A stretch of DNA of 63,507 nucleotides, filler included, from Dehalococcoidia bacterium (GTDB lineage Bacteria > Chloroflexota > Dehalococcoidia > DSTF01 > JACRBR01), in NCBI GenBank assembly GCA_041494685.1. It is 4 parts of 4 records of this genome, joined end to end, with 100 filler letters (N's around TTAATTAATTAA, not from the genome) between each part and the next. Parts side by side here need not be neighbours in the genome. Positions count along the whole stretch, not along the records: positions 1 to 18,892 come from JBGQBE010000059.1; 3 more parts are not named here. The stretch is one strand, 5' to 3'. Positions 1-63,507 of this stretch are shown one piece after another. A program made the position numbers and the translations under genes. Position 1 is the stretch's first letter, and each line of letters starts with the position of its first letter. The notes beneath the pieces were generated by a model. It was not told where the DNA came from and searched no databases. It worked only from the letters and a program-made list of their open reading frames with translations.

Positions 1-1
1 C

Positions 2-199
2 GAGCCGGGCCATCGCACCGCACTCGTGCACCTCGGCATGCGCCCGCTGCTCGAACTCGACATGCGTCTCGGCGAGGGCTCGGGCGCGGCGCTGGCGTTG
101 ACGCTGCTGAGGGCGGCGCTCCGCATCCCGCGCGAGATGGCGACGTTCGAGTCGGCCGGCGTCTCCCGCTCTGACGGCGAGACACAGCCCGAAGCCTGA
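2..199 (+). CDS. cobT: Nicotinate-nucleotide--dimethylbenzimidazole phosphoribosyltransferase, 3' end (partial)
   Basis: Hand translation from base 2 gives EPGH...[18 protein letters not shown]...[10 protein letters not shown], the CobT C-terminal motif. The TGA overlaps the cobS ATG. Confidence 0.9.
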
Positions 200-963
200 T
201 GGGGTTCGTCACGGCGCTAGAGTTTCTGACGCGGCTGCGCGTGCGCCGCACGCCGCTCGGCGACATGCGCGCCGTCGCGGACGCGCAGGCCTGGTTCCCG
301 CTGGTCGGCCTCGCGATCGGCGCGCTGCTCGTCGGCGTCGACTGGCTGGCGCGGCGCGCGCTGCCCGACACGTCGGCCGCCGTGCCCGTCGTCGTCGCGC
401 TCGTCGCGATCACTGGCGCGCTGCACCTGGACGGCCTCGCCGACGCCGCCGACGGCCTCCTGGGCGGCCGCGACCGTGACGACCGCCTGCGCATCATGCA
501 CGACGTCCACGCCGGCACCTACGCCATCGTCGCGATCGTCTGCGTGCTGGCGATGAAGTGGGCGGGCGTCGCCGCCCTGCCGCGTGGCACGCGCTACGAG
601 GCGCTGCTCCTGGCGCCGTGTCTTGCGCGCTTCGCGATGCTGCTGACGTCCGCCGCCGTGCCGTACGCGCGGGCCGAGGGCGCCGGCGCGGAGTTCCACT
701 CCCGCGCGTGGCCCGTCGCAACGATCGCGGGCACGGCCACGGCGCTCACGGCCGCGATCGCGCTGCTGGGCGTGGGCGGCGTCGCCGCCGTCGCGTTCGC
801 GGCGGCGTGCGCGCTGGCGGCGGGCGCCATCGCGCGCCGCTTCGCCGGCGGCATGACCGGCGACCTCTTCGGCGCGACGATCGAGGTGAGCGAGGCGCTG
901 CTGCTCCTCGCCATCGCCGCGATGGCGCAGCGCGGCTGGTTGCACGCCTGGCTGCTGGCGTGA
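199..963 (+). CDS. cobS: Adenosylcobinamide-GDP ribazoletransferase (cobalamin synthase)
   Basis: TGALHLDGLADAADG and GGMTGDLFGA motifs; hydrophobic protein. Confidence 0.95.
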   Translation: MGFVTALEFLTRLRVRRTPLGDMRAVADAQAWFPLVGLAIGALLVGVDWLARRALPDTSAAVPVVVALVAITGALHLDGLADAADGLLGGRDRDDRLRIMHDVHAGTYAIVAIVCVLAMKWAGVAALPRGTRYEALLLAPCLARFAMLLTSAAVPYARAEGAGAEFHSRAWPVATIAGTATALTAAIALLGVGGVAAVAFAAACALAAGAIARRFAGGMTGDLFGATIEVSEALLLLAIAAMAQRGWLHAWLLA

Positions 964-988
964 TCCCGCAGCGGGTACCCTGTCGCCG

Positions 989-1588
989 ATGCTGACGCTC
1001 ATTCTCGGCGGCGCGCGCAGCGGCAAGAGCGATCTCGCGGAGCGCTTGGCCGCGGCATCCGGCCGCGACGTGCTCTTCGTCGCCACGATGGAGCCGGGCG
1101 ACGCCGAGATGCGCGCGCGCATCGACGCGCACCGCGCCGCACGCCCCGCTGGCTGGCGCACCGTCGAGGAGCCGCTGGACGTGCTCGCCGCGCTGCGCGA
1201 ACACGCCCGCCCGGGCGGCTTCGTGCTGCTCGACTGCCTGACGGTCTGGGTCTCGAACATGCTGATCGCGTGCGTCGGCGACGCCGAGGCCGCGTCCTCG
1301 GCCGACGTGCGCGCCGCCGTCGATGCGGTGGCGGACCAGGCGCAGCAGTTCGCCGCGTGGGCACGCGCCTACGACGGCGCGGCAATGGCCGTGTCGAACG
1401 AAGCCGGTATGGGGCTGGTGCCGCCCTACCCGCTCGGCCGCGCCTTCCGCGACGCGTTAGGCGCGGCCAACCGCATCGTCGCGCGCGAGGCGGACCGCGT
1501 GCATTATGTCGTCGCGGGGCTGGCGCTCGAGCTCAAGTCGCTCGGCGCGCAGCCGATCGAGTCGCTGCTGCCGGAGCCCGAGCGATGA
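989..1588 (+). CDS. cobU: Adenosylcobinamide kinase / cobinamide-phosphate guanylyltransferase
   Basis: GGARSGKS P-loop, LDCLTVW, VSNEAGMG and FRDALG motifs. Confidence 0.95.
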   Translation: MLTLILGGARSGKSDLAERLAAASGRDVLFVATMEPGDAEMRARIDAHRAARPAGWRTVEEPLDVLAALREHARPGGFVLLDCLTVWVSNMLIACVGDAEAASSADVRAAVDAVADQAQQFAAWARAYDGAAMAVSNEAGMGLVPPYPLGRAFRDALGAANRIVAREADRVHYVVAGLALELKSLGAQPIESLLPEPER

Positions 1589-2331
1589 TCCCGATCGCGG
1601 ACAGCACGCGCTCACGGACGTTCCCTTGGGTGAACGTGACGCTCATCGCGTTGAACTTCGCGGTCTTCTTCTACGAGATCGCGATCAGCAAGCAGTCGAT
1701 CCTCGGCCACGTCACGCAGCTCGACGTCTTCATCTACCACTGGGGCAACATCTCCGCCTGCACGGTCGACGCCTGGGGGCAGCACGTGGCGCAGGCGAGC
1801 AGCGCCGATTGCGTCGCACAGCCGCACCCGGCATGGACGCCGCTGACGGCGATGTTCATCCACGGCGGCTGGCTGCATATCCTGGGGAACATGCTGTTCC
1901 TCTGGATCTTCGGGGACAACGTCGAGGACGCGATGGGGCACGCGCTCTACGCGGTCTTCTACCTGCTGGTGGGCCTCGCCGGCGCCTGCACGCAGATGTT
2001 CGTCAACGTGCACGACCTGACGCCGGCGATCGGCGCGAGCGGCGCCATCGCGGGCGTGATGGCGGCGTACCTGGTGCTCTTCCCGCGCGCGACGGTCGTC
2101 GTGATCATCCCCGTGCTGTTCTTCCTCCCGTTCCCGGTACCGGCGTTCCTGCTGATCGGCATCTGGTACATCGCCCAGTTGATGAGCGGTTTCGCGACGC
2201 TGGGCGTCGGGACGAGTGTCGGCTACTTCGCGCATATTGGCGGCTTCTTCGCGGGGGCGCTGGCGGTCAACTTCTTCGCGGTGCATCGTGGCCGGGCGCG
2301 CGCCCGCCCGGTGCGGGGGCTGCGCAGGTGA
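1585..2331 (+). CDS. Rhomboid family intramembrane serine protease
   Basis: HGGWLHILGNM, GASGAIAG (catalytic Ser), AHIGGF (catalytic His); ATGA overlap with cobU. Confidence 0.92.
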   Translation: MIPIADSTRSRTFPWVNVTLIALNFAVFFYEIAISKQSILGHVTQLDVFIYHWGNISACTVDAWGQHVAQASSADCVAQPHPAWTPLTAMFIHGGWLHILGNMLFLWIFGDNVEDAMGHALYAVFYLLVGLAGACTQMFVNVHDLTPAIGASGAIAGVMAAYLVLFPRATVVVIIPVLFFLPFPVPAFLLIGIWYIAQLMSGFATLGVGTSVGYFAHIGGFFAGALAVNFFAVHRGRARARPVRGLRR

Positions 2332-2370
2332 AGCAGGCGGCGCACCTTCGCACAGTCATAACACCGTAAC

Positions 2371-2401
2371 CTTGACGTACACGTAAAGTCACAGCTAGGA
2401 T
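2371..2401 (+). promoter_or_regulatory. Promoter (-35 TTGACG, -10 TAGGAT) overlapped by an 18-bp palindromic MerR/LiuR-like operator
   Basis: CTTGACGT-AC-ACGTAAAG at 2371-2388; -10 at 2396-2401, 7 nt before the ATG. Confidence 0.7.
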
Positions 2402-2408
2402 CAACCTG

Positions 2409-2912
2409 ATGACCCAGAAGCGCAGCACCGCAGCACCTACCATCGAACCGCCATCCGACGACCAGGCGTACCTGCAGATCGGCGAAGTCGCCGAGCGCAC
2501 GGGCGTCACGCAGCGCACGCTCCGCTTCTACGAAGAGAAGGGGCTGCTCAAGCCGCCATCCCGCCTCGAGGGCGGCTTCCGCCTCTACTCCGAGGACGAC
2601 GTCCGCCGGGTCGAGCAGATCAAGCAGCTCCAGACGCTGCTCGGCTTCACGCTCGCCGACATCAAGGAGATGGTCGAGGCGGAGGAGATCAAGAGCCAGA
2701 TCCGCGCCGAGTACCGCCGCGACGCCGAGATCTCCGAGCGGCGCGCGAAGATCGCGAAGGCCACCGAGGTAACGGAGCGGCAGGTCGCGGTGATCGACCA
2801 CAAGCTGCGGGCGCTGGGCGAGATGAAGGCCGACCTGGAGCGGAAGCTGGCGCAGTACCGCACCTGGACCCAGATGCTCGACGAGCTGGAAGCGGCGCAG
2901 AAGAGCGGCTAA
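2409..2912 (+). CDS. MerR family transcriptional regulator
   Basis: IGEVAERTGVTQRTLRFYEEKGLL HTH followed by a coiled coil. Confidence 0.93.
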   Translation: MTQKRSTAAPTIEPPSDDQAYLQIGEVAERTGVTQRTLRFYEEKGLLKPPSRLEGGFRLYSEDDVRRVEQIKQLQTLLGFTLADIKEMVEAEEIKSQIRAEYRRDAEISERRAKIAKATEVTERQVAVIDHKLRALGEMKADLERKLAQYRTWTQMLDELEAAQKSG

Positions 2913-2983
2913 GCCCAAACAGCCAGCCCACACCAGACGATACCGAAAGCGGCCTCGGTGGCCGCCTTTCCACGCCCGGAACG

Positions 2984-3331
2984 CTACGCGATCGGCGCGC
3001 GGCCGTTGCCCGCCGTCTCTTCGTCCTCGGCGCCTTCGTCTTCGTCCTCGTCCTCTTCGCTGAAGACGCCGGCCTGCGTGCCGCGCCACACCGTCACCAC
3101 GAAGTCGTCGCGGTACGGGTCCGTCGTCAGCACCAGGCGTTCGTCGATCTCGCCGATAAGGTCCTGGATCTCGTCTTCGTCGAAGTCCGGCGGCACACAG
3201 AGCGTCGCGAACGCCATGCCGGACGCGGTGAAGTGGAGATCGACGCGTCCGGCGGCGTCGCCGTCGCTGTCGATCACATACGACTCCGAGTACGGCGTGC
3301 GCGCCTCTCGTTCGAACTGGTACTCCGCCAT
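2984..3331 (-). CDS. Hypothetical acidic protein (115 aa)
   Basis: Start MAEYQFERE after an AAAGGA RBS; host-like codon usage; acidic tail. Confidence 0.75.
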   Translation of the reverse strand: MAEYQFEREARTPYSESYVIDSDGDAAGRVDLHFTASGMAFATLCVPPDFDEDEIQDLIGEIDERLVLTTDPYRDDFVVTVWRGTQAGVFSEEDEDEDEGAEDEETAGNGRAPIA

Positions 3332-3420
3332 GGTCCACGTCCTTTCGCGCGGCCTCGCGCCGCTGCCGCCAGCAGCATACGCCATGCGGCGCCAACGGCG
3401 TCGCGGCGCTACGCTGTGGC

Positions 3421-5022
3421 GTGCAGCAATTCAGCTTCGACTTCCGCGATCCCGTGGTTGAGATCGAGGGCTGGCGGCTCTCGCTGCAGGTGATCACGTT
3501 CGAGAACACCTACGGCATCGCGCCGCCGTCCGTCGAGCGCACCACCGACGGCGCGACCGCGACCGCCGCCCACCTGACGTGGGCCGGCACCCAGCGCACC
3601 GCCGAGGGTACGGCGTCGATCCACGTCGCGCGTACCAACGACGGCATCGAGGCCACGGTCTGCGCGACCGCGCCGGCACGGATCCGCTGCACGAAGTTGA
3701 TCGTCCGCGGGCTGCCCGCCGGCGAGCTGCTGGGGCACCGCTGGACGCGCGGCGCCGTCACGCGCGGCGGCACGACGGTCTACTACCCCGGCACGACGCA
3801 CACGCCGCTGGTCTTCCTGGCGCTGCCGGACGGCGAGCACCTGTACTTCGAGTCGCTGGACGACCGCGTGCGCGCCAAGCGATTCGCGGTCATGCAGCGC
3901 GACGACGGCGTGGCGGTCGAGCTGATCCACGAGGAAGCGGCATACGAAATGGCTTCGAGCATCGCCGTACCGGCATGGCGCATCGGCCGCACGCGCGACC
4001 CCACCGCCGTCGTCCGGCACCACGACGCGCGCGTCGCGGCCGCGTTCGGCATCGAACCGTGGGAGACGCGCGCCGACGTGCCGGCCTGGGCGCGCGGCGT
4101 CTCGCTGGTCGTGGCGCTGCACGGCATGCACTGGAGCGGCTACGCCTTCAACACGTACGACGACATGGCCGAGGCGCTGCGCTTCCTCGCCGCCCGCATG
4201 GACGGGCGCCGCGTGCTGGCGTTCCTGCCTGGCTGGGAGGGCCGCTACTACTGGCAGTATGGCGACTACCGCCCGGAGCCGATGCTCGGCGGCGCGGAGG
4301 GCTTCGCGCGCCTCGCGGCGGTGGCTCGCGGCCTGGGTGTGCACCTGATGCCGATGTTCGGCGTCAACTGCGCCAACACCGGCCTGCCCGGCTACGACAC
4401 GTGGGGCCGCCCCGCCGAGATGCGCTCGCCGTCAGGTCTCGCCTTCCAGGGCAACCGCCCAGACTGGGACGTCAGCCGCGGCCGCGACCCCGGATGGCAG
4501 GCGTGGCTCCACCCCGGCGCGCCGTCGTGGCGCGCGCGGCTGGTCGAGCAGGTGAGCGCGCTCGTCGCGGCGCACGAGATTCCGGCGGTGTTCTTCGACA
4601 CAACGCACGTCTGGCAGAACGACCCACAATACGACGTGTACGCGGGGCTGGTGGCGCTGCGCGACGAGCTGAAGGCGCGCTTCCCGGCCCTGCTGATCGC
4701 CGGCGAGGGCTGGTACGACGCGCTTGGCGCCGTGACGCCGATGACGCACCAGTTCGAGGGGCTGCCGGCGCAATGGCCGGAGGCGTACGCGCGCTCGAAC
4801 CGCTACTGGCTGCACCTGAGCGCCGGCGACCCGTCGCGCAACAGCAGCGGCGTCCACGAGGCCGGCGAGGTGCCGTTCCGCCTCGCCCCGGACGAGCCGC
4901 ACGTCATCCCGACGCTCACGGTCGTCGACGGCACGATCGCCCGCGCGCCCGAAGCGGTAGAACGCATCATCGCGCAGGCTCGCGCCTACGCCGCGCGCTG
5001 GCTGGACAGGAAGACGGGGTAG
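3421..5022 (+). CDS. Hypothetical protein, possible glycoside-hydrolase-like TIM barrel
   Basis: Trp/Tyr-rich 533-aa ORF with AVFFDTTH and LIAGEG segments resembling GH catalytic strands; family not identified. Confidence 0.6.
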   Translation: MQQFSFDFRDPVVEIEGWRLSLQVITFENTYGIAPPSVERTTDGATATAAHLTWAGTQRTAEGTASIHVARTNDGIEATVCATAPARIRCTKLIVRGLPAGELLGHRWTRGAVTRGGTTVYYPGTTHTPLVFLALPDGEHLYFESLDDRVRAKRFAVMQRDDGVAVELIHEEAAYEMASSIAVPAWRIGRTRDPTAVVRHHDARVAAAFGIEPWETRADVPAWARGVSLVVALHGMHWSGYAFNTYDDMAEALRFLAARMDGRRVLAFLPGWEGRYYWQYGDYRPEPMLGGAEGFARLAAVARGLGVHLMPMFGVNCANTGLPGYDTWGRPAEMRSPSGLAFQGNRPDWDVSRGRDPGWQAWLHPGAPSWRARLVEQVSALVAAHEIPAVFFDTTHVWQNDPQYDVYAGLVALRDELKARFPALLIAGEGWYDALGAVTPMTHQFEGLPAQWPEAYARSNRYWLHLSAGDPSRNSSGVHEAGEVPFRLAPDEPHVIPTLTVVDGTIARAPEAVERIIAQARAYAARWLDRKTG

Positions 5023-5077
5023 CTGTCTCGTAGCAGAGCGCGACCCTACAATGGCGGCATTCCTGAGGAGCACGCAC

Positions 5078-5893
5078 ATGGTCCTTGAACGGCTGAAGCT
5101 GGACGGCAAGGTCGCCGTCGTCACGGGCGCGGGGCGCGGCCTCGGACGCCAAATGGCGCTCGCGCTGGCGCAGGCCGGCGCCGACGTCGTCTGCGCCGCG
5201 CGTACCGCCGAGCAGATCGACCGCACGGCTGCCGATATCGCCGCACTGGGACGCCGAGCCGTCGCGCAGCCGACGGACGTACGGGACTCGGCGCAGTGCG
5301 ACGCGCTGATCAAGCGCGCCGTCGACCAGTTCGGCGGCATCGACATCATGCTCTCGAACGCGGGCATCGGCGACATGCGCGGTGCGAACGCTGAGCTCTG
5401 GGACGTGGACGACGACGACTGGCACGACACGCTCGACGTCAACCTCTCGAGCGCGTTCTACTGCGCGCGCGCCGCGTCGAAGCAGATGGCCGCGCAAGGC
5501 CGCGGCGGCACGATCATCAACCTGGCGTCCGGCACCGCCATGCGCGCTTACCCGATGAGCTTCGGCTACGGCGCGGCGAAAGCCGGCGTCATCGCGCTGA
5601 CGAAGTCGCTGAGCGCGATGCTGATCAAGCACCGGGTCCGCGTCAACTGCATCATCCCCGGCTTCGTCATGCAGGCGCCCGCGCAGAACGAGCAGGCCGC
5701 CATCTTCTCGCAGACGCGCGGCCGCTACCTGCCGGCGCAGCGCCTCGGCGAGGCGTGGGAGCTGGGGCCGCTGGCGATCTTCCTGGCATCCGACGCATCG
5801 AGCTACGTCACCGGCCAGGGGTTCGTCATCGACGGCGGGGGACTCGCCGGCGGCCTTGCGCCGATGGGCTTCGCACCCGAGGTGGCGCTATGA
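5078..5893 (+). CDS. Classical SDR oxidoreductase
   Basis: TGAGRGLG, NAG and YGAAK motifs; GAGGAG RBS before ATG 5078. Confidence 0.93.
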   Translation: MVLERLKLDGKVAVVTGAGRGLGRQMALALAQAGADVVCAARTAEQIDRTAADIAALGRRAVAQPTDVRDSAQCDALIKRAVDQFGGIDIMLSNAGIGDMRGANAELWDVDDDDWHDTLDVNLSSAFYCARAASKQMAAQGRGGTIINLASGTAMRAYPMSFGYGAAKAGVIALTKSLSAMLIKHRVRVNCIIPGFVMQAPAQNEQAAIFSQTRGRYLPAQRLGEAWELGPLAIFLASDASSYVTGQGFVIDGGGLAGGLAPMGFAPEVAL

Positions 5894-6696
5894 AGAACGA
5901 ATGGGGCGACGTACGGCTGGGCACCGATGCCTGGGATCTCGGCGGCAAGCGCGCGCTGGTGATCGGCGCGGGCGCGCCCGCGGGCCGCGCGATCGCGTTG
6001 GCGCTGGGCGAGGCGGGCGCGGACGTCACCGTATCGTCCGCGACGACCGACGGCGAGGACATGATGCGCGTCAAGCGCGTGCAGCGGGAGATCACGAAGA
6101 TGGGCCGCCAGTCGGCCGCCGTCGGCACGGACGTGACGCTCGGCACGGGCGTGCAGGTGATGGTGCGGCAGGTCGCCAAGGAGATGGGCGGCATCGACGT
6201 GCTGGTGAACGCGCCGGATCTCTTCCTGGGCAAGCCCGCCGCCGACACGAGCGACATCGACTTCAACCGCGTCATGCAGGTGAACCTGGCGGGCACCTTC
6301 CACGCCTGCCGCGCCGCCGGCAAGGAGATGCTGAAGCAGGAGACCGGCGGCCGCATCATCAACATCGCCTCGGTGCTGGGCGAGCGGGCGATCGCCAACG
6401 CCGCCGCCTACTGCGCGGCGCAGGCCGGCATCCTGAACCTCACCCGCGCGCTGGCGACGGAGTGGGGGCCGCGGAAGATCACCGTCAACGCGATCGCCGC
6501 CGGCTGGATGGAGTACACCGCCGCCATCGGCAACCCCGACCCGGCCGCGAACCAGACCGTCCGCTTCGTGCCGATGAAGCGCGCCGGCGCTGCGGACGAG
6601 CTGGGCCCGCTGGCGGTGTACCTGGCGTCGGACTCGTGCGGCTACATCAGCGGGCAAGTGATGTTCGTGGACGGCGGCCTGACGACGCACCTCTGA
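5890..6696 (+). CDS. SDR-fold protein with degenerate catalytic motifs
   Basis: SDR fold, but IGAGAPAG, NAPD and YCAAQ replace TGxxxGxG, NAG and YxxxK; ATGA overlap with the preceding SDR. Confidence 0.88.
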   Translation: MKNEWGDVRLGTDAWDLGGKRALVIGAGAPAGRAIALALGEAGADVTVSSATTDGEDMMRVKRVQREITKMGRQSAAVGTDVTLGTGVQVMVRQVAKEMGGIDVLVNAPDLFLGKPAADTSDIDFNRVMQVNLAGTFHACRAAGKEMLKQETGGRIINIASVLGERAIANAAAYCAAQAGILNLTRALATEWGPRKITVNAIAAGWMEYTAAIGNPDPAANQTVRFVPMKRAGAADELGPLAVYLASDSCGYISGQVMFVDGGLTTHL

Positions 6697-6731
6697 TCCG
6701 GCCCAGCCCTGCCCATGCGGCATACTGCGGC

Positions 6732-7583
6732 ATGCCCACCGTCAGCGTCCGCGGCATCGATCTCTACTACGAGGAGTACGGCGAGGGGCCCCACCTGGTC
6801 ATCGCCCACGGCCTCATGGGCAGCGTCGCCCTGCTCGAGAGCTTTGGCGAACGCCCGCAAGACATCGCGGCGCGCGGCCTGCACGTCGTGGCCTACGACG
6901 CACGCGGCCACGGCCGCTCCGGCTACAGCACACGCCGCGCCGACTATCGTTTCGAAGCCCAGGCGGAGGACCTCCGCGGCCTGCTCGACGCGCTGGGCAT
7001 CGACCGCGCGAGCCTGTACGGCGGCTCGATGGGCGCGGGCACGGCGCTGATGCTCGCGCTGGCGCACCCGGCGCGCGTCGAGCGGCTCATCCTGCAGTCG
7101 CCGCCGCCGTTTCCCGGGGACAACAGGCCAGCCCAGCGCATGTTCGGCGGCCTCGCGACGCTCTATCAATTGTTCGGGCCCAGGCTCACCGCGCGCATGG
7201 TCACGGGGCTGCCCGCGGTGCGGCGCTCGCAGCAGCAGGCGCCGGGGCTGGACCTGCGCGCGTTCTTCGCGGGTCAGCGCCGCGCGGCGATCGTGCCGGC
7301 GATCCGCGGCCTGCTGCTCGGCGAGCCGCAGGTGCCGGTCGGGCGGCTGGGTGAGGTCGAGCACCCCACGCTGGTGCTGACGCACCCGGACGACGAGATC
7401 CACCCGCTGCGCTCCGGCGAGATCCTGCACGAGCATATGCCGCACGCGAAGCTGGCGGTCGCGCCCACGCCCGCCTACTGGCAGGAGAACCCCGACGCGC
7501 TGACCCACGTCATCTCATCGTTCGTCAAAGGCGAGCCGGTGGCGCAGGGGCTGCCCGGGAAGCCGCCGCACCAGCACGCCTGA
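6732..7583 (+). CDS. Alpha/beta hydrolase
   Basis: HG oxyanion motif, DARGHGRS, GGSMGA nucleophile elbow. Confidence 0.9.
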   Translation: MPTVSVRGIDLYYEEYGEGPHLVIAHGLMGSVALLESFGERPQDIAARGLHVVAYDARGHGRSGYSTRRADYRFEAQAEDLRGLLDALGIDRASLYGGSMGAGTALMLALAHPARVERLILQSPPPFPGDNRPAQRMFGGLATLYQLFGPRLTARMVTGLPAVRRSQQQAPGLDLRAFFAGQRRAAIVPAIRGLLLGEPQVPVGRLGEVEHPTLVLTHPDDEIHPLRSGEILHEHMPHAKLAVAPTPAYWQENPDALTHVISSFVKGEPVAQGLPGKPPHQHA

Positions 7584-7695
7584 GCCGCCGGCGCTATGCA
7601 GATGGCGTATGGTCGATCTGCGGTCCGATCGCGTATAGATGGTGACGGGTGGCGCCGGACACACGGTGGCGCGAGCGAGTACAGGGAGGTCTGCG

Positions 7696-8595
7696 ATGAT
7701 CCTGGTCACCGGCGGCACGGGCTTCGTGGGGTCAGCGATCGTCAGGGAACTGCTGCGCCGCGGCGAGCAGGTCGCGGTGCTGGGCCGCGACGGCGCGAAG
7801 GTCCAGCAGCGCCTCGGCGCCGGCGTGCAGGCCCGCGCCGGCGACGTGCGGCAGCCGGAGACGCTGGCAGCGGCCATGATGGGCGTCGATGTCGTGGTGA
7901 ACGCCGTGCAGTTCCCCGGCTCGCCTGTCGAGAACCGCCGCAAGGGGCTGACGTTCGAGGAGATCGACCTCAAGGGCACGCGTAACCAGGTGGACGCGGC
8001 GAAGAAGGCAGGCGTGCGGCGCTTCGTCTACGTGAGCGGCGTCGGCGCCTCGCGCGACTCGGAGAAGCACTGGTTCCGCTACAAGTGGGAGGCCGAGAAG
8101 TACCTGCAAGACAGCGGCCTGGAGTGGGTGATCGTCCGCCCGACCTGGGTCTACGGCCCGGAAGACGTGTCGCTCAACCGCTTCCTCGGCTTTGCGAAGC
8201 TGCTGCCCTTCATCCCGATGTTCGGCGACGGCAAGCAGGCGATGCAGCCCGTGTTCATCGACGACGTCGGCCGCGTCGCCGCGGACGCTGCGCTGCGCCC
8301 CGAAGCGGCGAACAGGCTCTTCGAGCTCGGCGGCCCCGAAGTGATGACGATGAACGACGTGGTCAAGGTCGCGCTGGAGGTGGCCGGCAAGAAGCGGCCG
8401 CTGCTGCACCAGCCCGCACTCGTTGGCAAGACGATCGGCTCGGTGATGTCGGTGCTGCCGAAGCCGCCGCTCAGCGCCGACGCGATCGACTTCATCACGG
8501 AGCCGGCGGTCGCGGACAACAGCACGCTGGCGCAGGTGCTGCGCCCGAAGCTCACGCCGCTCCGCGACGGCCTCGCCACCTACCTCAAGCGCTAA
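7696..8595 (+). CDS. Atypical SDR, NDUFA9-like NAD(P)-binding protein
   Basis: TGGTGFVG, RPTWVYG and QPVFIDDV motifs; GGGAGG RBS. Confidence 0.88.
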   Translation: MILVTGGTGFVGSAIVRELLRRGEQVAVLGRDGAKVQQRLGAGVQARAGDVRQPETLAAAMMGVDVVVNAVQFPGSPVENRRKGLTFEEIDLKGTRNQVDAAKKAGVRRFVYVSGVGASRDSEKHWFRYKWEAEKYLQDSGLEWVIVRPTWVYGPEDVSLNRFLGFAKLLPFIPMFGDGKQAMQPVFIDDVGRVAADAALRPEAANRLFELGGPEVMTMNDVVKVALEVAGKKRPLLHQPALVGKTIGSVMSVLPKPPLSADAIDFITEPAVADNSTLAQVLRPKLTPLRDGLATYLKR

Positions 8596-8703
8596 CAGGG
8601 TGCGACCTCTCCTCTCGGTGGCGCGGGCTGTTAGCCCATATGCCCGGCTGCGAGCCTCGACAATAGTGCATCCGTACCATCGACATCCCCTCCGTCCGGT
8701 CGC

Positions 8704-8773
8704 TACAATCTCAATGGTAAAGTTTCCGTAACTTGTCTCCGGCCGGTCGGCGGACGTACAGTTCAAGAAACTT
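8704..8773 (+). promoter_or_regulatory. -10 TACAAT followed by two AGTT-N5-AACT palindromes (putative operators)
   Basis: TACAAT 8704-8709; AAGTTtccgtAACTT 8720-8734; CAGTTcaagaAACTT 8759-8773. Confidence 0.6.
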
Positions 8774-8790
8774 AACTGGGCGAGGTACAG

Positions 8791-10143
8791 ATGATCCGGA
8801 CGCGCGTGTTCGAGGTGCTGGAGGAGCGAGGGCAGAAGCAGCGCTGGCTGCTCGGGGCGCTCGAACGCCAGGGCTACAGCGTCAGCGAAGGCTACCTCTC
8901 GCAGATCAAGGCCGGCACGAAACAGCCCGGCCGCCAGTTCATCGAGGCGGCCTGCGCCGTGTTCGGCATGGGCGAGCACCAGTTGTTCTACACCGAAGGA
9001 GGATCGAAGAGCATGGCGGGGAAGAACGTGAAGGCCGTGGCCAAGGCGCCGGTGCGCGGGAAGCGCCAGAAGGGCAAGATCAACGTCGCGATCATCGGGG
9101 TCGGCAACTGCGCCTCCTCCCTGGTACAGGGCCGCTACTTCTACCAGGACGCGCAGGAGGGCCATCTCATCCCGGGCCTGATGCACGTCAATCTCGGCGG
9201 CTACCACATCAGCGACATCAACTTCGTCGCCGCGATCGACATCGACACGAACAAGGTCGGCAAGGATCTCTCCGAAGCAGTCTTCGCGCCGCCGAACAAC
9301 ACCTACAAGTTCAGCGACGTGCCCCACCAGGGCGTGCGCGTGGCGCGCGGCATGACGCACGACGGCCTGGGCAAGTACCTCTCGCAGATCATCACCAAAG
9401 CCACCGGCCCGACGGATGACATCGTCAAGCTGCTGAAGGAGACCGAGACCGACGTCGTCGTCAGCTACCTGCCCGTCGGCTCCGAAGAGGCGACGAAGTG
9501 GTACGTCGAGCAGGTGCTGGCCGCCGGCTGCGCCTTCGTCAACTGCATTCCCGTCTTCATCGCGCGCGACCACTACGGCTACTGGCCCAAGCGCTTCCAG
9601 GAGGCCGGTCTGCCGATCATCGGCGACGACATCAAGTCGCAGGTGGGCGCCACGATCGTGCACCGCGTGCTGACGCGGCTCTTCCGCGACCGCGGCGTGC
9701 GGCTGGACCGTACCTACCAGCTCAACTTCGGCGGCAACACCGACTTCCTCAACATGCTGGAGCGCGAGCGGCTGGAATCGAAAAAGATTTCCAAGACGAA
9801 CGCCGTCACGTCGCAGCTTGACTACGAATTGCCGGCCTCAGACGTGCACGTCGGCCCGTCGGACCACGTGCCTTGGCTTCTGGACCGCAAATGGTGCTAC
9901 ATTCGCATGGAGGGCACGACCTTCGGCAATGTCCCGCTCAACGCGGAGGTGAAGCTGGAGGTCTGGGACAGCCCCAACTCCGCCGGCGTCGTCATCGACG
10001 CGATCCGCTGCTGCAAGATCGCGCTGGACCGCGGACTCGCCGGACCGCTGCTGGGCCCGTCGGCGTACTTCATGAAGTCGCCGCCCACCCAGTACGCGGA
10101 CGATGTCGCGCACGACATGGTGGAGGAGTTCATAGCGGGATGA
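8791..10143 (+). CDS. ino1: Myo-inositol-1-phosphate synthase with N-terminal XRE-type HTH domain (internal start at 9013)
   Basis: [39 protein letters not shown] and WDSPNSAG motifs. Residues 1-67 resemble an XRE HTH ([15 protein letters not shown]...LF). Confidence 0.93.
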
Positions 10144-10150
10144 GGCCCGA

Positions 10151-11074
10151 TTGCTGGACAGACTTGCGTACTGGCTCTTCCGGCTAGCGATCATCGTGAC
10201 GCGGCCCCTGCCGCTCAGGCTGGGCTACTGGTTTGGCGAGCGCGTCGCGCTGATCTGCTACTGGGTCATCTTTCCCCGCCATCGCAGGGCGCTCAACGCG
10301 AACCTGGCGCACGTGCTGCAAAGCAACGACGCCAGGTTCGTCGATTCCGTGGCGCGCCGTACCTTCCGCAACTTCGGCAAGTACGTCATCGACTTCATCC
10401 ACTTCCCGGTCATCACGCGCGAAGAAGTACAGCAGCGCATCCGCTTCGACCAGTGGGACGAGTTCAACGCCTGCGTCGACTCCGGGCGCGGGATCATCGT
10501 GGCCACGCTCCATTTCGGCATCTGGGATCTCGGCGCGGCCGCGCTGGCCGCGCACGGCTACCCGATCAACGCCATTGCCGAGACGTTCCGTTACCAGCCG
10601 ATGAACGACCTCGTGCAGGGGTCGCGGACGAAGCTGGGCATGAAGGTGATCAACCACGACCGCCTGGGGCCCACCGTGTTCAAGGCCTTGCGCCGCGGCG
10701 AGATGCTGGCCATGCTCATCGACATCGCGACCGAGGAGACGGGCATCCGCGTCAACTTCTTCGACGCGCCCGCGCTGGTCTCGCCGGCGCCGGCCCGCAT
10801 CGCGCTGCGCACCAACTCGTGGGTCGTGCCCGCCGTCGTGCTGCGCGGCCCGGAGGACGACCTCGTCATCCGCCCGATGCTCGACACGAGCCTGCGCGAC
10901 TACGTGCCCACCGGCGACGAATCCTACGACGTGCCGGAACTCACGCGGCTCATCATGCATTCGATGGAGGCGACGATCCGCCAGTATCCCGACCAGTGGT
11001 TCGTCTTCCGCCGCATGTGGAACCATCCGGCGACCGCCCCCGCCTCGATGGGCAAGCTGGCCGAAGAGGTCTGA
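10151..11074 (+). CDS. Lipid acyltransferase, PatA/LpxL family
   Basis: HFGIWD (H-x4-D), V-x-FF and PDQW motifs. Confidence 0.88.
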   Translation: MLDRLAYWLFRLAIIVTRPLPLRLGYWFGERVALICYWVIFPRHRRALNANLAHVLQSNDARFVDSVARRTFRNFGKYVIDFIHFPVITREEVQQRIRFDQWDEFNACVDSGRGIIVATLHFGIWDLGAAALAAHGYPINAIAETFRYQPMNDLVQGSRTKLGMKVINHDRLGPTVFKALRRGEMLAMLIDIATEETGIRVNFFDAPALVSPAPARIALRTNSWVVPAVVLRGPEDDLVIRPMLDTSLRDYVPTGDESYDVPELTRLIMHSMEATIRQYPDQWFVFRRMWNHPATAPASMGKLAEEV

Positions 11075-11077
11075 CGC

Positions 11078-12025
11078 TTGCTCTTCCGCATCCCCTTCAT
11101 CCGCAAGTGGCGCTACTACCTGATGCGGTTCGTGATCGCCACCATCGGGCGCATGCCGCTCTCGTGGCGGTACGGCATCGCCCGCTTCGGGGCGGACCGC
11201 ATCTACGAGTGGGGGCCGCGCATCGGCCCGAACGTGCGCAGCAACATGCGGCACGTGCTGGGCCCCGACGCCAGCGAAGAAGAGATCGATCGCCTCGCGC
11301 GTGACTGCGCGCGCAACACAGCCCGCTACTACGCCGATGTCGTCGGCATGCACCGCATGGACATCGGCGCGTTCTACGAGCACGACCTGGTGCTCGAAGG
11401 GCTGCACTACGTGACGGAGGCCCAGAAGTCCGGTCACGGCGTCGTGCTGGCGTCGGCGCACTACGCCAACCCTGAGTTCGCCGTGCAGGGACTCGCCGCG
11501 GCCGGCATCAAGGTCTTCGCGCTCGTCGAGCCGCTGGACCCGCCCGAACTCGGGCGACTGATGCGCGGGCTGCGGACGGTACACGGCCACATCTACGCAC
11601 CCGTGAGCTTCGGCGCGGTGAAGAACGCGATGCAGTGGCTCCGCCAAGGCGGCGTCGTCGCGATCCTGGTGGACCGCGACATCCAGAAGAACGGTATCGA
11701 GTTGGAGTTCTGCGGCGCAAAGGCGCGCTTCCCGACCGGCGCCGTAGACCTCGCGATACGCACGGACGCCGTGCTGGTGCCCGGATGGGTGCGCCGTGAG
11801 GGCGGCTTCAAGGTCCGCGCCACCCTCGGCCCGCCGCTGCCGCTGGTGCTCACCGGCGACCGCGACGAGGACCTGCGCGTGAACACGCAGCGCATGCTCG
11901 ATCTGTTCGAGCAGCACCTGAAGCGCGATCCCGGACAGTGGAGCGTGCTCGACCGCATCTGGCCCGACGACCCGCCGCCGAGCCGGGACGCCGCGCCCGC
12001 CACGCAGCCGGCCGCCGGAGACTAG
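11078..12025 (+). CDS. Second PatA/LpxL family acyltransferase
   Basis: HYANPE, LVDRD, FPTGA and PGQW motifs. Confidence 0.86.
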   Translation: MLFRIPFIRKWRYYLMRFVIATIGRMPLSWRYGIARFGADRIYEWGPRIGPNVRSNMRHVLGPDASEEEIDRLARDCARNTARYYADVVGMHRMDIGAFYEHDLVLEGLHYVTEAQKSGHGVVLASAHYANPEFAVQGLAAAGIKVFALVEPLDPPELGRLMRGLRTVHGHIYAPVSFGAVKNAMQWLRQGGVVAILVDRDIQKNGIELEFCGAKARFPTGAVDLAIRTDAVLVPGWVRREGGFKVRATLGPPLPLVLTGDRDEDLRVNTQRMLDLFEQHLKRDPGQWSVLDRIWPDDPPPSRDAAPATQPAAGD

Positions 12026-12070
12026 GCGGTACAATAGCGGCGCATCCCCAGCGCAGCGCCGGAGCACACC

Positions 12071-12856
12071 TTGGGCACCGCCGACCTCCACATCCACACA
12101 CGCTACGGCGACGGCATGGCGACCGTGCCGGAACTGCTCGCGTACGTCGAGGAGCGCTGCGACCTCGACGTTATCGCGGTGACGGAGCACGACACGCTGC
12201 TCGCGGCCGACGAGGCGCGCGAGCTGCACGCCCGCGGCGGCTTCCGCTTCGGCCTGGTCTGCGGCATGGAGGTGACGACGCTGGACGGCCACCTGCTTGC
12301 GCTCTACATCGACGAGCCCATCGCGAGCTTCCAGCGCATGGAACCCACGCTGGAGGCGATCCGGCGGCAGGGCGGCCTGGCGGTCGTGCCGCATCCGCTC
12401 TCCTGGCTGACCCGCAGCGTCAGCGAGCGCGTCTTCGACCGCATCGCGGCGGTGCGGAACGACGGCATCTACTTCGATGGCATCGAGGAGTACAACCTGA
12501 GCCCCGCCGGCCGCGTCACGTCGGCGAGGGCGCGGCGGCTGAACCGCGAGCGCCTCGGCCTCGCCGCGCTCGGCTGCAGCGACGCGCACTTCCTGCAGGC
12601 GATCGGCAGCGCCTACACGGAGTTTCCCGGCACGAGCGCGGACGACCTGCGCGGCGCGATCGAGCGGCACGAGACGTCCGGCGCGGCGGGACGCGCGCCG
12701 CGCATGTCGGAGCTGGGATACCGCAACGTCGCGCTGCAGCAGTTGCGCGGGATGATGGCGACGCCGCGCACCATGGGCTGGGCGCCGACGATCCGCAGCT
12801 TCATCGTCAGCCGCGCGCGCCACAAGCCGCCGCGGCCCGAGGGCCCGGCGCGATGA
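12071..12856 (+). CDS. PHP-domain phosphoesterase
   Basis: DLHIHT, TEHD, GMEV, GHLL, PHP and SDAH metal-ligand motifs. Confidence 0.9.
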   Translation: MGTADLHIHTRYGDGMATVPELLAYVEERCDLDVIAVTEHDTLLAADEARELHARGGFRFGLVCGMEVTTLDGHLLALYIDEPIASFQRMEPTLEAIRRQGGLAVVPHPLSWLTRSVSERVFDRIAAVRNDGIYFDGIEEYNLSPAGRVTSARARRLNRERLGLAALGCSDAHFLQAIGSAYTEFPGTSADDLRGAIERHETSGAAGRAPRMSELGYRNVALQQLRGMMATPRTMGWAPTIRSFIVSRARHKPPRPEGPAR

Positions 12857-14004
12857 AGATCGCCCTCGTCTCGCCGTACGACTGGGCTGTGTCTGGCGGC
12901 GTCAACAACCACATCGCCCACCTGGCGGAGAAGTTCGTGGCGCTGGGGCACGAACCGCACATCATCGCACCCGGCGCGAAGCAGGCGACCAGCGCCGTCT
13001 GCCCGATCACGACGATCGGGCGGCCGATCCCGCTGCCGGTGAGCGGCTCCGTCGCGCGCATCACGCTGTCGCTGCGCACCGCCGGCCAGGTGAAGCGCGT
13101 GCTGGCCGAGACCGACTTCGACATCGTGCACGTGCACGAGCCGTTCATGCCGCAGCTGCCGATCCAGTTCCTCCGCTACTCCACGACGGTGAACGTCGGC
13201 ACGTGGCACGCCCAGCGCGCGTCGAACTTCGCCTACGTGTACGGCCGGCGGCTGATCAAGCGCTGGCAGCGCAAGCTCGACGGCAAGATCGCCGTGTCGC
13301 AGGCGGCGGTGAAGCACATCGAGAAGTACTTCCCGGGCTTCTACAACGTCATCCCGAACGGCGTGGACATCGAGCACTTCGGCCGCGCCGTGGAGCCGCT
13401 GCCGGAGTTCACCGACGGCAAGCGGAACGTGCTGTTCGTCGGCCGGCCGGAGAAGCGCAAAGGATTGAAGTTCCTGATCCGCGCATTCGTCGGCGTGCAG
13501 GCGGCGCTGCCGGACACGCGGCTGATCGTCGTCGGCGCAGGCGAGTTCGGCCGCTACGAGAACGCCGTCCGCAAGGCGCACCTGCGCGACGTCGTCTTCC
13601 GCAGCCACGTGCCCTTCGACGAACTGCCGCGCTACCACCGCACCGCGCACGTCTTCTGCGCGCCGAACACCGGCTTCGAGAGCCAGGGCATCGTGCTGCT
13701 CGAAGCGATGGCCGCGGGGCTGCCTGTCGTCGCGTCGAACATCGACGGCTTCGCCGGCGTCGTCACGCACGGCGTCGAGGGGCTGCTCGTGCGGCCGGAG
13801 GACCCGCAGGCGCTCGCGGCCGGGCTGATCGAGTTGCTGCGCGACCCGCGCCGCGCCGCCGCGATGGCCGCCCGCGGCGTCGAGCGCGCGCAGTACTACA
13901 GCTGGGACCGCGTCACCCAGCAGGTGCTCTCGTACTACGAGCGCCTGATCTACGAACGCCGCATGGCGGAGCGCGGAGCCGGCGAGCGCCCCACGGACGA
14001 GTGA
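12853..14004 (+). CDS. GT4 glycosyltransferase, PimA-like mannosyltransferase
   Basis: SPYDWAVSGGV, HVHEP, RKG and ESQGIVLLEAMAAG motifs; ATGA overlap with the PHP gene. Confidence 0.87.
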   Translation: MKIALVSPYDWAVSGGVNNHIAHLAEKFVALGHEPHIIAPGAKQATSAVCPITTIGRPIPLPVSGSVARITLSLRTAGQVKRVLAETDFDIVHVHEPFMPQLPIQFLRYSTTVNVGTWHAQRASNFAYVYGRRLIKRWQRKLDGKIAVSQAAVKHIEKYFPGFYNVIPNGVDIEHFGRAVEPLPEFTDGKRNVLFVGRPEKRKGLKFLIRAFVGVQAALPDTRLIVVGAGEFGRYENAVRKAHLRDVVFRSHVPFDELPRYHRTAHVFCAPNTGFESQGIVLLEAMAAGLPVVASNIDGFAGVVTHGVEGLLVRPEDPQALAAGLIELLRDPRRAAAMAARGVERAQYYSWDRVTQQVLSYYERLIYERRMAERGAGERPTDE

Positions 14005-14146
14005 CCCGGAGCGGGCGACGGCCACGTGCGGCCGGCCCAAGCGCGCTCGCGCGACGCGCGCGATGCTACACCCCCGGCCAGGTGCGCTGCCGGGCTGCGC
14101 TACGCGCCGAACGGCGCACGCTCTCACGACGTTGGGCCTTTGATTG

Positions 14147-14545
14147 TCAGTTGTTTTCTCGCGATTTTCTTGTGCGGTGGGCGCTGGCGGCGGGTTGGGG
14201 GACGGGCGCAGATTCGGCGGACGGCGATGCGGCGGCGGGCGGGGCACCAGATCGCGGTCGGGACTGACTGTTCGGATTGACCGCGTCGCGCAATCGATCA
14301 AAGAGCAGCGGGTGGATGAGCTGGACGACCCTGCGCATGTTGTGGCTGCCGCCGGGCGGGCGGAGGAGGCCGGAGTCGCGGAGGGCGATGATGACCTCGC
14401 GCAGGACGGGCTCGTCGTGGCGCAGCTCGAAGAAGCGGAGGGCTACGGCGACCTCGCGCAGGCGGCGTGAGTTGTTGCCGGTGCGGAGGGCGTTCAGGTT
14501 GCCGCGCGGCGTGCCCGCGCCGGGACGCCGTCCTCCTCGTGGCAT
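14147..14545 (-). CDS. Hypothetical protein with GG-RPGAG-P-GNLNAL-xG N-terminal motif
   Basis: MPRGGRRPGAGTPRGNLNALRTG after a GAAAGGGG RBS. Confidence 0.6.
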   Translation of the reverse strand: MPRGGRRPGAGTPRGNLNALRTGNNSRRLREVAVALRFFELRHDEPVLREVIIALRDSGLLRPPGGSHNMRRVVQLIHPLLFDRLRDAVNPNSQSRPRSGAPPAAASPSAESAPVPQPAASAHRTRKSRENN

Positions 14546-14682
14546 GTGGTGGCCCCTTTCTCCGACAGATGGAACGCTGGGGCGAGCGTACGCCGAGGCG
14601 GCGGCGATCTCGAAGCGGGGAGTGTCATCGAAGAGAATTACTGACGTTCCTGCCTAGCGGCGAGCGATCCCCTTGACGTGCG

Positions 14683-15105
14683 TCAGTAGGTCTCCCGGAA
14701 CTTGACGAGCGTGTGTATGAGCCGATCTCGGCGCGTCGGCGAAATCGAGAGCTGCAACTCGAACCCACTGCACTTCGCGGAGAGTTCGCGCAATTTGGCG
14801 TCAACGGTCTGGCGATCCGGTGGACTAAGTCGTACAAGCTCGGCTCGTTCAAGAACTAGCTTGTTGAGGTTGTTCGCCGCTGCTCGCGCGCAGAGGTCTG
14901 GTGTAAGGGCTCCGAACGCGGTGGCTGCGAGAAAAGTCGGGCGTATCGACACGCGGGAAGACGTGAACAATTTTGCGGTGGATCGAAGGATACGCTCCAT
15001 AGCGGCGGGGTTCGGCTGGGCAAGAACCTCTAAGTTTCCCCACGCCGTCGCGATGCGTTCCCACTTGTGCCCGAAAGGATCACGTTGCGGATTGCGCGGC
15101 GGCAT
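14683..15105 (-). CDS. Hypothetical protein (140 aa) coupled to the GmrSD gene
   Basis: AGGAGG RBS overlaps the upstream TAG stop; lower GC than the host. Confidence 0.65.
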   Translation of the reverse strand: MPPRNPQRDPFGHKWERIATAWGNLEVLAQPNPAAMERILRSTAKLFTSSRVSIRPTFLAATAFGALTPDLCARAAANNLNKLVLERAELVRLSPPDRQTVDAKLRELSAKCSGFELQLSISPTRRDRLIHTLVKFRETY

Positions 15106-15113
15106 TTCTCCTC

Positions 15114-16982
15114 CTACGTGCGAGGCCCCGGCCAGATACGGAGAGCGAGATCGGCGAGTTTTTCGCCACGAGCGTCGACTTGCGCTTCGTTCCAGTCTGT
15201 CGCTTGGTGGAAGTACGAGTTCAACGCCAACAGGCTATTTGCGATTTCCGTTCGTTTGAGGCTGTAGGGGCCGTTGCTCACGGAAGAATTTAGGGGTTGG
15301 GTTAGCAATGTGAGATTGCCAAGACGGTGCGTGGCAGTTTCTCGCTCCGTCCTTGCGTCGAGCCAGTTCTCCCCATCCTTCAGGTAGAGTGGCCAGTCGT
15401 CCTCGCTTGGGTGCTGCGGCATCACGTGCTCGATCGTGAGCTCGCTATTGATCGACATATCCTCGCTATATCGGTGTCTCGATGCGTGATCCAACGCTTG
15501 GAGGATCATCTGCATCCGCCGAGGGGTTACGGTCCGATAAAGTGGGTCGTTCACGAGGTGGCGCCTGAATTCATCGTCGCCGGGCCACACCGCGCTCTCA
15601 GCTGCGGATGACCCGAGCTGAGCGCGAAGTCCTGCGGCAGTCGGCACGCCGGCACGCCGAAGCTTTCCTAAGGCTTCGAGGAAGAGTCGATTGTAAGCCT
15701 TAGCATTGTGCCCGCAAACGATGCGTCGGACGAGGAACGACTCAACGTCGGTGAGCATCTCCAGGAATTCGGACGAATCGGTCCCCAACTCTCCTGCAGC
15801 CCAAAGGAGAAGGGGATACGCCGTAGCAGTATCTAGAACCCTGAGCCGGCGACAGGAGATGGCGAAGTCGGTTGACGAGTCCGGGGCGAGCATCACCGCG
15901 TAGAACTTGCTGAATCGAAGTAGAGATTGAAGTTCGTTTTCGACATCGCGCTCGGCTGATTCCCACCAGTCGCGAAACGCTTGATAGAGGTGCCCGATCT
16001 TCAGTTCGTCGCCCGTGAGGAACGTCACGTAGTGAAAGAGGAACAGATCGAGGCGGCTACGCTTCAGCCGTCCCTGTCGCTCCTCCTCCTTCCAGAATGG
16101 CTGTTTCGGCGGGTCTTCCTCGTAGGTTCGCCAGAGTTCGTCGTACAGCCGCGTGACGTCGCGGCCGTCGCGGGTGGCTGTGAGGAATACGAAATTACGG
16201 ACTAGATCAGAGGGTGTCAGCGGCTCGCCGCGAGCGTTGAGCGTCTCGAAGATTACCTGTGCGTTATCTTCAGCGTCGAGCTCGATCGTCACAAGCTGGA
16301 TGTTCTGAATCAGAGCTTCGATCAAGTCGTGTGCGCGTTGCTCCACGGGAAGATCGACGAGATCGAATGGCAACTCTTCGGGGTCGTCATCAAGGTAGTC
16401 TCGTACCATTTGCGAAAAGTAGAGATAGGCTTCAACGACACCCGGCCGCGGAGGTCGCCACTTCTTGTATTTGAATTCATGAAACCGTCGATACAGCTCT
16501 TCCAGTTCCGACGACGATCCTGCTTCCATGACGTTGGCAACATGTACCTGCATGGAACTCGTCGGCCACACTTTGAAGCGCTCGTCGGGCGTCACAAGCT
16601 GTCCGGTGTTCAGCGTCAAGCGCTGGAGACGATCTTTGAGATACGGGTCATCAAGCACGGCGCCGGCCTCGTCTCGTATCGCCGCGAGCAATACCTGGAG
16701 CGTCGTCAACCGCTGCTGCCCATCGATGATGTCAACCACCGGCACGCGCGAGAGAGGAGTGAGAGTGAGATTGAGCACCAAGGCGCCGAGGAAGTGCTTG
16801 TGTAGCCGCGTGCCCGGCTGGGAGCGGTATCGGACAAGCTCTGCTGTCTGATCTATTAGATCGTCCCAGAGCGGTTCCCACTGCCCCTCACGATTCCAGA
16901 CGTATCCTCGTTGGAAGAGCGGAACAACGTACCGCCGATGCTTCTCGAAGATCTCGAAGACGGTGGACTTGTCGGTCTTCAT
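15114..16982 (-). CDS. DUF262-DUF1524 (GmrSD/SspE-like) modification-dependent endonuclease
   Basis: QRGYVW, IDGQQRLTT, FETLNARG, IEHVMPQ and LGNLTLL...N HNH-like motifs; low GC. Confidence 0.92.
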   Translation of the reverse strand: MKTDKSTVFEIFEKHRRYVVPLFQRGYVWNREGQWEPLWDDLIDQTAELVRYRSQPGTRLHKHFLGALVLNLTLTPLSRVPVVDIIDGQQRLTTLQVLLAAIRDEAGAVLDDPYLKDRLQRLTLNTGQLVTPDERFKVWPTSSMQVHVANVMEAGSSSELEELYRRFHEFKYKKWRPPRPGVVEAYLYFSQMVRDYLDDDPEELPFDLVDLPVEQRAHDLIEALIQNIQLVTIELDAEDNAQVIFETLNARGEPLTPSDLVRNFVFLTATRDGRDVTRLYDELWRTYEEDPPKQPFWKEEERQGRLKRSRLDLFLFHYVTFLTGDELKIGHLYQAFRDWWESAERDVENELQSLLRFSKFYAVMLAPDSSTDFAISCRRLRVLDTATAYPLLLWAAGELGTDSSEFLEMLTDVESFLVRRIVCGHNAKAYNRLFLEALGKLRRAGVPTAAGLRAQLGSSAAESAVWPGDDEFRRHLVNDPLYRTVTPRRMQMILQALDHASRHRYSEDMSINSELTIEHVMPQHPSEDDWPLYLKDGENWLDARTERETATHRLGNLTLLTQPLNSSVSNGPYSLKRTEIANSLLALNSYFHQATDWNEAQVDARGEKLADLALRIWPGPRT

Positions 16983-17162
16983 GTTTTAGCTAACTCGTGA
17001 TAGAGCCGTGTTACGCGGGTTGGCGGTCAGCGGATCATAGCCGCGCGAACGTGCAAAAGTAAAGCAACTCGGCAAGGACGGTGAGCGCTGCTACACTGTC
17101 GTCGCGAAGGGGCTGATCGGGCGATCAGCCCCCGATCGTGCTGTCCGCGGCGTTGGAGGCGC

Positions 17163-18892
17163 ATGGATCTCTCCGCGCTACTGCCCGCGATCGACCAGGC
17201 CGTCGACCTCGACCGCCTGCGCCGCCGCATGTCCGCCGCCGGCTCCCTCATGCTCGGCGTCAGCGACGGCGCGAAGGCCGCTGCGCTCGCGGCGCTGGCG
17301 CGCGGCATCACCGTCCCGATCCTGGTCGTCACGCCGCGCCCGCAGCACGCGGAGGCGCTCGTCGACGAGCTGGCGGCGTGGCTGGGGGCGGCGGGCGCGC
17401 AGCGCGTGCTGCTCTACCCGGAGCGCGACGCGCTCCCGTACGAGCGTCTGGCGCCCGACCCCGACGACGTCACGCGCCGCCTGCAAGTGCTCGACGCGCT
17501 GCGGACGAGCGGCGGCACCGCGCCGATCATCGTCGCCTGCGCCGCCGCGCTCGCGCAGCGCACGCTGACGCCCGAAGAGCTGACGGCGACGACGGTGGCG
17601 CTCGCCCGCGGCGAGAAGGCCGGCCAGCGCGAGCTGCTGCGCGCGCTCGACGCCGGCGGCTACCGCATGGCGCCGCAGGTCTCGGCGCCGGGCGAGGCGT
17701 CGCGGCGCGGCGGCATCGTGGACGTGTGGCCGCCGTCGGAGGAGCTGCCGCTGCGCATCGAGCTGTTCGGCGACGACGTCGAGAGCATCCGCGCCTTCGA
17801 CCCGGCGACGCAGCGGTCGTTCGGGCAGCGCGACGACCTGCGCATCGGCCCCGCGCGCGAGCTGATCCCCGACCACGCGCGGATGAACGCGCTGGCGGAC
17901 CGCATGCAGGTCGCCGGGCTGCGCGGCGAGCAGCGGGAGCGCGTCGACCGCGACATCGCGCTGCTGCGCGCGGGCGAGGCGTTCGACGGCGACGATCACT
18001 ACACGGCGTTCCTCGCCACGGCCACGCTGCTCGACCACCTGCCGGCCGACGCGCTGCTGGTCGTCGACGAGCCCGCCGACGTGGCAGCGGTGCAGCAGGA
18101 GCACGACGAGCGCGCCGCCGACGCTCGCCGCGAGCTGGAGCACCGCGGCGAGCTGCCGCACGGCATGCCGGAGCCGCACCTGCCGTGGGCGCAACTGGGC
18201 GCGGCACTCGACGCGCCGGAGCGCAGGCTGACACTCTCGCGCTGGGCGACGGGCGAGGCGGACGCGCCCGACGCCGGCGCGGCGGTGCGGCTGCCGTTCG
18301 GGCCGGCGGCGGCGTACGGCGGCCGGCTGCGCGTGCTGGCGGACGAGCTGTCGCAGACGCTGCGGCGCGGCCAGCAGGTCGTCGTCGTGTCCACGCAGTC
18401 GAAGCGGCTGGCGGAGCTGCTGGAGGAGCACGACGTCTTCGCGCGCGTCGCCGACACGATGGCCAAGCCGACGCTCGGTCGCGGCGCGCTGACGCTACTG
18501 CACGGCTCGCTGCCGCACGGCTGGTCCGTCGGCGAGGAAGGCCGCGGCCTGACGCTGCTCACGGACGCGGAGGTGTTCGGCTTCAGCAAGCAGCGCCGGG
18601 CGCCCGCCCGCCGCGGCGCGACGCGCGAGCGGTTCTTGGCCGACCTGACGCCGGGCGAGTTCGTCGTGCACGTCGAGCACGGCATCGCGCGCTTCGCCGG
18701 GCTGGCGCGGCGCGGCATCGACGGCCAGGAGCGCGAGTACCTGGAGCTGCACTACGCCGACGGCGACCGCCTCTTCGTGCCGACGGAGCAGGCCGACCGC
18801 GTCAGCCGCTACATCGGCCCCAGCGAGCACCACCCGTCGCTGACCCGGCTCGGGTCGCAGGAGTGGCCGCGGGCGAAGGCGCGCGTCCGCCG
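17163..18892 (+). CDS. mfd: Transcription-repair coupling factor, N-terminal part (truncated by contig end)
   Basis: UvrB-like RGGIVDVWP...RIELFGDDVESIR; RID domain GEFVVHVEHGIARF...YADGDRLFVP. Confidence 0.93.
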
Positions 18893-18992
18893 NNNNNNNN
18901 NNNNNNNNNNNNNNNNNNNNNNNNNNNNNNNNNNNNTTAATTAATTAANNNNNNNNNNNNNNNNNNNNNNNNNNNNNNNNNNNNNNNNNNNN
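18893..18992. other. Artificial contig linker
   Basis: N-run, TTAATTAATTAA, N-run. Confidence 0.98.
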
Positions 18993-19106
18993 CGCGAGGA
19001 GCACGTGCTCGACGTCCCACTGCGAGTGCCGCTGCGTGCGGACCATGTCCTGCGACGCCGCCAGCACTTCCTGCGCCTGCTGTGTGAATCGGTCCTGTCT
19101 CATCAT
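18993..19106 (-). CDS. ClpB/ClpC-family AAA+ chaperone, N-terminus (partial)
   Basis: Hand translation MMRQDRFTQQAQEVLAASQDMVRTQRHSQWDVEHVLLA (Clp_N repeat); AGGAG RBS; downstream of hspR. Confidence 0.85.
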
Positions 19107-19127
19107 GACGTTCTACTCCTGGCCCCT

Positions 19128-19386
19128 CCCCGGGCGGACGGGTCTAAAGACCCGTCCCTACGAGTTCCGGCGCGCTCTGCACACCGCTTCCTGCTTCCTA
19201 CTCCCTCGGCGCCGACAGCCGCCGCTCTTGCAGTCCGTTGTGCCCGGCGGCGACGAATCGTGCGGAAACGTACTCCCCCGGGCGGACGGGTCTAAAGACC
19301 CGTCCCTACGAGTTCCGGCGCGCTCTGCCACCGCCTCCTGCTTCCTACTCCCTCGGTGCCGACAGCCGCCGCTCTTGCAGCCGTTG
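19128..19386. repeat. About 110-bp direct repeat (two copies, 148 bp apart) containing a REP-like hairpin and the hspR 3' end
   Basis: 19128-19240 and 19276-19386 are nearly identical. Confidence 0.92.
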
Positions 19387-19695
19387 CACTTCGCGTCGCA
19401 GCGACTCCATCTCCGCCTCCATCGCCTGCATCCGTTGGCCCATGCGGAGGATCACCTCCACGCCGGCGAGATTGACGCCGAGATCGCTCATCAGGCGCTG
19501 CACGTGACGCAGCCGCAGGATGTCGGCGCGCGAGTAGAGGCGGATGTTGCCGCGCGAGCGCTTGGGCTCGACGAGGCCGACGCGCTCGTACTGGCGCAGC
19601 GTCTGCGCGTGCATGCCGACGATGCGCGCCGCGACGGAGATCACGTAGATCGGCGCTTCGTCGTCGTGCTCGTCGTAGTGCCGTTCCATCCCCAT
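19345..19695 (-). CDS. hspR: Heat-shock repressor HspR (MerR family)
   Basis: YVISVAARIVGMHAQTLRQYER...LGVNLAGVEVIL; lies between dnaJ and clp. Confidence 0.92.
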   Translation of the reverse strand: MGMERHYDEHDDEAPIYVISVAARIVGMHAQTLRQYERVGLVEPKRSRGNIRLYSRADILRLRHVQRLMSDLGVNLAGVEVILRMGQRMQAMEAEMESLRREVQRLQERRLSAPRE

Positions 19696-19709
19696 GTCCC
19701 GTCGCAACC

Positions 19710-19733
19710 GGGCGCAGCAGGCTGCGCCCCTAC
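19710..19733 (-). repeat. REP-like palindrome (GTAG plus hairpin)
   Basis: GTAG-GGGCGCAGC-CT-GCTGCGCCC; identical copy at 61834-61857. Confidence 0.8.
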
Positions 19734-19744
19734 GTTGCCGCCTG

Positions 19745-20701
19745 CTACACGCCGGCCTGCGCCAACTGCTCGAACAGGTGCTTCTGTTGCTCGTCCAGCG
19801 CCTCCGGCAGGCGGATGCGCACGCGCGCGTGCAGGTCGCCCCTGCCCTCTTTGCCGAGGCGCGGCATGCCGAGCCCCGCCAGCTTGAACACGCGGCCGTT
19901 CTGCGTCAGCGGCGGCACCTTCAGCATCACCTTCGCGGTGACCGTCGGCACCTCGGTCTCGCCGCCCAGCACGGCGACGGTCAGCGGCACGTCGATGTCT
20001 TCGATCAGGTCGTCGCCCTTGCGCTCGAAGCGGGGGTGCGGGCGCACCGTGACGGCGAGCAGCAGGTCGCCCTTGGCGCCGCCGCCCATGCCGGGCTGCC
20101 CTTCTTTCGCGACGCGGACCTTCGCGCCGGTCGCGACGCCCGCCGGGATCTTCACTTCGAGGCGGCGGGGGCGCTGCACTTCGCCGTGGCCGCCGCAGAT
20201 GTGGCAGGTCGCGCCTGCGACGTCGCCCGCGCCGCCGCAGGTGGGGCAGGGCTCGCGCGTCAGCAGCTCCAGCGTGCGCTCGGTGCCGTGGTAGGCCTCT
20301 TCGAGCGTCACGTCGACCGGGTGCGTCACGTCAGTGCCGCGGCGGGACATGGCGCGCTGGCCGCCGCGGCCGAAGAAGGTCTGGAAGACGTCTCCCAGGT
20401 CGTGCTGCTGGAATCCGCCGTTGCCGCCGCCGCGGAAGTGCGCGCGCTGGCGGCGCTGCTCCTCGATCTGGTCGGCGTACTCCCACTGGTCGCCGTAGCG
20501 GTCGTACTTGCCGCGCTTCTCGGCGTCGGAGAGCACCTCGTAGGCGCTGTTGATCTCTTTGAAGGTGGTCTCGGCGGCCTTGTTGCCGGGGTTGACGTCC
20601 GGGTGATGCTTGCGCGCGAGCTTCCGGTACGCGGACCGGATCTCCTTTTCGGAAGCGTCGCGCTTGACGCCGAGGACGTCGTAGAAGTTCTTTGCGGCCA
20701 T
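19745..20701 (-). CDS. dnaJ: DnaJ/CbpA-family co-chaperone
   Basis: J-domain with HPD, two CxxCxGxG repeats, DnaJ C-terminal domain. Confidence 0.92.
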   Translation of the reverse strand: MAAKNFYDVLGVKRDASEKEIRSAYRKLARKHHPDVNPGNKAAETTFKEINSAYEVLSDAEKRGKYDRYGDQWEYADQIEEQRRQRAHFRGGGNGGFQQHDLGDVFQTFFGRGGQRAMSRRGTDVTHPVDVTLEEAYHGTERTLELLTREPCPTCGGAGDVAGATCHICGGHGEVQRPRRLEVKIPAGVATGAKVRVAKEGQPGMGGGAKGDLLLAVTVRPHPRFERKGDDLIEDIDVPLTVAVLGGETEVPTVTAKVMLKVPPLTQNGRVFKLAGLGMPRLGKEGRGDLHARVRIRLPEALDEQQKHLFEQLAQAGV

Positions 20702-20708
20702 CGCATCC

Positions 20709-20775
20709 AGTCTAGCGAGGCCAGGATCGAGATATCAAGGGTGCTGGAAGCAAAGTTGATAGTGCGACTATCAAG
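20709..20775 (-). promoter_or_regulatory. dnaJ promoter with HAIR-like inverted repeat
   Basis: -10 TAGACT (20714-20709), -35 TTGATA (20738-20733), inverted repeat TTGATAGT-GCG-ACTATCAA 20756-20774. Confidence 0.75.
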
Positions 20776-20807
20776 TCGGCGGTGCTGTAGGTGAGCCGGA
20801 CGTGCGG

Positions 20808-20970
20808 GAAGGCGCCTTGCGGCGCCCTCTTCGTCGGGTCTGGTTGGGATGCTGGTTCCGGGCTACTCCGTGGCGGCGAAGGCCACCCTTCGCAACGCAT
20901 TCGACCGGCTCTTCAACGCCCCGAACGGCGTCGGCGCGGAGGGCTTCCTACCCGTCGACCTGAGCACCTC
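20808..20970 (-). ncRNA. Candidate structured small RNA, family unassigned
   Basis: -10 TAACAT upstream, closing stem, internal stems and a terminal GCAA-loop hairpin; no credible ORF. Confidence 0.35.
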
Positions 20971-20986
20971 GCGCCGTATGTTACAG

Positions 20987-21616
20987 CTAATCGTCTCCTG
21001 AGCAGCGAGATGTCGGGGTCTTCGCTTCCGCGCTTGTGCATCCTGCATGTCCCGCCGCCTCGGTCGCGGCGATTGACGCAATCTGCGACGGCGAGGGCGT
21101 GGGCCAACGAGTCGGCAGCGGCGTCGGTATCCGCGCCGCGCTGTCTTCGCGAGGATCTATCCCGGCGAAGCAGGCAAAGTCATTGTCGCCGGGACCGACT
21201 TGTTCGACATGCCACGAGCGCGCGTCTCCGCACAGCATGTTGTCCAAGGCGTAGAAATCACCACTGTGGTTCACGACGCTATTGATGTTGTCGATGAGGC
21301 TCTTGATGGCGGGAGCGCATGTACCGCCACCGGGCCAAGACAGGCAGTACTTGGACATGTCGCACATCCCGGCGTTGCCTTGGCAAAGGGCGCCATTCGT
21401 GTCGGTCGAGTGTTGGATCGCTTTCGAGACTCTCGTCGGCTCGATGACGAGTGTGGGCAGGACAATCGCAGGCGTCGAGGTGCGGTCAACGCCGGTCGCT
21501 GGTGCGGTCATGGTCGGAATTACGTGAGCGACCGTAGCGCCCCCGCAGGCGACCGCGAGGAGTGCGAGAGCCGAAAGGCCAGCGATACCGATCGTCCTCA
21601 TGTCGAATTGCAGCAT
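20987..21616 (-). CDS. Hypothetical Cys-rich lipoprotein
   Basis: Signal peptide ending LAVAC-GG, Pro/Thr linkers, multiple Cys. Confidence 0.65.
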   Translation of the reverse strand: MLQFDMRTIGIAGLSALALLAVACGGATVAHVIPTMTAPATGVDRTSTPAIVLPTLVIEPTRVSKAIQHSTDTNGALCQGNAGMCDMSKYCLSWPGGGTCAPAIKSLIDNINSVVNHSGDFYALDNMLCGDARSWHVEQVGPGDNDFACFAGIDPREDSAARIPTPLPTRWPTPSPSQIASIAATEAAGHAGCTSAEAKTPTSRCSGDD

Positions 21617-21714
21617 GCTACCTAGAGTATCGGCAGTCAGAAGCGTCGAGCGCACCTCTTATCACTAGTGACGCACTGGAGGCGGCGGGCCTCTCGACCG
21701 ATGATCATCGTAAG

Positions 21715-22713
21715 ATGTTGCGCTTACTGGCACACACGAAGATGCTACCGGTAGCGGCTGCCGGTATCATCGGCGCGCTCGCGGCCGCCACGGCAGTCCT
21801 CGGCTACGACCGTCTGATGACGCCGGTCGCTGGTCCCTCGGTGACGGCCCCCGGAGCGGTCGATGCTGCCCGCTCGGCAATTCCTTCACCATCGCTGAGC
21901 GCCACGCCATCCCCGACTCCGACACCCGCCGTATACGCCTGCCGCGTCGGCGGCACGACGCCAGCCTACTTTGAAATGCATACACCCGGACCGACGGAAG
22001 ATTGCAGCCTCATTCCTGAGAACTTGGTCGGCACGTTGCGTTCCGACCTCGCCGAATCGGCCAGAAGCGGGGTGCCGTTGCTCGGACCATGCGGAGTGCG
22101 CGGCTATCCCGATCTGAGACCGGAATGCGCGCAGACGCCGCCACCGATTCCGACCGTGACGTCACGCCCAGTACCGACAAGTACCCCGGCTCACAGAGTC
22201 ATCTGGTACCTTCCGTCCGACACCGAGCTCGCGCTTGCGTGTGCGGCGGCTGGACTAGCCTGGCGTGATCCGCCAGTACCCTGTTCGCTGCTGGCCATGA
22301 AGACCTACGACAGTCCCGCCCGCGTCTGCCCAGGATCGGCGCCCATGGTGGGAGTTGTCGACATCGAGATGAACCCCGCGACGAAGGAGTGGTCCTGTGT
22401 CGTGTACAACTGGATCACCGGCCCAGCGGAAGCAAACCCAACACCGACACCCGACTTGCGGCCCAGGGTCTGGAAGGACCCCTTCTACATACAGTTCTTT
22501 GCGTTCCGCGCGTACGGCGCTAATCTCGCTCCGAACAGCCGGTTTACGATCTACACGGTGGGCACCGACGGCACGCGACACGATCTCCTGACTCAGGCCG
22601 CGGACGCGAACGGCAATTTTACAGCCGTCGTCCACGGCACCGAGCAGACGTTGGGCGACGCCTTTGCAGATGTCCAGACGAAAGACGGTCCGCAGTCTTT
22701 ACCCCTGCGTTGA
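21715..22713 (+). CDS. Hypothetical secreted/anchored Cys- and Pro/Thr-rich protein
   Basis: N-terminal hydrophobic helix, TPSPTPTP linkers, paired Cys, beta-rich C-terminus. Confidence 0.6.
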   Translation: MLRLLAHTKMLPVAAAGIIGALAAATAVLGYDRLMTPVAGPSVTAPGAVDAARSAIPSPSLSATPSPTPTPAVYACRVGGTTPAYFEMHTPGPTEDCSLIPENLVGTLRSDLAESARSGVPLLGPCGVRGYPDLRPECAQTPPPIPTVTSRPVPTSTPAHRVIWYLPSDTELALACAAAGLAWRDPPVPCSLLAMKTYDSPARVCPGSAPMVGVVDIEMNPATKEWSCVVYNWITGPAEANPTPTPDLRPRVWKDPFYIQFFAFRAYGANLAPNSRFTIYTVGTDGTRHDLLTQAADANGNFTAVVHGTEQTLGDAFADVQTKDGPQSLPLR

Positions 22714-22790
22714 CAACGAGATGAACCCAGCCACGCACGGGCCGACCTTGCATCTCCGCCTATTCCCGGCGAGTCACTCCGAGTTGCGCG

Positions 22791-24905
22791 TTACTCCGCA
22801 GGCTTATCGCTCGCCGCGGCGACGGCCGCGGCCGCGGGCGAGCCGCCGTCGGGGCGGCCGATGACGGTGAGCTCCAGCAGCTCCGCCACGTCGAACGTCT
22901 TGATGCGCTTCTCCTCGTCCGGCTCCACGGTCGGGATGCCATCGTCGAACATCTGGATGCAGAAGGGGCAGGCCGTCGCGACGATCTTCGCGCCCGTTGC
23001 GATGGCCTCCTCCGAGCGGGCGACGTTGATGCGCTTGCCCGCCGACTCCTCCATCCACATGTGCCCGCCGCCGGCGCCGCAGCAGAAGCTGTTCTCGCGG
23101 TTGCGGGGCATCTCCACGCGGGCGCCGCCGGGCAGCGCGTCGAGGATGTCGCGCGGGCTGTCGTAGTTGCCGTTGTGGCGGCCCAGGTAGCAGGAGTCGT
23201 GGTACGTGATCGTCAGCGGCATCTCCTGCTTCGGCACGAGCGCGCCGTCGCGCAGCAGCTTCGAGAGGAACGACGTGTGGTGGATGACCTCGAAGTTGCC
23301 CTCGAACGCCGGGTACTCGTTCGTCATGGTGTTGAAACAGTGCGGGCAGTTGGTGATGATCTTCTTGACGCCCTTGGCGTTCAGCACCTCGATCAGCGAC
23401 TTGGCCTGCTCCTGGTAGAGGTACTCGTTGCCGAGGCGGCGCGCCGGGTCGCCGGTGCACTGCTCCTCATCGCCGAGCACGCCCCAGCTGACGCCGGCCT
23501 CGTTCAGCAGCCGGGCGACGGCGCGGGTGATCGGGATGTTGCGGTCCACGAGCGCGCCGGAGCAGCCGACCCAGTAGAGGTACTTCTGGCTGCCGTCGTA
23601 CGCCGGCACGTCCAGCCCTTCCATCCACGACGTGCGCGTGAACGGGGTGCCGCGCCAGGGGTGGCCGCGCTGCTCGATCTGCATGAGCGTGGCGGCCGCC
23701 GTCTCCGGCATGTTGGCCTCGTTCATCGTGAGGAAGCGGCGCATGTCCTGGAGCGCCGGGATGTGCTCGATGAAGACGGGGCACTGGTACTGGCAGGCGC
23801 CGCAAGTGACGCAGTCCCACACGGGGTTGAAGCCGACCGCATCGATCAGCGTCAGCTCTTCCACCTGCGCGTGGCCGTTGCCGTCGCCGTCCGCCTTCGG
23901 CGCCTTCAGGGCGTCCCAGACGAAGAGCGGCGAGCTGATCTTCTTCACTTCGACCTCGATAGCCCTGCGCATCTCGTGCATGATCTTCTTCGGCGAGAGC
24001 TCCTTGCCGGTGAGGAACGCGGGGCAGTTGATCTCGCAGCGCCCGCACTCGGTGCAGGTGTACGGGTCGAGCATCTGCTTCCAGGTGAGGTCCTCGATGC
24101 GGCCGGCTCCGAAGCGCTCCAGGTTCTCGAAGTCGCGGATAGGCTGCAGCGTGCCGGTGGGGGCGATGCGCCGCAGCGCGACGTTGGGGATGACGGTCAG
24201 CACATGCGAGTGCTTGCTGTACGGCAGGTAGTTGAGGAAGGCCAGGAAGTCGTACAGGTGGGCGAACCAGAAGAAGTTGAGGAGGCCCTCCTCCGTGCCA
24301 CGCGACAGGCCGATGGCGTCCCACATTTGCGAGAGACCGCACGCGAGGAACGACCACTTCTCGCCGCCCTGCGGGTCGGTGGCGATCTCGAAGCTGTTGG
24401 TGAAGATGTCGGTGACCATCAGGAACGCGATGAAGAAGAGGATCAGCCAGGCGTCCATGTTGAAGGTCATGCGGGCGGGTTTCCAGAAGCGCCGTTGCCA
24501 GGCCGCCATGCCGCAGCCGACGAGCACCAGGATGTTGAACACATCCATCGGCGCGCGGACCGTGATGTCGTAGAGGTAGCCGAAGATGTGCTCGAGCGCG
24601 ATGTCCTCGCTGATGCCCTTCAGGAGGAAGTTGAGTGTGCGGACCTGGAGCACGATGAAGCCCCAGTAGATCATCGAGTGCAGCGCGCCGCTGTACCAGT
24701 AGCGCTTGCGGGCGACGCGGGCGTTGCCGAGCAGGTACGGGACGAGCGACGTGACCCGCTCGATCAGGTGGTCGAAGCGGTTATCGCCCTTGCCGCGGGC
24801 GAAGATCGAGATCTTGATGCTGGCGGAGTAGACGAAGAAGGCGATCGCGGCCAGGAATGAGACGTAATACAGGTAGTTGCCGGGGAATTCGTGGGTCGGG
24901 AGCAC
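22791..24905 (-). CDS. FadF-like membrane Fe-S oxidoreductase (HdrE/HdrD-like, CCG domains)
   Basis: N-terminal TM region, CTECGRCEINCP, CVTCGACQYQCP, CPHC, HDSCYLGR, CCGAGGG. Confidence 0.9.
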   Translation of the reverse strand: MLPTHEFPGNYLYYVSFLAAIAFFVYSASIKISIFARGKGDNRFDHLIERVTSLVPYLLGNARVARKRYWYSGALHSMIYWGFIVLQVRTLNFLLKGISEDIALEHIFGYLYDITVRAPMDVFNILVLVGCGMAAWQRRFWKPARMTFNMDAWLILFFIAFLMVTDIFTNSFEIATDPQGGEKWSFLACGLSQMWDAIGLSRGTEEGLLNFFWFAHLYDFLAFLNYLPYSKHSHVLTVIPNVALRRIAPTGTLQPIRDFENLERFGAGRIEDLTWKQMLDPYTCTECGRCEINCPAFLTGKELSPKKIMHEMRRAIEVEVKKISSPLFVWDALKAPKADGDGNGHAQVEELTLIDAVGFNPVWDCVTCGACQYQCPVFIEHIPALQDMRRFLTMNEANMPETAAATLMQIEQRGHPWRGTPFTRTSWMEGLDVPAYDGSQKYLYWVGCSGALVDRNIPITRAVARLLNEAGVSWGVLGDEEQCTGDPARRLGNEYLYQEQAKSLIEVLNAKGVKKIITNCPHCFNTMTNEYPAFEGNFEVIHHTSFLSKLLRDGALVPKQEMPLTITYHDSCYLGRHNGNYDSPRDILDALPGGARVEMPRNRENSFCCGAGGGHMWMEESAGKRINVARSEEAIATGAKIVATACPFCIQMFDDGIPTVEPDEEKRIKTFDVAELLELTVIGRPDGGSPAAAAVAAASDKPAE

Positions 24906-24993
24906 GCTGGCCCTCCTCGCTGTGCCGCCTCAGATTCGCGTCCCGATCATATCCGTGGCCCTATGCTGGAGCAATCGCGCCGCGGCCGGCCGG

Positions 24994-26160
24994 CTACGCC
25001 CGCACGGCGGCGCCCGCCTCGATGCGCCATAGCTGGGCGGCGGCGACGTACGCCGCGTCGAAGCGGTCCGGGTCCGGGCTGGTGATCAGCACCTGGTCGG
25101 CGTCGATGGCGGCGAGGACGCTGGCGCGACGCGCCTCGTCCAGCTCGGAGAGGACGTCGTCGAGCAGCAGCACCGGGCGCTCCCGCGTGCGCTCGTACAG
25201 CAGGCGGGCCTCGGCCAGGCGCAGCGCCAGCGCCGCGGTGCGCTGCTGCCCGCGCGACGCGAACGCCGAGGCGGACTCGCCGCCGAGCGTCATCGCCAGG
25301 TCGTCGCGGTGGGGGCCGGTGAGCGTGAGGCCGGCGGCCACGTCGCGGCCGTGCGAACCCTGGAGGCGGTCGAGCAGCGCCTCGGCGAGCTCGGGCTCCG
25401 TGGCGGCGGCGATGCGCTCGGGCGGCCAGGCGTCGCTGAAGCGCGGCAGGTACGCCAGCGCGAAGCGCTCGCGCTGGCCGCTGAGGCTGCCATGCGCCTC
25501 GGCGGCGCCTTCCGCCAGCGCGGCGACGGCGGCGGCGCGGCCGGCGAGCAGTGTGGCGCCGTCGCGCGCCAGCTCCTCGTCCCAGTACGCCAGCTCGTCG
25601 CGGCGGCTGCTGCCCTCCTGCACGCGCTTGAGCAGCGCATTCCGCTGCGTAACCACCTTCGTGTAGCGCTGGAGCGCGCGCAGGTACGCGTGGTCCACCT
25701 GGGAGAGCATCACGTCGAGATAGCGGCGACGGCCGGACGGCGCGCCCTTCACCAGCTCCATGTCGTCGGTGGTGAACAGCACGGCGGTGAGCGCGCCGAT
25801 CACGTCGGACGCGCGCTTGGCGACGCCGTTGAGCTTGAACCGCTTGGAGGCGAGTATCCGGTCGTGCGCGCCGGGTCGGCCGATCACGAGCAGCTCGACG
25901 CTGACGTCGCTGCCCGCGCGCTGTGCGACGCCGGCGACGCGTGCGAACGGCTGCGCGTCGCCGCGCACGTCCCAGGCAATGTAGTCGGCGTCGGTATCGG
26001 CGCGGTCGGAGCGGCCGGTGGCGAGCAATGCGACGGCTTCGAGGAGGTTCGTCTTGCCGTGGGCGTTCTGCCCCAGCAGCAGCACCGGCCCCGGCGCAAA
26101 CTCCATCTCCTGCCGCGCGTAGTTGCGGAAGTTCGTCAGCGAGAGCCGCTTGAGGTGCAT
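24994..26160 (-). CDS. recF: DNA replication/repair protein RecF
   Basis: NFRNY, GQNAHGKTN, GPHRDD, SRGQQR and LLDDVLSELD motifs. Confidence 0.97.
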   Translation of the reverse strand: MHLKRLSLTNFRNYARQEMEFAPGPVLLLGQNAHGKTNLLEAVALLATGRSDRADTDADYIAWDVRGDAQPFARVAGVAQRAGSDVSVELLVIGRPGAHDRILASKRFKLNGVAKRASDVIGALTAVLFTTDDMELVKGAPSGRRRYLDVMLSQVDHAYLRALQRYTKVVTQRNALLKRVQEGSSRRDELAYWDEELARDGATLLAGRAAAVAALAEGAAEAHGSLSGQRERFALAYLPRFSDAWPPERIAAATEPELAEALLDRLQGSHGRDVAAGLTLTGPHRDDLAMTLGGESASAFASRGQQRTAALALRLAEARLLYERTRERPVLLLDDVLSELDEARRASVLAAIDADQVLITSPDPDRFDAAYVAAAQLWRIEAGAAVRA

Positions 26161-26343
26161 CGCCGTCAGGTTACGGGGATGGGCGGTTGGAAGCGAGAAG
26201 CCGGAAGCTGGGCGAACCTAACCCCCTCACCTTCCCGGCGCGGGAAGGGGCGATCGAGTGGTCGTGGGCTGATTGTGCGTGCATCCGCGCGGCGATGGCG
26301 CCACCGCCCAATCACCAGCGACCAGCAACCAGCGGCCGGGCAA

Positions 26344-26949
26344 CTACTCCGGCAGGAAGCGGAGGCGGAGGCGGAGGGTGTCGGGGCGGGCTTCGTCGAC
26401 GAAGAGACGCTTGCCGGTGCCGGCGCTGACGCCGTCGGCGATGGCGCTGGCGGTCATCGGCTGCGAGAGCACGAGCTGGATGGCGGCCTCGTCGTCCTGG
26501 TAGCGGCGGACGGCCGCGGACTGCACCTGCGGCAGGCGGATGAGCGCGCGCTGCAGCTCCATCAGGCCCTGGAAGCCGGGCACGTCGGCGATCGTTACGT
26601 CGAGTCCCTCGCCGCCCGGCGCGAATGCCGGCTCCATCTCGGGCAGCTGCGGCTTGGCCTGCGGCGCCTGCGCCGCCAGCTGGCGCTGCTCGGCGAGCGA
26701 CGCCACGGCCCCGGTGAGGTCGGCCATGCGTTCGGCGAGGCGCTCGGTGTGTTCGACGAGGCGCGTCAGTATGTCGCTGAAGCGCTCCAGCGTCTCCATC
26801 ACCTGCGGCGGCACGCTCTGGGCGCGCGACTCGCGGTCGGCGGCGAGGATCACCTCGGCCTCCATCAGCCCCTGCGCGAGCGTCCGGGCGATGATCTCGG
26901 CGGCCCTGTCTATGGATTCGCTTGAGTGGTCGTGCGGGTCAGTGGTCAT
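26344..26949 (-). CDS. Hypothetical protein, coiled coil plus small alpha/beta C-terminal domain
   Basis: Host-like codon usage; TATAAT about 155 nt upstream. Confidence 0.7.
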   Translation of the reverse strand: MTTDPHDHSSESIDRAAEIIARTLAQGLMEAEVILAADRESRAQSVPPQVMETLERFSDILTRLVEHTERLAERMADLTGAVASLAEQRQLAAQAPQAKPQLPEMEPAFAPGGEGLDVTIADVPGFQGLMELQRALIRLPQVQSAAVRRYQDDEAAIQLVLSQPMTASAIADGVSAGTGKRLFVDEARPDTLRLRLRFLPE

Positions 26950-27303
26950 GGGTGTCCAGTCAGCTCGCTCTCATCTCGTCGACACACACCGCTTCGTAGC
27001 GTCCGCTGTCTGGCATCCATGCCGTATGCGACGGCTTGCCGACCCGCCGGCAAGCAGCATGTCACACGTACAGATGATCGGCGCGGGGGGTGTGAAGCCG
27101 GAGAGATTATAGCAGGGCACATGCCTGCTGCTCCGGACCGATTGCCCCTAAATTGACGGCCGAATCCCTTAGCCATTTCACCGTACCGGGGGTGCATCCA
27201 CCCAGCGCGAGCCGGGCCGGGTCGATCCGCAGATTCGCAGCGCGTACACTCGACCTGCTGGTATGTTGCGCGCCGCGGCGCGCGTGATCACGGAGTTGTA
27301 TGC

Positions 27304-28074
27304 ATGGAGACGCTGCTGGTCGAACGCGACGCGGAACTGCCGGGGCTGGTGACGATCACCCTCAACCGCCCGGAGAAGCTCAACGCGATCAACAACAAGA
27401 TGCACGACGAGCTGCAACACGTGTGCATCGAGCTGCAGACGGACTACGCCGCGCGCGTCGTCATCCTCACCGGAGCGGGACGCGCGTTCTCGTCCGGCGC
27501 CGATCTCTCGAGCCGGCGCGAGGGGCGCCCGGCGTCCGACATCGAGCGCTGGCAGCGCGCGACGCCAGGCAACCGCACGTGCGCGCTGCTGGAGTCGCTG
27601 GACCAGGTGACGATCGCCGCGCTCAACGGCCTTGCGGTCGGCGGCGGCGTGGTCTTCGCGACGTGCGCCGACGTCCGCATCGCGGCGGAGGACGCGTGGT
27701 TCTCGATCCCGGAGGTGGACATCGAGCTGCCGCTGACGTGGGGCGCGTTGCCGCGGCTGATGCGCGAGATCGGCCCGGCGCGCACGAAGGAGCTGGTGAT
27801 GTCGTGCGACCGCTTCACGGCGGCCGAGGCGATGGCGTGGGGCTGGGTGCAGCGGCTCTACCCGGACGACCAGGTCGTGCCGGAGGCGCGCAGGCTGGCG
27901 GCGAAGCTGCTGGCGAAGGATCAACTCTCGCTGGCGATGACGAAGTCGACGATGCGCGGGCTGGAGCAGCTGATGGTGCCGGCGGCCGGCACCCATGCGG
28001 AGCGCGAACAGATGCTGCTGGCGTACCAGATGCGGCGGCGCCGCGCCGACAAAGCTGCGCCCGACGGCGACTAA
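27304..28074 (+). CDS. Enoyl-CoA hydratase/isomerase family protein
   Basis: LNRPEKLNA, AFSSGADL, NGLAVGGG and PEV motifs. Confidence 0.92.
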   Translation: METLLVERDAELPGLVTITLNRPEKLNAINNKMHDELQHVCIELQTDYAARVVILTGAGRAFSSGADLSSRREGRPASDIERWQRATPGNRTCALLESLDQVTIAALNGLAVGGGVVFATCADVRIAAEDAWFSIPEVDIELPLTWGALPRLMREIGPARTKELVMSCDRFTAAEAMAWGWVQRLYPDDQVVPEARRLAAKLLAKDQLSLAMTKSTMRGLEQLMVPAAGTHAEREQMLLAYQMRRRRADKAAPDGD

Positions 28075-28149
28075 CCGCGCGCTCACAGCTAACCAGCTAA
28101 CCGCTACTAACCGCTTTCGTTCGTCGGCGGGCTGCGCTACGGTGCCCGC

Positions 28150-28974
28150 ATGCCGGAGATACCGGACCTCGAAGCCATCCGCGGGTTCCTGAACCAGCGC
28201 ATCACCGGCGTCGAGATCGCACGCGCCGAGGCGCTGATCCCGCATGTGATCCGCAGCGGCGCGGCCGACTTCGAGGCGACGCTGACGGGCAACCGCCTCG
28301 GGACGATCCTGCGGCGCGGGAAGTTTCTGCTCTGCCCGCTGGCCGACGAGTCGCTGCTGGTGATCAACCCGATGCTGACGGGCCGCTTCCAGTACGTGCT
28401 GCCGAACGCCCGCAAGCGTGCGAAGACGTGCTTCATCCTGACCTTCGAGAACGGCATGCAGCTTCGCTACGCCGACCGGATGCTGATGGGCAAGATCTAC
28501 GTCGTGCCGGCGGACCAACTGATGTCGGTGCCGATGTTCGCGGACATGGGGCCGGATGCGCTGGAGGTGAGCGAGGAGGAGTTCCGCGAGCGGATCCGCA
28601 AGCACTCCGGGCAGATCAAGAACATCCTGACGAACCACAAGTTCATCTCGGGCATCGGCAACGCGTACTCGGACGAGATCCTGTTCGAGGCGCGCATCAA
28701 CCCGTTCCGCAAGCGCACGACGATGTCGGACGAGGAGATCGGCGCGCTGTACCGCGGCCTGCACACCGTGATGGACCGCTCGATCCCGATCTTGCTGGAG
28801 CACTTCCGCGACGAACTGGACTACGACGAGTGGCGCGAGCACCTGAAGGTGCATCGGAAGGGCGGCGACGGCACGAAGAAGGACGAGGGGCGCTGTCCGC
28901 GCTGCGGCACGCACATCACCGAGATCGCGCCGAACCAACGCGTGACGAGCTACTGCCGGACGTGCCAGGCGTGA
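28150..28974 (+). CDS. Fpg/Nei family DNA glycosylase
   Basis: N-terminal PEIPD, RRGK, GIGNAYSDEILF H2TH, CPRC...CRTC zinc finger. Confidence 0.93.
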   Translation: MPEIPDLEAIRGFLNQRITGVEIARAEALIPHVIRSGAADFEATLTGNRLGTILRRGKFLLCPLADESLLVINPMLTGRFQYVLPNARKRAKTCFILTFENGMQLRYADRMLMGKIYVVPADQLMSVPMFADMGPDALEVSEEEFRERIRKHSGQIKNILTNHKFISGIGNAYSDEILFEARINPFRKRTTMSDEEIGALYRGLHTVMDRSIPILLEHFRDELDYDEWREHLKVHRKGGDGTKKDEGRCPRCGTHITEIAPNQRVTSYCRTCQA

Positions 28975-28981
28975 GACGGCG

Positions 28982-30157
28982 ATGAGCAAGCGCGCTGTCA
29001 CGAACCTCCGTCTGCTGATGCCGCAGGGCATCGAGCCCGGCACGCTGCTTGTCGAAGGCGGTCGGATCATCGAGGCGCGCGTCGAGGCCACCGCCGAGAG
29101 AGCGCCTGACGGCTACGAGACCATCGACGGGGGAGGGCGGATCGCGGCGCCCGGCTACGTGGATGTCCACGTGCATGGCGGCGGCGGCTTCGACCTGATG
29201 ACGGACGACCCGGAGCAGGTGCGCGGGTTCGCGCGCTGGGCGGTCACGCACGGCGTCACGTCGTTCCTGATCAGCACGTCGGGCCGCGACCACGCCGAGA
29301 TACTGCATCGCCTGCGGGCGCTGGCGCCCGTGATCGGCACGCCGGGGCCGGGCGAGGCGCGGGCGCTGGGCTTCCACCTGGAGGGGCCGTACATCAACCC
29401 GCAGCGCAAGGGCGCGTTCGACCCGCGCTGGCTGCGCGCGCCCAGCGTGGCCGAGTACCGGGAGCTGTTCGAGGCGTCGGGCGGCGCGATCCGGCAGATG
29501 ACGCTGGCGCCGGAGCTGCCGGGTGCGGACGAGCTGATCCGCGCCGTCGTCGATTCGGGCGCGGTGGCGGCGATGGGGCACACGGACGCGACGTACGAGC
29601 AGGCGCTGCGCGCCATCGACCTGGGCGTCTCCCACATCACGCATTGCTTCAACGCGATGCGCCCGTTCGGGCACCGCGACGCGGGCGTGCTGGGCGTGGC
29701 CTTCGACCGGCCGCTGACGTACCGCGGCCCGACGGTGGAGCTGATCGGCGACGGCGCGCACGTCGGTTACGTGGCGGCGCGCGCGCTGGTGCACGCGCGC
29801 GGCAGCGACGCGATCGTGCTGATCACGGACGGCATGCCGCTCTGCGGCACGCCCGACGGCGAGGGCACGTGGGAGGGCGTGGCGATCAAGGTCGAAGGCG
29901 GCAAGGCCGTGCGCGTCGCCGACGGCACGATCATCGGCGGCACGACGCCGCTGGACGCGATGGTGCGTAACGCGTGGCGCTACATCGGCGTGCCGAAGGA
30001 CGAAGCGCTCCGCATGGCATCGGAGCATGCGGCGCGGGCGATCAACGCCGCCGACGCGAGCGGCTGGGGCGGCCCCGCCGACTTCATCCTGCTGGACGAC
30101 GAGCTGCACGTGGCGGAGACGTGGATCGGCGGCGAGCGGGTGTGGGCGGGGGCTTAG
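28982..30157 (+). CDS. nagA: N-acetylglucosamine-6-phosphate deacetylase
   Basis: DVHVHG, HLEGPYI, TLAPE, GHT, THCFNAM and LITD motifs. Confidence 0.92.
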   Translation: MSKRAVTNLRLLMPQGIEPGTLLVEGGRIIEARVEATAERAPDGYETIDGGGRIAAPGYVDVHVHGGGGFDLMTDDPEQVRGFARWAVTHGVTSFLISTSGRDHAEILHRLRALAPVIGTPGPGEARALGFHLEGPYINPQRKGAFDPRWLRAPSVAEYRELFEASGGAIRQMTLAPELPGADELIRAVVDSGAVAAMGHTDATYEQALRAIDLGVSHITHCFNAMRPFGHRDAGVLGVAFDRPLTYRGPTVELIGDGAHVGYVAARALVHARGSDAIVLITDGMPLCGTPDGEGTWEGVAIKVEGGKAVRVADGTIIGGTTPLDAMVRNAWRYIGVPKDEALRMASEHAARAINAADASGWGGPADFILLDDELHVAETWIGGERVWAGA

Positions 30158-30228
30158 CTGTTAGTTTGTAGTTGGTAGGAGGAAGACCCCGAACTCCGTG
30201 GCGCGGGCTTTCAGCCCGCGTGCTGCTT

Positions 30229-30687
30229 CTACTCAGAGGGCGGTCCGCCCAGGTTGCCGGGGGCGTCGAGCTGCTCGTAGAGCTGGAAGAGCACGCCGCC
30301 CGACGACTTCGGGTGGATGAACATCTCCTTCCAGTCCCAGCTGACGCGCGGGCCGCCGAACGGCTCGATGCCGTGCTTGCGCATGTCGGACGCAGCGCCG
30401 TCCGCGTCGGCAACCTCGAGTGTCACGTGGTGCAGGCCGGGGCCACGCTCGCGCAGGAACTTCGCGATGAAGCTGTCGTCGCCGATCGGCTCCAGGATCT
30501 CCCACTGCATCTGGCGCTGGCCGTCGGCGCCGGGCACGTCCAGGACGACGCCGGCGAAGCCCGCCTCCTCGTTGCGGAAGCGGCCCGCTTCCTTCCAGCC
30601 GAAGATCTCGGTGAAGAACGGCAGCTGGTCGTCGATCTTCCAGACGGCCATGCTGACGTGGTCGAGTCGCTTCAGTCCAACTGACAC
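30229..30687 (-). CDS. VOC family protein, methylmalonyl-CoA epimerase-like
   Basis: LDHVSMAV, EILEP, GPGLHHV, FIHPKS.GGVL; GTG start after GGGGAGG. Confidence 0.85.
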   Translation of the reverse strand: MSVGLKRLDHVSMAVWKIDDQLPFFTEIFGWKEAGRFRNEEAGFAGVVLDVPGADGQRQMQWEILEPIGDDSFIAKFLRERGPGLHHVTLEVADADGAASDMRKHGIEPFGGPRVSWDWKEMFIHPKSSGGVLFQLYEQLDAPGNLGGPPSE

Positions 30688-30786
30688 TGGTACCTCCCCT
30701 TGCGGCCGGGTGAGGGCCGTTCGCCATGACGCCGCGCTCTCGCGAGCGCCCCGCATTGAACCAGCTTTCGGCTGCTCAAGCACGCG

Positions 30787-30818
30787 AAAGGCGGGCCTTG
30801 CGGCCCGCCCTTCTTCTT
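30787..30818 (-). terminator. Intrinsic terminator downstream of metK
   Basis: GGCGGGCC-GCAA-GGCCCGCC hairpin flanked by T/A runs. Confidence 0.65.
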
Positions 30819-30832
30819 GTGCTCCGTGCGAC

Positions 30833-32041
<1,209 letters not shown>

Positions 32042-32093
32042 TGTCCTGTCTCCCTTCCCGTTTCCCGTTCTCTCGCGTTCCCCTTCTATCTTC

Positions 32094-33461
<1,368 letters not shown>

Positions 33462-33544
33462 CTAGATGAACTCGCTTCGCGTGTGCCGGCTTCCGGCCCG
33501 ACGCTTACGATACGTCGCTGTTGTCCACCCCCACGCTCGCCTGC

Positions 33545-34450
33545 CTATCCCGGCAGCTTCACTATCTCGGTGGCCGTGGCGCGGCCGCGCAACCGCGCCA
33601 CCGTGCGGCGCAGCAGCGTCGCGGCGCCCAGCATGTCGCGCCGCATCGCCGCGCCCTCGATCAGGCGCTCCACCTCGCTGTAGCCCAGGCGCTCGTACGA
33701 GCGCACGGCGGGCGTGTTTGTCGGATCGACGCTGAGCACCACCTCGCGGCAGAACTTCAGCAGTTGTTCGGTGACGGCGCTCGTCGTCGCCTGCGCCATG
33801 TGCTGGTTGCGGTAGCGCGGGTGCGTGTACACGTTGCCGACGACGGCGATCGCGCTGGCGTTCGAGATGACATGCGTGCCGGCGACGGCGACCAGCGCAC
33901 CATCGCGCTCGACGCCGAAGTACACGGAGTCGTCGATCTGGCGCGCCGAGTAGAACGAGGGCACGCCGTCGGTGCGGTAGAGGCGGTTGATCTCGCGCAC
34001 GTCGTCGCCGCGCAGCCGCCGCACCTCGACGCCCTGCGCCGGCCGGAACGTCTCGGCCGTCGCCTGCATGCGGATCATCGTCTGACGCTGGTCGAGCAGG
34101 AAGTGGCGCTGCACGACGTCGAGGTGGCTCACCTCGCACGTGAGGAACGTGTGGCGCGGGCCGGGGTGCAGCGCGAGCAGCGCGTCGAGCGCGCCCGCCT
34201 CGCCCATCATGAAGGTGGCGTTGCCGAGGCCACCGGCGGAGTGCAGGACGAGCGCCTGGTTCTGCACGCTGGTCGACAGCCACCACTCCGTCATGCGGAA
34301 GAGGCCCGGCTCCAGCTGTCCGAGCGCGTAGGCCGCGTAGGGACGCCGGCCTTCAAGGATGCGGCGGATCTGCTCGCGCTCGCGCAGCGGTGTGACCACG
34401 AATTCCCGCGCGGAATCCAGCGCCGTGGCGCTGCGCTCGGCCCGCGTCAT
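33545..34450 (-). CDS. GNAT family acetyltransferase (FR47-like C-terminal domain)
   Basis: GNVYTHPRYRNQHMA and NTPAVRSYERLGY; ATGA overlap with mtnP. Confidence 0.88.
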   Translation of the reverse strand: MTRAERSATALDSAREFVVTPLREREQIRRILEGRRPYAAYALGQLEPGLFRMTEWWLSTSVQNQALVLHSAGGLGNATFMMGEAGALDALLALHPGPRHTFLTCEVSHLDVVQRHFLLDQRQTMIRMQATAETFRPAQGVEVRRLRGDDVREINRLYRTDGVPSFYSARQIDDSVYFGVERDGALVAVAGTHVISNASAIAVVGNVYTHPRYRNQHMAQATTSAVTEQLLKFCREVVLSVDPTNTPAVRSYERLGYSEVERLIEGAAMRRDMLGAATLLRRTVARLRGRATATEIVKLPG

Positions 34451-35328
34451 GACGCCACCTCCGCCGCGCGTTGCGCGCGCGCCAGGATCGGCGCCAGGTC
34501 GCGCGCCGTCTCGGCGGGCCAGTGCTCGCGCGGGGTGATGATCGCCGTCGCGAGCGCGCGGCCGCAGGCGCAGTCGCGCGCCGGCAGCGCGGCCGCCGCG
34601 GCGGCGACGATCTGCCGCGCCAGCGCGACGTTGCGCTGCAGGTTCGCGACGATCATCTCGACCGAGACGGCGTCGTGGCCCTCGCGCCAGGTGTCGTAGT
34701 CGGTGACGCAGGCGAGCGTCGCGTAGCACATGCCCGCTTCGCGGGCGAGCTTCGCCTCCGGCAGCGCGGTCATGCCGATGACATGCGCGCCCCACGAGCG
34801 GTACAGGTGCGACTCGGCCTTCGTGGAGAACGCGGGGCCTTCGATCACGACCATCGTGCCGCGGTGGTGCGACGTTGCGCCCGCGGCGACGGCCGCGCCG
34901 TGCAGTGCACCGCTCAGCGGCGGGCAAAAGGGGCTGTCGAAGCCGATGTGCGCGACGATGCCGCGGCCGAAGAACGTGGAAGGCCGCTCGCCGCGCGTGC
35001 GGTCGATCACCTGGTCCGGCACCACCATGTGCAGCGGCGCGATCTCCTCGCGCAGGCTGCCGACGGCGCTGACCGAGAGTACGCGCTCGACTCCGATGGA
35101 CGCCAGCGCCCAGATGTTCGCGCGCTGCGGCAGTTCACCGGGCAGGATGCGGTGGCCGACGCCGTGGCGCGGCAGGAACGCGGTCCGCACGCCCGCGAGC
35201 GTCCCGACCGTGATCGCGTCGGACGTTGCGCCGAACGGCGTGTCGATGCGCACCTCTTCCACGTCGGAGACGCCGGGCATCCGGTAGAAGCCGCTGCCGC
35301 CGATCACGGCCAGCGTCGCGGTCGTCAT
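34447..35328 (-). CDS. mtnP: S-methyl-5'-thioadenosine phosphorylase
   Basis: [29 protein letters not shown] and TDYD motifs. Confidence 0.95.
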
Positions 35329-35672
35329 CGCGCCACCGCCGGCGGCTGCGCCGCGCGCGCGATGGCGGCGGCGTACGGCGCACGCAGGATGCCGCGCTCG
35401 GTTATGATGGCGGTGACCAGCGCCGCCGGCGTCACGTCGAACGCGGGGTTGCGGGCGGCGCTGCCGTGCGGCGCGGTGCGAACGCCGGCGTGCGAGAGCA
35501 CCTCCTCCGCGCCGCGCTCCTCGATCTCGATGCGCGCGCCGTCTGGCGTGTGCGCGTCGATCGTGCTGAGCGGCGCGGCGACGTAGAACGGCACGCCGTG
35601 CGCTTGCGCGGCGAGCGCGAGGCCGTAGGTGCCGACCTTGTTCGCCACGTCGCCGTTCGCGGCGATGCGGTC
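35325..35672 (-). CDS. mtnA: Methylthioribose-1-phosphate isomerase, C-terminal part
   Basis: [24 protein letters not shown] and ITERG motifs. Confidence 0.92.
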
Positions 35673-35772
35673 NNNNNNNNNNNNNNNNNNNNNNNNNNNN
35701 NNNNNNNNNNNNNNNNTTAATTAATTAANNNNNNNNNNNNNNNNNNNNNNNNNNNNNNNNNNNNNNNNNNNN
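35673..35772. other. Artificial contig linker
   Basis: N-run, TTAATTAATTAA, N-run. Confidence 0.98.
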
Positions 35773-35833
35773 AATGGTAGGACAGCGGATTCTGGATCCG
35801 TATGTGGGGGTTCGAATCCTCCATCCCCAGCCA
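35773..35833 (+). tRNA. tRNA-Gln(CTG), 5'-truncated by contig start
   Basis: Anticodon arm GCGGA-TTCTGGA-TCCGT, GTTCGAATC T-loop, CCA end. Confidence 0.9.
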
Positions 35834-35836
35834 CTT

Positions 35837-35913
35837 GGCGCATTCGTCTAGCGGCCCAGGACGCCGCCCTCTCAAGGCGGAGATCGCGGGTTCGAATCCC
35901 GCATGCGCTACCA
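35837..35913 (+). tRNA. tRNA-Glu(CTC)
   Basis: GGCGCAT/ATGCGCT acceptor stem, CCGCC-CTCTCAA-GGCGG anticodon arm, GTTCGAATC, CCA end. Confidence 0.96.
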
Positions 35914-35923
35914 GCATCTGAAT

Positions 35924-35972
35924 CTGTGAAGCCCTCTCGGCGGAAGCGAATCCTGCCAGGAGGGCTTCACAG
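35924..35972. terminator. Long hairpin between the tRNAs and a convergent gene
   Basis: CTGTGAAGCCCTC ... GAGGGCTTCACAG 13-bp perfect inverted repeat. Confidence 0.55.
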
Positions 35973-35995
35973 TCTGTGCCTGTATCCGCCGGCCA

Positions 35996-36910
35996 TCACC
36001 CCCTGCGCCCGCATGCGGCGACGTACGACGCCAGCGGCGCCACGAACGACCGTTCCAGGAAGCCGCTCACGCTCCACCGCCAGAGCAGCGCCACCGCGAG
36101 CAGCGAGCCCAGGACGCTCGACAGGTTGTTCCGCGTCGCCTCCTCCATGCCGCCGGGTTGCAGAGCCGTGTCCCCGTAGCGGTCCGTGAGGTACTCGCTC
36201 ATCTCCCAGAACCCGTGCAGCGACGTGTACGCCGCCAGTCCGAACAGCGCCGCGCCCCAGAACCCGACGCGCACCACGCCGTGCCGCTCGAGCACGAGCA
36301 CGACAGCTACGATGATGAACATCAGCGGCAGCGTGTTGAGGAAGTGCACCGTGTCGTCCCAGTGCTTCCAGTTGCCGTACCAGTGCAGGTCGTTGCCGAC
36401 GATGTCGACGGTCAGCGCGAAGCTCCAGCACAGGTCGGGAAGGATGGGATACGGCCCCTGCATCCGGCGTACGACGTAAAGCACCGGCACGATCGCCGCG
36501 AGTACGGGATACATGATCGCGCGCGCGGTCAGCGACTTCTGCTCGAACTGCGGCAGGTCCGGGAACGCCAGCATGAACGCGACGGCGCCCGCCATCGAGA
36601 CCTTCACGGCCACGTTCGCGGCGGTCTCGAACCATCGCGCGCGACCGCCCGCCGCGAACGCGCCGACGGCCAGTGCCAGCGCCACGCCGAAGGCCGCGAA
36701 CAGCGCCGTTCCCTCGATTGTGACGCCGCGTCCCTCATGGCGGAACCACATCAGGAACCCGAGCCGTGGCGCGTCCTGCTCCGACGCGATGGCGAGCCCT
36801 CCGAACGCCGCCATCATCGCCACCGTCACGACGATCGCGCGCGCGGCCGCATCGTGTTGCGCTGGAACGTGTGCGGCCGCGTCGCGGCGGGCGTGATCGC
36901 TCATCGGCAT
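35996..36910 (-). CDS. Hypothetical integral membrane protein
   Basis: Multiple TM helices; WDDTVH and WEMSEY motifs suggest a DUF2238-like metal site. Confidence 0.7.
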   Translation of the reverse strand: MPMSDHARRDAAAHVPAQHDAAARAIVVTVAMMAAFGGLAIASEQDAPRLGFLMWFRHEGRGVTIEGTALFAAFGVALALAVGAFAAGGRARWFETAANVAVKVSMAGAVAFMLAFPDLPQFEQKSLTARAIMYPVLAAIVPVLYVVRRMQGPYPILPDLCWSFALTVDIVGNDLHWYGNWKHWDDTVHFLNTLPLMFIIVAVVLVLERHGVVRVGFWGAALFGLAAYTSLHGFWEMSEYLTDRYGDTALQPGGMEEATRNNLSSVLGSLLAVALLWRWSVSGFLERSFVAPLASYVAACGRRG

Positions 36911-37061
36911 GTCTCCGCGTTCAGTCTATGCTCGCGCCGGCGCGGCACCGCCTGCCATCTGTCACCCGCCCGGGGTATGGTCGGCTCATGTCGCAGCCTC
37001 CAGCACCGCGGGAACAGGCGGCTGGCGTCAAGAGCGCTACCCATCCGCTACCACGAACAGC

Positions 37062-37095
37062 AAGAGCCCGGACGCACCGTCCGGGCTCTTTGTTT
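37062..37095. terminator. Intrinsic terminator hairpin
   Basis: AAGAGCCCGGACG-CAC-CGTCCGGGCTCTT followed by TGTTT. Confidence 0.7.
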
Positions 37096-37122
37096 CCCGC
37101 CTCTGACCGCCTCCGCAGCCCC

Positions 37123-37614
37123 CTACTTGTTCGTCTTCCACACCAGCGTCGCGCCGGAGTGCCCGGCGATTACCATCAGCGCGACCGCCACCAGCGCCAC
37201 CGGCACGGCCGCCACGTACAACGCCGTGTGCTCGTTGAACGGCAGCCGGTAGCGGTCGGTGATGCCCAGGTGCTCACGGATGCGCTCGCCGTACGCGTGG
37301 TAGACGTACAGCGCCACGCACGCCATCGCCAGCAGCCACGCCGAGACGAACGCCAGGTCGCCCTGCTGTGGATGGTCGCCCGCGCGCTTGCCCGCCGCGC
37401 GGAGCGTGTGCTGCAGCGGTTCGCCCGACTGCTTCGCCAGGAAGGCCCCGACGGCGCCGCCCAGCGACAGCAGCGCGATGGGGAAGTAGTAGACGCGGCG
37501 CCACGCCTCGTTCCAGCCGACCGCGATCAGCGCGGCCGCGGCCAGCGGCACGAGCACCACGGCCAGGTGGACCACAAGCGGGTGCGTGGGCAGTCCGAAT
37601 ACGGTGTCAGGCAT
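37123..37614 (-). CDS. DUF2231-like membrane protein
   Basis: GLPTHPLVVH...GHSGATLVW motifs. Confidence 0.8.
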   Translation of the reverse strand: MPDTVFGLPTHPLVVHLAVVLVPLAAAALIAVGWNEAWRRVYYFPIALLSLGGAVGAFLAKQSGEPLQHTLRAAGKRAGDHPQQGDLAFVSAWLLAMACVALYVYHAYGERIREHLGITDRYRLPFNEHTALYVAAVPVALVAVALMVIAGHSGATLVWKTNK

Positions 37615-37744
37615 GTGTGTTGCGCTCCTCTGTGAACGCCTTACTCTAGCGCGCCGGGCCGTTACAACTGTTGCGATTCCATGACCGCCAGCCGCCCAAA
37701 CGCATCACGATGCGTATCGGCGCGGCGACGCGACGAGAGCAGCG

Positions 37745-38239
37745 TCAGGCCCGCGAAGTCGCGGCGCGGAACGTCAGGTAGTCGAGATTGCCCGGCGAGT
37801 AGCCGTACGCCGAAATCACTACGGCGATCTCCGACCGGTGCTGTGTGCCGTGGTTCACGACTTGCCCGATCACGTCGCCAACGGCGAGCCTGGCGGTGCT
37901 GCCGTTCTCCGCCCACCACTGCTCCGTGTGCTGCCATGACTCGTCGGTGAGGGTCGCGCAGAAGTCGCGGATCGCGTCGTGCGCCGCGGAGTATGCCGTC
38001 CGCATCGATGAGACCGAGTGCCCGGCTGTCTTCCTGGCCGTGGCAAGCTCGTCCTCGCTCCGCGCTTCGTGGCGCCACTTCCCGTTCCAGTAGAGCATCG
38101 TCCCGAGCATGTGCGCGAAGGGCTCCCGCACCTCCGCGAACTGTTCGTCGGACAAGCGTTCCGCAGCGGTCAGCAGCCGATCGTCGGCCCACTCGTGGTA
38201 CGCGACCAGCAGTCTCGAATAGTCAGCCAGCGTCGTCAT
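37745..38239 (-). CDS. DinB family protein
   Basis: YHEWAD, HM and NHGTQHRSE motifs. Confidence 0.88.
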   Translation of the reverse strand: MTTLADYSRLLVAYHEWADDRLLTAAERLSDEQFAEVREPFAHMLGTMLYWNGKWRHEARSEDELATARKTAGHSVSSMRTAYSAAHDAIRDFCATLTDESWQHTEQWWAENGSTARLAVGDVIGQVVNHGTQHRSEIAVVISAYGYSPGNLDYLTFRAATSRA

Positions 38240-38279
38240 GCTCGCCTCCCGCGGATCGGGATCTCCACGTCCGCCGCCA

Positions 38280-40061
38280 CTAGGCGTGCGGGTCGATGCG
38301 CTGGTAGCGCACGATGGCGTCGAAGTGGTCCAGCACGGTACGGTCCGGCGATGTGATGCCGCGCAGCGGCTGCGGCGTCAGCCGCCGCGCGAAGTACCGC
38401 GCTACGACCGCCTTCCTCGCCGAATCCTTGTGCGCCAGCTCCCACGCCGCCTCTTCGACCAGCAGCGACGCCTGCGCGACATCGGCCATGTAGTCGGTCA
38501 GCCGCCGCGCCTGCAGCAGCCGCACCTCCTCCGGTGCCGACTCCAGGTACGCCAGCGCCTCCTTCACGTCGTCCACCGCCGCGCCGATCTGCGAGGCCGT
38601 GCCGGCCAGCACCGGGTGTTCCGCGCCGCCCAGCGCCCGCTCGACGCGCGCCAGCAGCGCCTCGTCGGCGTGCTCCTTGCGCATCGAGCGCAGCACGTCC
38701 AGGCAGATGATGTTCTCCGTGCCCTCCCAGATCGGGTGGCAGACGGCGTCGCGCAACTGCCGCGCCACGGGCCAGTTCTCGATGTAGCCGTTGCCGCCGT
38801 GCATCTCGACGGCCTGCGTCGCCAGGTCTACGCCGCGGCGTGCGCAGCGGAACTTCGCCAGCGGCACCAGGATGCGGTACAGCCGCTTCGAATCGGCGTC
38901 GTGCGCCGCCCCCGCCCCCGCCTCCGCCGCCTCGAACGCCAGCGCGCAGCCCGCCTCCACCTCGACCACCATGTTCACCAGCGTCTCGCGCACCAGCGGA
39001 TAGTCAGCGATCGGCCGGCCGAAGGCGTAGCGGTGGTGCGCGTAGATCGCCGCCTCCATGAAGCTGCGGCGCATGATGCCCAGCCCCATGATCGAGACGC
39101 CGAAGCGCGAGCTCTGCACCATCTCCATCATGCGGTTGACGCCGCGCCCGTCGCGCGCGCCCACATCGCCGGTGCCGCGCTCCGAGCCCATCAGGTACGC
39201 CTCGGCGTCCTTGAAGTCGACCTCGCCGGTCGGCACGGCCCTTGTGCCGAGCTTGTCCTTGAGGCGGCGGATGTGGATGGCGTTGCGGCTGCCGTCGGCG
39301 CGGAACTTCGGCACCAGGAACATCGCGAGCCCCGGGAGCCCGGGGTGGGCGCCCTCCGGTCGGGCCAGCGTCAGGATCGCCTCGGCGTCGAGGTTCGAGC
39401 AGAACCACTTCGACCCGTCGACGCGCCAGCCGTCGGCGGTCTTGCGTGCGGAGCAGTCGCTGCTCGCCAGGTCGCTGCCGCCCTGCACCTCCGTCATGAA
39501 CATCCCGCCCGCCCACGCCTGGCCGAAGTCCATCGTCGTCAGGTGCGGGAGGAAGCGCTCGCGGATCTCCGGCGGCGCGTGCCGGTTGACGATGCCCGCG
39601 GCGCTGCTCGTCATCCCGATGCCACAGGCAATGCCCGTGTCCGCCTGGTTCAGCAGGTAGAGGAAGCCGGTGTTCACGGTCGCCGGCAGGTGGCCGCCGC
39701 GCTCGCGCTTGACGTCCTCGCGCCAGCGCAGCCCCAGGAAGCCGTTCTCCCACAGGTCGCGCTTCGTGTCGATGGCGCTCTGGTGGTGGACGACCTCGTT
39801 CACCTCGTTGCCCCACGGGTCGTACTTCTCGAGCCGCGGCGGGTTCTTGTCCGTCATCTCGGAGCGCGGCGCGACGCGCTCGCCCATGACGCTGCCCATG
39901 TTGCGGAGCTGCTCCTCGGCGAAGGCGCGGTCGCGCGCAGGCGTCAACCGCTCGACGATTTGGCGCAGGTTGGGGTCCGCCTCCCACCAGTTCTGGCCGA
40001 TGGCGCTCTCCATCGCCGCGTAGTCCAGACCCTCGTCCGTTGAGCGTTGTTCCGTCGTCAT
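38280..40061 (-). CDS. Acyl-CoA dehydrogenase, AidB-like
   Basis: MTEVQGGSD, KWFCSN, LKDKLGT, HGGNGY and IWEGTEN motifs. Confidence 0.9.
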   Translation of the reverse strand: MTTEQRSTDEGLDYAAMESAIGQNWWEADPNLRQIVERLTPARDRAFAEEQLRNMGSVMGERVAPRSEMTDKNPPRLEKYDPWGNEVNEVVHHQSAIDTKRDLWENGFLGLRWREDVKRERGGHLPATVNTGFLYLLNQADTGIACGIGMTSSAAGIVNRHAPPEIRERFLPHLTTMDFGQAWAGGMFMTEVQGGSDLASSDCSARKTADGWRVDGSKWFCSNLDAEAILTLARPEGAHPGLPGLAMFLVPKFRADGSRNAIHIRRLKDKLGTRAVPTGEVDFKDAEAYLMGSERGTGDVGARDGRGVNRMMEMVQSSRFGVSIMGLGIMRRSFMEAAIYAHHRYAFGRPIADYPLVRETLVNMVVEVEAGCALAFEAAEAGAGAAHDADSKRLYRILVPLAKFRCARRGVDLATQAVEMHGGNGYIENWPVARQLRDAVCHPIWEGTENIICLDVLRSMRKEHADEALLARVERALGGAEHPVLAGTASQIGAAVDDVKEALAYLESAPEEVRLLQARRLTDYMADVAQASLLVEEAAWELAHKDSARKAVVARYFARRLTPQPLRGITSPDRTVLDHFDAIVRYQRIDPHA

Positions 40062-40175
40062 GGCGTCCCTCTCCTGCCTGCGCGTTGTCCCATAGCATAC
40101 GCCGCCGGAGGCGAAGCATCACGCCCGCGACCCCCGATTGGCGCGTAGGCGCTCCAGCGTGCATCGTTACCGGCG

Positions 40176-40937
40176 ATGGGTGTGCTGGAGTACCTGGTGC
40201 TGCTCGTGGTGGCGTTCGCGGCCGGGGCGATCAACGCCGTGGCCGGGGGCGGCTCGCTGATCAGCTTCCCGACGCTGCTCGCCGTCGGCTTCGCCTCCAA
40301 GACGGCGAACGTGACGAACACCGTGGCCCTGTGGCCAGGCACGGTGGGCGGCTCCGTCGCCTACCGCTCGGAGCTGGGCCGCCAGCGCCGGCGCCTGCTG
40401 ATCCTGCTGGCGCCGGCCGTCTCGGGCGCGCTCCTGGGATCGGTGATCCTGCTGGCCACGCCGGGTTCGGCGTTCGACCGGATCGTCCCGTTCCTGATCC
40501 TCTTCGCGTGCGGCGTCATGGCGTTCCAGGATCAGCTGGGCGCCTTCGCGGTGCACCACCGCCTCGGCTCGCGCGACGCCGACCACGTACCACTGCCGCT
40601 CCTCGGCGTGACGTTCATCGGGGCGATCTACGGCGCCTACTTCGGTGCCGGGCTCGGCATCATCATGCTGGCGTTCCTCAGCATCCTGCTCCCCGACGAC
40701 ATCCAGCATTCCAACGCGCTCAAGGGCATGCTGGCGCTGATCATCAACGCCATCGGCGTGCTGTACTTCGCGCTGTTCGGGCCGGTGCGCTGGACCGCCG
40801 CGGCGGTGATGGCGGTCGGCGCGGTCTCGGGCGGCTATCTCGGCGTCGGCATCGCGCGGCGTCTCGGCCGGAAGTGGCTGCGCTGGGCGGTCATCGCCTA
40901 CGGCCTGACGGCGGCGATCATCCTGCTTGTGAAGTAG
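40176..40937 (+). CDS. TauE/SafE family exporter
   Basis: NAVAGGGSLISFP and YGAYFGAGLG motifs. Confidence 0.9.
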   Translation: MGVLEYLVLLVVAFAAGAINAVAGGGSLISFPTLLAVGFASKTANVTNTVALWPGTVGGSVAYRSELGRQRRRLLILLAPAVSGALLGSVILLATPGSAFDRIVPFLILFACGVMAFQDQLGAFAVHHRLGSRDADHVPLPLLGVTFIGAIYGAYFGAGLGIIMLAFLSILLPDDIQHSNALKGMLALIINAIGVLYFALFGPVRWTAAAVMAVGAVSGGYLGVGIARRLGRKWLRWAVIAYGLTAAIILLVK

Positions 40938-41016
40938 GCGTCCGGCGCCCCGCTAGACGATCCGCCCGCGAAGACGCACAATGATCGCGCACCCTTAGCA
41001 GACGACGGAGGACGGG

Positions 41017-42204
41017 ATGATCGACACGGCGCTGGTGGCATCGAGGCCGGAGGACCTGGGCATCGATCCGGAGAAGCTCGAGGCGGTATTCGCGCGGGCG
41101 AAGCGCGACGTCGACGACGGCACGCTGCCGAGCGCGCAGGTCGCCGTAGCGCGGCACGGCAGGCTCGCGGGCATGCGGACGTACGGCGCGGCGGTGCAGG
41201 GCGGCGTCGAGAAGCCGGCCACGGACGACACGCTCTACCACTTTTTCTCGTCCACCAAGGCGGTCGTCGCGGCGGCGGTCTGGCTGCTCTTCGAGGACGG
41301 CCAGCTCCGGCTCGACGAGAAGGTGGCGGACATCATCCCCGAGTTTGGCACGAACGGGAAAGAGATCATCGACGTGGAGACGATGATGCTACACGCGGGC
41401 GGCTTCCCGTACGGGCCGTTCGCGCAGGAGCATTGGGGCGACCACGCGGCACTCCTCGAAGCGTTCGCGCGGTGGCGGCTCAACTGGCCGGTCGATTCGC
41501 GCTACGAGTACCACCCCACGTCGATGCACTGGGTGCTCTCCGAGATCCTGCTGCGGCGGGGCGGGCTCAACTACAAGGACCTGATCCGCGAGCGCATCAC
41601 CGGGCCGATGGGGCTCGACGAGCTGTACATCGGCTGCCCGCCGGAGCAGCAGCACCGCGTCGCCGACATCGTGCATGTCGGAACGCCCGTCGAGCCGCCC
41701 GGCGGCTGGGGCGAGGTGACGCCGGAGATGCTGGAGCGCTTCAATCGCCCCGCCGTGCGCGCCGCGGGCGCGCCGGGCGCCGGCGCGGTCGCCAGCGCCG
41801 CGACGATGGCGCTGTTCTACCAGCCGCTGATCAACGGCGGCGTCACCGCGCGCGGTACGCGCATCATGAAGGCCGAGACGATCGCCTTCGGCACGAAGGT
41901 GCGCGCGCGTCCGTACCACATCGACCTGACCTTGCAGTTCATCGACCCGAATCTGCGCGTCAACACGAACCGCGCACTCGCGGTGTCGGTGGCGGGCGAC
42001 GACGGCTATGCGTTCATGCGGGGCTTCGGGCGCACCTGCTCCGGCCGCGCCTTCGGGCACGGCGGCGCCGGCGGCCAGATCGCCTGGGGCGACCCGGAGA
42101 CGGGGATCTCGGTCGGCTACTGCACCAACGGCTTCGTCGACGTCATGACCTACGGCCGCCGCATCACCGCGATTGGCAGCCTCGCCGGGCTCTGCGCGTC
42201 GTAG
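41017..42204 (+). CDS. Serine hydrolase, beta-lactamase class C family
   Basis: FSSTK (SxxK), YEYH and FGHGGAGG motifs. Confidence 0.88.
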   Translation: MIDTALVASRPEDLGIDPEKLEAVFARAKRDVDDGTLPSAQVAVARHGRLAGMRTYGAAVQGGVEKPATDDTLYHFFSSTKAVVAAAVWLLFEDGQLRLDEKVADIIPEFGTNGKEIIDVETMMLHAGGFPYGPFAQEHWGDHAALLEAFARWRLNWPVDSRYEYHPTSMHWVLSEILLRRGGLNYKDLIRERITGPMGLDELYIGCPPEQQHRVADIVHVGTPVEPPGGWGEVTPEMLERFNRPAVRAAGAPGAGAVASAATMALFYQPLINGGVTARGTRIMKAETIAFGTKVRARPYHIDLTLQFIDPNLRVNTNRALAVSVAGDDGYAFMRGFGRTCSGRAFGHGGAGGQIAWGDPETGISVGYCTNGFVDVMTYGRRITAIGSLAGLCAS

Positions 42205-42207
42205 CGG

Positions 42208-43344
42208 CTACTGCCGGGCGAGCTTCAGGATCTTGTTGTTGAACGTCACGAGGTACACCTCGCCGGCGCCGTCCTGCGCGAACGACGTGATGCTGGCGTG
42301 CGTATCGGCAAGCGGGATCGCCGCCCCGTTGTTGCTGGCGATATCGACGGCCCAGACGCGGCCGGAGCAGTAGTCGCCGTAGACGTACCAGCCGTCCAGC
42401 TCGGGCATCGATGCGCCGCGATAGACAAAGCCCCCCGTGACGGAGCAGCCGAAGTCGTGACTGTACTCGGCGCGCGGAGGCAGCAGACCGGACCGGTCAC
42501 AGCCGTCGGCCGGCTGGTAGCAATGGTTGCCCTCCATCACGTGCCAGCCGTAGTTCGCGCCCGCCACGATGCGGTCCACCTCTTCCCACAGGTTCTGGCC
42601 GACGTCGCCCGCCCAAAGCTGACCGCTTACGGTGTCGACGTTGATGCGCCACGGGTTGCGCAGGCCGAAGGCGTAGACCTCGCCGCGGCCGCCGCCGTGC
42701 GCGAACGGGTTGTCGTTCGGGATACGGTAGGTGCCGCCGCCCGACACGTCGATGCGGAGGATCTTGCCCAGGAGCGAGTTGGTGTTCTGGCCGTTGCCGT
42801 CGGGGTCGCCACCGCCGCCGCCGTCGCCGACGCCGATGTAGAGATCGCCGTCCGGGCCGAAGGCCAGCGCGCCGCCGTTGTGGTTCGGGAATCGCTTCTC
42901 GGGCAGATCGATGACGACCTGCTCCGATGCGGCGTCGGCCGTCGCTCCGTGCGCGGTGAAGCGCGATACGCGGTTGTGACGCGGACCTCCCGCGGTGTAG
43001 TAGACGTAGAACGTGCCGCTCGACGCGTAGTCGGGAGCGTAGGCCAGCCCGAGCAGCCCCTCTTCGGTACCGGGGCCCGGGATCAGCCAGCCGCTGATAT
43101 CGAGGAATACCGACGGTGCGTCGCTGGCATCGTTCAGGTTTGCGCGGTAGATGATGCCGTGCTGCGTCAACACGAGCGCCTCGCCCGGGTCGCCGGGGAT
43201 CGGCTGCAGTCCCACCATGCCGTCCAGGTTGACGTTATGGAAGACCTGCACGGCGGTGTAGCGGTTAGGCATCGGACATCCGGTCAGCACCAGCGCCGCC
43301 GCCAGCAGCATGCCGGCGAGCAGCGTCGCGCGAAGTCGCATCAT
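42208..43344 (-). CDS. PQQ-dependent sugar dehydrogenase family lipoprotein
   Basis: LTGC lipobox, HNGG.LAFGPDG, GKILRID, GLRNPWR, DVGQ. Confidence 0.9.
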   Translation of the reverse strand: MMRLRATLLAGMLLAAALVLTGCPMPNRYTAVQVFHNVNLDGMVGLQPIPGDPGEALVLTQHGIIYRANLNDASDAPSVFLDISGWLIPGPGTEEGLLGLAYAPDYASSGTFYVYYTAGGPRHNRVSRFTAHGATADAASEQVVIDLPEKRFPNHNGGALAFGPDGDLYIGVGDGGGGGDPDGNGQNTNSLLGKILRIDVSGGGTYRIPNDNPFAHGGGRGEVYAFGLRNPWRINVDTVSGQLWAGDVGQNLWEEVDRIVAGANYGWHVMEGNHCYQPADGCDRSGLLPPRAEYSHDFGCSVTGGFVYRGASMPELDGWYVYGDYCSGRVWAVDIASNNGAAIPLADTHASITSFAQDGAGEVYLVTFNNKILKLARQ

Positions 43345-43463
43345 GGCCGTGACCCCTTTCGTCCCTCCCCTATGGTACGCATTCGGATGGTCCGGTGGTT
43401 ACTCAAGGCGCCTGAGCACGTGATCGTCGTTACGTTAACGGGGCAGGATCGCCTCGCCGCCAT

Positions 43464-43517
43464 CTTTACCATCGGTTAATCGCCGTTAACAACCCGTTAA
43501 CCAGGCGTGTCTAGCCT
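43464..43517 (+). promoter_or_regulatory. PHO-box-like direct repeats and -10 of pstS
   Basis: CTTTACC 43464, GTTAATC 43475, GTTAACA 43485, GTTAACC 43496; TAGCCT 43512-43517. Confidence 0.7.
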
Positions 43518-43596
43518 GCAAACCGGAATACCCGTGCGATCGATGCGGCACACGGGCCTCGCGGCGAGGCTGATGGAGACAGGAGTGGGAACGTAC

Positions 43597-44820
43597 ATGA
43601 CACCTGGACACAGGCAACGGCGGAGACTGTTCGGAGCGGCGGTGGCGTTGGCCGCGGTGGGCGCGCTGCTCTTCGCGGCGTGCGGTGGCGGCACAAGCTC
43701 CAGCGACAAGACCGCGACGGCCTCCGCCGGCAAACCGGCCGCGACCAGCGCGGCCACGAAGCCGGCCGGCACGGCGGCCGCCAGTAGCACCGCCGGCAGC
43801 GGCAACGTCACGATCCCGACGGATGTGGGGAAGGACGACAGCGCCAAGCTGACGGGAGCGGGCTCGACGTTCGCCAACCCCCTGTACACGCGCTGGGCGT
43901 CCGACTACAAGTCGAAGGTGGCGAGCGGCGTCGAGATCAACTATCAGTCAGTGGGCTCCGGCGCGGGCATCCAGCAACTGACGGCGCAGACCGTGGACTT
44001 CGGAGCGAGCGACGCGCCGATGACTGACGCGGAGGCGGCGAAGGCAGCGGGCCCGGTCCAGCACATCCCGACGGCCCTGGGAGCGGTGGTGATCACCTAC
44101 AACGTCGCCGGGGTGGCTCAGCCGCTGAAACTGGACGGGGACACGATCGCCAAGATCTACCTGGGGAAGATCACCAAGTGGAACGACCCGGCGATCGCCG
44201 GACAAAATGCGGGCGTGACGCTGCCGTCGGCGGAGATCGTCGTGGTGCACCGGTCAGACGGGAGCGGCACGAGTTTCATCTTCACGGATTACCTGAGCAA
44301 GGTGAGCGCGGACTGGAACGCGGGTCCGGGGACGAGCAAGAATCCGCAATGGCCGGTGGGGCTGGGCGGCCAGGGGAACGAGGGCGTCACCCAGCAGGTG
44401 AAGCAGAACAAGAACTCCATCGGCTACGTGGAGTTGGGGTACGCGCAGAACAACAACCTGCCCTACGCGCAGGCGAAGAACAAGTCGGGAGAATACATCA
44501 CGCCGACGGCGGACTCCACATCGCTGGCAGCAACGGGGGTATCGATCCCGGCGGACTACCGGGTGAGTATCGTGGACTCGCCGACGAAGGGGGCGTATCC
44601 GATCGTCGGGTTCACCTGGATCATCATGTACAAGGACCAGAAGGACGCGACGAAGGCGAAGGCGCTCGCGGACTGGCTCTGGTGGGCGATCCACGACGGG
44701 CAGAGCGTGGAGGCGTCCCTCGGGTACGCGCCGCTGCCCGCGGACGTCGTCAAGGCGCTCGAGAAGACGCTCACGACGGACGTAACGTCGGGCGGCGCCC
44801 CGTTGCTCAAGGGCTCCTGA
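43597..44820 (+). CDS. pstS: Phosphate ABC transporter substrate-binding lipoprotein
   Basis: FAAC lipobox, GAGSTF, GSGAG, DFGASD and RSDGSGTS motifs. Confidence 0.96.
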   Translation: MTPGHRQRRRLFGAAVALAAVGALLFAACGGGTSSSDKTATASAGKPAATSAATKPAGTAAASSTAGSGNVTIPTDVGKDDSAKLTGAGSTFANPLYTRWASDYKSKVASGVEINYQSVGSGAGIQQLTAQTVDFGASDAPMTDAEAAKAAGPVQHIPTALGAVVITYNVAGVAQPLKLDGDTIAKIYLGKITKWNDPAIAGQNAGVTLPSAEIVVVHRSDGSGTSFIFTDYLSKVSADWNAGPGTSKNPQWPVGLGGQGNEGVTQQVKQNKNSIGYVELGYAQNNNLPYAQAKNKSGEYITPTADSTSLAATGVSIPADYRVSIVDSPTKGAYPIVGFTWIIMYKDQKDATKAKALADWLWWAIHDGQSVEASLGYAPLPADVVKALEKTLTTDVTSGGAPLLKGS

Positions 44821-44832
44821 CGCGCATTTCCC

Positions 44833-44875
44833 GCGGAAGGGCGGCGTGCGGGCTGACCGTACGTCGCCCTTCCGC
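44833..44875 (+). other. Intercistronic 19-bp stem-loop between pstS and pstC
   Basis: GCGGAAGGGCGGCGTGCGG / CCGTACGTCGCCCTTCCGC with G-U pairs. Confidence 0.6.
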
Positions 44876-44892
44876 TACTCTATCGAGGCCAG

Positions 44893-45876
44893 ATGCAACT
44901 CACTGAGCCCCGCGTTCGCCCGGATTTCCAGCACGCCGAAGGCCTGTTCGCGCGGCACGGCCGCCTCGAGCCGATCTTCCGCGGCGCGGTGACGCTGGTC
45001 GCACTTAGCGTCCTCCTGCTCGTGCTGCTCATGGTCTACGAACTGGCGCACCAGGCCTGGCCGGCGATCGACAAGTTCGGCCTGCGCTTCCTCTGGTCGA
45101 GAGAATGGAACCCGCCCAAAGAGCGCTTCGGCGCGTTCCCGTTCATCGTCGGCACGCTGGTCACGTCCATGCTGGCGCTCGGGTTCGGCACGGTCGTCGG
45201 CGTCGGTGCGGCGCTCTTCCTCGTCGAGTTCGCGCCCGCCTGGGTGCGCGTGCCGGTCTCCTACATGGTGGAGCTGCTGGCGGCGATCCCGAGTGTCGTC
45301 TACGGGCTCTGGGGCGTCTTCGTGCTCGGCCCCTGGATCCAGCACACGGCCGGGCCGTACATCCTCGACTACCTCGGCTGGATGCCGTTCGTGCACGGCC
45401 CGCCGCTCGGCGTCGGCATCCTGGCCGCCGTGCTGATCCTCACGATCATGATCTTGCCGACGATCGTTGCCATCTCGCGCGACGTGATCTCCGCGGTGCC
45501 GCGTTCGCAGCGCGAGGGCATCCTGGCGCTCGGCGCGACGCGCTGGGAGATGATCCGCATCGCGGTGCTGCCATACGCGCGCTCCGGCGTGCTGGGCGCG
45601 GCGATCCTCGGCCTCGCGCGCGCCATCGGCGAGACGCTGGCCGTCGCGCTGGTCATCGGCAACAGCACGAACGTGCCGGACTCGATCTTCTCGCCGGCGT
45701 ATACGATGGCCAGCGTCATCGCGAACCAGTTCCGCGAGGTCGAGAACGACATGCACCGCGCGGCGCTGATCTACATCGGCCTGCTGCTGCTGCTGATCAC
45801 GCTGATCGTCAACGCCATCGCCCGCGTGCTCGTCTGGCGCGTGACGAAGGGCCAGATTACGACGGTGATCGAATGA
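44893..45876 (+). CDS. pstC: Phosphate ABC transporter permease
   Basis: ELLAAIPSVVYGLWG and RAIGET motifs. Confidence 0.95.
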   Translation: MQLTEPRVRPDFQHAEGLFARHGRLEPIFRGAVTLVALSVLLLVLLMVYELAHQAWPAIDKFGLRFLWSREWNPPKERFGAFPFIVGTLVTSMLALGFGTVVGVGAALFLVEFAPAWVRVPVSYMVELLAAIPSVVYGLWGVFVLGPWIQHTAGPYILDYLGWMPFVHGPPLGVGILAAVLILTIMILPTIVAISRDVISAVPRSQREGILALGATRWEMIRIAVLPYARSGVLGAAILGLARAIGETLAVALVIGNSTNVPDSIFSPAYTMASVIANQFREVENDMHRAALIYIGLLLLLITLIVNAIARVLVWRVTKGQITTVIE

Positions 45877-46754
45877 TCGCGGCAACATCGCGCAACCGCC
45901 GCCGTCGCCGCATCGTCGATACGATTGCGTCCGCCGCGATCACAGGTGCCGGCATCGGCGTCATCGTGCCGCTGGTCGTCATCCTGCTGTTCCTCTTTGT
46001 GAAGGGCCTGCCCGCCCTGCATGTGGACCTCTTCACCCAGAACCCCGGCCCGACGGGCGTCGCCGGCGGCGGCATCAAGAGTTCTATCGTGGGCTCGGTT
46101 CTGCTGCTCGGGCTGGCGCTGGTCATGGGGCTGCCGCCGGCGATCGCGACGGGCGTCTACCTCGCGGAGTACGGCCGCGGCCGCCTCGGCTTCGTCATCC
46201 GCTTCCTCGTCGACGTGCTGGCAGGCGTGCCGTCGATCACGATCGGCATCTTCGTCTATACGGCCGTGGTTCTGAACATGGGCAACATCAACCGGTTCAC
46301 CGGCGGCGATCAGAAGTTCACGGCCTTCGCCGGCGGCATCGCGCTCGCGTTGATCATGCTGCCGATCGTCAGCCGCGTCACCGAGGAGATGCTGCTGCTT
46401 GTGCCGCAGATGACGCGCGAGGCCTCGTACGCGCTGGGCGTGCCGAAATGGCGCACGATCCTGACGGTGGTGCTGCCCGCCGCCTCCAGCGGCATCATGA
46501 CCGGCATCGTGCTGGCGTCCGCGCGCGTCGCTGGCGAGGCCGCGCCGCTGCTCTTCACGGCGCTCGGCAACAACTTCTACAGCACCAGCATCTTTCGCCC
46601 CATCGATGCGCTGCCGCTGCGCATCTTCACGTACGCCACCGGCCCGTTCCCGTACCAGCATGACCAGGCGTGGGCTGGCTCATTCGTGCTGGTGATGATG
46701 GTGCTGGTGATGAGCATCGGCGCGCGGCTGCTGCTCCGGAGGCCGGGCCGATGA
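45873..46754 (+). CDS. pstA: Phosphate ABC transporter permease
   Basis: YLAEY, GVPSI and RVAGEAAPL motifs. Confidence 0.95.
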   Translation: MIAATSRNRRRRRIVDTIASAAITGAGIGVIVPLVVILLFLFVKGLPALHVDLFTQNPGPTGVAGGGIKSSIVGSVLLLGLALVMGLPPAIATGVYLAEYGRGRLGFVIRFLVDVLAGVPSITIGIFVYTAVVLNMGNINRFTGGDQKFTAFAGGIALALIMLPIVSRVTEEMLLLVPQMTREASYALGVPKWRTILTVVLPAASSGIMTGIVLASARVAGEAAPLLFTALGNNFYSTSIFRPIDALPLRIFTYATGPFPYQHDQAWAGSFVLVMMVLVMSIGARLLLRRPGR

Positions 46755-47569
46755 GCATCGAGCAGGCGGCACGGCCCGCGACCTCCGCCGCGGAGCCGGA
46801 CGGGCGCGCGGTCGACGTGCGCGGGCTGACGGCGTGGTACGGCGCCAAGGTCGGCGTGCGCGACGTCGATATCCGCTTCCCGCAGGAGAAGGTGACCGCG
46901 ATCATCGGCCCTTCCGGCTGCGGCAAGAGCACGCTGCTCCGTTGCCTGAACCGCATGCACGAGGTCGTGAAGGGCGCGCGGATCGAGGGCAGCGTCCGCG
47001 TCGGCGGGCAGGACATCTACGCCCGTAGCATCGACGCGGCGGAGATCCGGCAGCGCGTCGGCATGGTCTTCCAGCGCCCGAACCCGTTCCCGACGATGTC
47101 GATCTGGGACAACGCGGGCGTCGGCGCGAAGCTGCTGGGTCACAGGGGCAGCGAGCTTTCCGATATGATCGAGTCGGCGCTGCGCCGCGCCGGGCTCTGG
47201 GACGAGGTGCGTGACAAGCTGCGTACGCCGGCGATCGACCTCTCAGGCGGCCAGCAGCAGCGGCTCTGCATCGCGCGGTGCATCGCCGCGCGGCCGGAGG
47301 TAATCCTGATGGACGAGCCGTGCAGCGCGCTCGACCCGGCCGCCACGATCAGAATCGAGGATCTGATGCGGGAACTGGCGCGCGAGTACACCGTGATCAT
47401 CGTCACGCACAACATGCACCAGGCCGCGCGCGTCTCCGACTACACGGCGTTCATGCTCGCGGAGGACGGCGCCGGCGGCCGGCTGGTCGAATTCGCCGAC
47501 ACCGATACCGTCTTCACGAACCCGTCGGATCAGCGCACAGAAGCGTATGTCACCGGCCGGTTCGGGTAG
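46751..47569 (+). CDS. pstB: Phosphate ABC transporter ATPase (copy 1)
   Basis: [31 protein letters not shown]. Confidence 0.95.
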
Positions 47570-47577
47570 GAGACGGC

Positions 47578-48441
47578 ATGACGACAGAGGCGCCCGTGAC
47601 CGAAGCACGCAAGACCGCCGCCCGGCCGATCTCCGTCGCCGCCGCCCGCAGCGAGCGCGCGCCCCAGGGCGGCGACGTGCGGCTCCGCGCGGAGCACGTC
47701 AGCGTGCGCTATGGCTCGGCCCTGGCCATCGACGACGTCACGATCGACATCCACGACCGCGCCGTCACCGCGATCATCGGGCCGTCCGGTTGCGGCAAGA
47801 GCACGCTCCTCCGCGTCTTCAACCGCATGAACGACCTCATCCACAGCGCTCACGTGGACGGCCGCGTCGAGATGGACGGCGTCGACATCCTCGGCGATGA
47901 CATCGACGTCGTGCGGCTGCGGCGGCACGTCGGCATGGTGTTCCAGAAGCCTAATCCGTTCAGCATGAGCATCTACGACAACATCACCTTCGGGCCGCGG
48001 CAGCACGGCATCCGCGGCAGAGGGAAGCTCGACGAGGTCGTCGAGCGGTCGCTGCGGCGCGCCGCGCTCTGGGACGAGGTGTCCGACCGGCTGAAGAAGC
48101 CCGCGACCGGCCTCTCCGGCGGCCAGCAGCAGCGGCTCTGCATCGCCCGGGCGCTGGCAGTGGAGCCCAGCGTGATCCTGATGGACGAACCCTGCAGCGC
48201 GCTCGATCCGATGGCCACGCTCAAGATCGAAGACCTGATGAGCGACCTTGCCCGCGACTACACCATCGTCATCGTGACGCACAATATGCAGCAGGCCGCG
48301 CGCGTCTCCGACTATACCGCATTCATGCTCGCGGGCGCCGAGCGTATCGGCCGGCTCATCGAGTTCGGGCTCACGGACACGATCTTCACGGCGCCGGCCG
48401 ACAAGCGGACGGAAGACTACATCACCGGCCGCTTCGGATAG
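47578..48441 (+). CDS. pstB: Phosphate ABC transporter ATPase (copy 2)
   Basis: Same motifs, ending YITGRFG. Confidence 0.95.
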
Positions 48442-48454
48442 AAAGCAGGGGACG

Positions 48455-49120
48455 ATGACGAGAGAGCTGTTCGACCGGAAGCTGCGCGAGATGCAGGACG
48501 ACATCCTGATCATGGGCAGCATGGTGGAGAAGGCGCTCCAGCGCTCCGTCGAGGCGCTGCGCACCCGCGATCGCACGCTCTCCAACGTCGTCATCCAGGA
48601 CGACGTCGCGATCAACGCGAAGCGGTACGAGATCGAGGAGAAGTGCATCCACACGATCGCGCTGCAGCAGCCCATGGCGGCCGACCTGCGCGTGCTCGTC
48701 GCCATCCTGTTCATCGCTACAGAACTCGAGCGCATGGCCGACCACGCGGAAGGCATCGGCCGCATCAACCTGATGCTGGGCGACGAGCCGCTGCCGCGCC
48801 CGATGGGCGAGATCTCCGAGATGGGGGAGAAGGCAGGCGACATGCTGCGCCGCAGCTTGACGGCGTTCGTGGAGCGCGACGCTGACGCCGCGCGCCTCCT
48901 CTGCGACGAGGACGACCAGATCGACGCGCTATACGACGCGTCGTACCACGCGCTGATCCAGGAGATGATCCGGACCCCCGCCGACGTCCAGCGCATCACG
49001 TACCTCATCTGGACGTCGCACAATCTGGAACGCATCGCCGACCGGGTGACGAACATCTGCGAACGCGTGATCTTCATGGTCACGGGGCAACTGGAGGAGA
49101 TCAACGTCTCCCGCTACTAG
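48455..49120 (+). CDS. phoU: Phosphate signalling protein PhoU
   Basis: QPMAADLR, ELERMADH and LERIADR.TNICE motifs. Confidence 0.96.
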   Translation: MTRELFDRKLREMQDDILIMGSMVEKALQRSVEALRTRDRTLSNVVIQDDVAINAKRYEIEEKCIHTIALQQPMAADLRVLVAILFIATELERMADHAEGIGRINLMLGDEPLPRPMGEISEMGEKAGDMLRRSLTAFVERDADAARLLCDEDDQIDALYDASYHALIQEMIRTPADVQRITYLIWTSHNLERIADRVTNICERVIFMVTGQLEEINVSRY

Positions 49121-49145
49121 TGGGCGCGGACTCGCGCAAGGATTC

Positions 49146-49865
49146 ATGACTGCTGAACCGCTCACCACGCAGAGCGATGCCAAGACCGTCCTCGTGGTCG
49201 AGGACGAGCCAACCCTGGCATCGACGCTCTCCTACAACCTGCGCAAGAACGGCTTTAACGTGCTCTCGGCCTCGGACGGCGTCGCCGGGCTGCAGGAGGC
49301 GCGGCGCGCCATGCCGGATGTCATCGTGCTGGACCTCATGCTGCCGAAGATGGACGGGCTGGAGGTCTGCCGCCGCCTGCGCGCGGATTCCGACGTGCCG
49401 ATCCTGATCCTTACCGCGAAGAGCGAGGAGTTCGACAAGGTCGTCGGCCTCGAGGTCGGCGCCGACGACTACCTCACGAAGCCATTCGGCATGCGCGAGC
49501 TGATGGCGCGCTTGCGGGCGTTGCTGCGCCGCTCGGCGGCCAGGCGCGGCGACTCCGACGACGGCACGCGCATCAGCACCGGCGATCTCGAACTCGACGC
49601 GCGCGGCCGCAGCGTGAAGCGCAAGGGGATCGAGATCCAGCTCAAGCCCAAGGAGTTCGACCTGCTGCACTTCCTGGCCAGGAACCCGGGCCAGGTGTTC
49701 ACGCGCGAGCAGCTGCTGGAGCGCGTCTGGGGGTACGAGTTCTTCGGCGGCAGCCGCACCGTCGACGTCCACATCCGCTGGCTGCGCGAGAAGCTGGAGG
49801 ACGAGCCGGCCCAGCCGCGGCACATCCTCACCGTCCGGGGCGTTGGGTACAAGTTTGTCCGATAA
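49146..49865 (+). CDS. OmpR-family response regulator (PhoP/PhoB)
   Basis: Receiver domain plus winged helix (RTVDVHIRWLR); pst context. Confidence 0.92.
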   Translation: MTAEPLTTQSDAKTVLVVEDEPTLASTLSYNLRKNGFNVLSASDGVAGLQEARRAMPDVIVLDLMLPKMDGLEVCRRLRADSDVPILILTAKSEEFDKVVGLEVGADDYLTKPFGMRELMARLRALLRRSAARRGDSDDGTRISTGDLELDARGRSVKRKGIEIQLKPKEFDLLHFLARNPGQVFTREQLLERVWGYEFFGGSRTVDVHIRWLREKLEDEPAQPRHILTVRGVGYKFVR

Positions 49866-50259
49866 CCGCCCGGCGCCGTGGCGGATCGTCCTGCAGGCGA
49901 TCGCGCTGTATGTGCCCGTCGTCGGCGCGGCGCTCCTCGTCGCACGGCTGACGAACGGGAACGCCTGGACGGTGTGGCTGATGTTCGCCGCCGCCACCGC
50001 GGCGATCGCCCTCATCACGGCGCGGGTGTTCGCGCCGCGCCTGCGGCATCTGCGCGCCGCGACGGAGGTCGCGCAGGCCCTGGCGACCGGCCGCTTCGAT
50101 GCGCGCGCCGCCGTGCGAAACGACGAGTTCAGCTCGCTCATCGCCGCGCTCAACGACGCCGGCACCAACACCGAACGCCTGGTCGCGCGGCTGCGGCAGG
50201 AGCGGGCGCAGCTCGAGGCCCTGCTCAACGCCAGCAGCGACGCCACGGTGGCTATCGAT
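49855..50259 (+). CDS. Sensor histidine kinase (PhoR-like), N-terminal part
   Basis: Two TM helices, HAMP domain and start of a PAS domain; truncated by contig end. Confidence 0.8.
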
Positions 50260-50359
50260 NNNNNNNNNNNNNNNNNNNNNNNNNNNNNNNNNNNNNNNNN
50301 NNNTTAATTAATTAANNNNNNNNNNNNNNNNNNNNNNNNNNNNNNNNNNNNNNNNNNNN
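50260..50359. other. Artificial contig linker
   Basis: N-run, TTAATTAATTAA, N-run. Confidence 0.98.
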
Positions 50360-50893
50360 CGGCGGCGCGGCGCGGTGCTGCCGTTTGCGCATCTTACGCG
50401 GTGTTGGGTCGAAGTCGAGCAGCGCGGCGAGCAAGCTGACGCCGCTGACGCCGTCGATCATGCAGTGGTGGACCTTGGCGAGATGCGCCGTGCGCGCACC
50501 GCTCAGGCCCTCGACCAGGCAGATCTCCCACAGGGCCTTGTCGCGGGCGAGCGGCGTCGCGAAGAACTCACCGGCGATCGCCGTAAGTTGCTCGTCGCTC
50601 GCCGGTGGGTCCAGGTGGATGCTCCGCGTGTGGTGCGCGACGTCGAATTTTGGATCGTCGAGCCACGCCGCCTGGGCGATGTTGAAGGGCGCCTGCACGA
50701 GGCGCTGGCGATAGCGCGGCACGAGGTCGATCCGGCGCTCGAGGTGGTCGACGAAGTGATGGAATTCGACGCGGCCGTCGTAGATACCCACCGAGCCGAC
50801 GTTCATCGGCATGGTCGGGCGCTCGAAGTTGACGAACGCGGCGTCCTCGTAGCTCAGCCGTTCGACGTGGTGCGTCGGGCGTGACCTTGCCAT
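50360..50893 (-). CDS. Wax ester/triacylglycerol synthase family O-acyltransferase (N-terminal part)
   Basis: LS.EDAAF...PMNVG and HHCMIDG motifs. Confidence 0.92.
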
Positions 50894-50996
50894 CGCCGTG
50901 ACTCCCTGCCACGGGCGCGGCGAAGCGCCCGCTGCAAGCCGATCGTGCGCGTATCGCGCGGCGCGGTCACGTGCCATACGTCACATCATGGAGCGA

Positions 50997-52310
50997 CTAG
51001 ACGTGGTGAAGAAGCGCGGCCTGTCTCCGCAGGTCGGCGCGGAAGTCGGGATGGGCGACGGCGACCAGCTCTTCGGCGCGCCGCCGCAGCGTCTTTCCCC
51101 GGAGGGTAGCGATACCGTACTCGGTCACGACGTAGTCGACGAAGGTGCGCGGTGTCGTGATGACCGTTCCGGGCGGCAGGACCGGCACGATGCGGGAACG
51201 GCGCTCGCGGGCGACGAGCGAACTCGACGGCACGGCTATGACGGAGCGGCCGCCCTGGCAGATCGACGCGGCGACGGCGAACGTCGTCTGGCCGCCGGGC
51301 CCGCTGAAGATCTCGCCGTTGAGCGTCTCGGACGTCACCTGTCCCGTCAGGTCGACCTGGAGCGCGTTGTTAATGGCGATGAAGTTCGACTGGCGCACGA
51401 GCGTTGCCAGGTCGTCTGTGCGGCAGAAGTCCCAGAGTTCGAATCGCGGATTCATGTTCGCGCGCGCGAGCTCCTCCGCCGGGAGCTGCGCGAATGCGGA
51501 ACCGACGACCGAGCCCGGAGCGATCTCCTTGTATCGGCCGGTCACCACCCCCTGCTCGACGAGATCGATCACGCCGCCGGGGATCAGCTCCGTCTGGATG
51601 CCCAGGTCGTGCTTCTCGCCGAGGTAGAGTGCCATCGCGGTGGTGACGTCGCCGAGCCCGATCTGGACCGTGTCGCGGTCGCGCACGAGCTCGCTCGCGA
51701 TGAGCGTGCAGATGACCTCGGCCTGCTCGACGACCTCCGGGCTCCGCGGCGGCAGGGGCGCGACTACCGCGGAGGTCGCGCGGTGCTCGCACAGCTGGTG
51801 GACCTGGGAGACGTGCAGGTAGTTCTCGCCGTAGGTACGGATCGCCGTCTCGTCGACTTCACAGATGATCCGGTGCGCAATGCCTGCGAAAGTGCGGCTG
51901 AGCCAGACGGCGCTTCCGAAGCTCATGAAGCCGTTGGCGTCCGGCGGCGACGTACGGGCCAGCATGACGTCGATCTGCCCCAACGTTTCCTTCAGCCGCG
52001 ACACCTGGAAGTTGCCGACTGGCAGGTAGTCGCCGTGCCCCTGGCGGAGCTGGCGCCTGTCGGCCGCGCTGGCGAAGAGGGTGACGGGCCGGAAGGAGTC
52101 TGGCGACTCCGGCGTGACCCAGGTCAGCGGCGCGATGTAGTTGTGGACCGTCACGTCGCGCAGCTCGTCTTTGCGGAGCATCAGCGCGTCGCAGAGCGTC
52201 GGCGGTGTGCTCTGGAACATCCCCGCGTACACCACGTCGCCCGGGTTGACCGACCGGACAGCCTCCTCGGGTGCGACGAGCTTGTCTGCGTACTGCGTTC
52301 GCCAGTCCAT
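50997..52310 (-). CDS. Acetyl-CoA hydrolase / 4-hydroxybutyrate CoA-transferase family
   Basis: QIGLG, DLGIQTE, INNALQVDLTGQ, SGPGGQ and VVTEYG motifs. Confidence 0.9.
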   Translation of the reverse strand: MDWRTQYADKLVAPEEAVRSVNPGDVVYAGMFQSTPPTLCDALMLRKDELRDVTVHNYIAPLTWVTPESPDSFRPVTLFASAADRRQLRQGHGDYLPVGNFQVSRLKETLGQIDVMLARTSPPDANGFMSFGSAVWLSRTFAGIAHRIICEVDETAIRTYGENYLHVSQVHQLCEHRATSAVVAPLPPRSPEVVEQAEVICTLIASELVRDRDTVQIGLGDVTTAMALYLGEKHDLGIQTELIPGGVIDLVEQGVVTGRYKEIAPGSVVGSAFAQLPAEELARANMNPRFELWDFCRTDDLATLVRQSNFIAINNALQVDLTGQVTSETLNGEIFSGPGGQTTFAVAASICQGGRSVIAVPSSSLVARERRSRIVPVLPPGTVITTPRTFVDYVVTEYGIATLRGKTLRRRAEELVAVAHPDFRADLRRQAALLHHV

Positions 52311-52357
52311 TCCGCCTCCAAGTCGCTTCGTGGCACGCCGGCCGGGACCTCCGGCCT

Positions 52358-53155
52358 TCACCAGTCGACCGACCTGGCGAAGCGCCGTACGGCCCGATTG
52401 TACGCATCCGGCTCCTCGAGGTTCGCGACGTGGCCCGCGCCGCGCACTAGTTGCAGCCGCGCGTCCTGCGCGGACACCAGGAAGTTGAGCTCCTGGAGCC
52501 GGTACAGCACGTCGCGCTCGCCGTTCAGGATAAGGGCAGGGCCGGGGTAGCTCGCGAGCTTCCGGCGAAAGTCCTTCCCGCGCAGCTGCCAGAGGGCGTC
52601 CTGGGTGGCCTTGAAGAAGAAGCCTGCCTCGATCTGCCGCTCCGCGAGCTCGTCGCCGTAGCGGGCGCGGAAGTTCACCTGGTTGACGAAGGTGAGCCAG
52701 CGCCGCCCCACCGCCCGCGTGAACAGCGCGAGCGTCGGCGGGATGACAGCGAGGACGCCGCGCGGGTTGGCGCTGCAGCCCGTCAGGACCAGGCCCGCGA
52801 CGTGTTCGGGGTGCGTCGCGGCGAACTCCATCGCCACGAAGCCCCCCAGCGAGACCCCGACGACCAGCGCCCGCCCGCCGCCGGCTTCGTCGATAACTGT
52901 GCCTAGCTGCTCCGTGGCTGACGCGAGCGAGAACTTCGTGGATGCCAGCGAGCCGTGCCCCGGCAGATCCATGGCGATCACCCGGTAGGTGTCCGCGAGG
53001 TCGCGCATCTGAGGGAGCCACTGCGTGCGCGTCATGCCAATGCCGTGCACGAACACGATGCGCATCGCACCTTGCGGTCCCTCCGCTTCGTACGGCTTCG
53101 TCCTCGTGGCACGGGGTTTCGTGGTGGCCAATCTGCTCCTCCGCAGCCCTGCCAT
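52358..53155 (-). CDS. Alpha/beta hydrolase
   Basis: HGIG, DLPGHG, GVSLGG and GH motifs. Confidence 0.9.
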   Translation of the reverse strand: MAGLRRSRLATTKPRATRTKPYEAEGPQGAMRIVFVHGIGMTRTQWLPQMRDLADTYRVIAMDLPGHGSLASTKFSLASATEQLGTVIDEAGGGRALVVGVSLGGFVAMEFAATHPEHVAGLVLTGCSANPRGVLAVIPPTLALFTRAVGRRWLTFVNQVNFRARYGDELAERQIEAGFFFKATQDALWQLRGKDFRRKLASYPGPALILNGERDVLYRLQELNFLVSAQDARLQLVRGAGHVANLEEPDAYNRAVRRFARSVDW

Positions 53156-53317
53156 CAGTACACCTCGCGGGAGCCGGCGACATCAGAGCCACGTGGCGGA
53201 CGGACATGTGCGACGAACGGCCCTGCGTGACGCCGAACGGCCCTTGTCCAGCCCTCACGGCCAGCACACAATGGCATTCTCAGAAGCGTCTTCGGGTGGC
53301 GTGCTGGAGGAGGAGTG

Positions 53318-53560
53318 ATGGACGCGCACCTCTCGGGAGCCGGCGCGGACGGTTCTACGCTCCCGCCGATCATCATCGTCGAACCGTTCGAAGAGACCCA
53401 CGGTTGGCCGGTGCCCGGCACAGGCGTGGATCTGCCGGGCGAACGTCTGCCGGTGCTGCGTGTCGTGAGGATGTTCTTCATGCCGTGGATGGCGCTCTGC
53501 GAGTGGCCGCGGCTGCTGCTGCGCTCCATCGCTCCGCGCGACGGCGGCGCGCAGCGCTGA
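53318..53560 (+). CDS. Small hypothetical protein
   Basis: GGAGGAGGAG RBS directly upstream; fills an intergenic gap. Confidence 0.5.
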   Translation: MDAHLSGAGADGSTLPPIIIVEPFEETHGWPVPGTGVDLPGERLPVLRVVRMFFMPWMALCEWPRLLLRSIAPRDGGAQR

Positions 53561-53616
53561 TATGCCGAAGCCCCCGGGGCTGGCCTGAGCGGCCGCGGCG
53601 TGCGAACCTCAGGGCG

Positions 53617-54294
53617 ATGGCTGACCTCTTCGTGCCCGGAGCGTATTGGACTCGCGATTTGGCGGACGCGTCCGCGCGGCACATGGCTGCGGCCGTCGCA
53701 TCGCCGGAGATGCGGGCGCTGATGAGCGGGATCGCCGCCGCGGCAGCGGAAAGCGGGGATCCCGCCGCCGCCGCGGCCGGGATGGCCCCGGCCGTGGCGG
53801 CCGCCGGCGCGACTCACGGAGGCGCCATCGATCGCGACGCCTGCATCGTACGCCGCGGCCGGTTGGACGACGTGCCCGCGCTGGCACGGCTGATCATCCA
53901 CGGCGAATTGCCGCCGATGTTCCTCGAAGAGTTCGTCGAAGGCTTCTGCGTCGTCGAGCATCGCGGCGAGATCGTCGGTTGCGGCGGGCTGGAGTTGTAC
54001 GGCCCGGAGTGCGCCGTCATCCGCAGCGTTGTGACGCATGAGCGCGCGCGCGGACTCGGGCTCGGCGGCCGCATCGGGCGCCTGCTGGTCGATGACGCGC
54101 GGGCGTACGGCGCGAACGACATCTACCTGTTCACGCTGCACGCCGTCGCCTTTTGGGAGCACCTCGGCTTCCGACACCTGGAGCTCGATGACTGGCGCCC
54201 CGAGGCGCGCGCGAACTGGCAGTACATCTTCTGCTCAAGCTTCCCCGAAGCCGTCGCGGGCGTTCGGTCGATGTGGATGGCCGCGAGGCGCTGA
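53617..54294 (+). CDS. GNAT acetyltransferase (ArgA/ArsN-like)
   Basis: VGCGGLE, IRSVVT..RARGLGLG and YLFT...FWEHLGF motifs. Confidence 0.85.
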   Translation: MADLFVPGAYWTRDLADASARHMAAAVASPEMRALMSGIAAAAAESGDPAAAAAGMAPAVAAAGATHGGAIDRDACIVRRGRLDDVPALARLIIHGELPPMFLEEFVEGFCVVEHRGEIVGCGGLELYGPECAVIRSVVTHERARGLGLGGRIGRLLVDDARAYGANDIYLFTLHAVAFWEHLGFRHLELDDWRPEARANWQYIFCSSFPEAVAGVRSMWMAARR

Positions 54295-54332
54295 GCCTCA
54301 GCGTATTTGCGTAGCCGGCGATCGCCGGCCGT

Positions 54333-55349
54333 TCAGGTTCGTTCAACCTGCCTGTCGGCGGGATTGCCGCCGAGCCGGAAGACCTCGCCGGGGCGGATGC
54401 CCATCGTCCACATGGCGCAGACGCCAAGAGCGACGTTGAAGATGGTGCTGACGACGTGCGTGCCGGCGGCGAAGGCGAGCGCGTCATGCGAGGGTACGCC
54501 GTAGAGCGAGAGGATGCTCAGCACCGCGACCTCGTACGTGCCGACGTTGCCGAAGGTGATCGGGAACGTGGTGAGGATCGCCACGATTACCGTCACCGAG
54601 AGATACGCCGCCAGCGGCAACTGCAGGTGGAACGCGCGGCCGTACGCCCAGAAGATCGCCAGGTCGACGCCCCAGCCGAACAGGTTGAGCAGCACGTTCG
54701 CGAACAGCAGGCGCGGCCGGCGGATCACCTCGAAGCCTTCGTGCACGCGCGGCCAGTGGTGCTCCGCCTGCTTCCGCGCCCAGCGCGGGAGGCGCGACAG
54801 CACGCGCCACGGCGGCAACTGCTCGGGGAGCAGGCGGCTGGCGAGGACAGCGGCGACGAAGACGGCTGCGGCGGCCGTGGCTGCGAGCCATGCCAGGTTC
54901 GCCGACGCAAAGCCCACGCCCGGCAGCGCCAGGCTGACGGCGATGAAGATCACCATGATCAGCGCGTTGACGATCGCCTCCGCACCGCGCCCCGCGACGA
55001 GTCCGGCGCGCGGCAGACCGTAACGGTTCGCGACGACCTGGATCTTGACGACGTCGCCCGCGCTGGCGGGCACGACGGCGTTCACGAGCGTGCCGATGAG
55101 CAGCGCCCCCAACAGCCCGAGCAACGGCGCTTCGCCCACCTTGCTCAGCGTCATCTGCCACTCCACGGCGTGTACCGCCCGCGACAGGAGGTAGATGGCC
55201 AGCGCCAGCGCCAGCCATCCGTAGTTCGCGCGGGCGAACGCTCGCCCGAAGCTGCCGAGATCGATCTGCCACGCCGCGAGGGCCACCAGCACCACGACGA
55301 TGATTGCCTGGAACAGCAAGCCTCGCTGCAGGAGGCGGCTACTCGTCAC
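54333..55349 (-). CDS. Lysylphosphatidylglycerol synthase TM / flippase-like protein (UPF0104)
   Basis: NAVVPASAGD and PITFGNVGTYE motifs; multi-TM. Confidence 0.85.
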   Translation of the reverse strand: MTSSRLLQRGLLFQAIIVVVLVALAAWQIDLGSFGRAFARANYGWLALALAIYLLSRAVHAVEWQMTLSKVGEAPLLGLLGALLIGTLVNAVVPASAGDVVKIQVVANRYGLPRAGLVAGRGAEAIVNALIMVIFIAVSLALPGVGFASANLAWLAATAAAAVFVAAVLASRLLPEQLPPWRVLSRLPRWARKQAEHHWPRVHEGFEVIRRPRLLFANVLLNLFGWGVDLAIFWAYGRAFHLQLPLAAYLSVTVIVAILTTFPITFGNVGTYEVAVLSILSLYGVPSHDALAFAAGTHVVSTIFNVALGVCAMWTMGIRPGEVFRLGGNPADRQVERT

Positions 55350-56827
55350 GGCTCGCCCCGCCGCGCGCCCTGCCAGAACGTGGAGAGCACGTCGAGCCGT
55401 CCGGACGGAGCGCGTCCGCCGAATCGTTCGCTGAGTCGCAGGAGTCCGAACGCCAGCGCCACCAGCAGGAAGGGCGTCGCCATCAGCACGGCGTTGACGC
55501 CGACGAGTTCCGCCGTCGCGCCCATCAACAGCAGCGGCGCGATCGCGGCGCCATTCTTGAGCGTGCTCTGCAGCGCGAACGTGCGGCCCTGGCGTGCGAG
55601 GGGAACGCGGCGGTTCACGAAGGTCTGGACCGACATCGTGGACAGCGCCATACCGAACCCCAGCGGTACCGCGAGTGCGGCTGCCGTCCGCAGTTCGGGA
55701 CCGGGGTGCAGGCCCACGATGCTCACGACGCGTATCGCGTTGATCGGATCGACGACGTTCGCCAGGCCGTAGCGTACGAGCCCCAGCAGGCCAAGCGAAA
55801 GCGCCGTCAGCGTGAAGCCGGCGAGGGCGGCGATGCGCTCGCCGCGCAAGCGGATCAGCAGGGGCGCTGCGGCCAGCGCGAGGGCGAGACCGAGCGACGA
55901 CGGCCCGAAGACGTACACGGCATCGGCCGGATCGACGCCGATGACGGACTGCACGTAGCGCGGCGCCAGCGTCTGAAGCGCGACGTTCGCGACGCCGGCG
56001 AGCACGCCCACGATGACCATCGTGCCGACGGCGGGTTCGTCGGCCAGCCAGCGGATCATCGAGAAGACGTTGATGTCCGGGCGTTGCCAGCGCGGGCGAT
56101 CGTGCCCCTCTTCCGGCTGCAGGTGCAGCACGCGGCCCGACGCCAGGAGCAGCATGACGCCGGCCACGGCGAAGACCGCGTGCACGCCCAGCAGGCGGAG
56201 CAACACCGGCGCCATGAGTGCCGTGCCGAACACCGTGCCGACATTCGACGAGAGGCTGAGCAGCGAGTTGGCGCTGGCGAGCTGGGCGTCCGACGCGATC
56301 AGCGGCGCGATCGACTGCTCGTCCGGGCCGGACACCTGCCCCAGCACGTTGACAGTGAAGACAAGGAAGAGCACCGCTCGCAGGTCGGTGCCGTACACGA
56401 CGGGCACAACCAGGCAGAGCGCCGCCTGCAACCCGTACACGCCGGCGAGCGCCAGGCGCTTGGGCAGCGCGTCGGCGACGGCGCCGCCGTAGAGGCCAAG
56501 GAACGTCGGCGGGAGCAGTGCCGCGACGCCGACGAGCGCGGCGTCGACCGTCGAGCCACCGGCGCGGACCACGGCGATCAGTGCGCCGTATCGGAGTGCG
56601 TCGCGGGCGCCGTCCGCGAGGAAGGTGGACGCCATGATGTACTGGAAGCGCAGGTTGCGGGCGATCGACGTCTCGGGGAGAAAGAACCAGAGCACGCGGA
56701 ACACGCGCTGCTCGCCGCGGTCGATCATGCCATCGGCGCGGACGTACGCGTCGGTCACCATCCTGCGGCTCTCGACCAGCGGATCGCGTCGCACGCGTAT
56801 ACGCCGCCGCCGAGGCTTCTTCTCCAT
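55346..56827 (-). CDS. MFS transporter
   Basis: About 12 TM helices, GGAVADALPKR motif A. Confidence 0.87.
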   Translation of the reverse strand: MEKKPRRRRIRVRRDPLVESRRMVTDAYVRADGMIDRGEQRVFRVLWFFLPETSIARNLRFQYIMASTFLADGARDALRYGALIAVVRAGGSTVDAALVGVAALLPPTFLGLYGGAVADALPKRLALAGVYGLQAALCLVVPVVYGTDLRAVLFLVFTVNVLGQVSGPDEQSIAPLIASDAQLASANSLLSLSSNVGTVFGTALMAPVLLRLLGVHAVFAVAGVMLLLASGRVLHLQPEEGHDRPRWQRPDINVFSMIRWLADEPAVGTMVIVGVLAGVANVALQTLAPRYVQSVIGVDPADAVYVFGPSSLGLALALAAAPLLIRLRGERIAALAGFTLTALSLGLLGLVRYGLANVVDPINAIRVVSIVGLHPGPELRTAAALAVPLGFGMALSTMSVQTFVNRRVPLARQGRTFALQSTLKNGAAIAPLLLMGATAELVGVNAVLMATPFLLVALAFGLLRLSERFGGRAPSGRLDVLSTFWQGARRGEP

Positions 56828-56944
56828 GCTGCGAGTGTACTCCGCGCCGGCTGCGGAATCTGCAATCTCGGCCGGATGGCGCCAGCGCCGGCGGCGCGCG
56901 ATGATCTCTCTGTCCGGCGTGGGGCGCGCCGTGAGGAGGCTGCG

Positions 56945-58183
56945 ATGACTTCGATGCCCGATCCGCCAGGGGCACTGCTCTTCAACCCGTTTGACCCGGC
57001 GTTCCGCGCCGACCCGTATTCGGCCTGCCGGCGGTTGCGCGAGCAGGATCCGGTGCATCAACACTCGCTCGGTTTCACGGTGCTGACGCGCTATGCCGAC
57101 TGCTCGACGGTCCTCCGTCATCCGAACGCGAGCAGCGACAGCAGGAAGTCGCCGGGCTTCCGCGAGCAGGTGCTGCAGATGGGGCTGGACCCGGACGAAG
57201 AGATGCAACGCGGGCGGCCGTTCCTCTTCCGCGACCCGCCAGACCACACGCGGCTGCGCGGCCTCGTCAGCAAGGCCTTCACGCCGCGCGTGATCGAGGG
57301 GCTGCGGCCGCGCATCGAGGCGATCGTCGCCGACCTCATCGAGGCGGCGGGCAGGCGTGGGTCGCTGGAGGTGATCGAGGAGCTCGCCTACCCTCTGCCG
57401 GTGATCGTCATCAGCGAGATGCTGGGTGTGCCGGCGGAAGACCACGGGACGTTCAGCGCGTGGTCGCGCGAGCTGGCGCGCGCGCTCGATCCGGACTTCG
57501 CGCTGCCGCCCGAGGTGCAGGAGCGCCGGAAGCGCGCGTCGGACGAGTTCAGGGAGTACTTCGAGCGCCTGATAGCGAAGCGCCGCCAGGAGCCGCGCGA
57601 CGACCTCGTGAGCGCGCTCATCGCGGCGGAGGACGAAGGGCAGAAGCTGAGCGAAGAGGAGTTGCTGGAGACCTGCATCCTGCTGCTCATCGCGGGGCAC
57701 GAGACGACGGTGAACCTCATCGGCAACGGCGCGCTGGCGTTGCTGCGCAACCCGGACCAACTGCAGTTACTGCGCGACGACCCCTCGTTGATCAAGACGG
57801 CGGTCGAAGAGGTGCTGCGCTACGATCCGCCGGTGCAGCTGACTAGCCGCCTCGCGCTCGGCGAGATCGACCTGGGCGATGCGGTGGTACCGGCCGGGCG
57901 GCAGACGGTGCTGCTGATGGGCGGCGCGAACCGGGATCCCGCCCAATTCCCCGATCCTGACCGGCTCGACATCCGCCGCGAGGACAACCGCCACCTGGCG
58001 TTCGGCATGGGCGTCCACTTCTGCCTCGGTGCGCCGCTGGCGCGTGTCGAGGGCCAGATCGCACTGCTCGCCTTCGCGCAGCGGCTGGAAGCGCCGGAGA
58101 TGGCGGGGGAGCCGGTGTACAAGGAGAACATCACGCTGCGTGGCTTGCAGTCGCTGCCGGTGAAGTTCCGCGCCGCGCTCTGA
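56945..58183 (+). CDS. Cytochrome P450
   Basis: AGHETT, EVLR and FGMGVHFCLG heme motif. Confidence 0.96.
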   Translation: MTSMPDPPGALLFNPFDPAFRADPYSACRRLREQDPVHQHSLGFTVLTRYADCSTVLRHPNASSDSRKSPGFREQVLQMGLDPDEEMQRGRPFLFRDPPDHTRLRGLVSKAFTPRVIEGLRPRIEAIVADLIEAAGRRGSLEVIEELAYPLPVIVISEMLGVPAEDHGTFSAWSRELARALDPDFALPPEVQERRKRASDEFREYFERLIAKRRQEPRDDLVSALIAAEDEGQKLSEEELLETCILLLIAGHETTVNLIGNGALALLRNPDQLQLLRDDPSLIKTAVEEVLRYDPPVQLTSRLALGEIDLGDAVVPAGRQTVLLMGGANRDPAQFPDPDRLDIRREDNRHLAFGMGVHFCLGAPLARVEGQIALLAFAQRLEAPEMAGEPVYKENITLRGLQSLPVKFRAAL

Positions 58184-58229
58184 TCGACCGTGTGACCGAC
58201 AACCGATCCGCACATGTGCACTCTCCAAC

Positions 58230-58267
58230 GAAATGTAGCCGTAATGTGACGGAAACGGGCCAGTAAC
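58230..58267 (+). promoter_or_regulatory. GlnR-box-like pentamer array upstream of amt
   Basis: GAAAT 58230, GTAAT 58241, GAAAC 58252, GTAAC 58263: exact 11-bp period. Confidence 0.6.
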
Positions 58268-58347
58268 AAGACGCCCGCATCCTGTCCCTCAAACCACCAG
58301 GGGATGGCCGTTACCCGACGGCTGGCGGTGGCCGAGGGAGATGGCAC

Positions 58348-60039
58348 ATGGGAGGGTTCAGCGGGCTCCAGAAGATCGTCGCGCTTTCGCTCATCACGTT
58401 TCTTGCGCTGTTCGTGGCGGCGAAGTTCTCGCACGGCGATGCGAGTGGCACGGCGACAGGGACGGCGGTCAACGCCGTCAGCTATTCAGGCAACGGCGGC
58501 AGCGCGTTCTCAGACGAGTGTCAGGCCGCGGCCGACGACGCGGCGGCGGCGAAGTGCGCTGCCGCGGATCCCGGCGCGCTTGCGTCTCAGGTCGGGCACA
58601 ACAAGCTCGGCATCAACTTCAGCTGGACGCTCATCACCGGCGCGTTCGTGCTCTTCATGCAGGCGGGATTCGCGCTGCTGACGACGGGCCTGACGCGAGC
58701 GAAGAACGCCGGGCACATGATGATGCTGAACTTCGCCGCCTTTGTCATCGCCTTCATCGGATATTGGACGGTGGGCTTTGCGTTCCAGTTCGGAGGCGCC
58801 GCGATCAACGCGGCACCCGGCAACCTGGGCGGAGCGATGGTGCTGGGGCATCTCGTGAACGCCCACAGCAACGATTGGGGCCTCTTCGGCGTACATGGCT
58901 TCCTGTTGCAGTCGGGCAAGTCGTATGACGTGGGCGCGCTGGCGCTGTTCTTCTTCGAAGTCGTCTTTATGGAGACGGCGGGCTACATCATTGTCGGCGC
59001 GATCGCTGAACGCATCAATTTCAAGACGTTTATCTTCGCGGAGTTGACCGTTGGCGCGATCATCTACCCGTTGTACGGCAATTGGGTCTGGGGCGGCGGC
59101 TGGCTCTCCCAGATCGGCGATACGATGAACCTGGGGCACGGTGCGGTGGACTTCGCGGGTTCGGGCGTCGTACATGCGACGGGCGGCTTCGCGGCGCTGG
59201 CGCTCGCGATCTTGCTTGGCCCGCGCATCGGCAAATTCAATGAGGACGGTACGCCGAACGCGTTCCCGGGCCACAACATTCCGTTTGTGGTCACCGGCAC
59301 GTTCATCTTGCTCTTCGGCTGGATGGGCTTCAACCCCGGCTCGACGCTGGGTGCGACCGACCTGCGCATCTCGGTCGTCATCGTGAACACGCTGACCGCA
59401 TCCGTGTTCGGCGGGGCCGCGGCCATGGCGTGGACCGGCTGGCACTACGGCAAACCCGACATTTCGATGTCGTGCAACGGCATGCTCGCGGGCCTGGTCG
59501 CGATCACCGCGCCGTGTGCGTTCGTATCGCCGTGGGCGGCGGCTATGATCGGCTTCATCGCGGGTTTCATCGTCTGCTTCGGCGTCTGGTTCTTCGACCA
59601 CGTCGCGAAGGTGGACGACCCGTGCGGCGCGGTGTCGGTACACGGCCTCTGCGGCGCCTGGGGCGTCATCGCCCTGGGGCTGTTCGCGGACGGCACGTAC
59701 GGTTCCGGCTGGAACGGACAGGCGGGCAACGTGACCGGGCTGTTCTACGGCGATGCCGGCCAGCTTGGCGCGCAGGCCGTCAGCCTCGCGGTCTGCTTCG
59801 GGTGGGGCTTCGGCGTCACGGCGGTGCTGTTCGGTACGTACAAGATGTTCACGTCGATGCGCGTCGACCCGGCCGTGGAGATCATGGGTCTCGACGTGCC
59901 CGAATTCGGCGTCCCCGGCTACGCGGGCTTCGTGATGGAGCGGGAGTTGCACGGCGCCATCCCGATGGAGCTGCTGCAGCAGGCGGGCATGGCGCCCGTG
60001 TCCGGGGTGCGCCCGACGCTCGGTGGAGCGACTCCGTAG
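58348..60039 (+). CDS. amt: Ammonium transporter
   Basis: FMQAGF, DFAGSGVVH, GWMGFN.GS and DDPCGAVSVHG motifs. Confidence 0.96.
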   Translation: MGGFSGLQKIVALSLITFLALFVAAKFSHGDASGTATGTAVNAVSYSGNGGSAFSDECQAAADDAAAAKCAAADPGALASQVGHNKLGINFSWTLITGAFVLFMQAGFALLTTGLTRAKNAGHMMMLNFAAFVIAFIGYWTVGFAFQFGGAAINAAPGNLGGAMVLGHLVNAHSNDWGLFGVHGFLLQSGKSYDVGALALFFFEVVFMETAGYIIVGAIAERINFKTFIFAELTVGAIIYPLYGNWVWGGGWLSQIGDTMNLGHGAVDFAGSGVVHATGGFAALALAILLGPRIGKFNEDGTPNAFPGHNIPFVVTGTFILLFGWMGFNPGSTLGATDLRISVVIVNTLTASVFGGAAAMAWTGWHYGKPDISMSCNGMLAGLVAITAPCAFVSPWAAAMIGFIAGFIVCFGVWFFDHVAKVDDPCGAVSVHGLCGAWGVIALGLFADGTYGSGWNGQAGNVTGLFYGDAGQLGAQAVSLAVCFGWGFGVTAVLFGTYKMFTSMRVDPAVEIMGLDVPEFGVPGYAGFVMERELHGAIPMELLQQAGMAPVSGVRPTLGGATP

Positions 60040-60178
60040 CGGTTCTGTAAGCCGGTAGTGTCGCGTGCATGCACGCGGGCTATGCGGAGGTGGCCCTCTC
60101 CTCCTCCCCTGGCGCTGGGGGCCGCCTCCGTTCATCTTGACTCGCGGGTATCTCGCGGGATCGATGAAGGAGGGAATC

Positions 60179-60517
60179 ATGGAAAAGATCGACGCAATCC
60201 TGCGCGAAGAGCGGCTGCCGATCGTGCTGGCGGCGCTCGGTGAACTCGGTTATGGCGGTATCACGATCACCCCGGTCCGCGGGCACGGACGGCAGCGAGG
60301 CGTCGTGCAGCAGTGGCGCAGCACGGAGTTCCGGGTCGACTTCCTGCCGAAGGTGAAGATCGAGATGATCGTCGACAATAAGGACACGGACCGGATCATC
60401 CAGACGATCTGCGAGAACGCGCGCACGGGAAGCGTGGGCGACGGCAAGATCTGGGTGACACCCGTGAGCCACCTCGTCCGCGTGCGCACCGGCGAGACGG
60501 GCGAAGCCGCGATCTGA
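60179..60517 (+). CDS. glnK: P-II nitrogen regulatory protein (GlnK-type by context)
   Basis: 112 aa; GHGRQRG, LPKVKIE, TGSVGDGKIW, RVRTGE; follows amt. Confidence 0.92.
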   Translation: MEKIDAILREERLPIVLAALGELGYGGITITPVRGHGRQRGVVQQWRSTEFRVDFLPKVKIEMIVDNKDTDRIIQTICENARTGSVGDGKIWVTPVSHLVRVRTGETGEAAI

Positions 60518-60523
60518 CGTCGA

Positions 60524-61210
60524 TCAGCCGTCGGGCAGGGGACCGGTCAGCGAGGCCCGCTGCGAGATCTCGATCCAGTTGCCGTCAGGGTCGCGCACGA
60601 ACGAGATGCGCGCCGTCGTGCCGAGGGTGAGCGGCGCGCGCCCCTCGGCACCGCCGCGCGCGACGATGCCGGCGTGCTCCGCATCGACGTTGCGGACCTG
60701 GATCGTGATGTAGCGGAAGCCGCGCGCGGTCATCTGCGCGACCGCGACCGCGGACGGATCCTCTTCGAAGGACAGCAGCGAGTCGCCGCAGCGGTACGTC
60801 GTGTCACCCGTGCGCTCCAGGGCGAGCGCCTCGCCGTAGAAGCGGTGGTGCGCGGCGGCGTCGCGGACCGCGAGGTGCACCTGGATGCCGGCGATGCCGC
60901 CGTGGCCCGGCGGCACCAGCACGATGCGGTTGCCGTCGGGGTCGGTGAGCGCGCGCGGCGCGGGGAGGCCTACGCGCGCGATGCGGAGCTCGCGGTAGCC
61001 GGCCTGTGCCGCTTCGCGCATGGGATCGCGGACGGAGTTGAGCTTCAGCACGGAGCCGTTCATCGCGTGGCGGTGCTGGCGCTGGCCCGGCCCGAGCGGC
61101 AGCGTCTCCTCGAACGCGAGGCCGACCTCCTGTTGCCAGAAGGCCAGCATGGCCTCGGTGTTGTTCGTGAACAGCCCGACGTCGATGTGCTGCTTCGCCA
61201 GATCCAGCAT
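60524..61210 (-). CDS. VOC/glyoxalase family protein (two domains)
   Basis: DPDGN motif occurs twice. Confidence 0.85.
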   Translation of the reverse strand: MLDLAKQHIDVGLFTNNTEAMLAFWQQEVGLAFEETLPLGPGQRQHRHAMNGSVLKLNSVRDPMREAAQAGYRELRIARVGLPAPRALTDPDGNRIVLVPPGHGGIAGIQVHLAVRDAAAHHRFYGEALALERTGDTTYRCGDSLLSFEEDPSAVAVAQMTARGFRYITIQVRNVDAEHAGIVARGGAEGRAPLTLGTTARISFVRDPDGNWIEISQRASLTGPLPDG

Positions 61211-61245
61211 GGTTACGTGACTATCTTCCGTTGCGCGGGCACGTG

Positions 61246-61341
61246 TCAGTTGACGCGGCGCTCGAAGTCGATTGAGGTGGGGACGATGGCGGTCTTGGCG
61301 GCGCGGCGCAGGAAATCGTCGACGAGCAGCGGCACTTCCAC
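61246..61341 (-). pseudogene. Remnant of an acyl-CoA synthetase N-terminus
   Basis: GTG-start 31-aa ORF MEVPLLVDDFLRRAAKTAIVPTSIDFERRVN with AGGAGG RBS and TACAAT upstream. Confidence 0.55.
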
Positions 61342-61833
61342 GGCAGGGCACCCTCCTGGTCGATCGTTGTGGTTGGGCGATTGTACTCCGGCGGCGTACG
61401 CCCGAGCACGCAGAACCAAGAACCGAGGACGTAGAACAAGAACTCAGGGCCCAGAGCCTGGGACTTGAGGTACCTCCTTTTGCGTTATGTTGCGCGAATC
61501 GAATCTGACGATGTACCTGTTTTGTAATTTCGACCTTTCTCGGGCGGCTTCGCCGCGCGGCGCCGCCGCAGGACCAAGAACCCAGAACCTAAGCGGGGAG
61601 CGAGCACTGGCCGCGCGCCTGGGGGCACGTCGAGTTTGCTCGGCACTTTTCGGTGTTTGGCGGGCCGTTGGGGCGATTTCGTGGTGCATGTTCGGCTCCT
61701 TGCGGGCGGCGATGCGCGATGGGCGCGGCCGGTCGCGGGGCGATGGTAGGGGATCGCGGCGCGGATCTCGTAGCGGCGCGTGTCACGGGGGAGCGGTGAG
61801 CGGTGAGCGGTTGGCGGTTGGAAGCGCGACAGC

Positions 61834-61857
61834 GGGCGCAGCAGGCTGCGCCCCTAC
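61834..61857 (-). repeat. REP-like palindrome (copy of 19710-19733)
   Basis: Identical 24-mer. Confidence 0.8.
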
Positions 61858-61923
61858 GGGAGCGGAGTGTCGCGGGCGGCGCCGTCAATTGCCCTCGGAG
61901 GCGCCGGGTTCGTAGACTTCGGC

Positions 61924-63507
61924 ATGGCAACTGACAGCAATGGCAAGCAGTCCGTCGAGCGCGACGTCCCGTTCGAGACATCTTCCGGCAGGCCGGTGAA
62001 GCCGCAGTACACGCCGGCGGACGTGGCGGACTTCGACTATATGCAGAAGCTGGGGTTGCCCGGCGAGTACCCGTTCACGCGCGGCGTGCAGCCGACGATG
62101 TACCGGGGGCGCTTCTGGACGATGCGCCAGTACGCGGGCTTCTCCGACGCGGAGGAGTCGAACCGGCGCTACAAGTACCTGCTCTCGCAGGGGCAGACGG
62201 GGCTGTCGGTGGCGTTCGACCTGCCGACGCAGATCGGCTACGACCCGGACGACGAGATGGCCGAGGGCGAGGTGGGCAAGGTCGGCGTGTCGATCTGCTC
62301 GATCGACGACATGGAGACGCTGTTCCGGGACATCCCGCTGGACACGGTGACGACGTCGATGACGATCAACGCGACGGCGGCGATCCTGCTGGCGCTGTAC
62401 GTGGCGGTGGCGAAGAAGCAGGGGGCGGACCTGTCGAAGGTCGGCGGCACGACGCAGAACGACATCCTGAAGGAGTACATCGCGCGGGGGACATACATCT
62501 TCCCGCCGCGGCCGTCGCTGCGGCTGATCACGGACGTGTTCGCGTGGTGCAACGAGAGCCTGCCGCTCTGGAACACGATCAGCATCAGCGGCTATCACAT
62601 GCGCGAGGCCGGCTGCACGGCGGCGCAGGAGGTGGGGTTCACGATCGCGGACGCGATCCAGTACACGCAGGCGGCGCTGGACCGCGGCCTGAAGATCGAC
62701 GACTTCGCGCCGCGGCTGGCGTTCTTCTTCGCGTGCCACAGCAACTTCCTGGAGGAGATCGCGAAGTTCCGGGCGGCGCGGCGGCTGTGGGCGCGCGTGA
62801 TGAAGGAGCGGTTCGGGGCGAAGGACCCGCGCTCAATGATGATGCGCTTCCACACGCAGACGGGCGGCGCGACGCTGACGGCGCAGCAGCCGGTGAACAA
62901 CCTGGTGCGCACGGCGCTGCAGGGGCTCTCGGCGGTGCTGGGGGGGACGCAGTCGCTGCACACGAACAGCTACGACGAGGCGCTGTCGCTGCCGAGCCAG
63001 CACGCGGCGGAGCTGGCGCTGCGGACGCAGCAGATCATCGCGTACGAGACGGGGGTGGGCGACACGATCGACCCGGTGGCGGGCTCGTGGTACATCGAGC
63101 ACCTGACGGACGAGGTGGAGCGGGACGCCGAGGACTACGTGCGGCGCATCGACGAGATGGGCGGGGCGCTGGCGGCGGTGGAGCGCGGCTTCCAGGCGCA
63201 GGAGATCCACGAGAACGCGTTCCGCATCCAGCGGGACATCGAGGCGCGGCGGAAGATCGTGGTAGGGGTGAACGAGTTCGTGGACGAGGAGCGGCCGGCG
63301 ACGGGGCTGCACCAGCACGACGTGACGGTGGGGCAGCGCCGCAAGGAGCAGATGCGGAAGCTGCGGGCGGGCCGCGACAACGGCCGCGTGGCGGCGTCGC
63401 TGGCGCGGCTGGAGACGGCGGCGCGGGGCGACGACAACATGATGCCGCTGCTCATCGAGGCGGTGGAGCAGTACGTGACGCTGGGCGAGATCTGCAAGAC
63501 GCTGCGC
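61924..63507 (+). CDS. Methylmalonyl-CoA mutase, substrate-binding subunit (runs off the window end)
   Basis: Absent from the ORF track because it has no stop. Hand translation gives PGEYPFTRG...[34 protein letters not shown] and [10 protein letters not shown]. The Tyr in RQY and Arg in ARG fit MCM rather than isobutyryl-CoA mutase. Confidence 0.93.

Follow-up and report, generated by a model that had tools for sequence, protein, structure and literature searches.

The plus strand of the window (the whole stretch of DNA analysed, 63,507 nucleotides with filler, from a Dehalococcoidia bacterium) carries a single open reading frame at 8791..10143, which encodes a 450-residue protein made up of an XRE-type HTH domain, a linker, and a complete Ino1. 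The original prediction described one 450-codon frame with an HTH at its N-terminus and a complete bacterial Ino1 behind it, and all three elements are recovered in our analysis (Table 1). The genes that follow in the same direction encode two acyltransferases, a PHP-domain protein, and a glycosyltransferase. The same gene order is present downstream of ino1 in Chloroflexota loci, whether ino1 is fused or not. Together with ino1, the genes at 10151..14004 form a candidate inositol-lipid (PIM-like) operon in Chloroflexota, and the operon structure suggests that, in this phylum only, the fused gene may control inositol-lipid synthesis. In Acidobacteriota, the fused gene stands alone, and its neighbours differ from those in Chloroflexota.

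Table 1 Features of the fused ino1 locus, in window positions.
Feature	Position	Strand	Details and basis
Operator candidate O1, GGTAAAGTT-TCCGT-AACTTGTCT	8716..8738	none	Core AAGTT-N5-AACTT at 8720-8734
Putative promoter	8733..8762	+	-35 TTGTCT 8733-8738, 18-nt spacer, -10 TACAGT 8757-8762; aligned upstream regions
Operator candidate O2, CGTACAGTT-CAAGA-AACTTAACT	8755..8777	none	39 bp downstream of O1; core with 1 mismatch; inverted-repeat pair
First start (putative long isoform)	8782..8793	+	SD GAGG 8782-8785 (moderate), ATG 8791-8793
XRE/Cro-type HTH domain	8791..8994	+	Residues 1-68; profile, alignment, AlphaFold and Foldseek results
Linker, predicted disordered	8995..9078	+	Residues 69-96; variable sequence, mostly basic; holds internal SD and start
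Internal RBS and in-frame ATG	8995..9015	+	GAAGGAGGA 8995-9003, ATG 9013-9015 (Met75); start of putative 376-aa short isoform
Complete Ino1 (myo-inositol-1-phosphate / inositol-3-phosphate synthase) domain and stop codon	9079..10143	+	Residues 97-450; Pfam, TIGR03450, 1gr0
Two Lip_A_acyltrans acyltransferases	10151-11074, 11078-12025	+	Pfam
PHP-domain protein	12071-12856	+	Pfam
GT4 glycosyltransferase	12853-14004	+	Pfam

The C-terminal part matches Pfam PF01658 (Inos-1-P_synth) over residues 286-394 with 124.3 bits (cut-off 27, E 3e-36). It matches all 355 positions of TIGR03450 (mycothiol_INO1; positions 1-355 of 355) with 540.5 bits, which does not reach the equivalog cut-off of 638, and the domain is therefore placed outside the mycothiol-type equivalog despite the full-length match. 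Residues 95-450 align end to end with the solved Ino1 of M. tuberculosis (1gr0, residues 14-367; E 3e-146). The N-terminal AI(I/V) stretch of Ino1, which we take to be the dinucleotide-binding stretch, is identical in 1gr0 and invariant in 36 fused proteins. By family and alignment, the fused protein is an Ino1, for which conversion of glucose-6-phosphate to inositol-3-phosphate is predicted. The monomer model of the protein has low confidence at residues 302-395. In both structure models, the linker has a pLDDT of 27-48. Across 37 genes, it is 28-40 aa long, with a median net charge of +5 (range -4 to +10).

The N-terminal domain scores below threshold with Pfam HTH_31 alone (residues 1-74, a weak match of 19.7 bits, E 0.0011, cut-off 27); its homologue P0076 has a precomputed PF13560 match. 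A profile built from 37 N-terminal sequences matches solved XRE regulators, namely ClgR (E 9.3e-6), SinR (E 1.4e-3), EspR, and CI of TP901-1, and the similarity spans helix 2 to helix 5. The AlphaFold model of residues 1-70 (pLDDT 77-90) shows the five helices of the lambda-repressor-like DNA-binding domain fold, at residues 6-13, 17-26, 33-41, 48-58, and 62-65. When this model is searched with Foldseek, the top matches shown are all XRE-type (probability 0.92-1.00), with weak E-values (best 4.9e-3), as usual for a domain of ~70 residues. The best match is CylR2 of Enterococcus faecalis (PDB 1utx, 2xiu; ~66 aa), with a TM on target of 0.85 and an rmsd of 1.5 Å over 69 columns. Like the HTH of the fused protein, CylR2 has a five-helix XRE fold with flanking short β strands; however, the sequence identity is only 19%, and CylR2 is a free-standing dimer, whereas the HTH here is tethered to an enzyme. 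Nineteen positions of the HTH are invariant (F7, R13-L20 [RGQKQRWL], S32, E33, S37, Q38, K40, G42, K44, P46, F50, and L65). Taken together, the profile matches and the models identify the N-terminus as an XRE-type HTH fold, which would make it a putative DNA-binding domain.

Occurrence of the fusion in related genomes

Residues 1-96 match 95 protein clusters (E ≤ 1e-3), and PF01658 is present in 89 of the 95. Among 40 related genomes, 24 carry the fused gene (22 uninterrupted, one cut by a contig end, and one with a TGA), 7 carry a stand-alone ino1, 5 carry fragments, and 4 have no gene. Among 42 public loci from Chloroflexota/Dehalococcoidia and Acidobacteriota MAGs, the full in-frame fusion is present in 36; of the other six, three are frameshifted long-read assemblies, one runs off a contig end, one has an N gap, and one is a truncated paralogue. 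The 37 distinct fused genes are 41-72% identical over the N-terminal 96 residues. The same in-frame architecture thus recurs in dozens of diverged genes, which is far beyond chance; the counts themselves exaggerate the number of independent events, because the sequences are related. In a search of proteins of 40-130 aa for a free-standing copy of the HTH, none is convincing, and all 10 matches resemble truncated pieces of the fusion. A sample of 400 genomes spread evenly over the phylum, with at most 12 candidates scored per genome, yields no N-terminal domain at E ≤ 1e-12 outside G000. A literature search that left subscription journals largely outside its reach found no description of an HTH-Ino1 fusion.

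Spurious long open frames are common in a high-GC genome, and three public loci are frameshifted, so we considered that the locus might really hold two genes, or a true gene that starts at Met75 below a frame open by chance. The original prediction pointed to the reads over 8960-9015 and to a stop codon in relatives as the places where its in-frame fusion could fail. Contigs from two other sequencing runs cross the junction without indel: X2 spans 8665-9096 with one substitution, at 8743, and X3 spans 8839-9090 with none. X1, which is probably the source sample, is identical to the window over 8600-9398. No relative has a stop codon between the HTH and the internal start, and the frame is continuous in 36/42 public loci and in 22 related genomes. 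The frameshifted loci are long-read MAGs with several frameshifts each, some of them inside Ino1. Moreover, the N-terminal residues are conserved at the protein level, including the 19 invariant positions. The conservation, the continuous frames, and the junction-crossing contigs rule out an annotation or assembly artefact, to which we assign almost no probability. By these comparisons, the fusion is real and under selection. The 24 runs listed include 6 RNA runs, all of small share. One of the RNA runs, X19, covers just 9842-10163, with several differences; it represents the conserved part of a relative's sequence and is silent on the junction and the transcript ends.

In a quick tree (SH-aLRT support only, midpoint root, no outgroup), the Acidobacteriota fused proteins form one clade within the Chloroflexota family-f1 group (SH-aLRT 99 and 96). 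Families f3 and f4 include stand-alone ino1 genes.

The internal translation start

The AGGAGG at 8997-9002 is separated by 10 nt from the in-frame ATG at 9013 (Met75), as the original prediction noted, and an internal SD and start codon are kept in 37/37 distinct genes. The linker of every one of the 37 contains an in-frame start-type codon (34 ATG, 1 GTG, and 2 TTG), which in 28 genes is the only start-like codon there. When duplex energies are calculated with a generic anti-SD string in place of the organism's own 16S tail, the internal SD reaches -7 kcal/mol or stronger in 35/37 genes (median -9.0), against 27 of 920 control in-frame start-like codons in the same genes (2.9%). On the same scale, the internal SD in the window has -11.9 kcal/mol versus -8.2 kcal/mol for the first start, and the first-start SD has a median of -6.1 kcal/mol over the 37 genes (deep clade: about -0.5). 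The internal SD is built from rare GGA codons: GGA accounts for 39 of 48 Gly codons in the five codons before the internal start versus 103 of 1329 elsewhere. GAA codons are also used. Among relatives, the internal site is found at residue 68, at residues 73-78, or 3-4 codons ahead of INVA, and at each of these three positions it has its own GGAG.

The conserved internal SD and start probably give a second, plain-enzyme isoform from the same gene. A natural variant, G005, has a TGA at the codon of the invariant Trp19, inside the HTH, and retains an intact internal SD, ATG, and Ino1. This variant, in which the HTH is interrupted and the internal start is kept, fits the two-start model.

The internal site could instead be a little-used relic of an ancestral stand-alone ino1 start, with a functional long fusion and only one isoform that matters. 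The deep-clade internal start falls precisely at the start position of the stand-alone relatives (GTG-GKINVA), as expected if an intergenic stop codon was lost, and both isoforms are predicted products. However, a relic is expected to decay, yet the site is kept in all 37 genes at 41-72% N-terminal identity, while the surrounding linker varies in length and sequence. The site has also shifted among its three positions with a new GGAG each time, employs the rare GGA and GAA codons, and has a stronger SD than the first start. We therefore consider a relic unlikely and retain the second isoform as the probable product of the internal start.

Inverted repeats upstream of the fused gene

Two conserved inverted repeats of the form GGTAAAGTT-N5-AACTTGAC lie before the fused genes, around the putative promoter. 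The O1 element is located 65-116 nt upstream of the start in both phyla, with at most 1 mismatch in 20/37 distinct fused loci and at most 2 in 29/37; in 8/37 loci, the core has at least 3 mismatches within the upstream region searched. The right half-site of O2, CTT[AT]A[CT]C, is present within 60 nt of the start in 21/37 fused loci, versus 0.0012 expected per 60 nt in the window's own genome; the window itself has the variant CTTAACT. Palindromes of the O1/O2 type are absent from 7/7 stand-alone ino1 loci. From the aligned loci, the palindromes have accompanied the fused gene into the different gene neighbourhood of Acidobacteriota.

The exact O1 core occurs once in the 3.29-Mb genome, versus 0.15 occurrences expected. 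Besides O1 and O2, the genome contains 11 one-mismatch core sites (12 including O2; about 7 expected). One of these, C38:5964, is promoter-like and has no nameable gene nearby. With 12 one-mismatch sites versus about 7 expected, and C38:5964 the only promoter-like one, we do not propose a wider regulon for the O1 core.

The putative -35 hexamer lies within the right arm of O1 and the putative -10 hexamer within the left arm of O2. In the aligned upstream regions, TTGAC(c/g) followed by 17-18 nt and TAnnGT recurs in both phyla. A consensus promoter scan does not call this promoter in the window (8/12 matches) and calls TCGACA-18-TACAAT at 8680-8709; it calls the homologous promoter in L044 only, one of three other loci scanned. 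The promoter assignment remains putative because the scans are ambiguous, and with its placement uncertain, the palindromes may sit in the leader instead of covering the promoter. A third conserved palindrome, ATGGT-N8-ACCAT, is present at 8663-8680, indicating that another regulator probably acts here too.

Co-occurrence and conservation make the palindromes candidate operators of the fused HTH. However, the O1 right arm includes a -35-like hexamer, TTGAC, and the third palindrome suggests that other factors are probably active; the palindromes could then be promoter elements or sites of a separate regulator, with the fused HTH binding protein, RNA, or other DNA, or tuning the enzyme. We regard this as improbable, because conservation in both phyla extends to the left arm of O1, GGTAAAGTT, which plays no part in a promoter, and because the palindromes accompany only the HTH, being missing from all seven stand-alone loci, and moved into Acidobacteriota together with the gene. 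In addition, the exact core is found nowhere else in the genome, consistent with a single-target regulator encoded at its own target. The palindromes might also form an RNA structure in a 5' leader transcribed from the upstream promoter called by the scan, instead of serving as DNA operators. O1 and O2 are 76% complementary over 17 nt, and the scan's best promoter, at 8680-8709, would put both palindromes in the leader. However, the sequence itself (AAGTT/AACTT) is conserved beyond mere pairing, which is typical of protein-binding sites, the palindromes co-occur with a DNA-binding domain, and Rfam at gathering score gives no match in window positions 1-18892 or in five stand-alone ino1 loci. 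An RNA structure is thus very improbable, and we continue with the palindromes as candidate operators of the fused HTH.

Proposed mechanism and comparison with known systems

On balance, we favour the reading that the long product is a bifunctional enzyme-repressor of the 'trigger enzyme' type, which regulates its own synthesis, and that the plain enzyme is made from the same mRNA. Translation from the ATG at 8791 would give the 450-aa long form, with the XRE-type HTH, a flexible linker of ~28 aa, and the complete Ino1; translation from the ATG at 9013, preceded by GAAGGAGGA, would give a 376-aa Ino1 that lacks the HTH. The long form would bind O1 and O2, 23-bp inverted repeats that overlap the promoter or directly follow it, and thereby repress its own operon. 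Small XRE repressors have to oligomerise, and because Ino1 enzymes form homotetramers, the enzyme body would meet this need. A single tetramer could contain both long and short chains, and the relative use of the two starts would then determine how many DNA-binding heads it carries. The reach of the loop would depend on the phylum: only ino1 in Acidobacteriota, and in Chloroflexota also the acyltransferase, PHP, and glycosyltransferase genes that follow in the same direction and probably build inositol lipid.

Among bacterial 'trigger enzymes', BirA (biotin protein ligase and repressor of the bio operon) and NadR are the classical examples in which the HTH is N-terminal. Like the fused Ino1, they carry the HTH on a metabolic enzyme of the regulated pathway and have an operator, in our case a candidate one, at the promoter of that pathway. 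The HTH of BirA is a winged helix, whereas that of the fused Ino1 is XRE-type, and the enzyme and pathway differ. BirA has to bind its reaction intermediate before it can dimerise on DNA; a comparable ligand switch in the fused Ino1, such as the sensing of NAD or inositol phosphate raised in the original prediction, would be speculative. BirA is not known to have a further start inside the gene from which an enzyme free of the DNA-binding domain is made. PutA, which comprises an RHH domain, a proline dehydrogenase, and a P5C dehydrogenase, is likewise a self-regulating enzyme with an N-terminal DNA-binding domain and operators (candidates in our case) at its own promoter; its domain is RHH, not HTH. 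PutA switches between DNA and membrane by redox state and has a single isoform. IF2, ClpB, and CheA are each made as two isoforms by means of an in-frame start within the gene, and as in those genes, the start inside the fused frame has its own SD and is conserved; the second product is predicted here.

A different DNA-binding module is joined to Ino1 in P0107, a 486-aa protein with a tandem Arc-like RHH. Like the fused Ino1, P0107 has a small N-terminal DNA-binding module and a Met in the linker (..GKETMATSNG..). Because the DNA-binding fold differs (RHH versus XRE), this fusion is an independent event. The archaeal riboflavin kinase/regulator RbkR is a bifunctional enzyme-regulator found by comparative genomics (PMC5397151). 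Like the fused Ino1, it is a lineage-restricted fusion of a DNA-binding domain with a small-molecule enzyme, and it differs in being archaeal and in both the enzyme and the DNA-binding domain (PMC5397151). IpsA is a LacI-type transcriptional regulator of ino1 and of inositol-derived lipid formation in Corynebacterium and Mycobacterium; it is a separate LacI-family protein, whereas the putative XRE-class regulator here is part of the enzyme itself (PMC3899939).

A broader proposal is more speculative, and we hold it as possible but doubtful. The gene, the two candidate operators, and the two starts may constitute an autonomous cassette that gauges its own enzyme and holds it at a set amount, with mixed long/short tetramers in which the number and geometry of the heads, and perhaps also the ligand state of the active site, set repression. 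The unit would have moved between phyla, and together with the independent RHH-type fusion, Ino1 would be a recurrent case of an enzyme that captures its own repressor and keeps a repressor-free isoform.

Inositol phosphate synthesis is the committed step for bacterial inositol lipids, and to our knowledge its regulation is essentially unknown outside Corynebacteriales, where IpsA acts. The fused gene would represent a compact regulatory design, with one gene, two translation starts, and two candidate operators. Being small and, it seems, transferable between phyla, the cassette may also be of use in synthetic biology, provided that it functions in the proposed way. The fused gene extends the short list of enzyme-repressors by an XRE-HTH-enzyme fusion, with a twist for which we found no description: a conserved internal start that would uncouple enzyme dosage from regulator dosage. 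The Arc-like RHH-Ino1 protein hints at convergent evolution, which may be of general interest for how metabolic enzymes gain self-regulation.

Domain architecture and occurrence of the fused gene

The fused gene is one ORF of 450 aa, located and arranged as in the original prediction (Table). Its enzyme part matches Pfam Inos-1-P_synth (residues 286–394, E 3e-36). Residues 97–448 cover 355 of 355 positions of the NCBIfam inositol-3-phosphate synthase profile TIGR03450 (540.5 bits; the equivalog cut-off, 638, is not reached), and the M. tuberculosis Ino1 structure (1gr0, residues 14–367) aligns end to end with residues 95–450 (E 3e-146), indicating that a complete bacterial Ino1 follows the HTH, as had been proposed.

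When residues 1–74 are scanned alone, Pfam HTH_31 matches residues 11–64 below threshold (19.7 bits, cut-off 27). A profile of 37 N-terminal sequences (A1) matches solved XRE-family regulators, namely ClgR (E 9.3e-6), SinR (1.4e-3), EspR, and the TP901-1 CI repressor. AlphaFold2 with alignment A1 predicts residues 1–70 as a confident domain (block means 77–90) of five helices with two short flanking strands, and residues 71–93 of the linker as disordered (pLDDT <50). In a Foldseek search of the PDB, the best neighbour is CylR2 (TM-score on target 0.85, rmsd 1.5 Å, 69 columns), followed by SaPI Stl, DdrO, CI, and SinR, and the top matches are XRE-type repressors; E-values are weak (best 4.9e-3, probabilities 0.92–1.00), as expected for 70 residues. 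Together, these matches support the predicted XRE-type HTH. In the full-length model, the HTH is still confident (82–90) and the linker has pLDDT 27–29, so that the model shows the HTH as an independently folded head at the end of a flexible tether.

The HTH–linker–Ino1 junction is bridged with zero indels by contigs of two other sequencing runs, X2 (spanning 8665–9096, sole substitution at 8743) and X3 (8839–9090, no substitutions). Across 8600–9398, run X1 (probably the source sample) shows no difference. In a 5.8-billion-protein collection, 95 clusters of 119 candidates match residues 1–96 (E ≤ 1e-3). PF01658 is present in 89 of them (438–485 aa), and the six others are fragments of 271–313 aa; one homologue has precomputed matches to PF01658 and PF13560. 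Among 40 related genomes, 22 match residues 1–450 without interruption or nearly so: 16 of the window's family f1 (including G021, flagged unpublished and used in that count alone), 4/4 of f5, and two of f2. One further f2 genome has a fused gene cut by a contig end, and one genome (G005) has a fused gene with a TGA codon. Stand-alone ino1 is found in seven (families f3 and f4, match beginning at residue 52–88), fragments only in five, and no gene or an unrelated weak match in four. The architecture is therefore recurrent among relatives, and the junction holds in independent assemblies.

Scanning with the 74-aa N-terminus, one genome per species, yields 42 loci, all from MAGs whose titles name Chloroflexota, Dehalococcoidia (some give 'Chloroflexia') or Acidobacteriota. 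Full in-frame fusions account for 36; the exceptions are a contig end (L043), an N gap (L022), a truncated paralogue (L053), and three frameshifted loci (L042, L052, L054) in long-read MAGs, with several frameshifts each that also affect the Ino1 part. Among proteins of 40–130 aa, all ten matches to the HTH look like truncated fusion pieces (labelled partial, extending past the HTH into the linker, or chimeric), so none is a convincing free-standing HTH. Of 400 genomes sampled across the phylum, with at most 12 candidates scored per genome, none other than the window's own had the N-terminal domain (E ≤ 1e-12); its range in Chloroflexota seems to be limited to the order of the window's genome.

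Table. Features of the fused gene and its surroundings (window positions)
Feature	Position	Strand	Details
Palindrome ATGGT-N8-ACCAT	8663–8680		ATAGTGCATCCGTACCAT; about 55 bp upstream of O1, then -10-like TAnnnT
Scan-called promoter	8680–8709		TCGACA-18-TACAAT
O1, candidate operator	8716–8738		GGTAAAGTT-N5-AACTTGAC(C); exact core AAGTT-N5-AACTT at 8720–8734
O2, candidate operator	8755–8777		39 bp downstream of O1; left arm degenerate, -10-like TACAGT; right arm AAACTT(A/T)AC(C)
Fused gene	8791–10143	+	450 aa
Internal SD	8997–9002	+	AGGAGG, 10 nt ahead of internal start
Internal start	9013–9015	+	in-frame ATG, Met75
Basic tail	9013–9078	+	residues 75–96; would open the short form
140-aa ORF	14683–15105	-	adjoins GmrSD gene; no Pfam match
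GmrSD-type restriction endonuclease	15114–16982	-	GmrSD_N + GmrSD_C; just downstream of candidate lipid operon
Runs of N	18893–18992, 35673–35772, 50260–50359		at least four pieces; only 1–18892, with the fused gene, is from contig C59

A conserved internal start

Met occupies the equivalent linker position in about 86 of the 95 protein homologues (read off the listing), Val or Leu in four; Met lies three residues ahead of INVA in three, and none is visible in two. At the DNA level, all 37 distinct genes (duplicates and locus L011 removed) have an in-frame start-type codon in the linker (34 ATG, one GTG in L031, two TTG in L041 and L047), although all internal-start counts come from related sequences and so are not independent. 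This is the sole start-like codon of the linker in 28 genes, and 33 linkers contain exactly one ATG. A GGAG-type Shine-Dalgarno sequence (SD) lies 5–10 nt upstream. Computed with a generic anti-SD string, the internal SD duplex reaches -7 kcal/mol or lower in 35/37 genes (median -9.0), compared with 27/920 (2.9%) of the other in-frame ATG/GTG/TTG codons of the same genes; at the first start, the duplex has a median of -6.1 kcal/mol. In the five codons preceding the internal start, GGA makes up 39/48 Gly codons (103/1329 elsewhere in the genes) and GAA 25/43 Glu codons (227/933 elsewhere).

The internal start is at residue 68 in L050 and L051, at residues 73–78 in the main group, and 3–4 codons ahead of INVA in a deep clade, each position with its own AAAGGAG or GAAGGAGG. 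The surrounding linker ranges from 28 to 40 aa in length, and the persistence of this nucleotide-level signal within it speaks for selection acting on the start site. In stand-alone relatives, ino1 begins at GTG-GKINVA with its own SD, in the exact place of the deep-clade internal start. This coincidence fits an origin in which an upstream HTH gene was fused to ino1 and the ino1 start was retained. Deep-clade genes are nearly without an SD at their first start (about -0.5 kcal/mol), and in L044 a scan-called promoter, TTGACG-18-GATAAT, ends 22 nt ahead of the ATG; the long form is probably translated poorly there, from a short leader.

At L005 (G005:C21), codon 19 of the fused gene, which encodes an invariant Trp of the HTH elsewhere, is TGA (GQKQR*LL), and the internal SD, ATG, and Ino1 are intact. 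Either the long form has been lost naturally in this genome or the TGA is a sequencing error.

Candidate operators and promoter

Two elements, O1 and O2, are common to the regions upstream of fused genes. The O1 core has at most one mismatch in 20/37 loci, at most two in 29, and at least three in eight. In 21/37 loci, the O2 right half-site CTT[AT]A[CT]C lies within 60 nt of the start; the expectation for the window's genome is 0.0012 per 60 nt. This genome, of 3.29 Mb and 68% GC, contains a single exact copy of the core against 0.15 expected, and 12 sites with one mismatch against about 7 expected; O2 is one of the 12. At the seven stand-alone ino1 loci, the O1 element is absent from all (best core match with 3–5 mismatches, no half-site). 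The only other O1-like genome site with promoter-like flanks, G000:C38:5960-5985 (GTAAAGTTcgcccATCTTGACA, one core mismatch), is intergenic and of lower GC, with the next called ORF about 800 nt away.

We read TTGAC(c/g), 17–18 nt, TAnnGT as the promoter, so that the -35 would fall within the O1 right arm and the -10 within the O2 left arm. In the window, this site (TTGTCT/TACAGT, 8 of 12 matches) is not called by a consensus scan, which calls the upstream promoter of the Table instead; the homologous site is called in L044, and not in L037 or L023. With the upstream promoter in use, the leader would contain O1 and O2, at positions of about +1 to +60. Either arrangement is compatible with repression, and the geometry remains uncertain.

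The palindrome ATGGT-N8-ACCAT recurs 115–129 nt upstream of the start, with 0–1 mismatch, in 14 of 38 listed loci; these 14 belong to main-group Chloroflexota, and none to Acidobacteriota. The window's genome has a similar site (ATGGTGCGTCCGTACTAT) immediately ahead of a bioY gene (G000:C12:54634). The ATGGT-N8-ACCAT palindrome may be bound by a further regulator. The stand-alone ino1 genes of family f3 (L055, L056, L059, L061) have a conserved leader of ~100 nt, about 130 nt upstream, which comes after a TTGATAGAAT-like promoter and reads ..GCAGCGGGCCGTCCCGC..CCGGCGAUCGGGAGCGGC... This leader has no Rfam match and may be an RNA-level regulator in place of the HTH.

Probable transfer between phyla and proposed mechanism

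Downstream of ino1 in Chloroflexota, whether the gene is fused or stand-alone, come two Lip_A_acyltrans genes, then a PHP gene and a gene for a GT4 glycosyltransferase, which together form the candidate inositol-lipid operon. In Acidobacteriota, the fused gene stands alone among convergent, unrelated neighbours, yet O1 and O2 are present. Around one acidobacterial carrier, 8/41 genomes have any Ino1 (six fused, one stand-alone, one fragment). In an Ino1-domain tree, fused proteins from Acidobacteriota group as a single clade (SH-aLRT 99) within an otherwise Chloroflexota f1-type group (96). Because the clade is nested and the operators are kept despite other neighbours, we read the gene and its candidate operators as transferred together, as a self-contained unit. 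Since the tree is quick ML, midpoint-rooted, and without an outgroup, the direction of transfer is a best guess; so is whether f3 and f4 lost the HTH.

We propose that one mRNA would give an autoregulating enzyme-repressor (long form) and a plain enzyme (short form); both isoforms, and DNA binding by the long form, are proposals drawn from sequence. Ino1 enzymes are tetramers, and could therefore provide the oligomeric scaffold that small HTH heads need to bind palindromes; long and short chains could also assemble into the same tetramer. The first SD is the weaker of the two, which suggests that short chains outnumber long ones; plenty of enzyme would then be made, but little repressor. In principle, NAD(H), glucose-6-phosphate or inositol phosphate might act as controlling ligands. 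The linker has a median net charge of +5 over 37 genes, and the strongly basic tail that would open the short form could add unspecific DNA contacts or acidic-membrane affinity.

BirA, NadR, and PutA are enzymes carrying a DNA-binding domain, and the fused Ino1 groups functionally with them and with archaeal RbkR. RbkR is likewise an enzyme with a DNA-binding domain (PMC5397151), and the known bacterial ino1 regulator IpsA is a separate LacI-type protein (PMC3899939), whereas here the HTH lies within the Ino1 polypeptide. No description of the HTH–Ino1 fusion was found in full-text literature, subscription journals being mostly outside its scope; the architecture may also stand unremarked in domain databases. 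From an Ino1-domain search of 1.84 billion representatives (20 proteins scanned of 150 listed), P0107 (486 aa) has a weak Arc-like N-terminal match (E 3.7e-4) and two RHH-like repeats; it differs from the XRE-type fusion in its head, and also has a linker with Met. No Ino1 fused to an ArsR-type head was among those 20 proteins. Other Ino1 proteins contain an inserted intein (P0115, 837 aa; Intein_splicing + LAGLIDADG), an N-terminal NTP_transferase (P0244, 611 aa) or a C-terminal GNAT domain (P0132, 692 aa; Acetyltransf_6).

Taken as a whole, the observation behind the original prediction is confirmed, and its interpretation is supported wherever testable. The putative system is of a known kind, the enzyme-repressor, to which a conserved dual-start design and candidate operators are added here; these make the enzyme-repressor reading directly testable.
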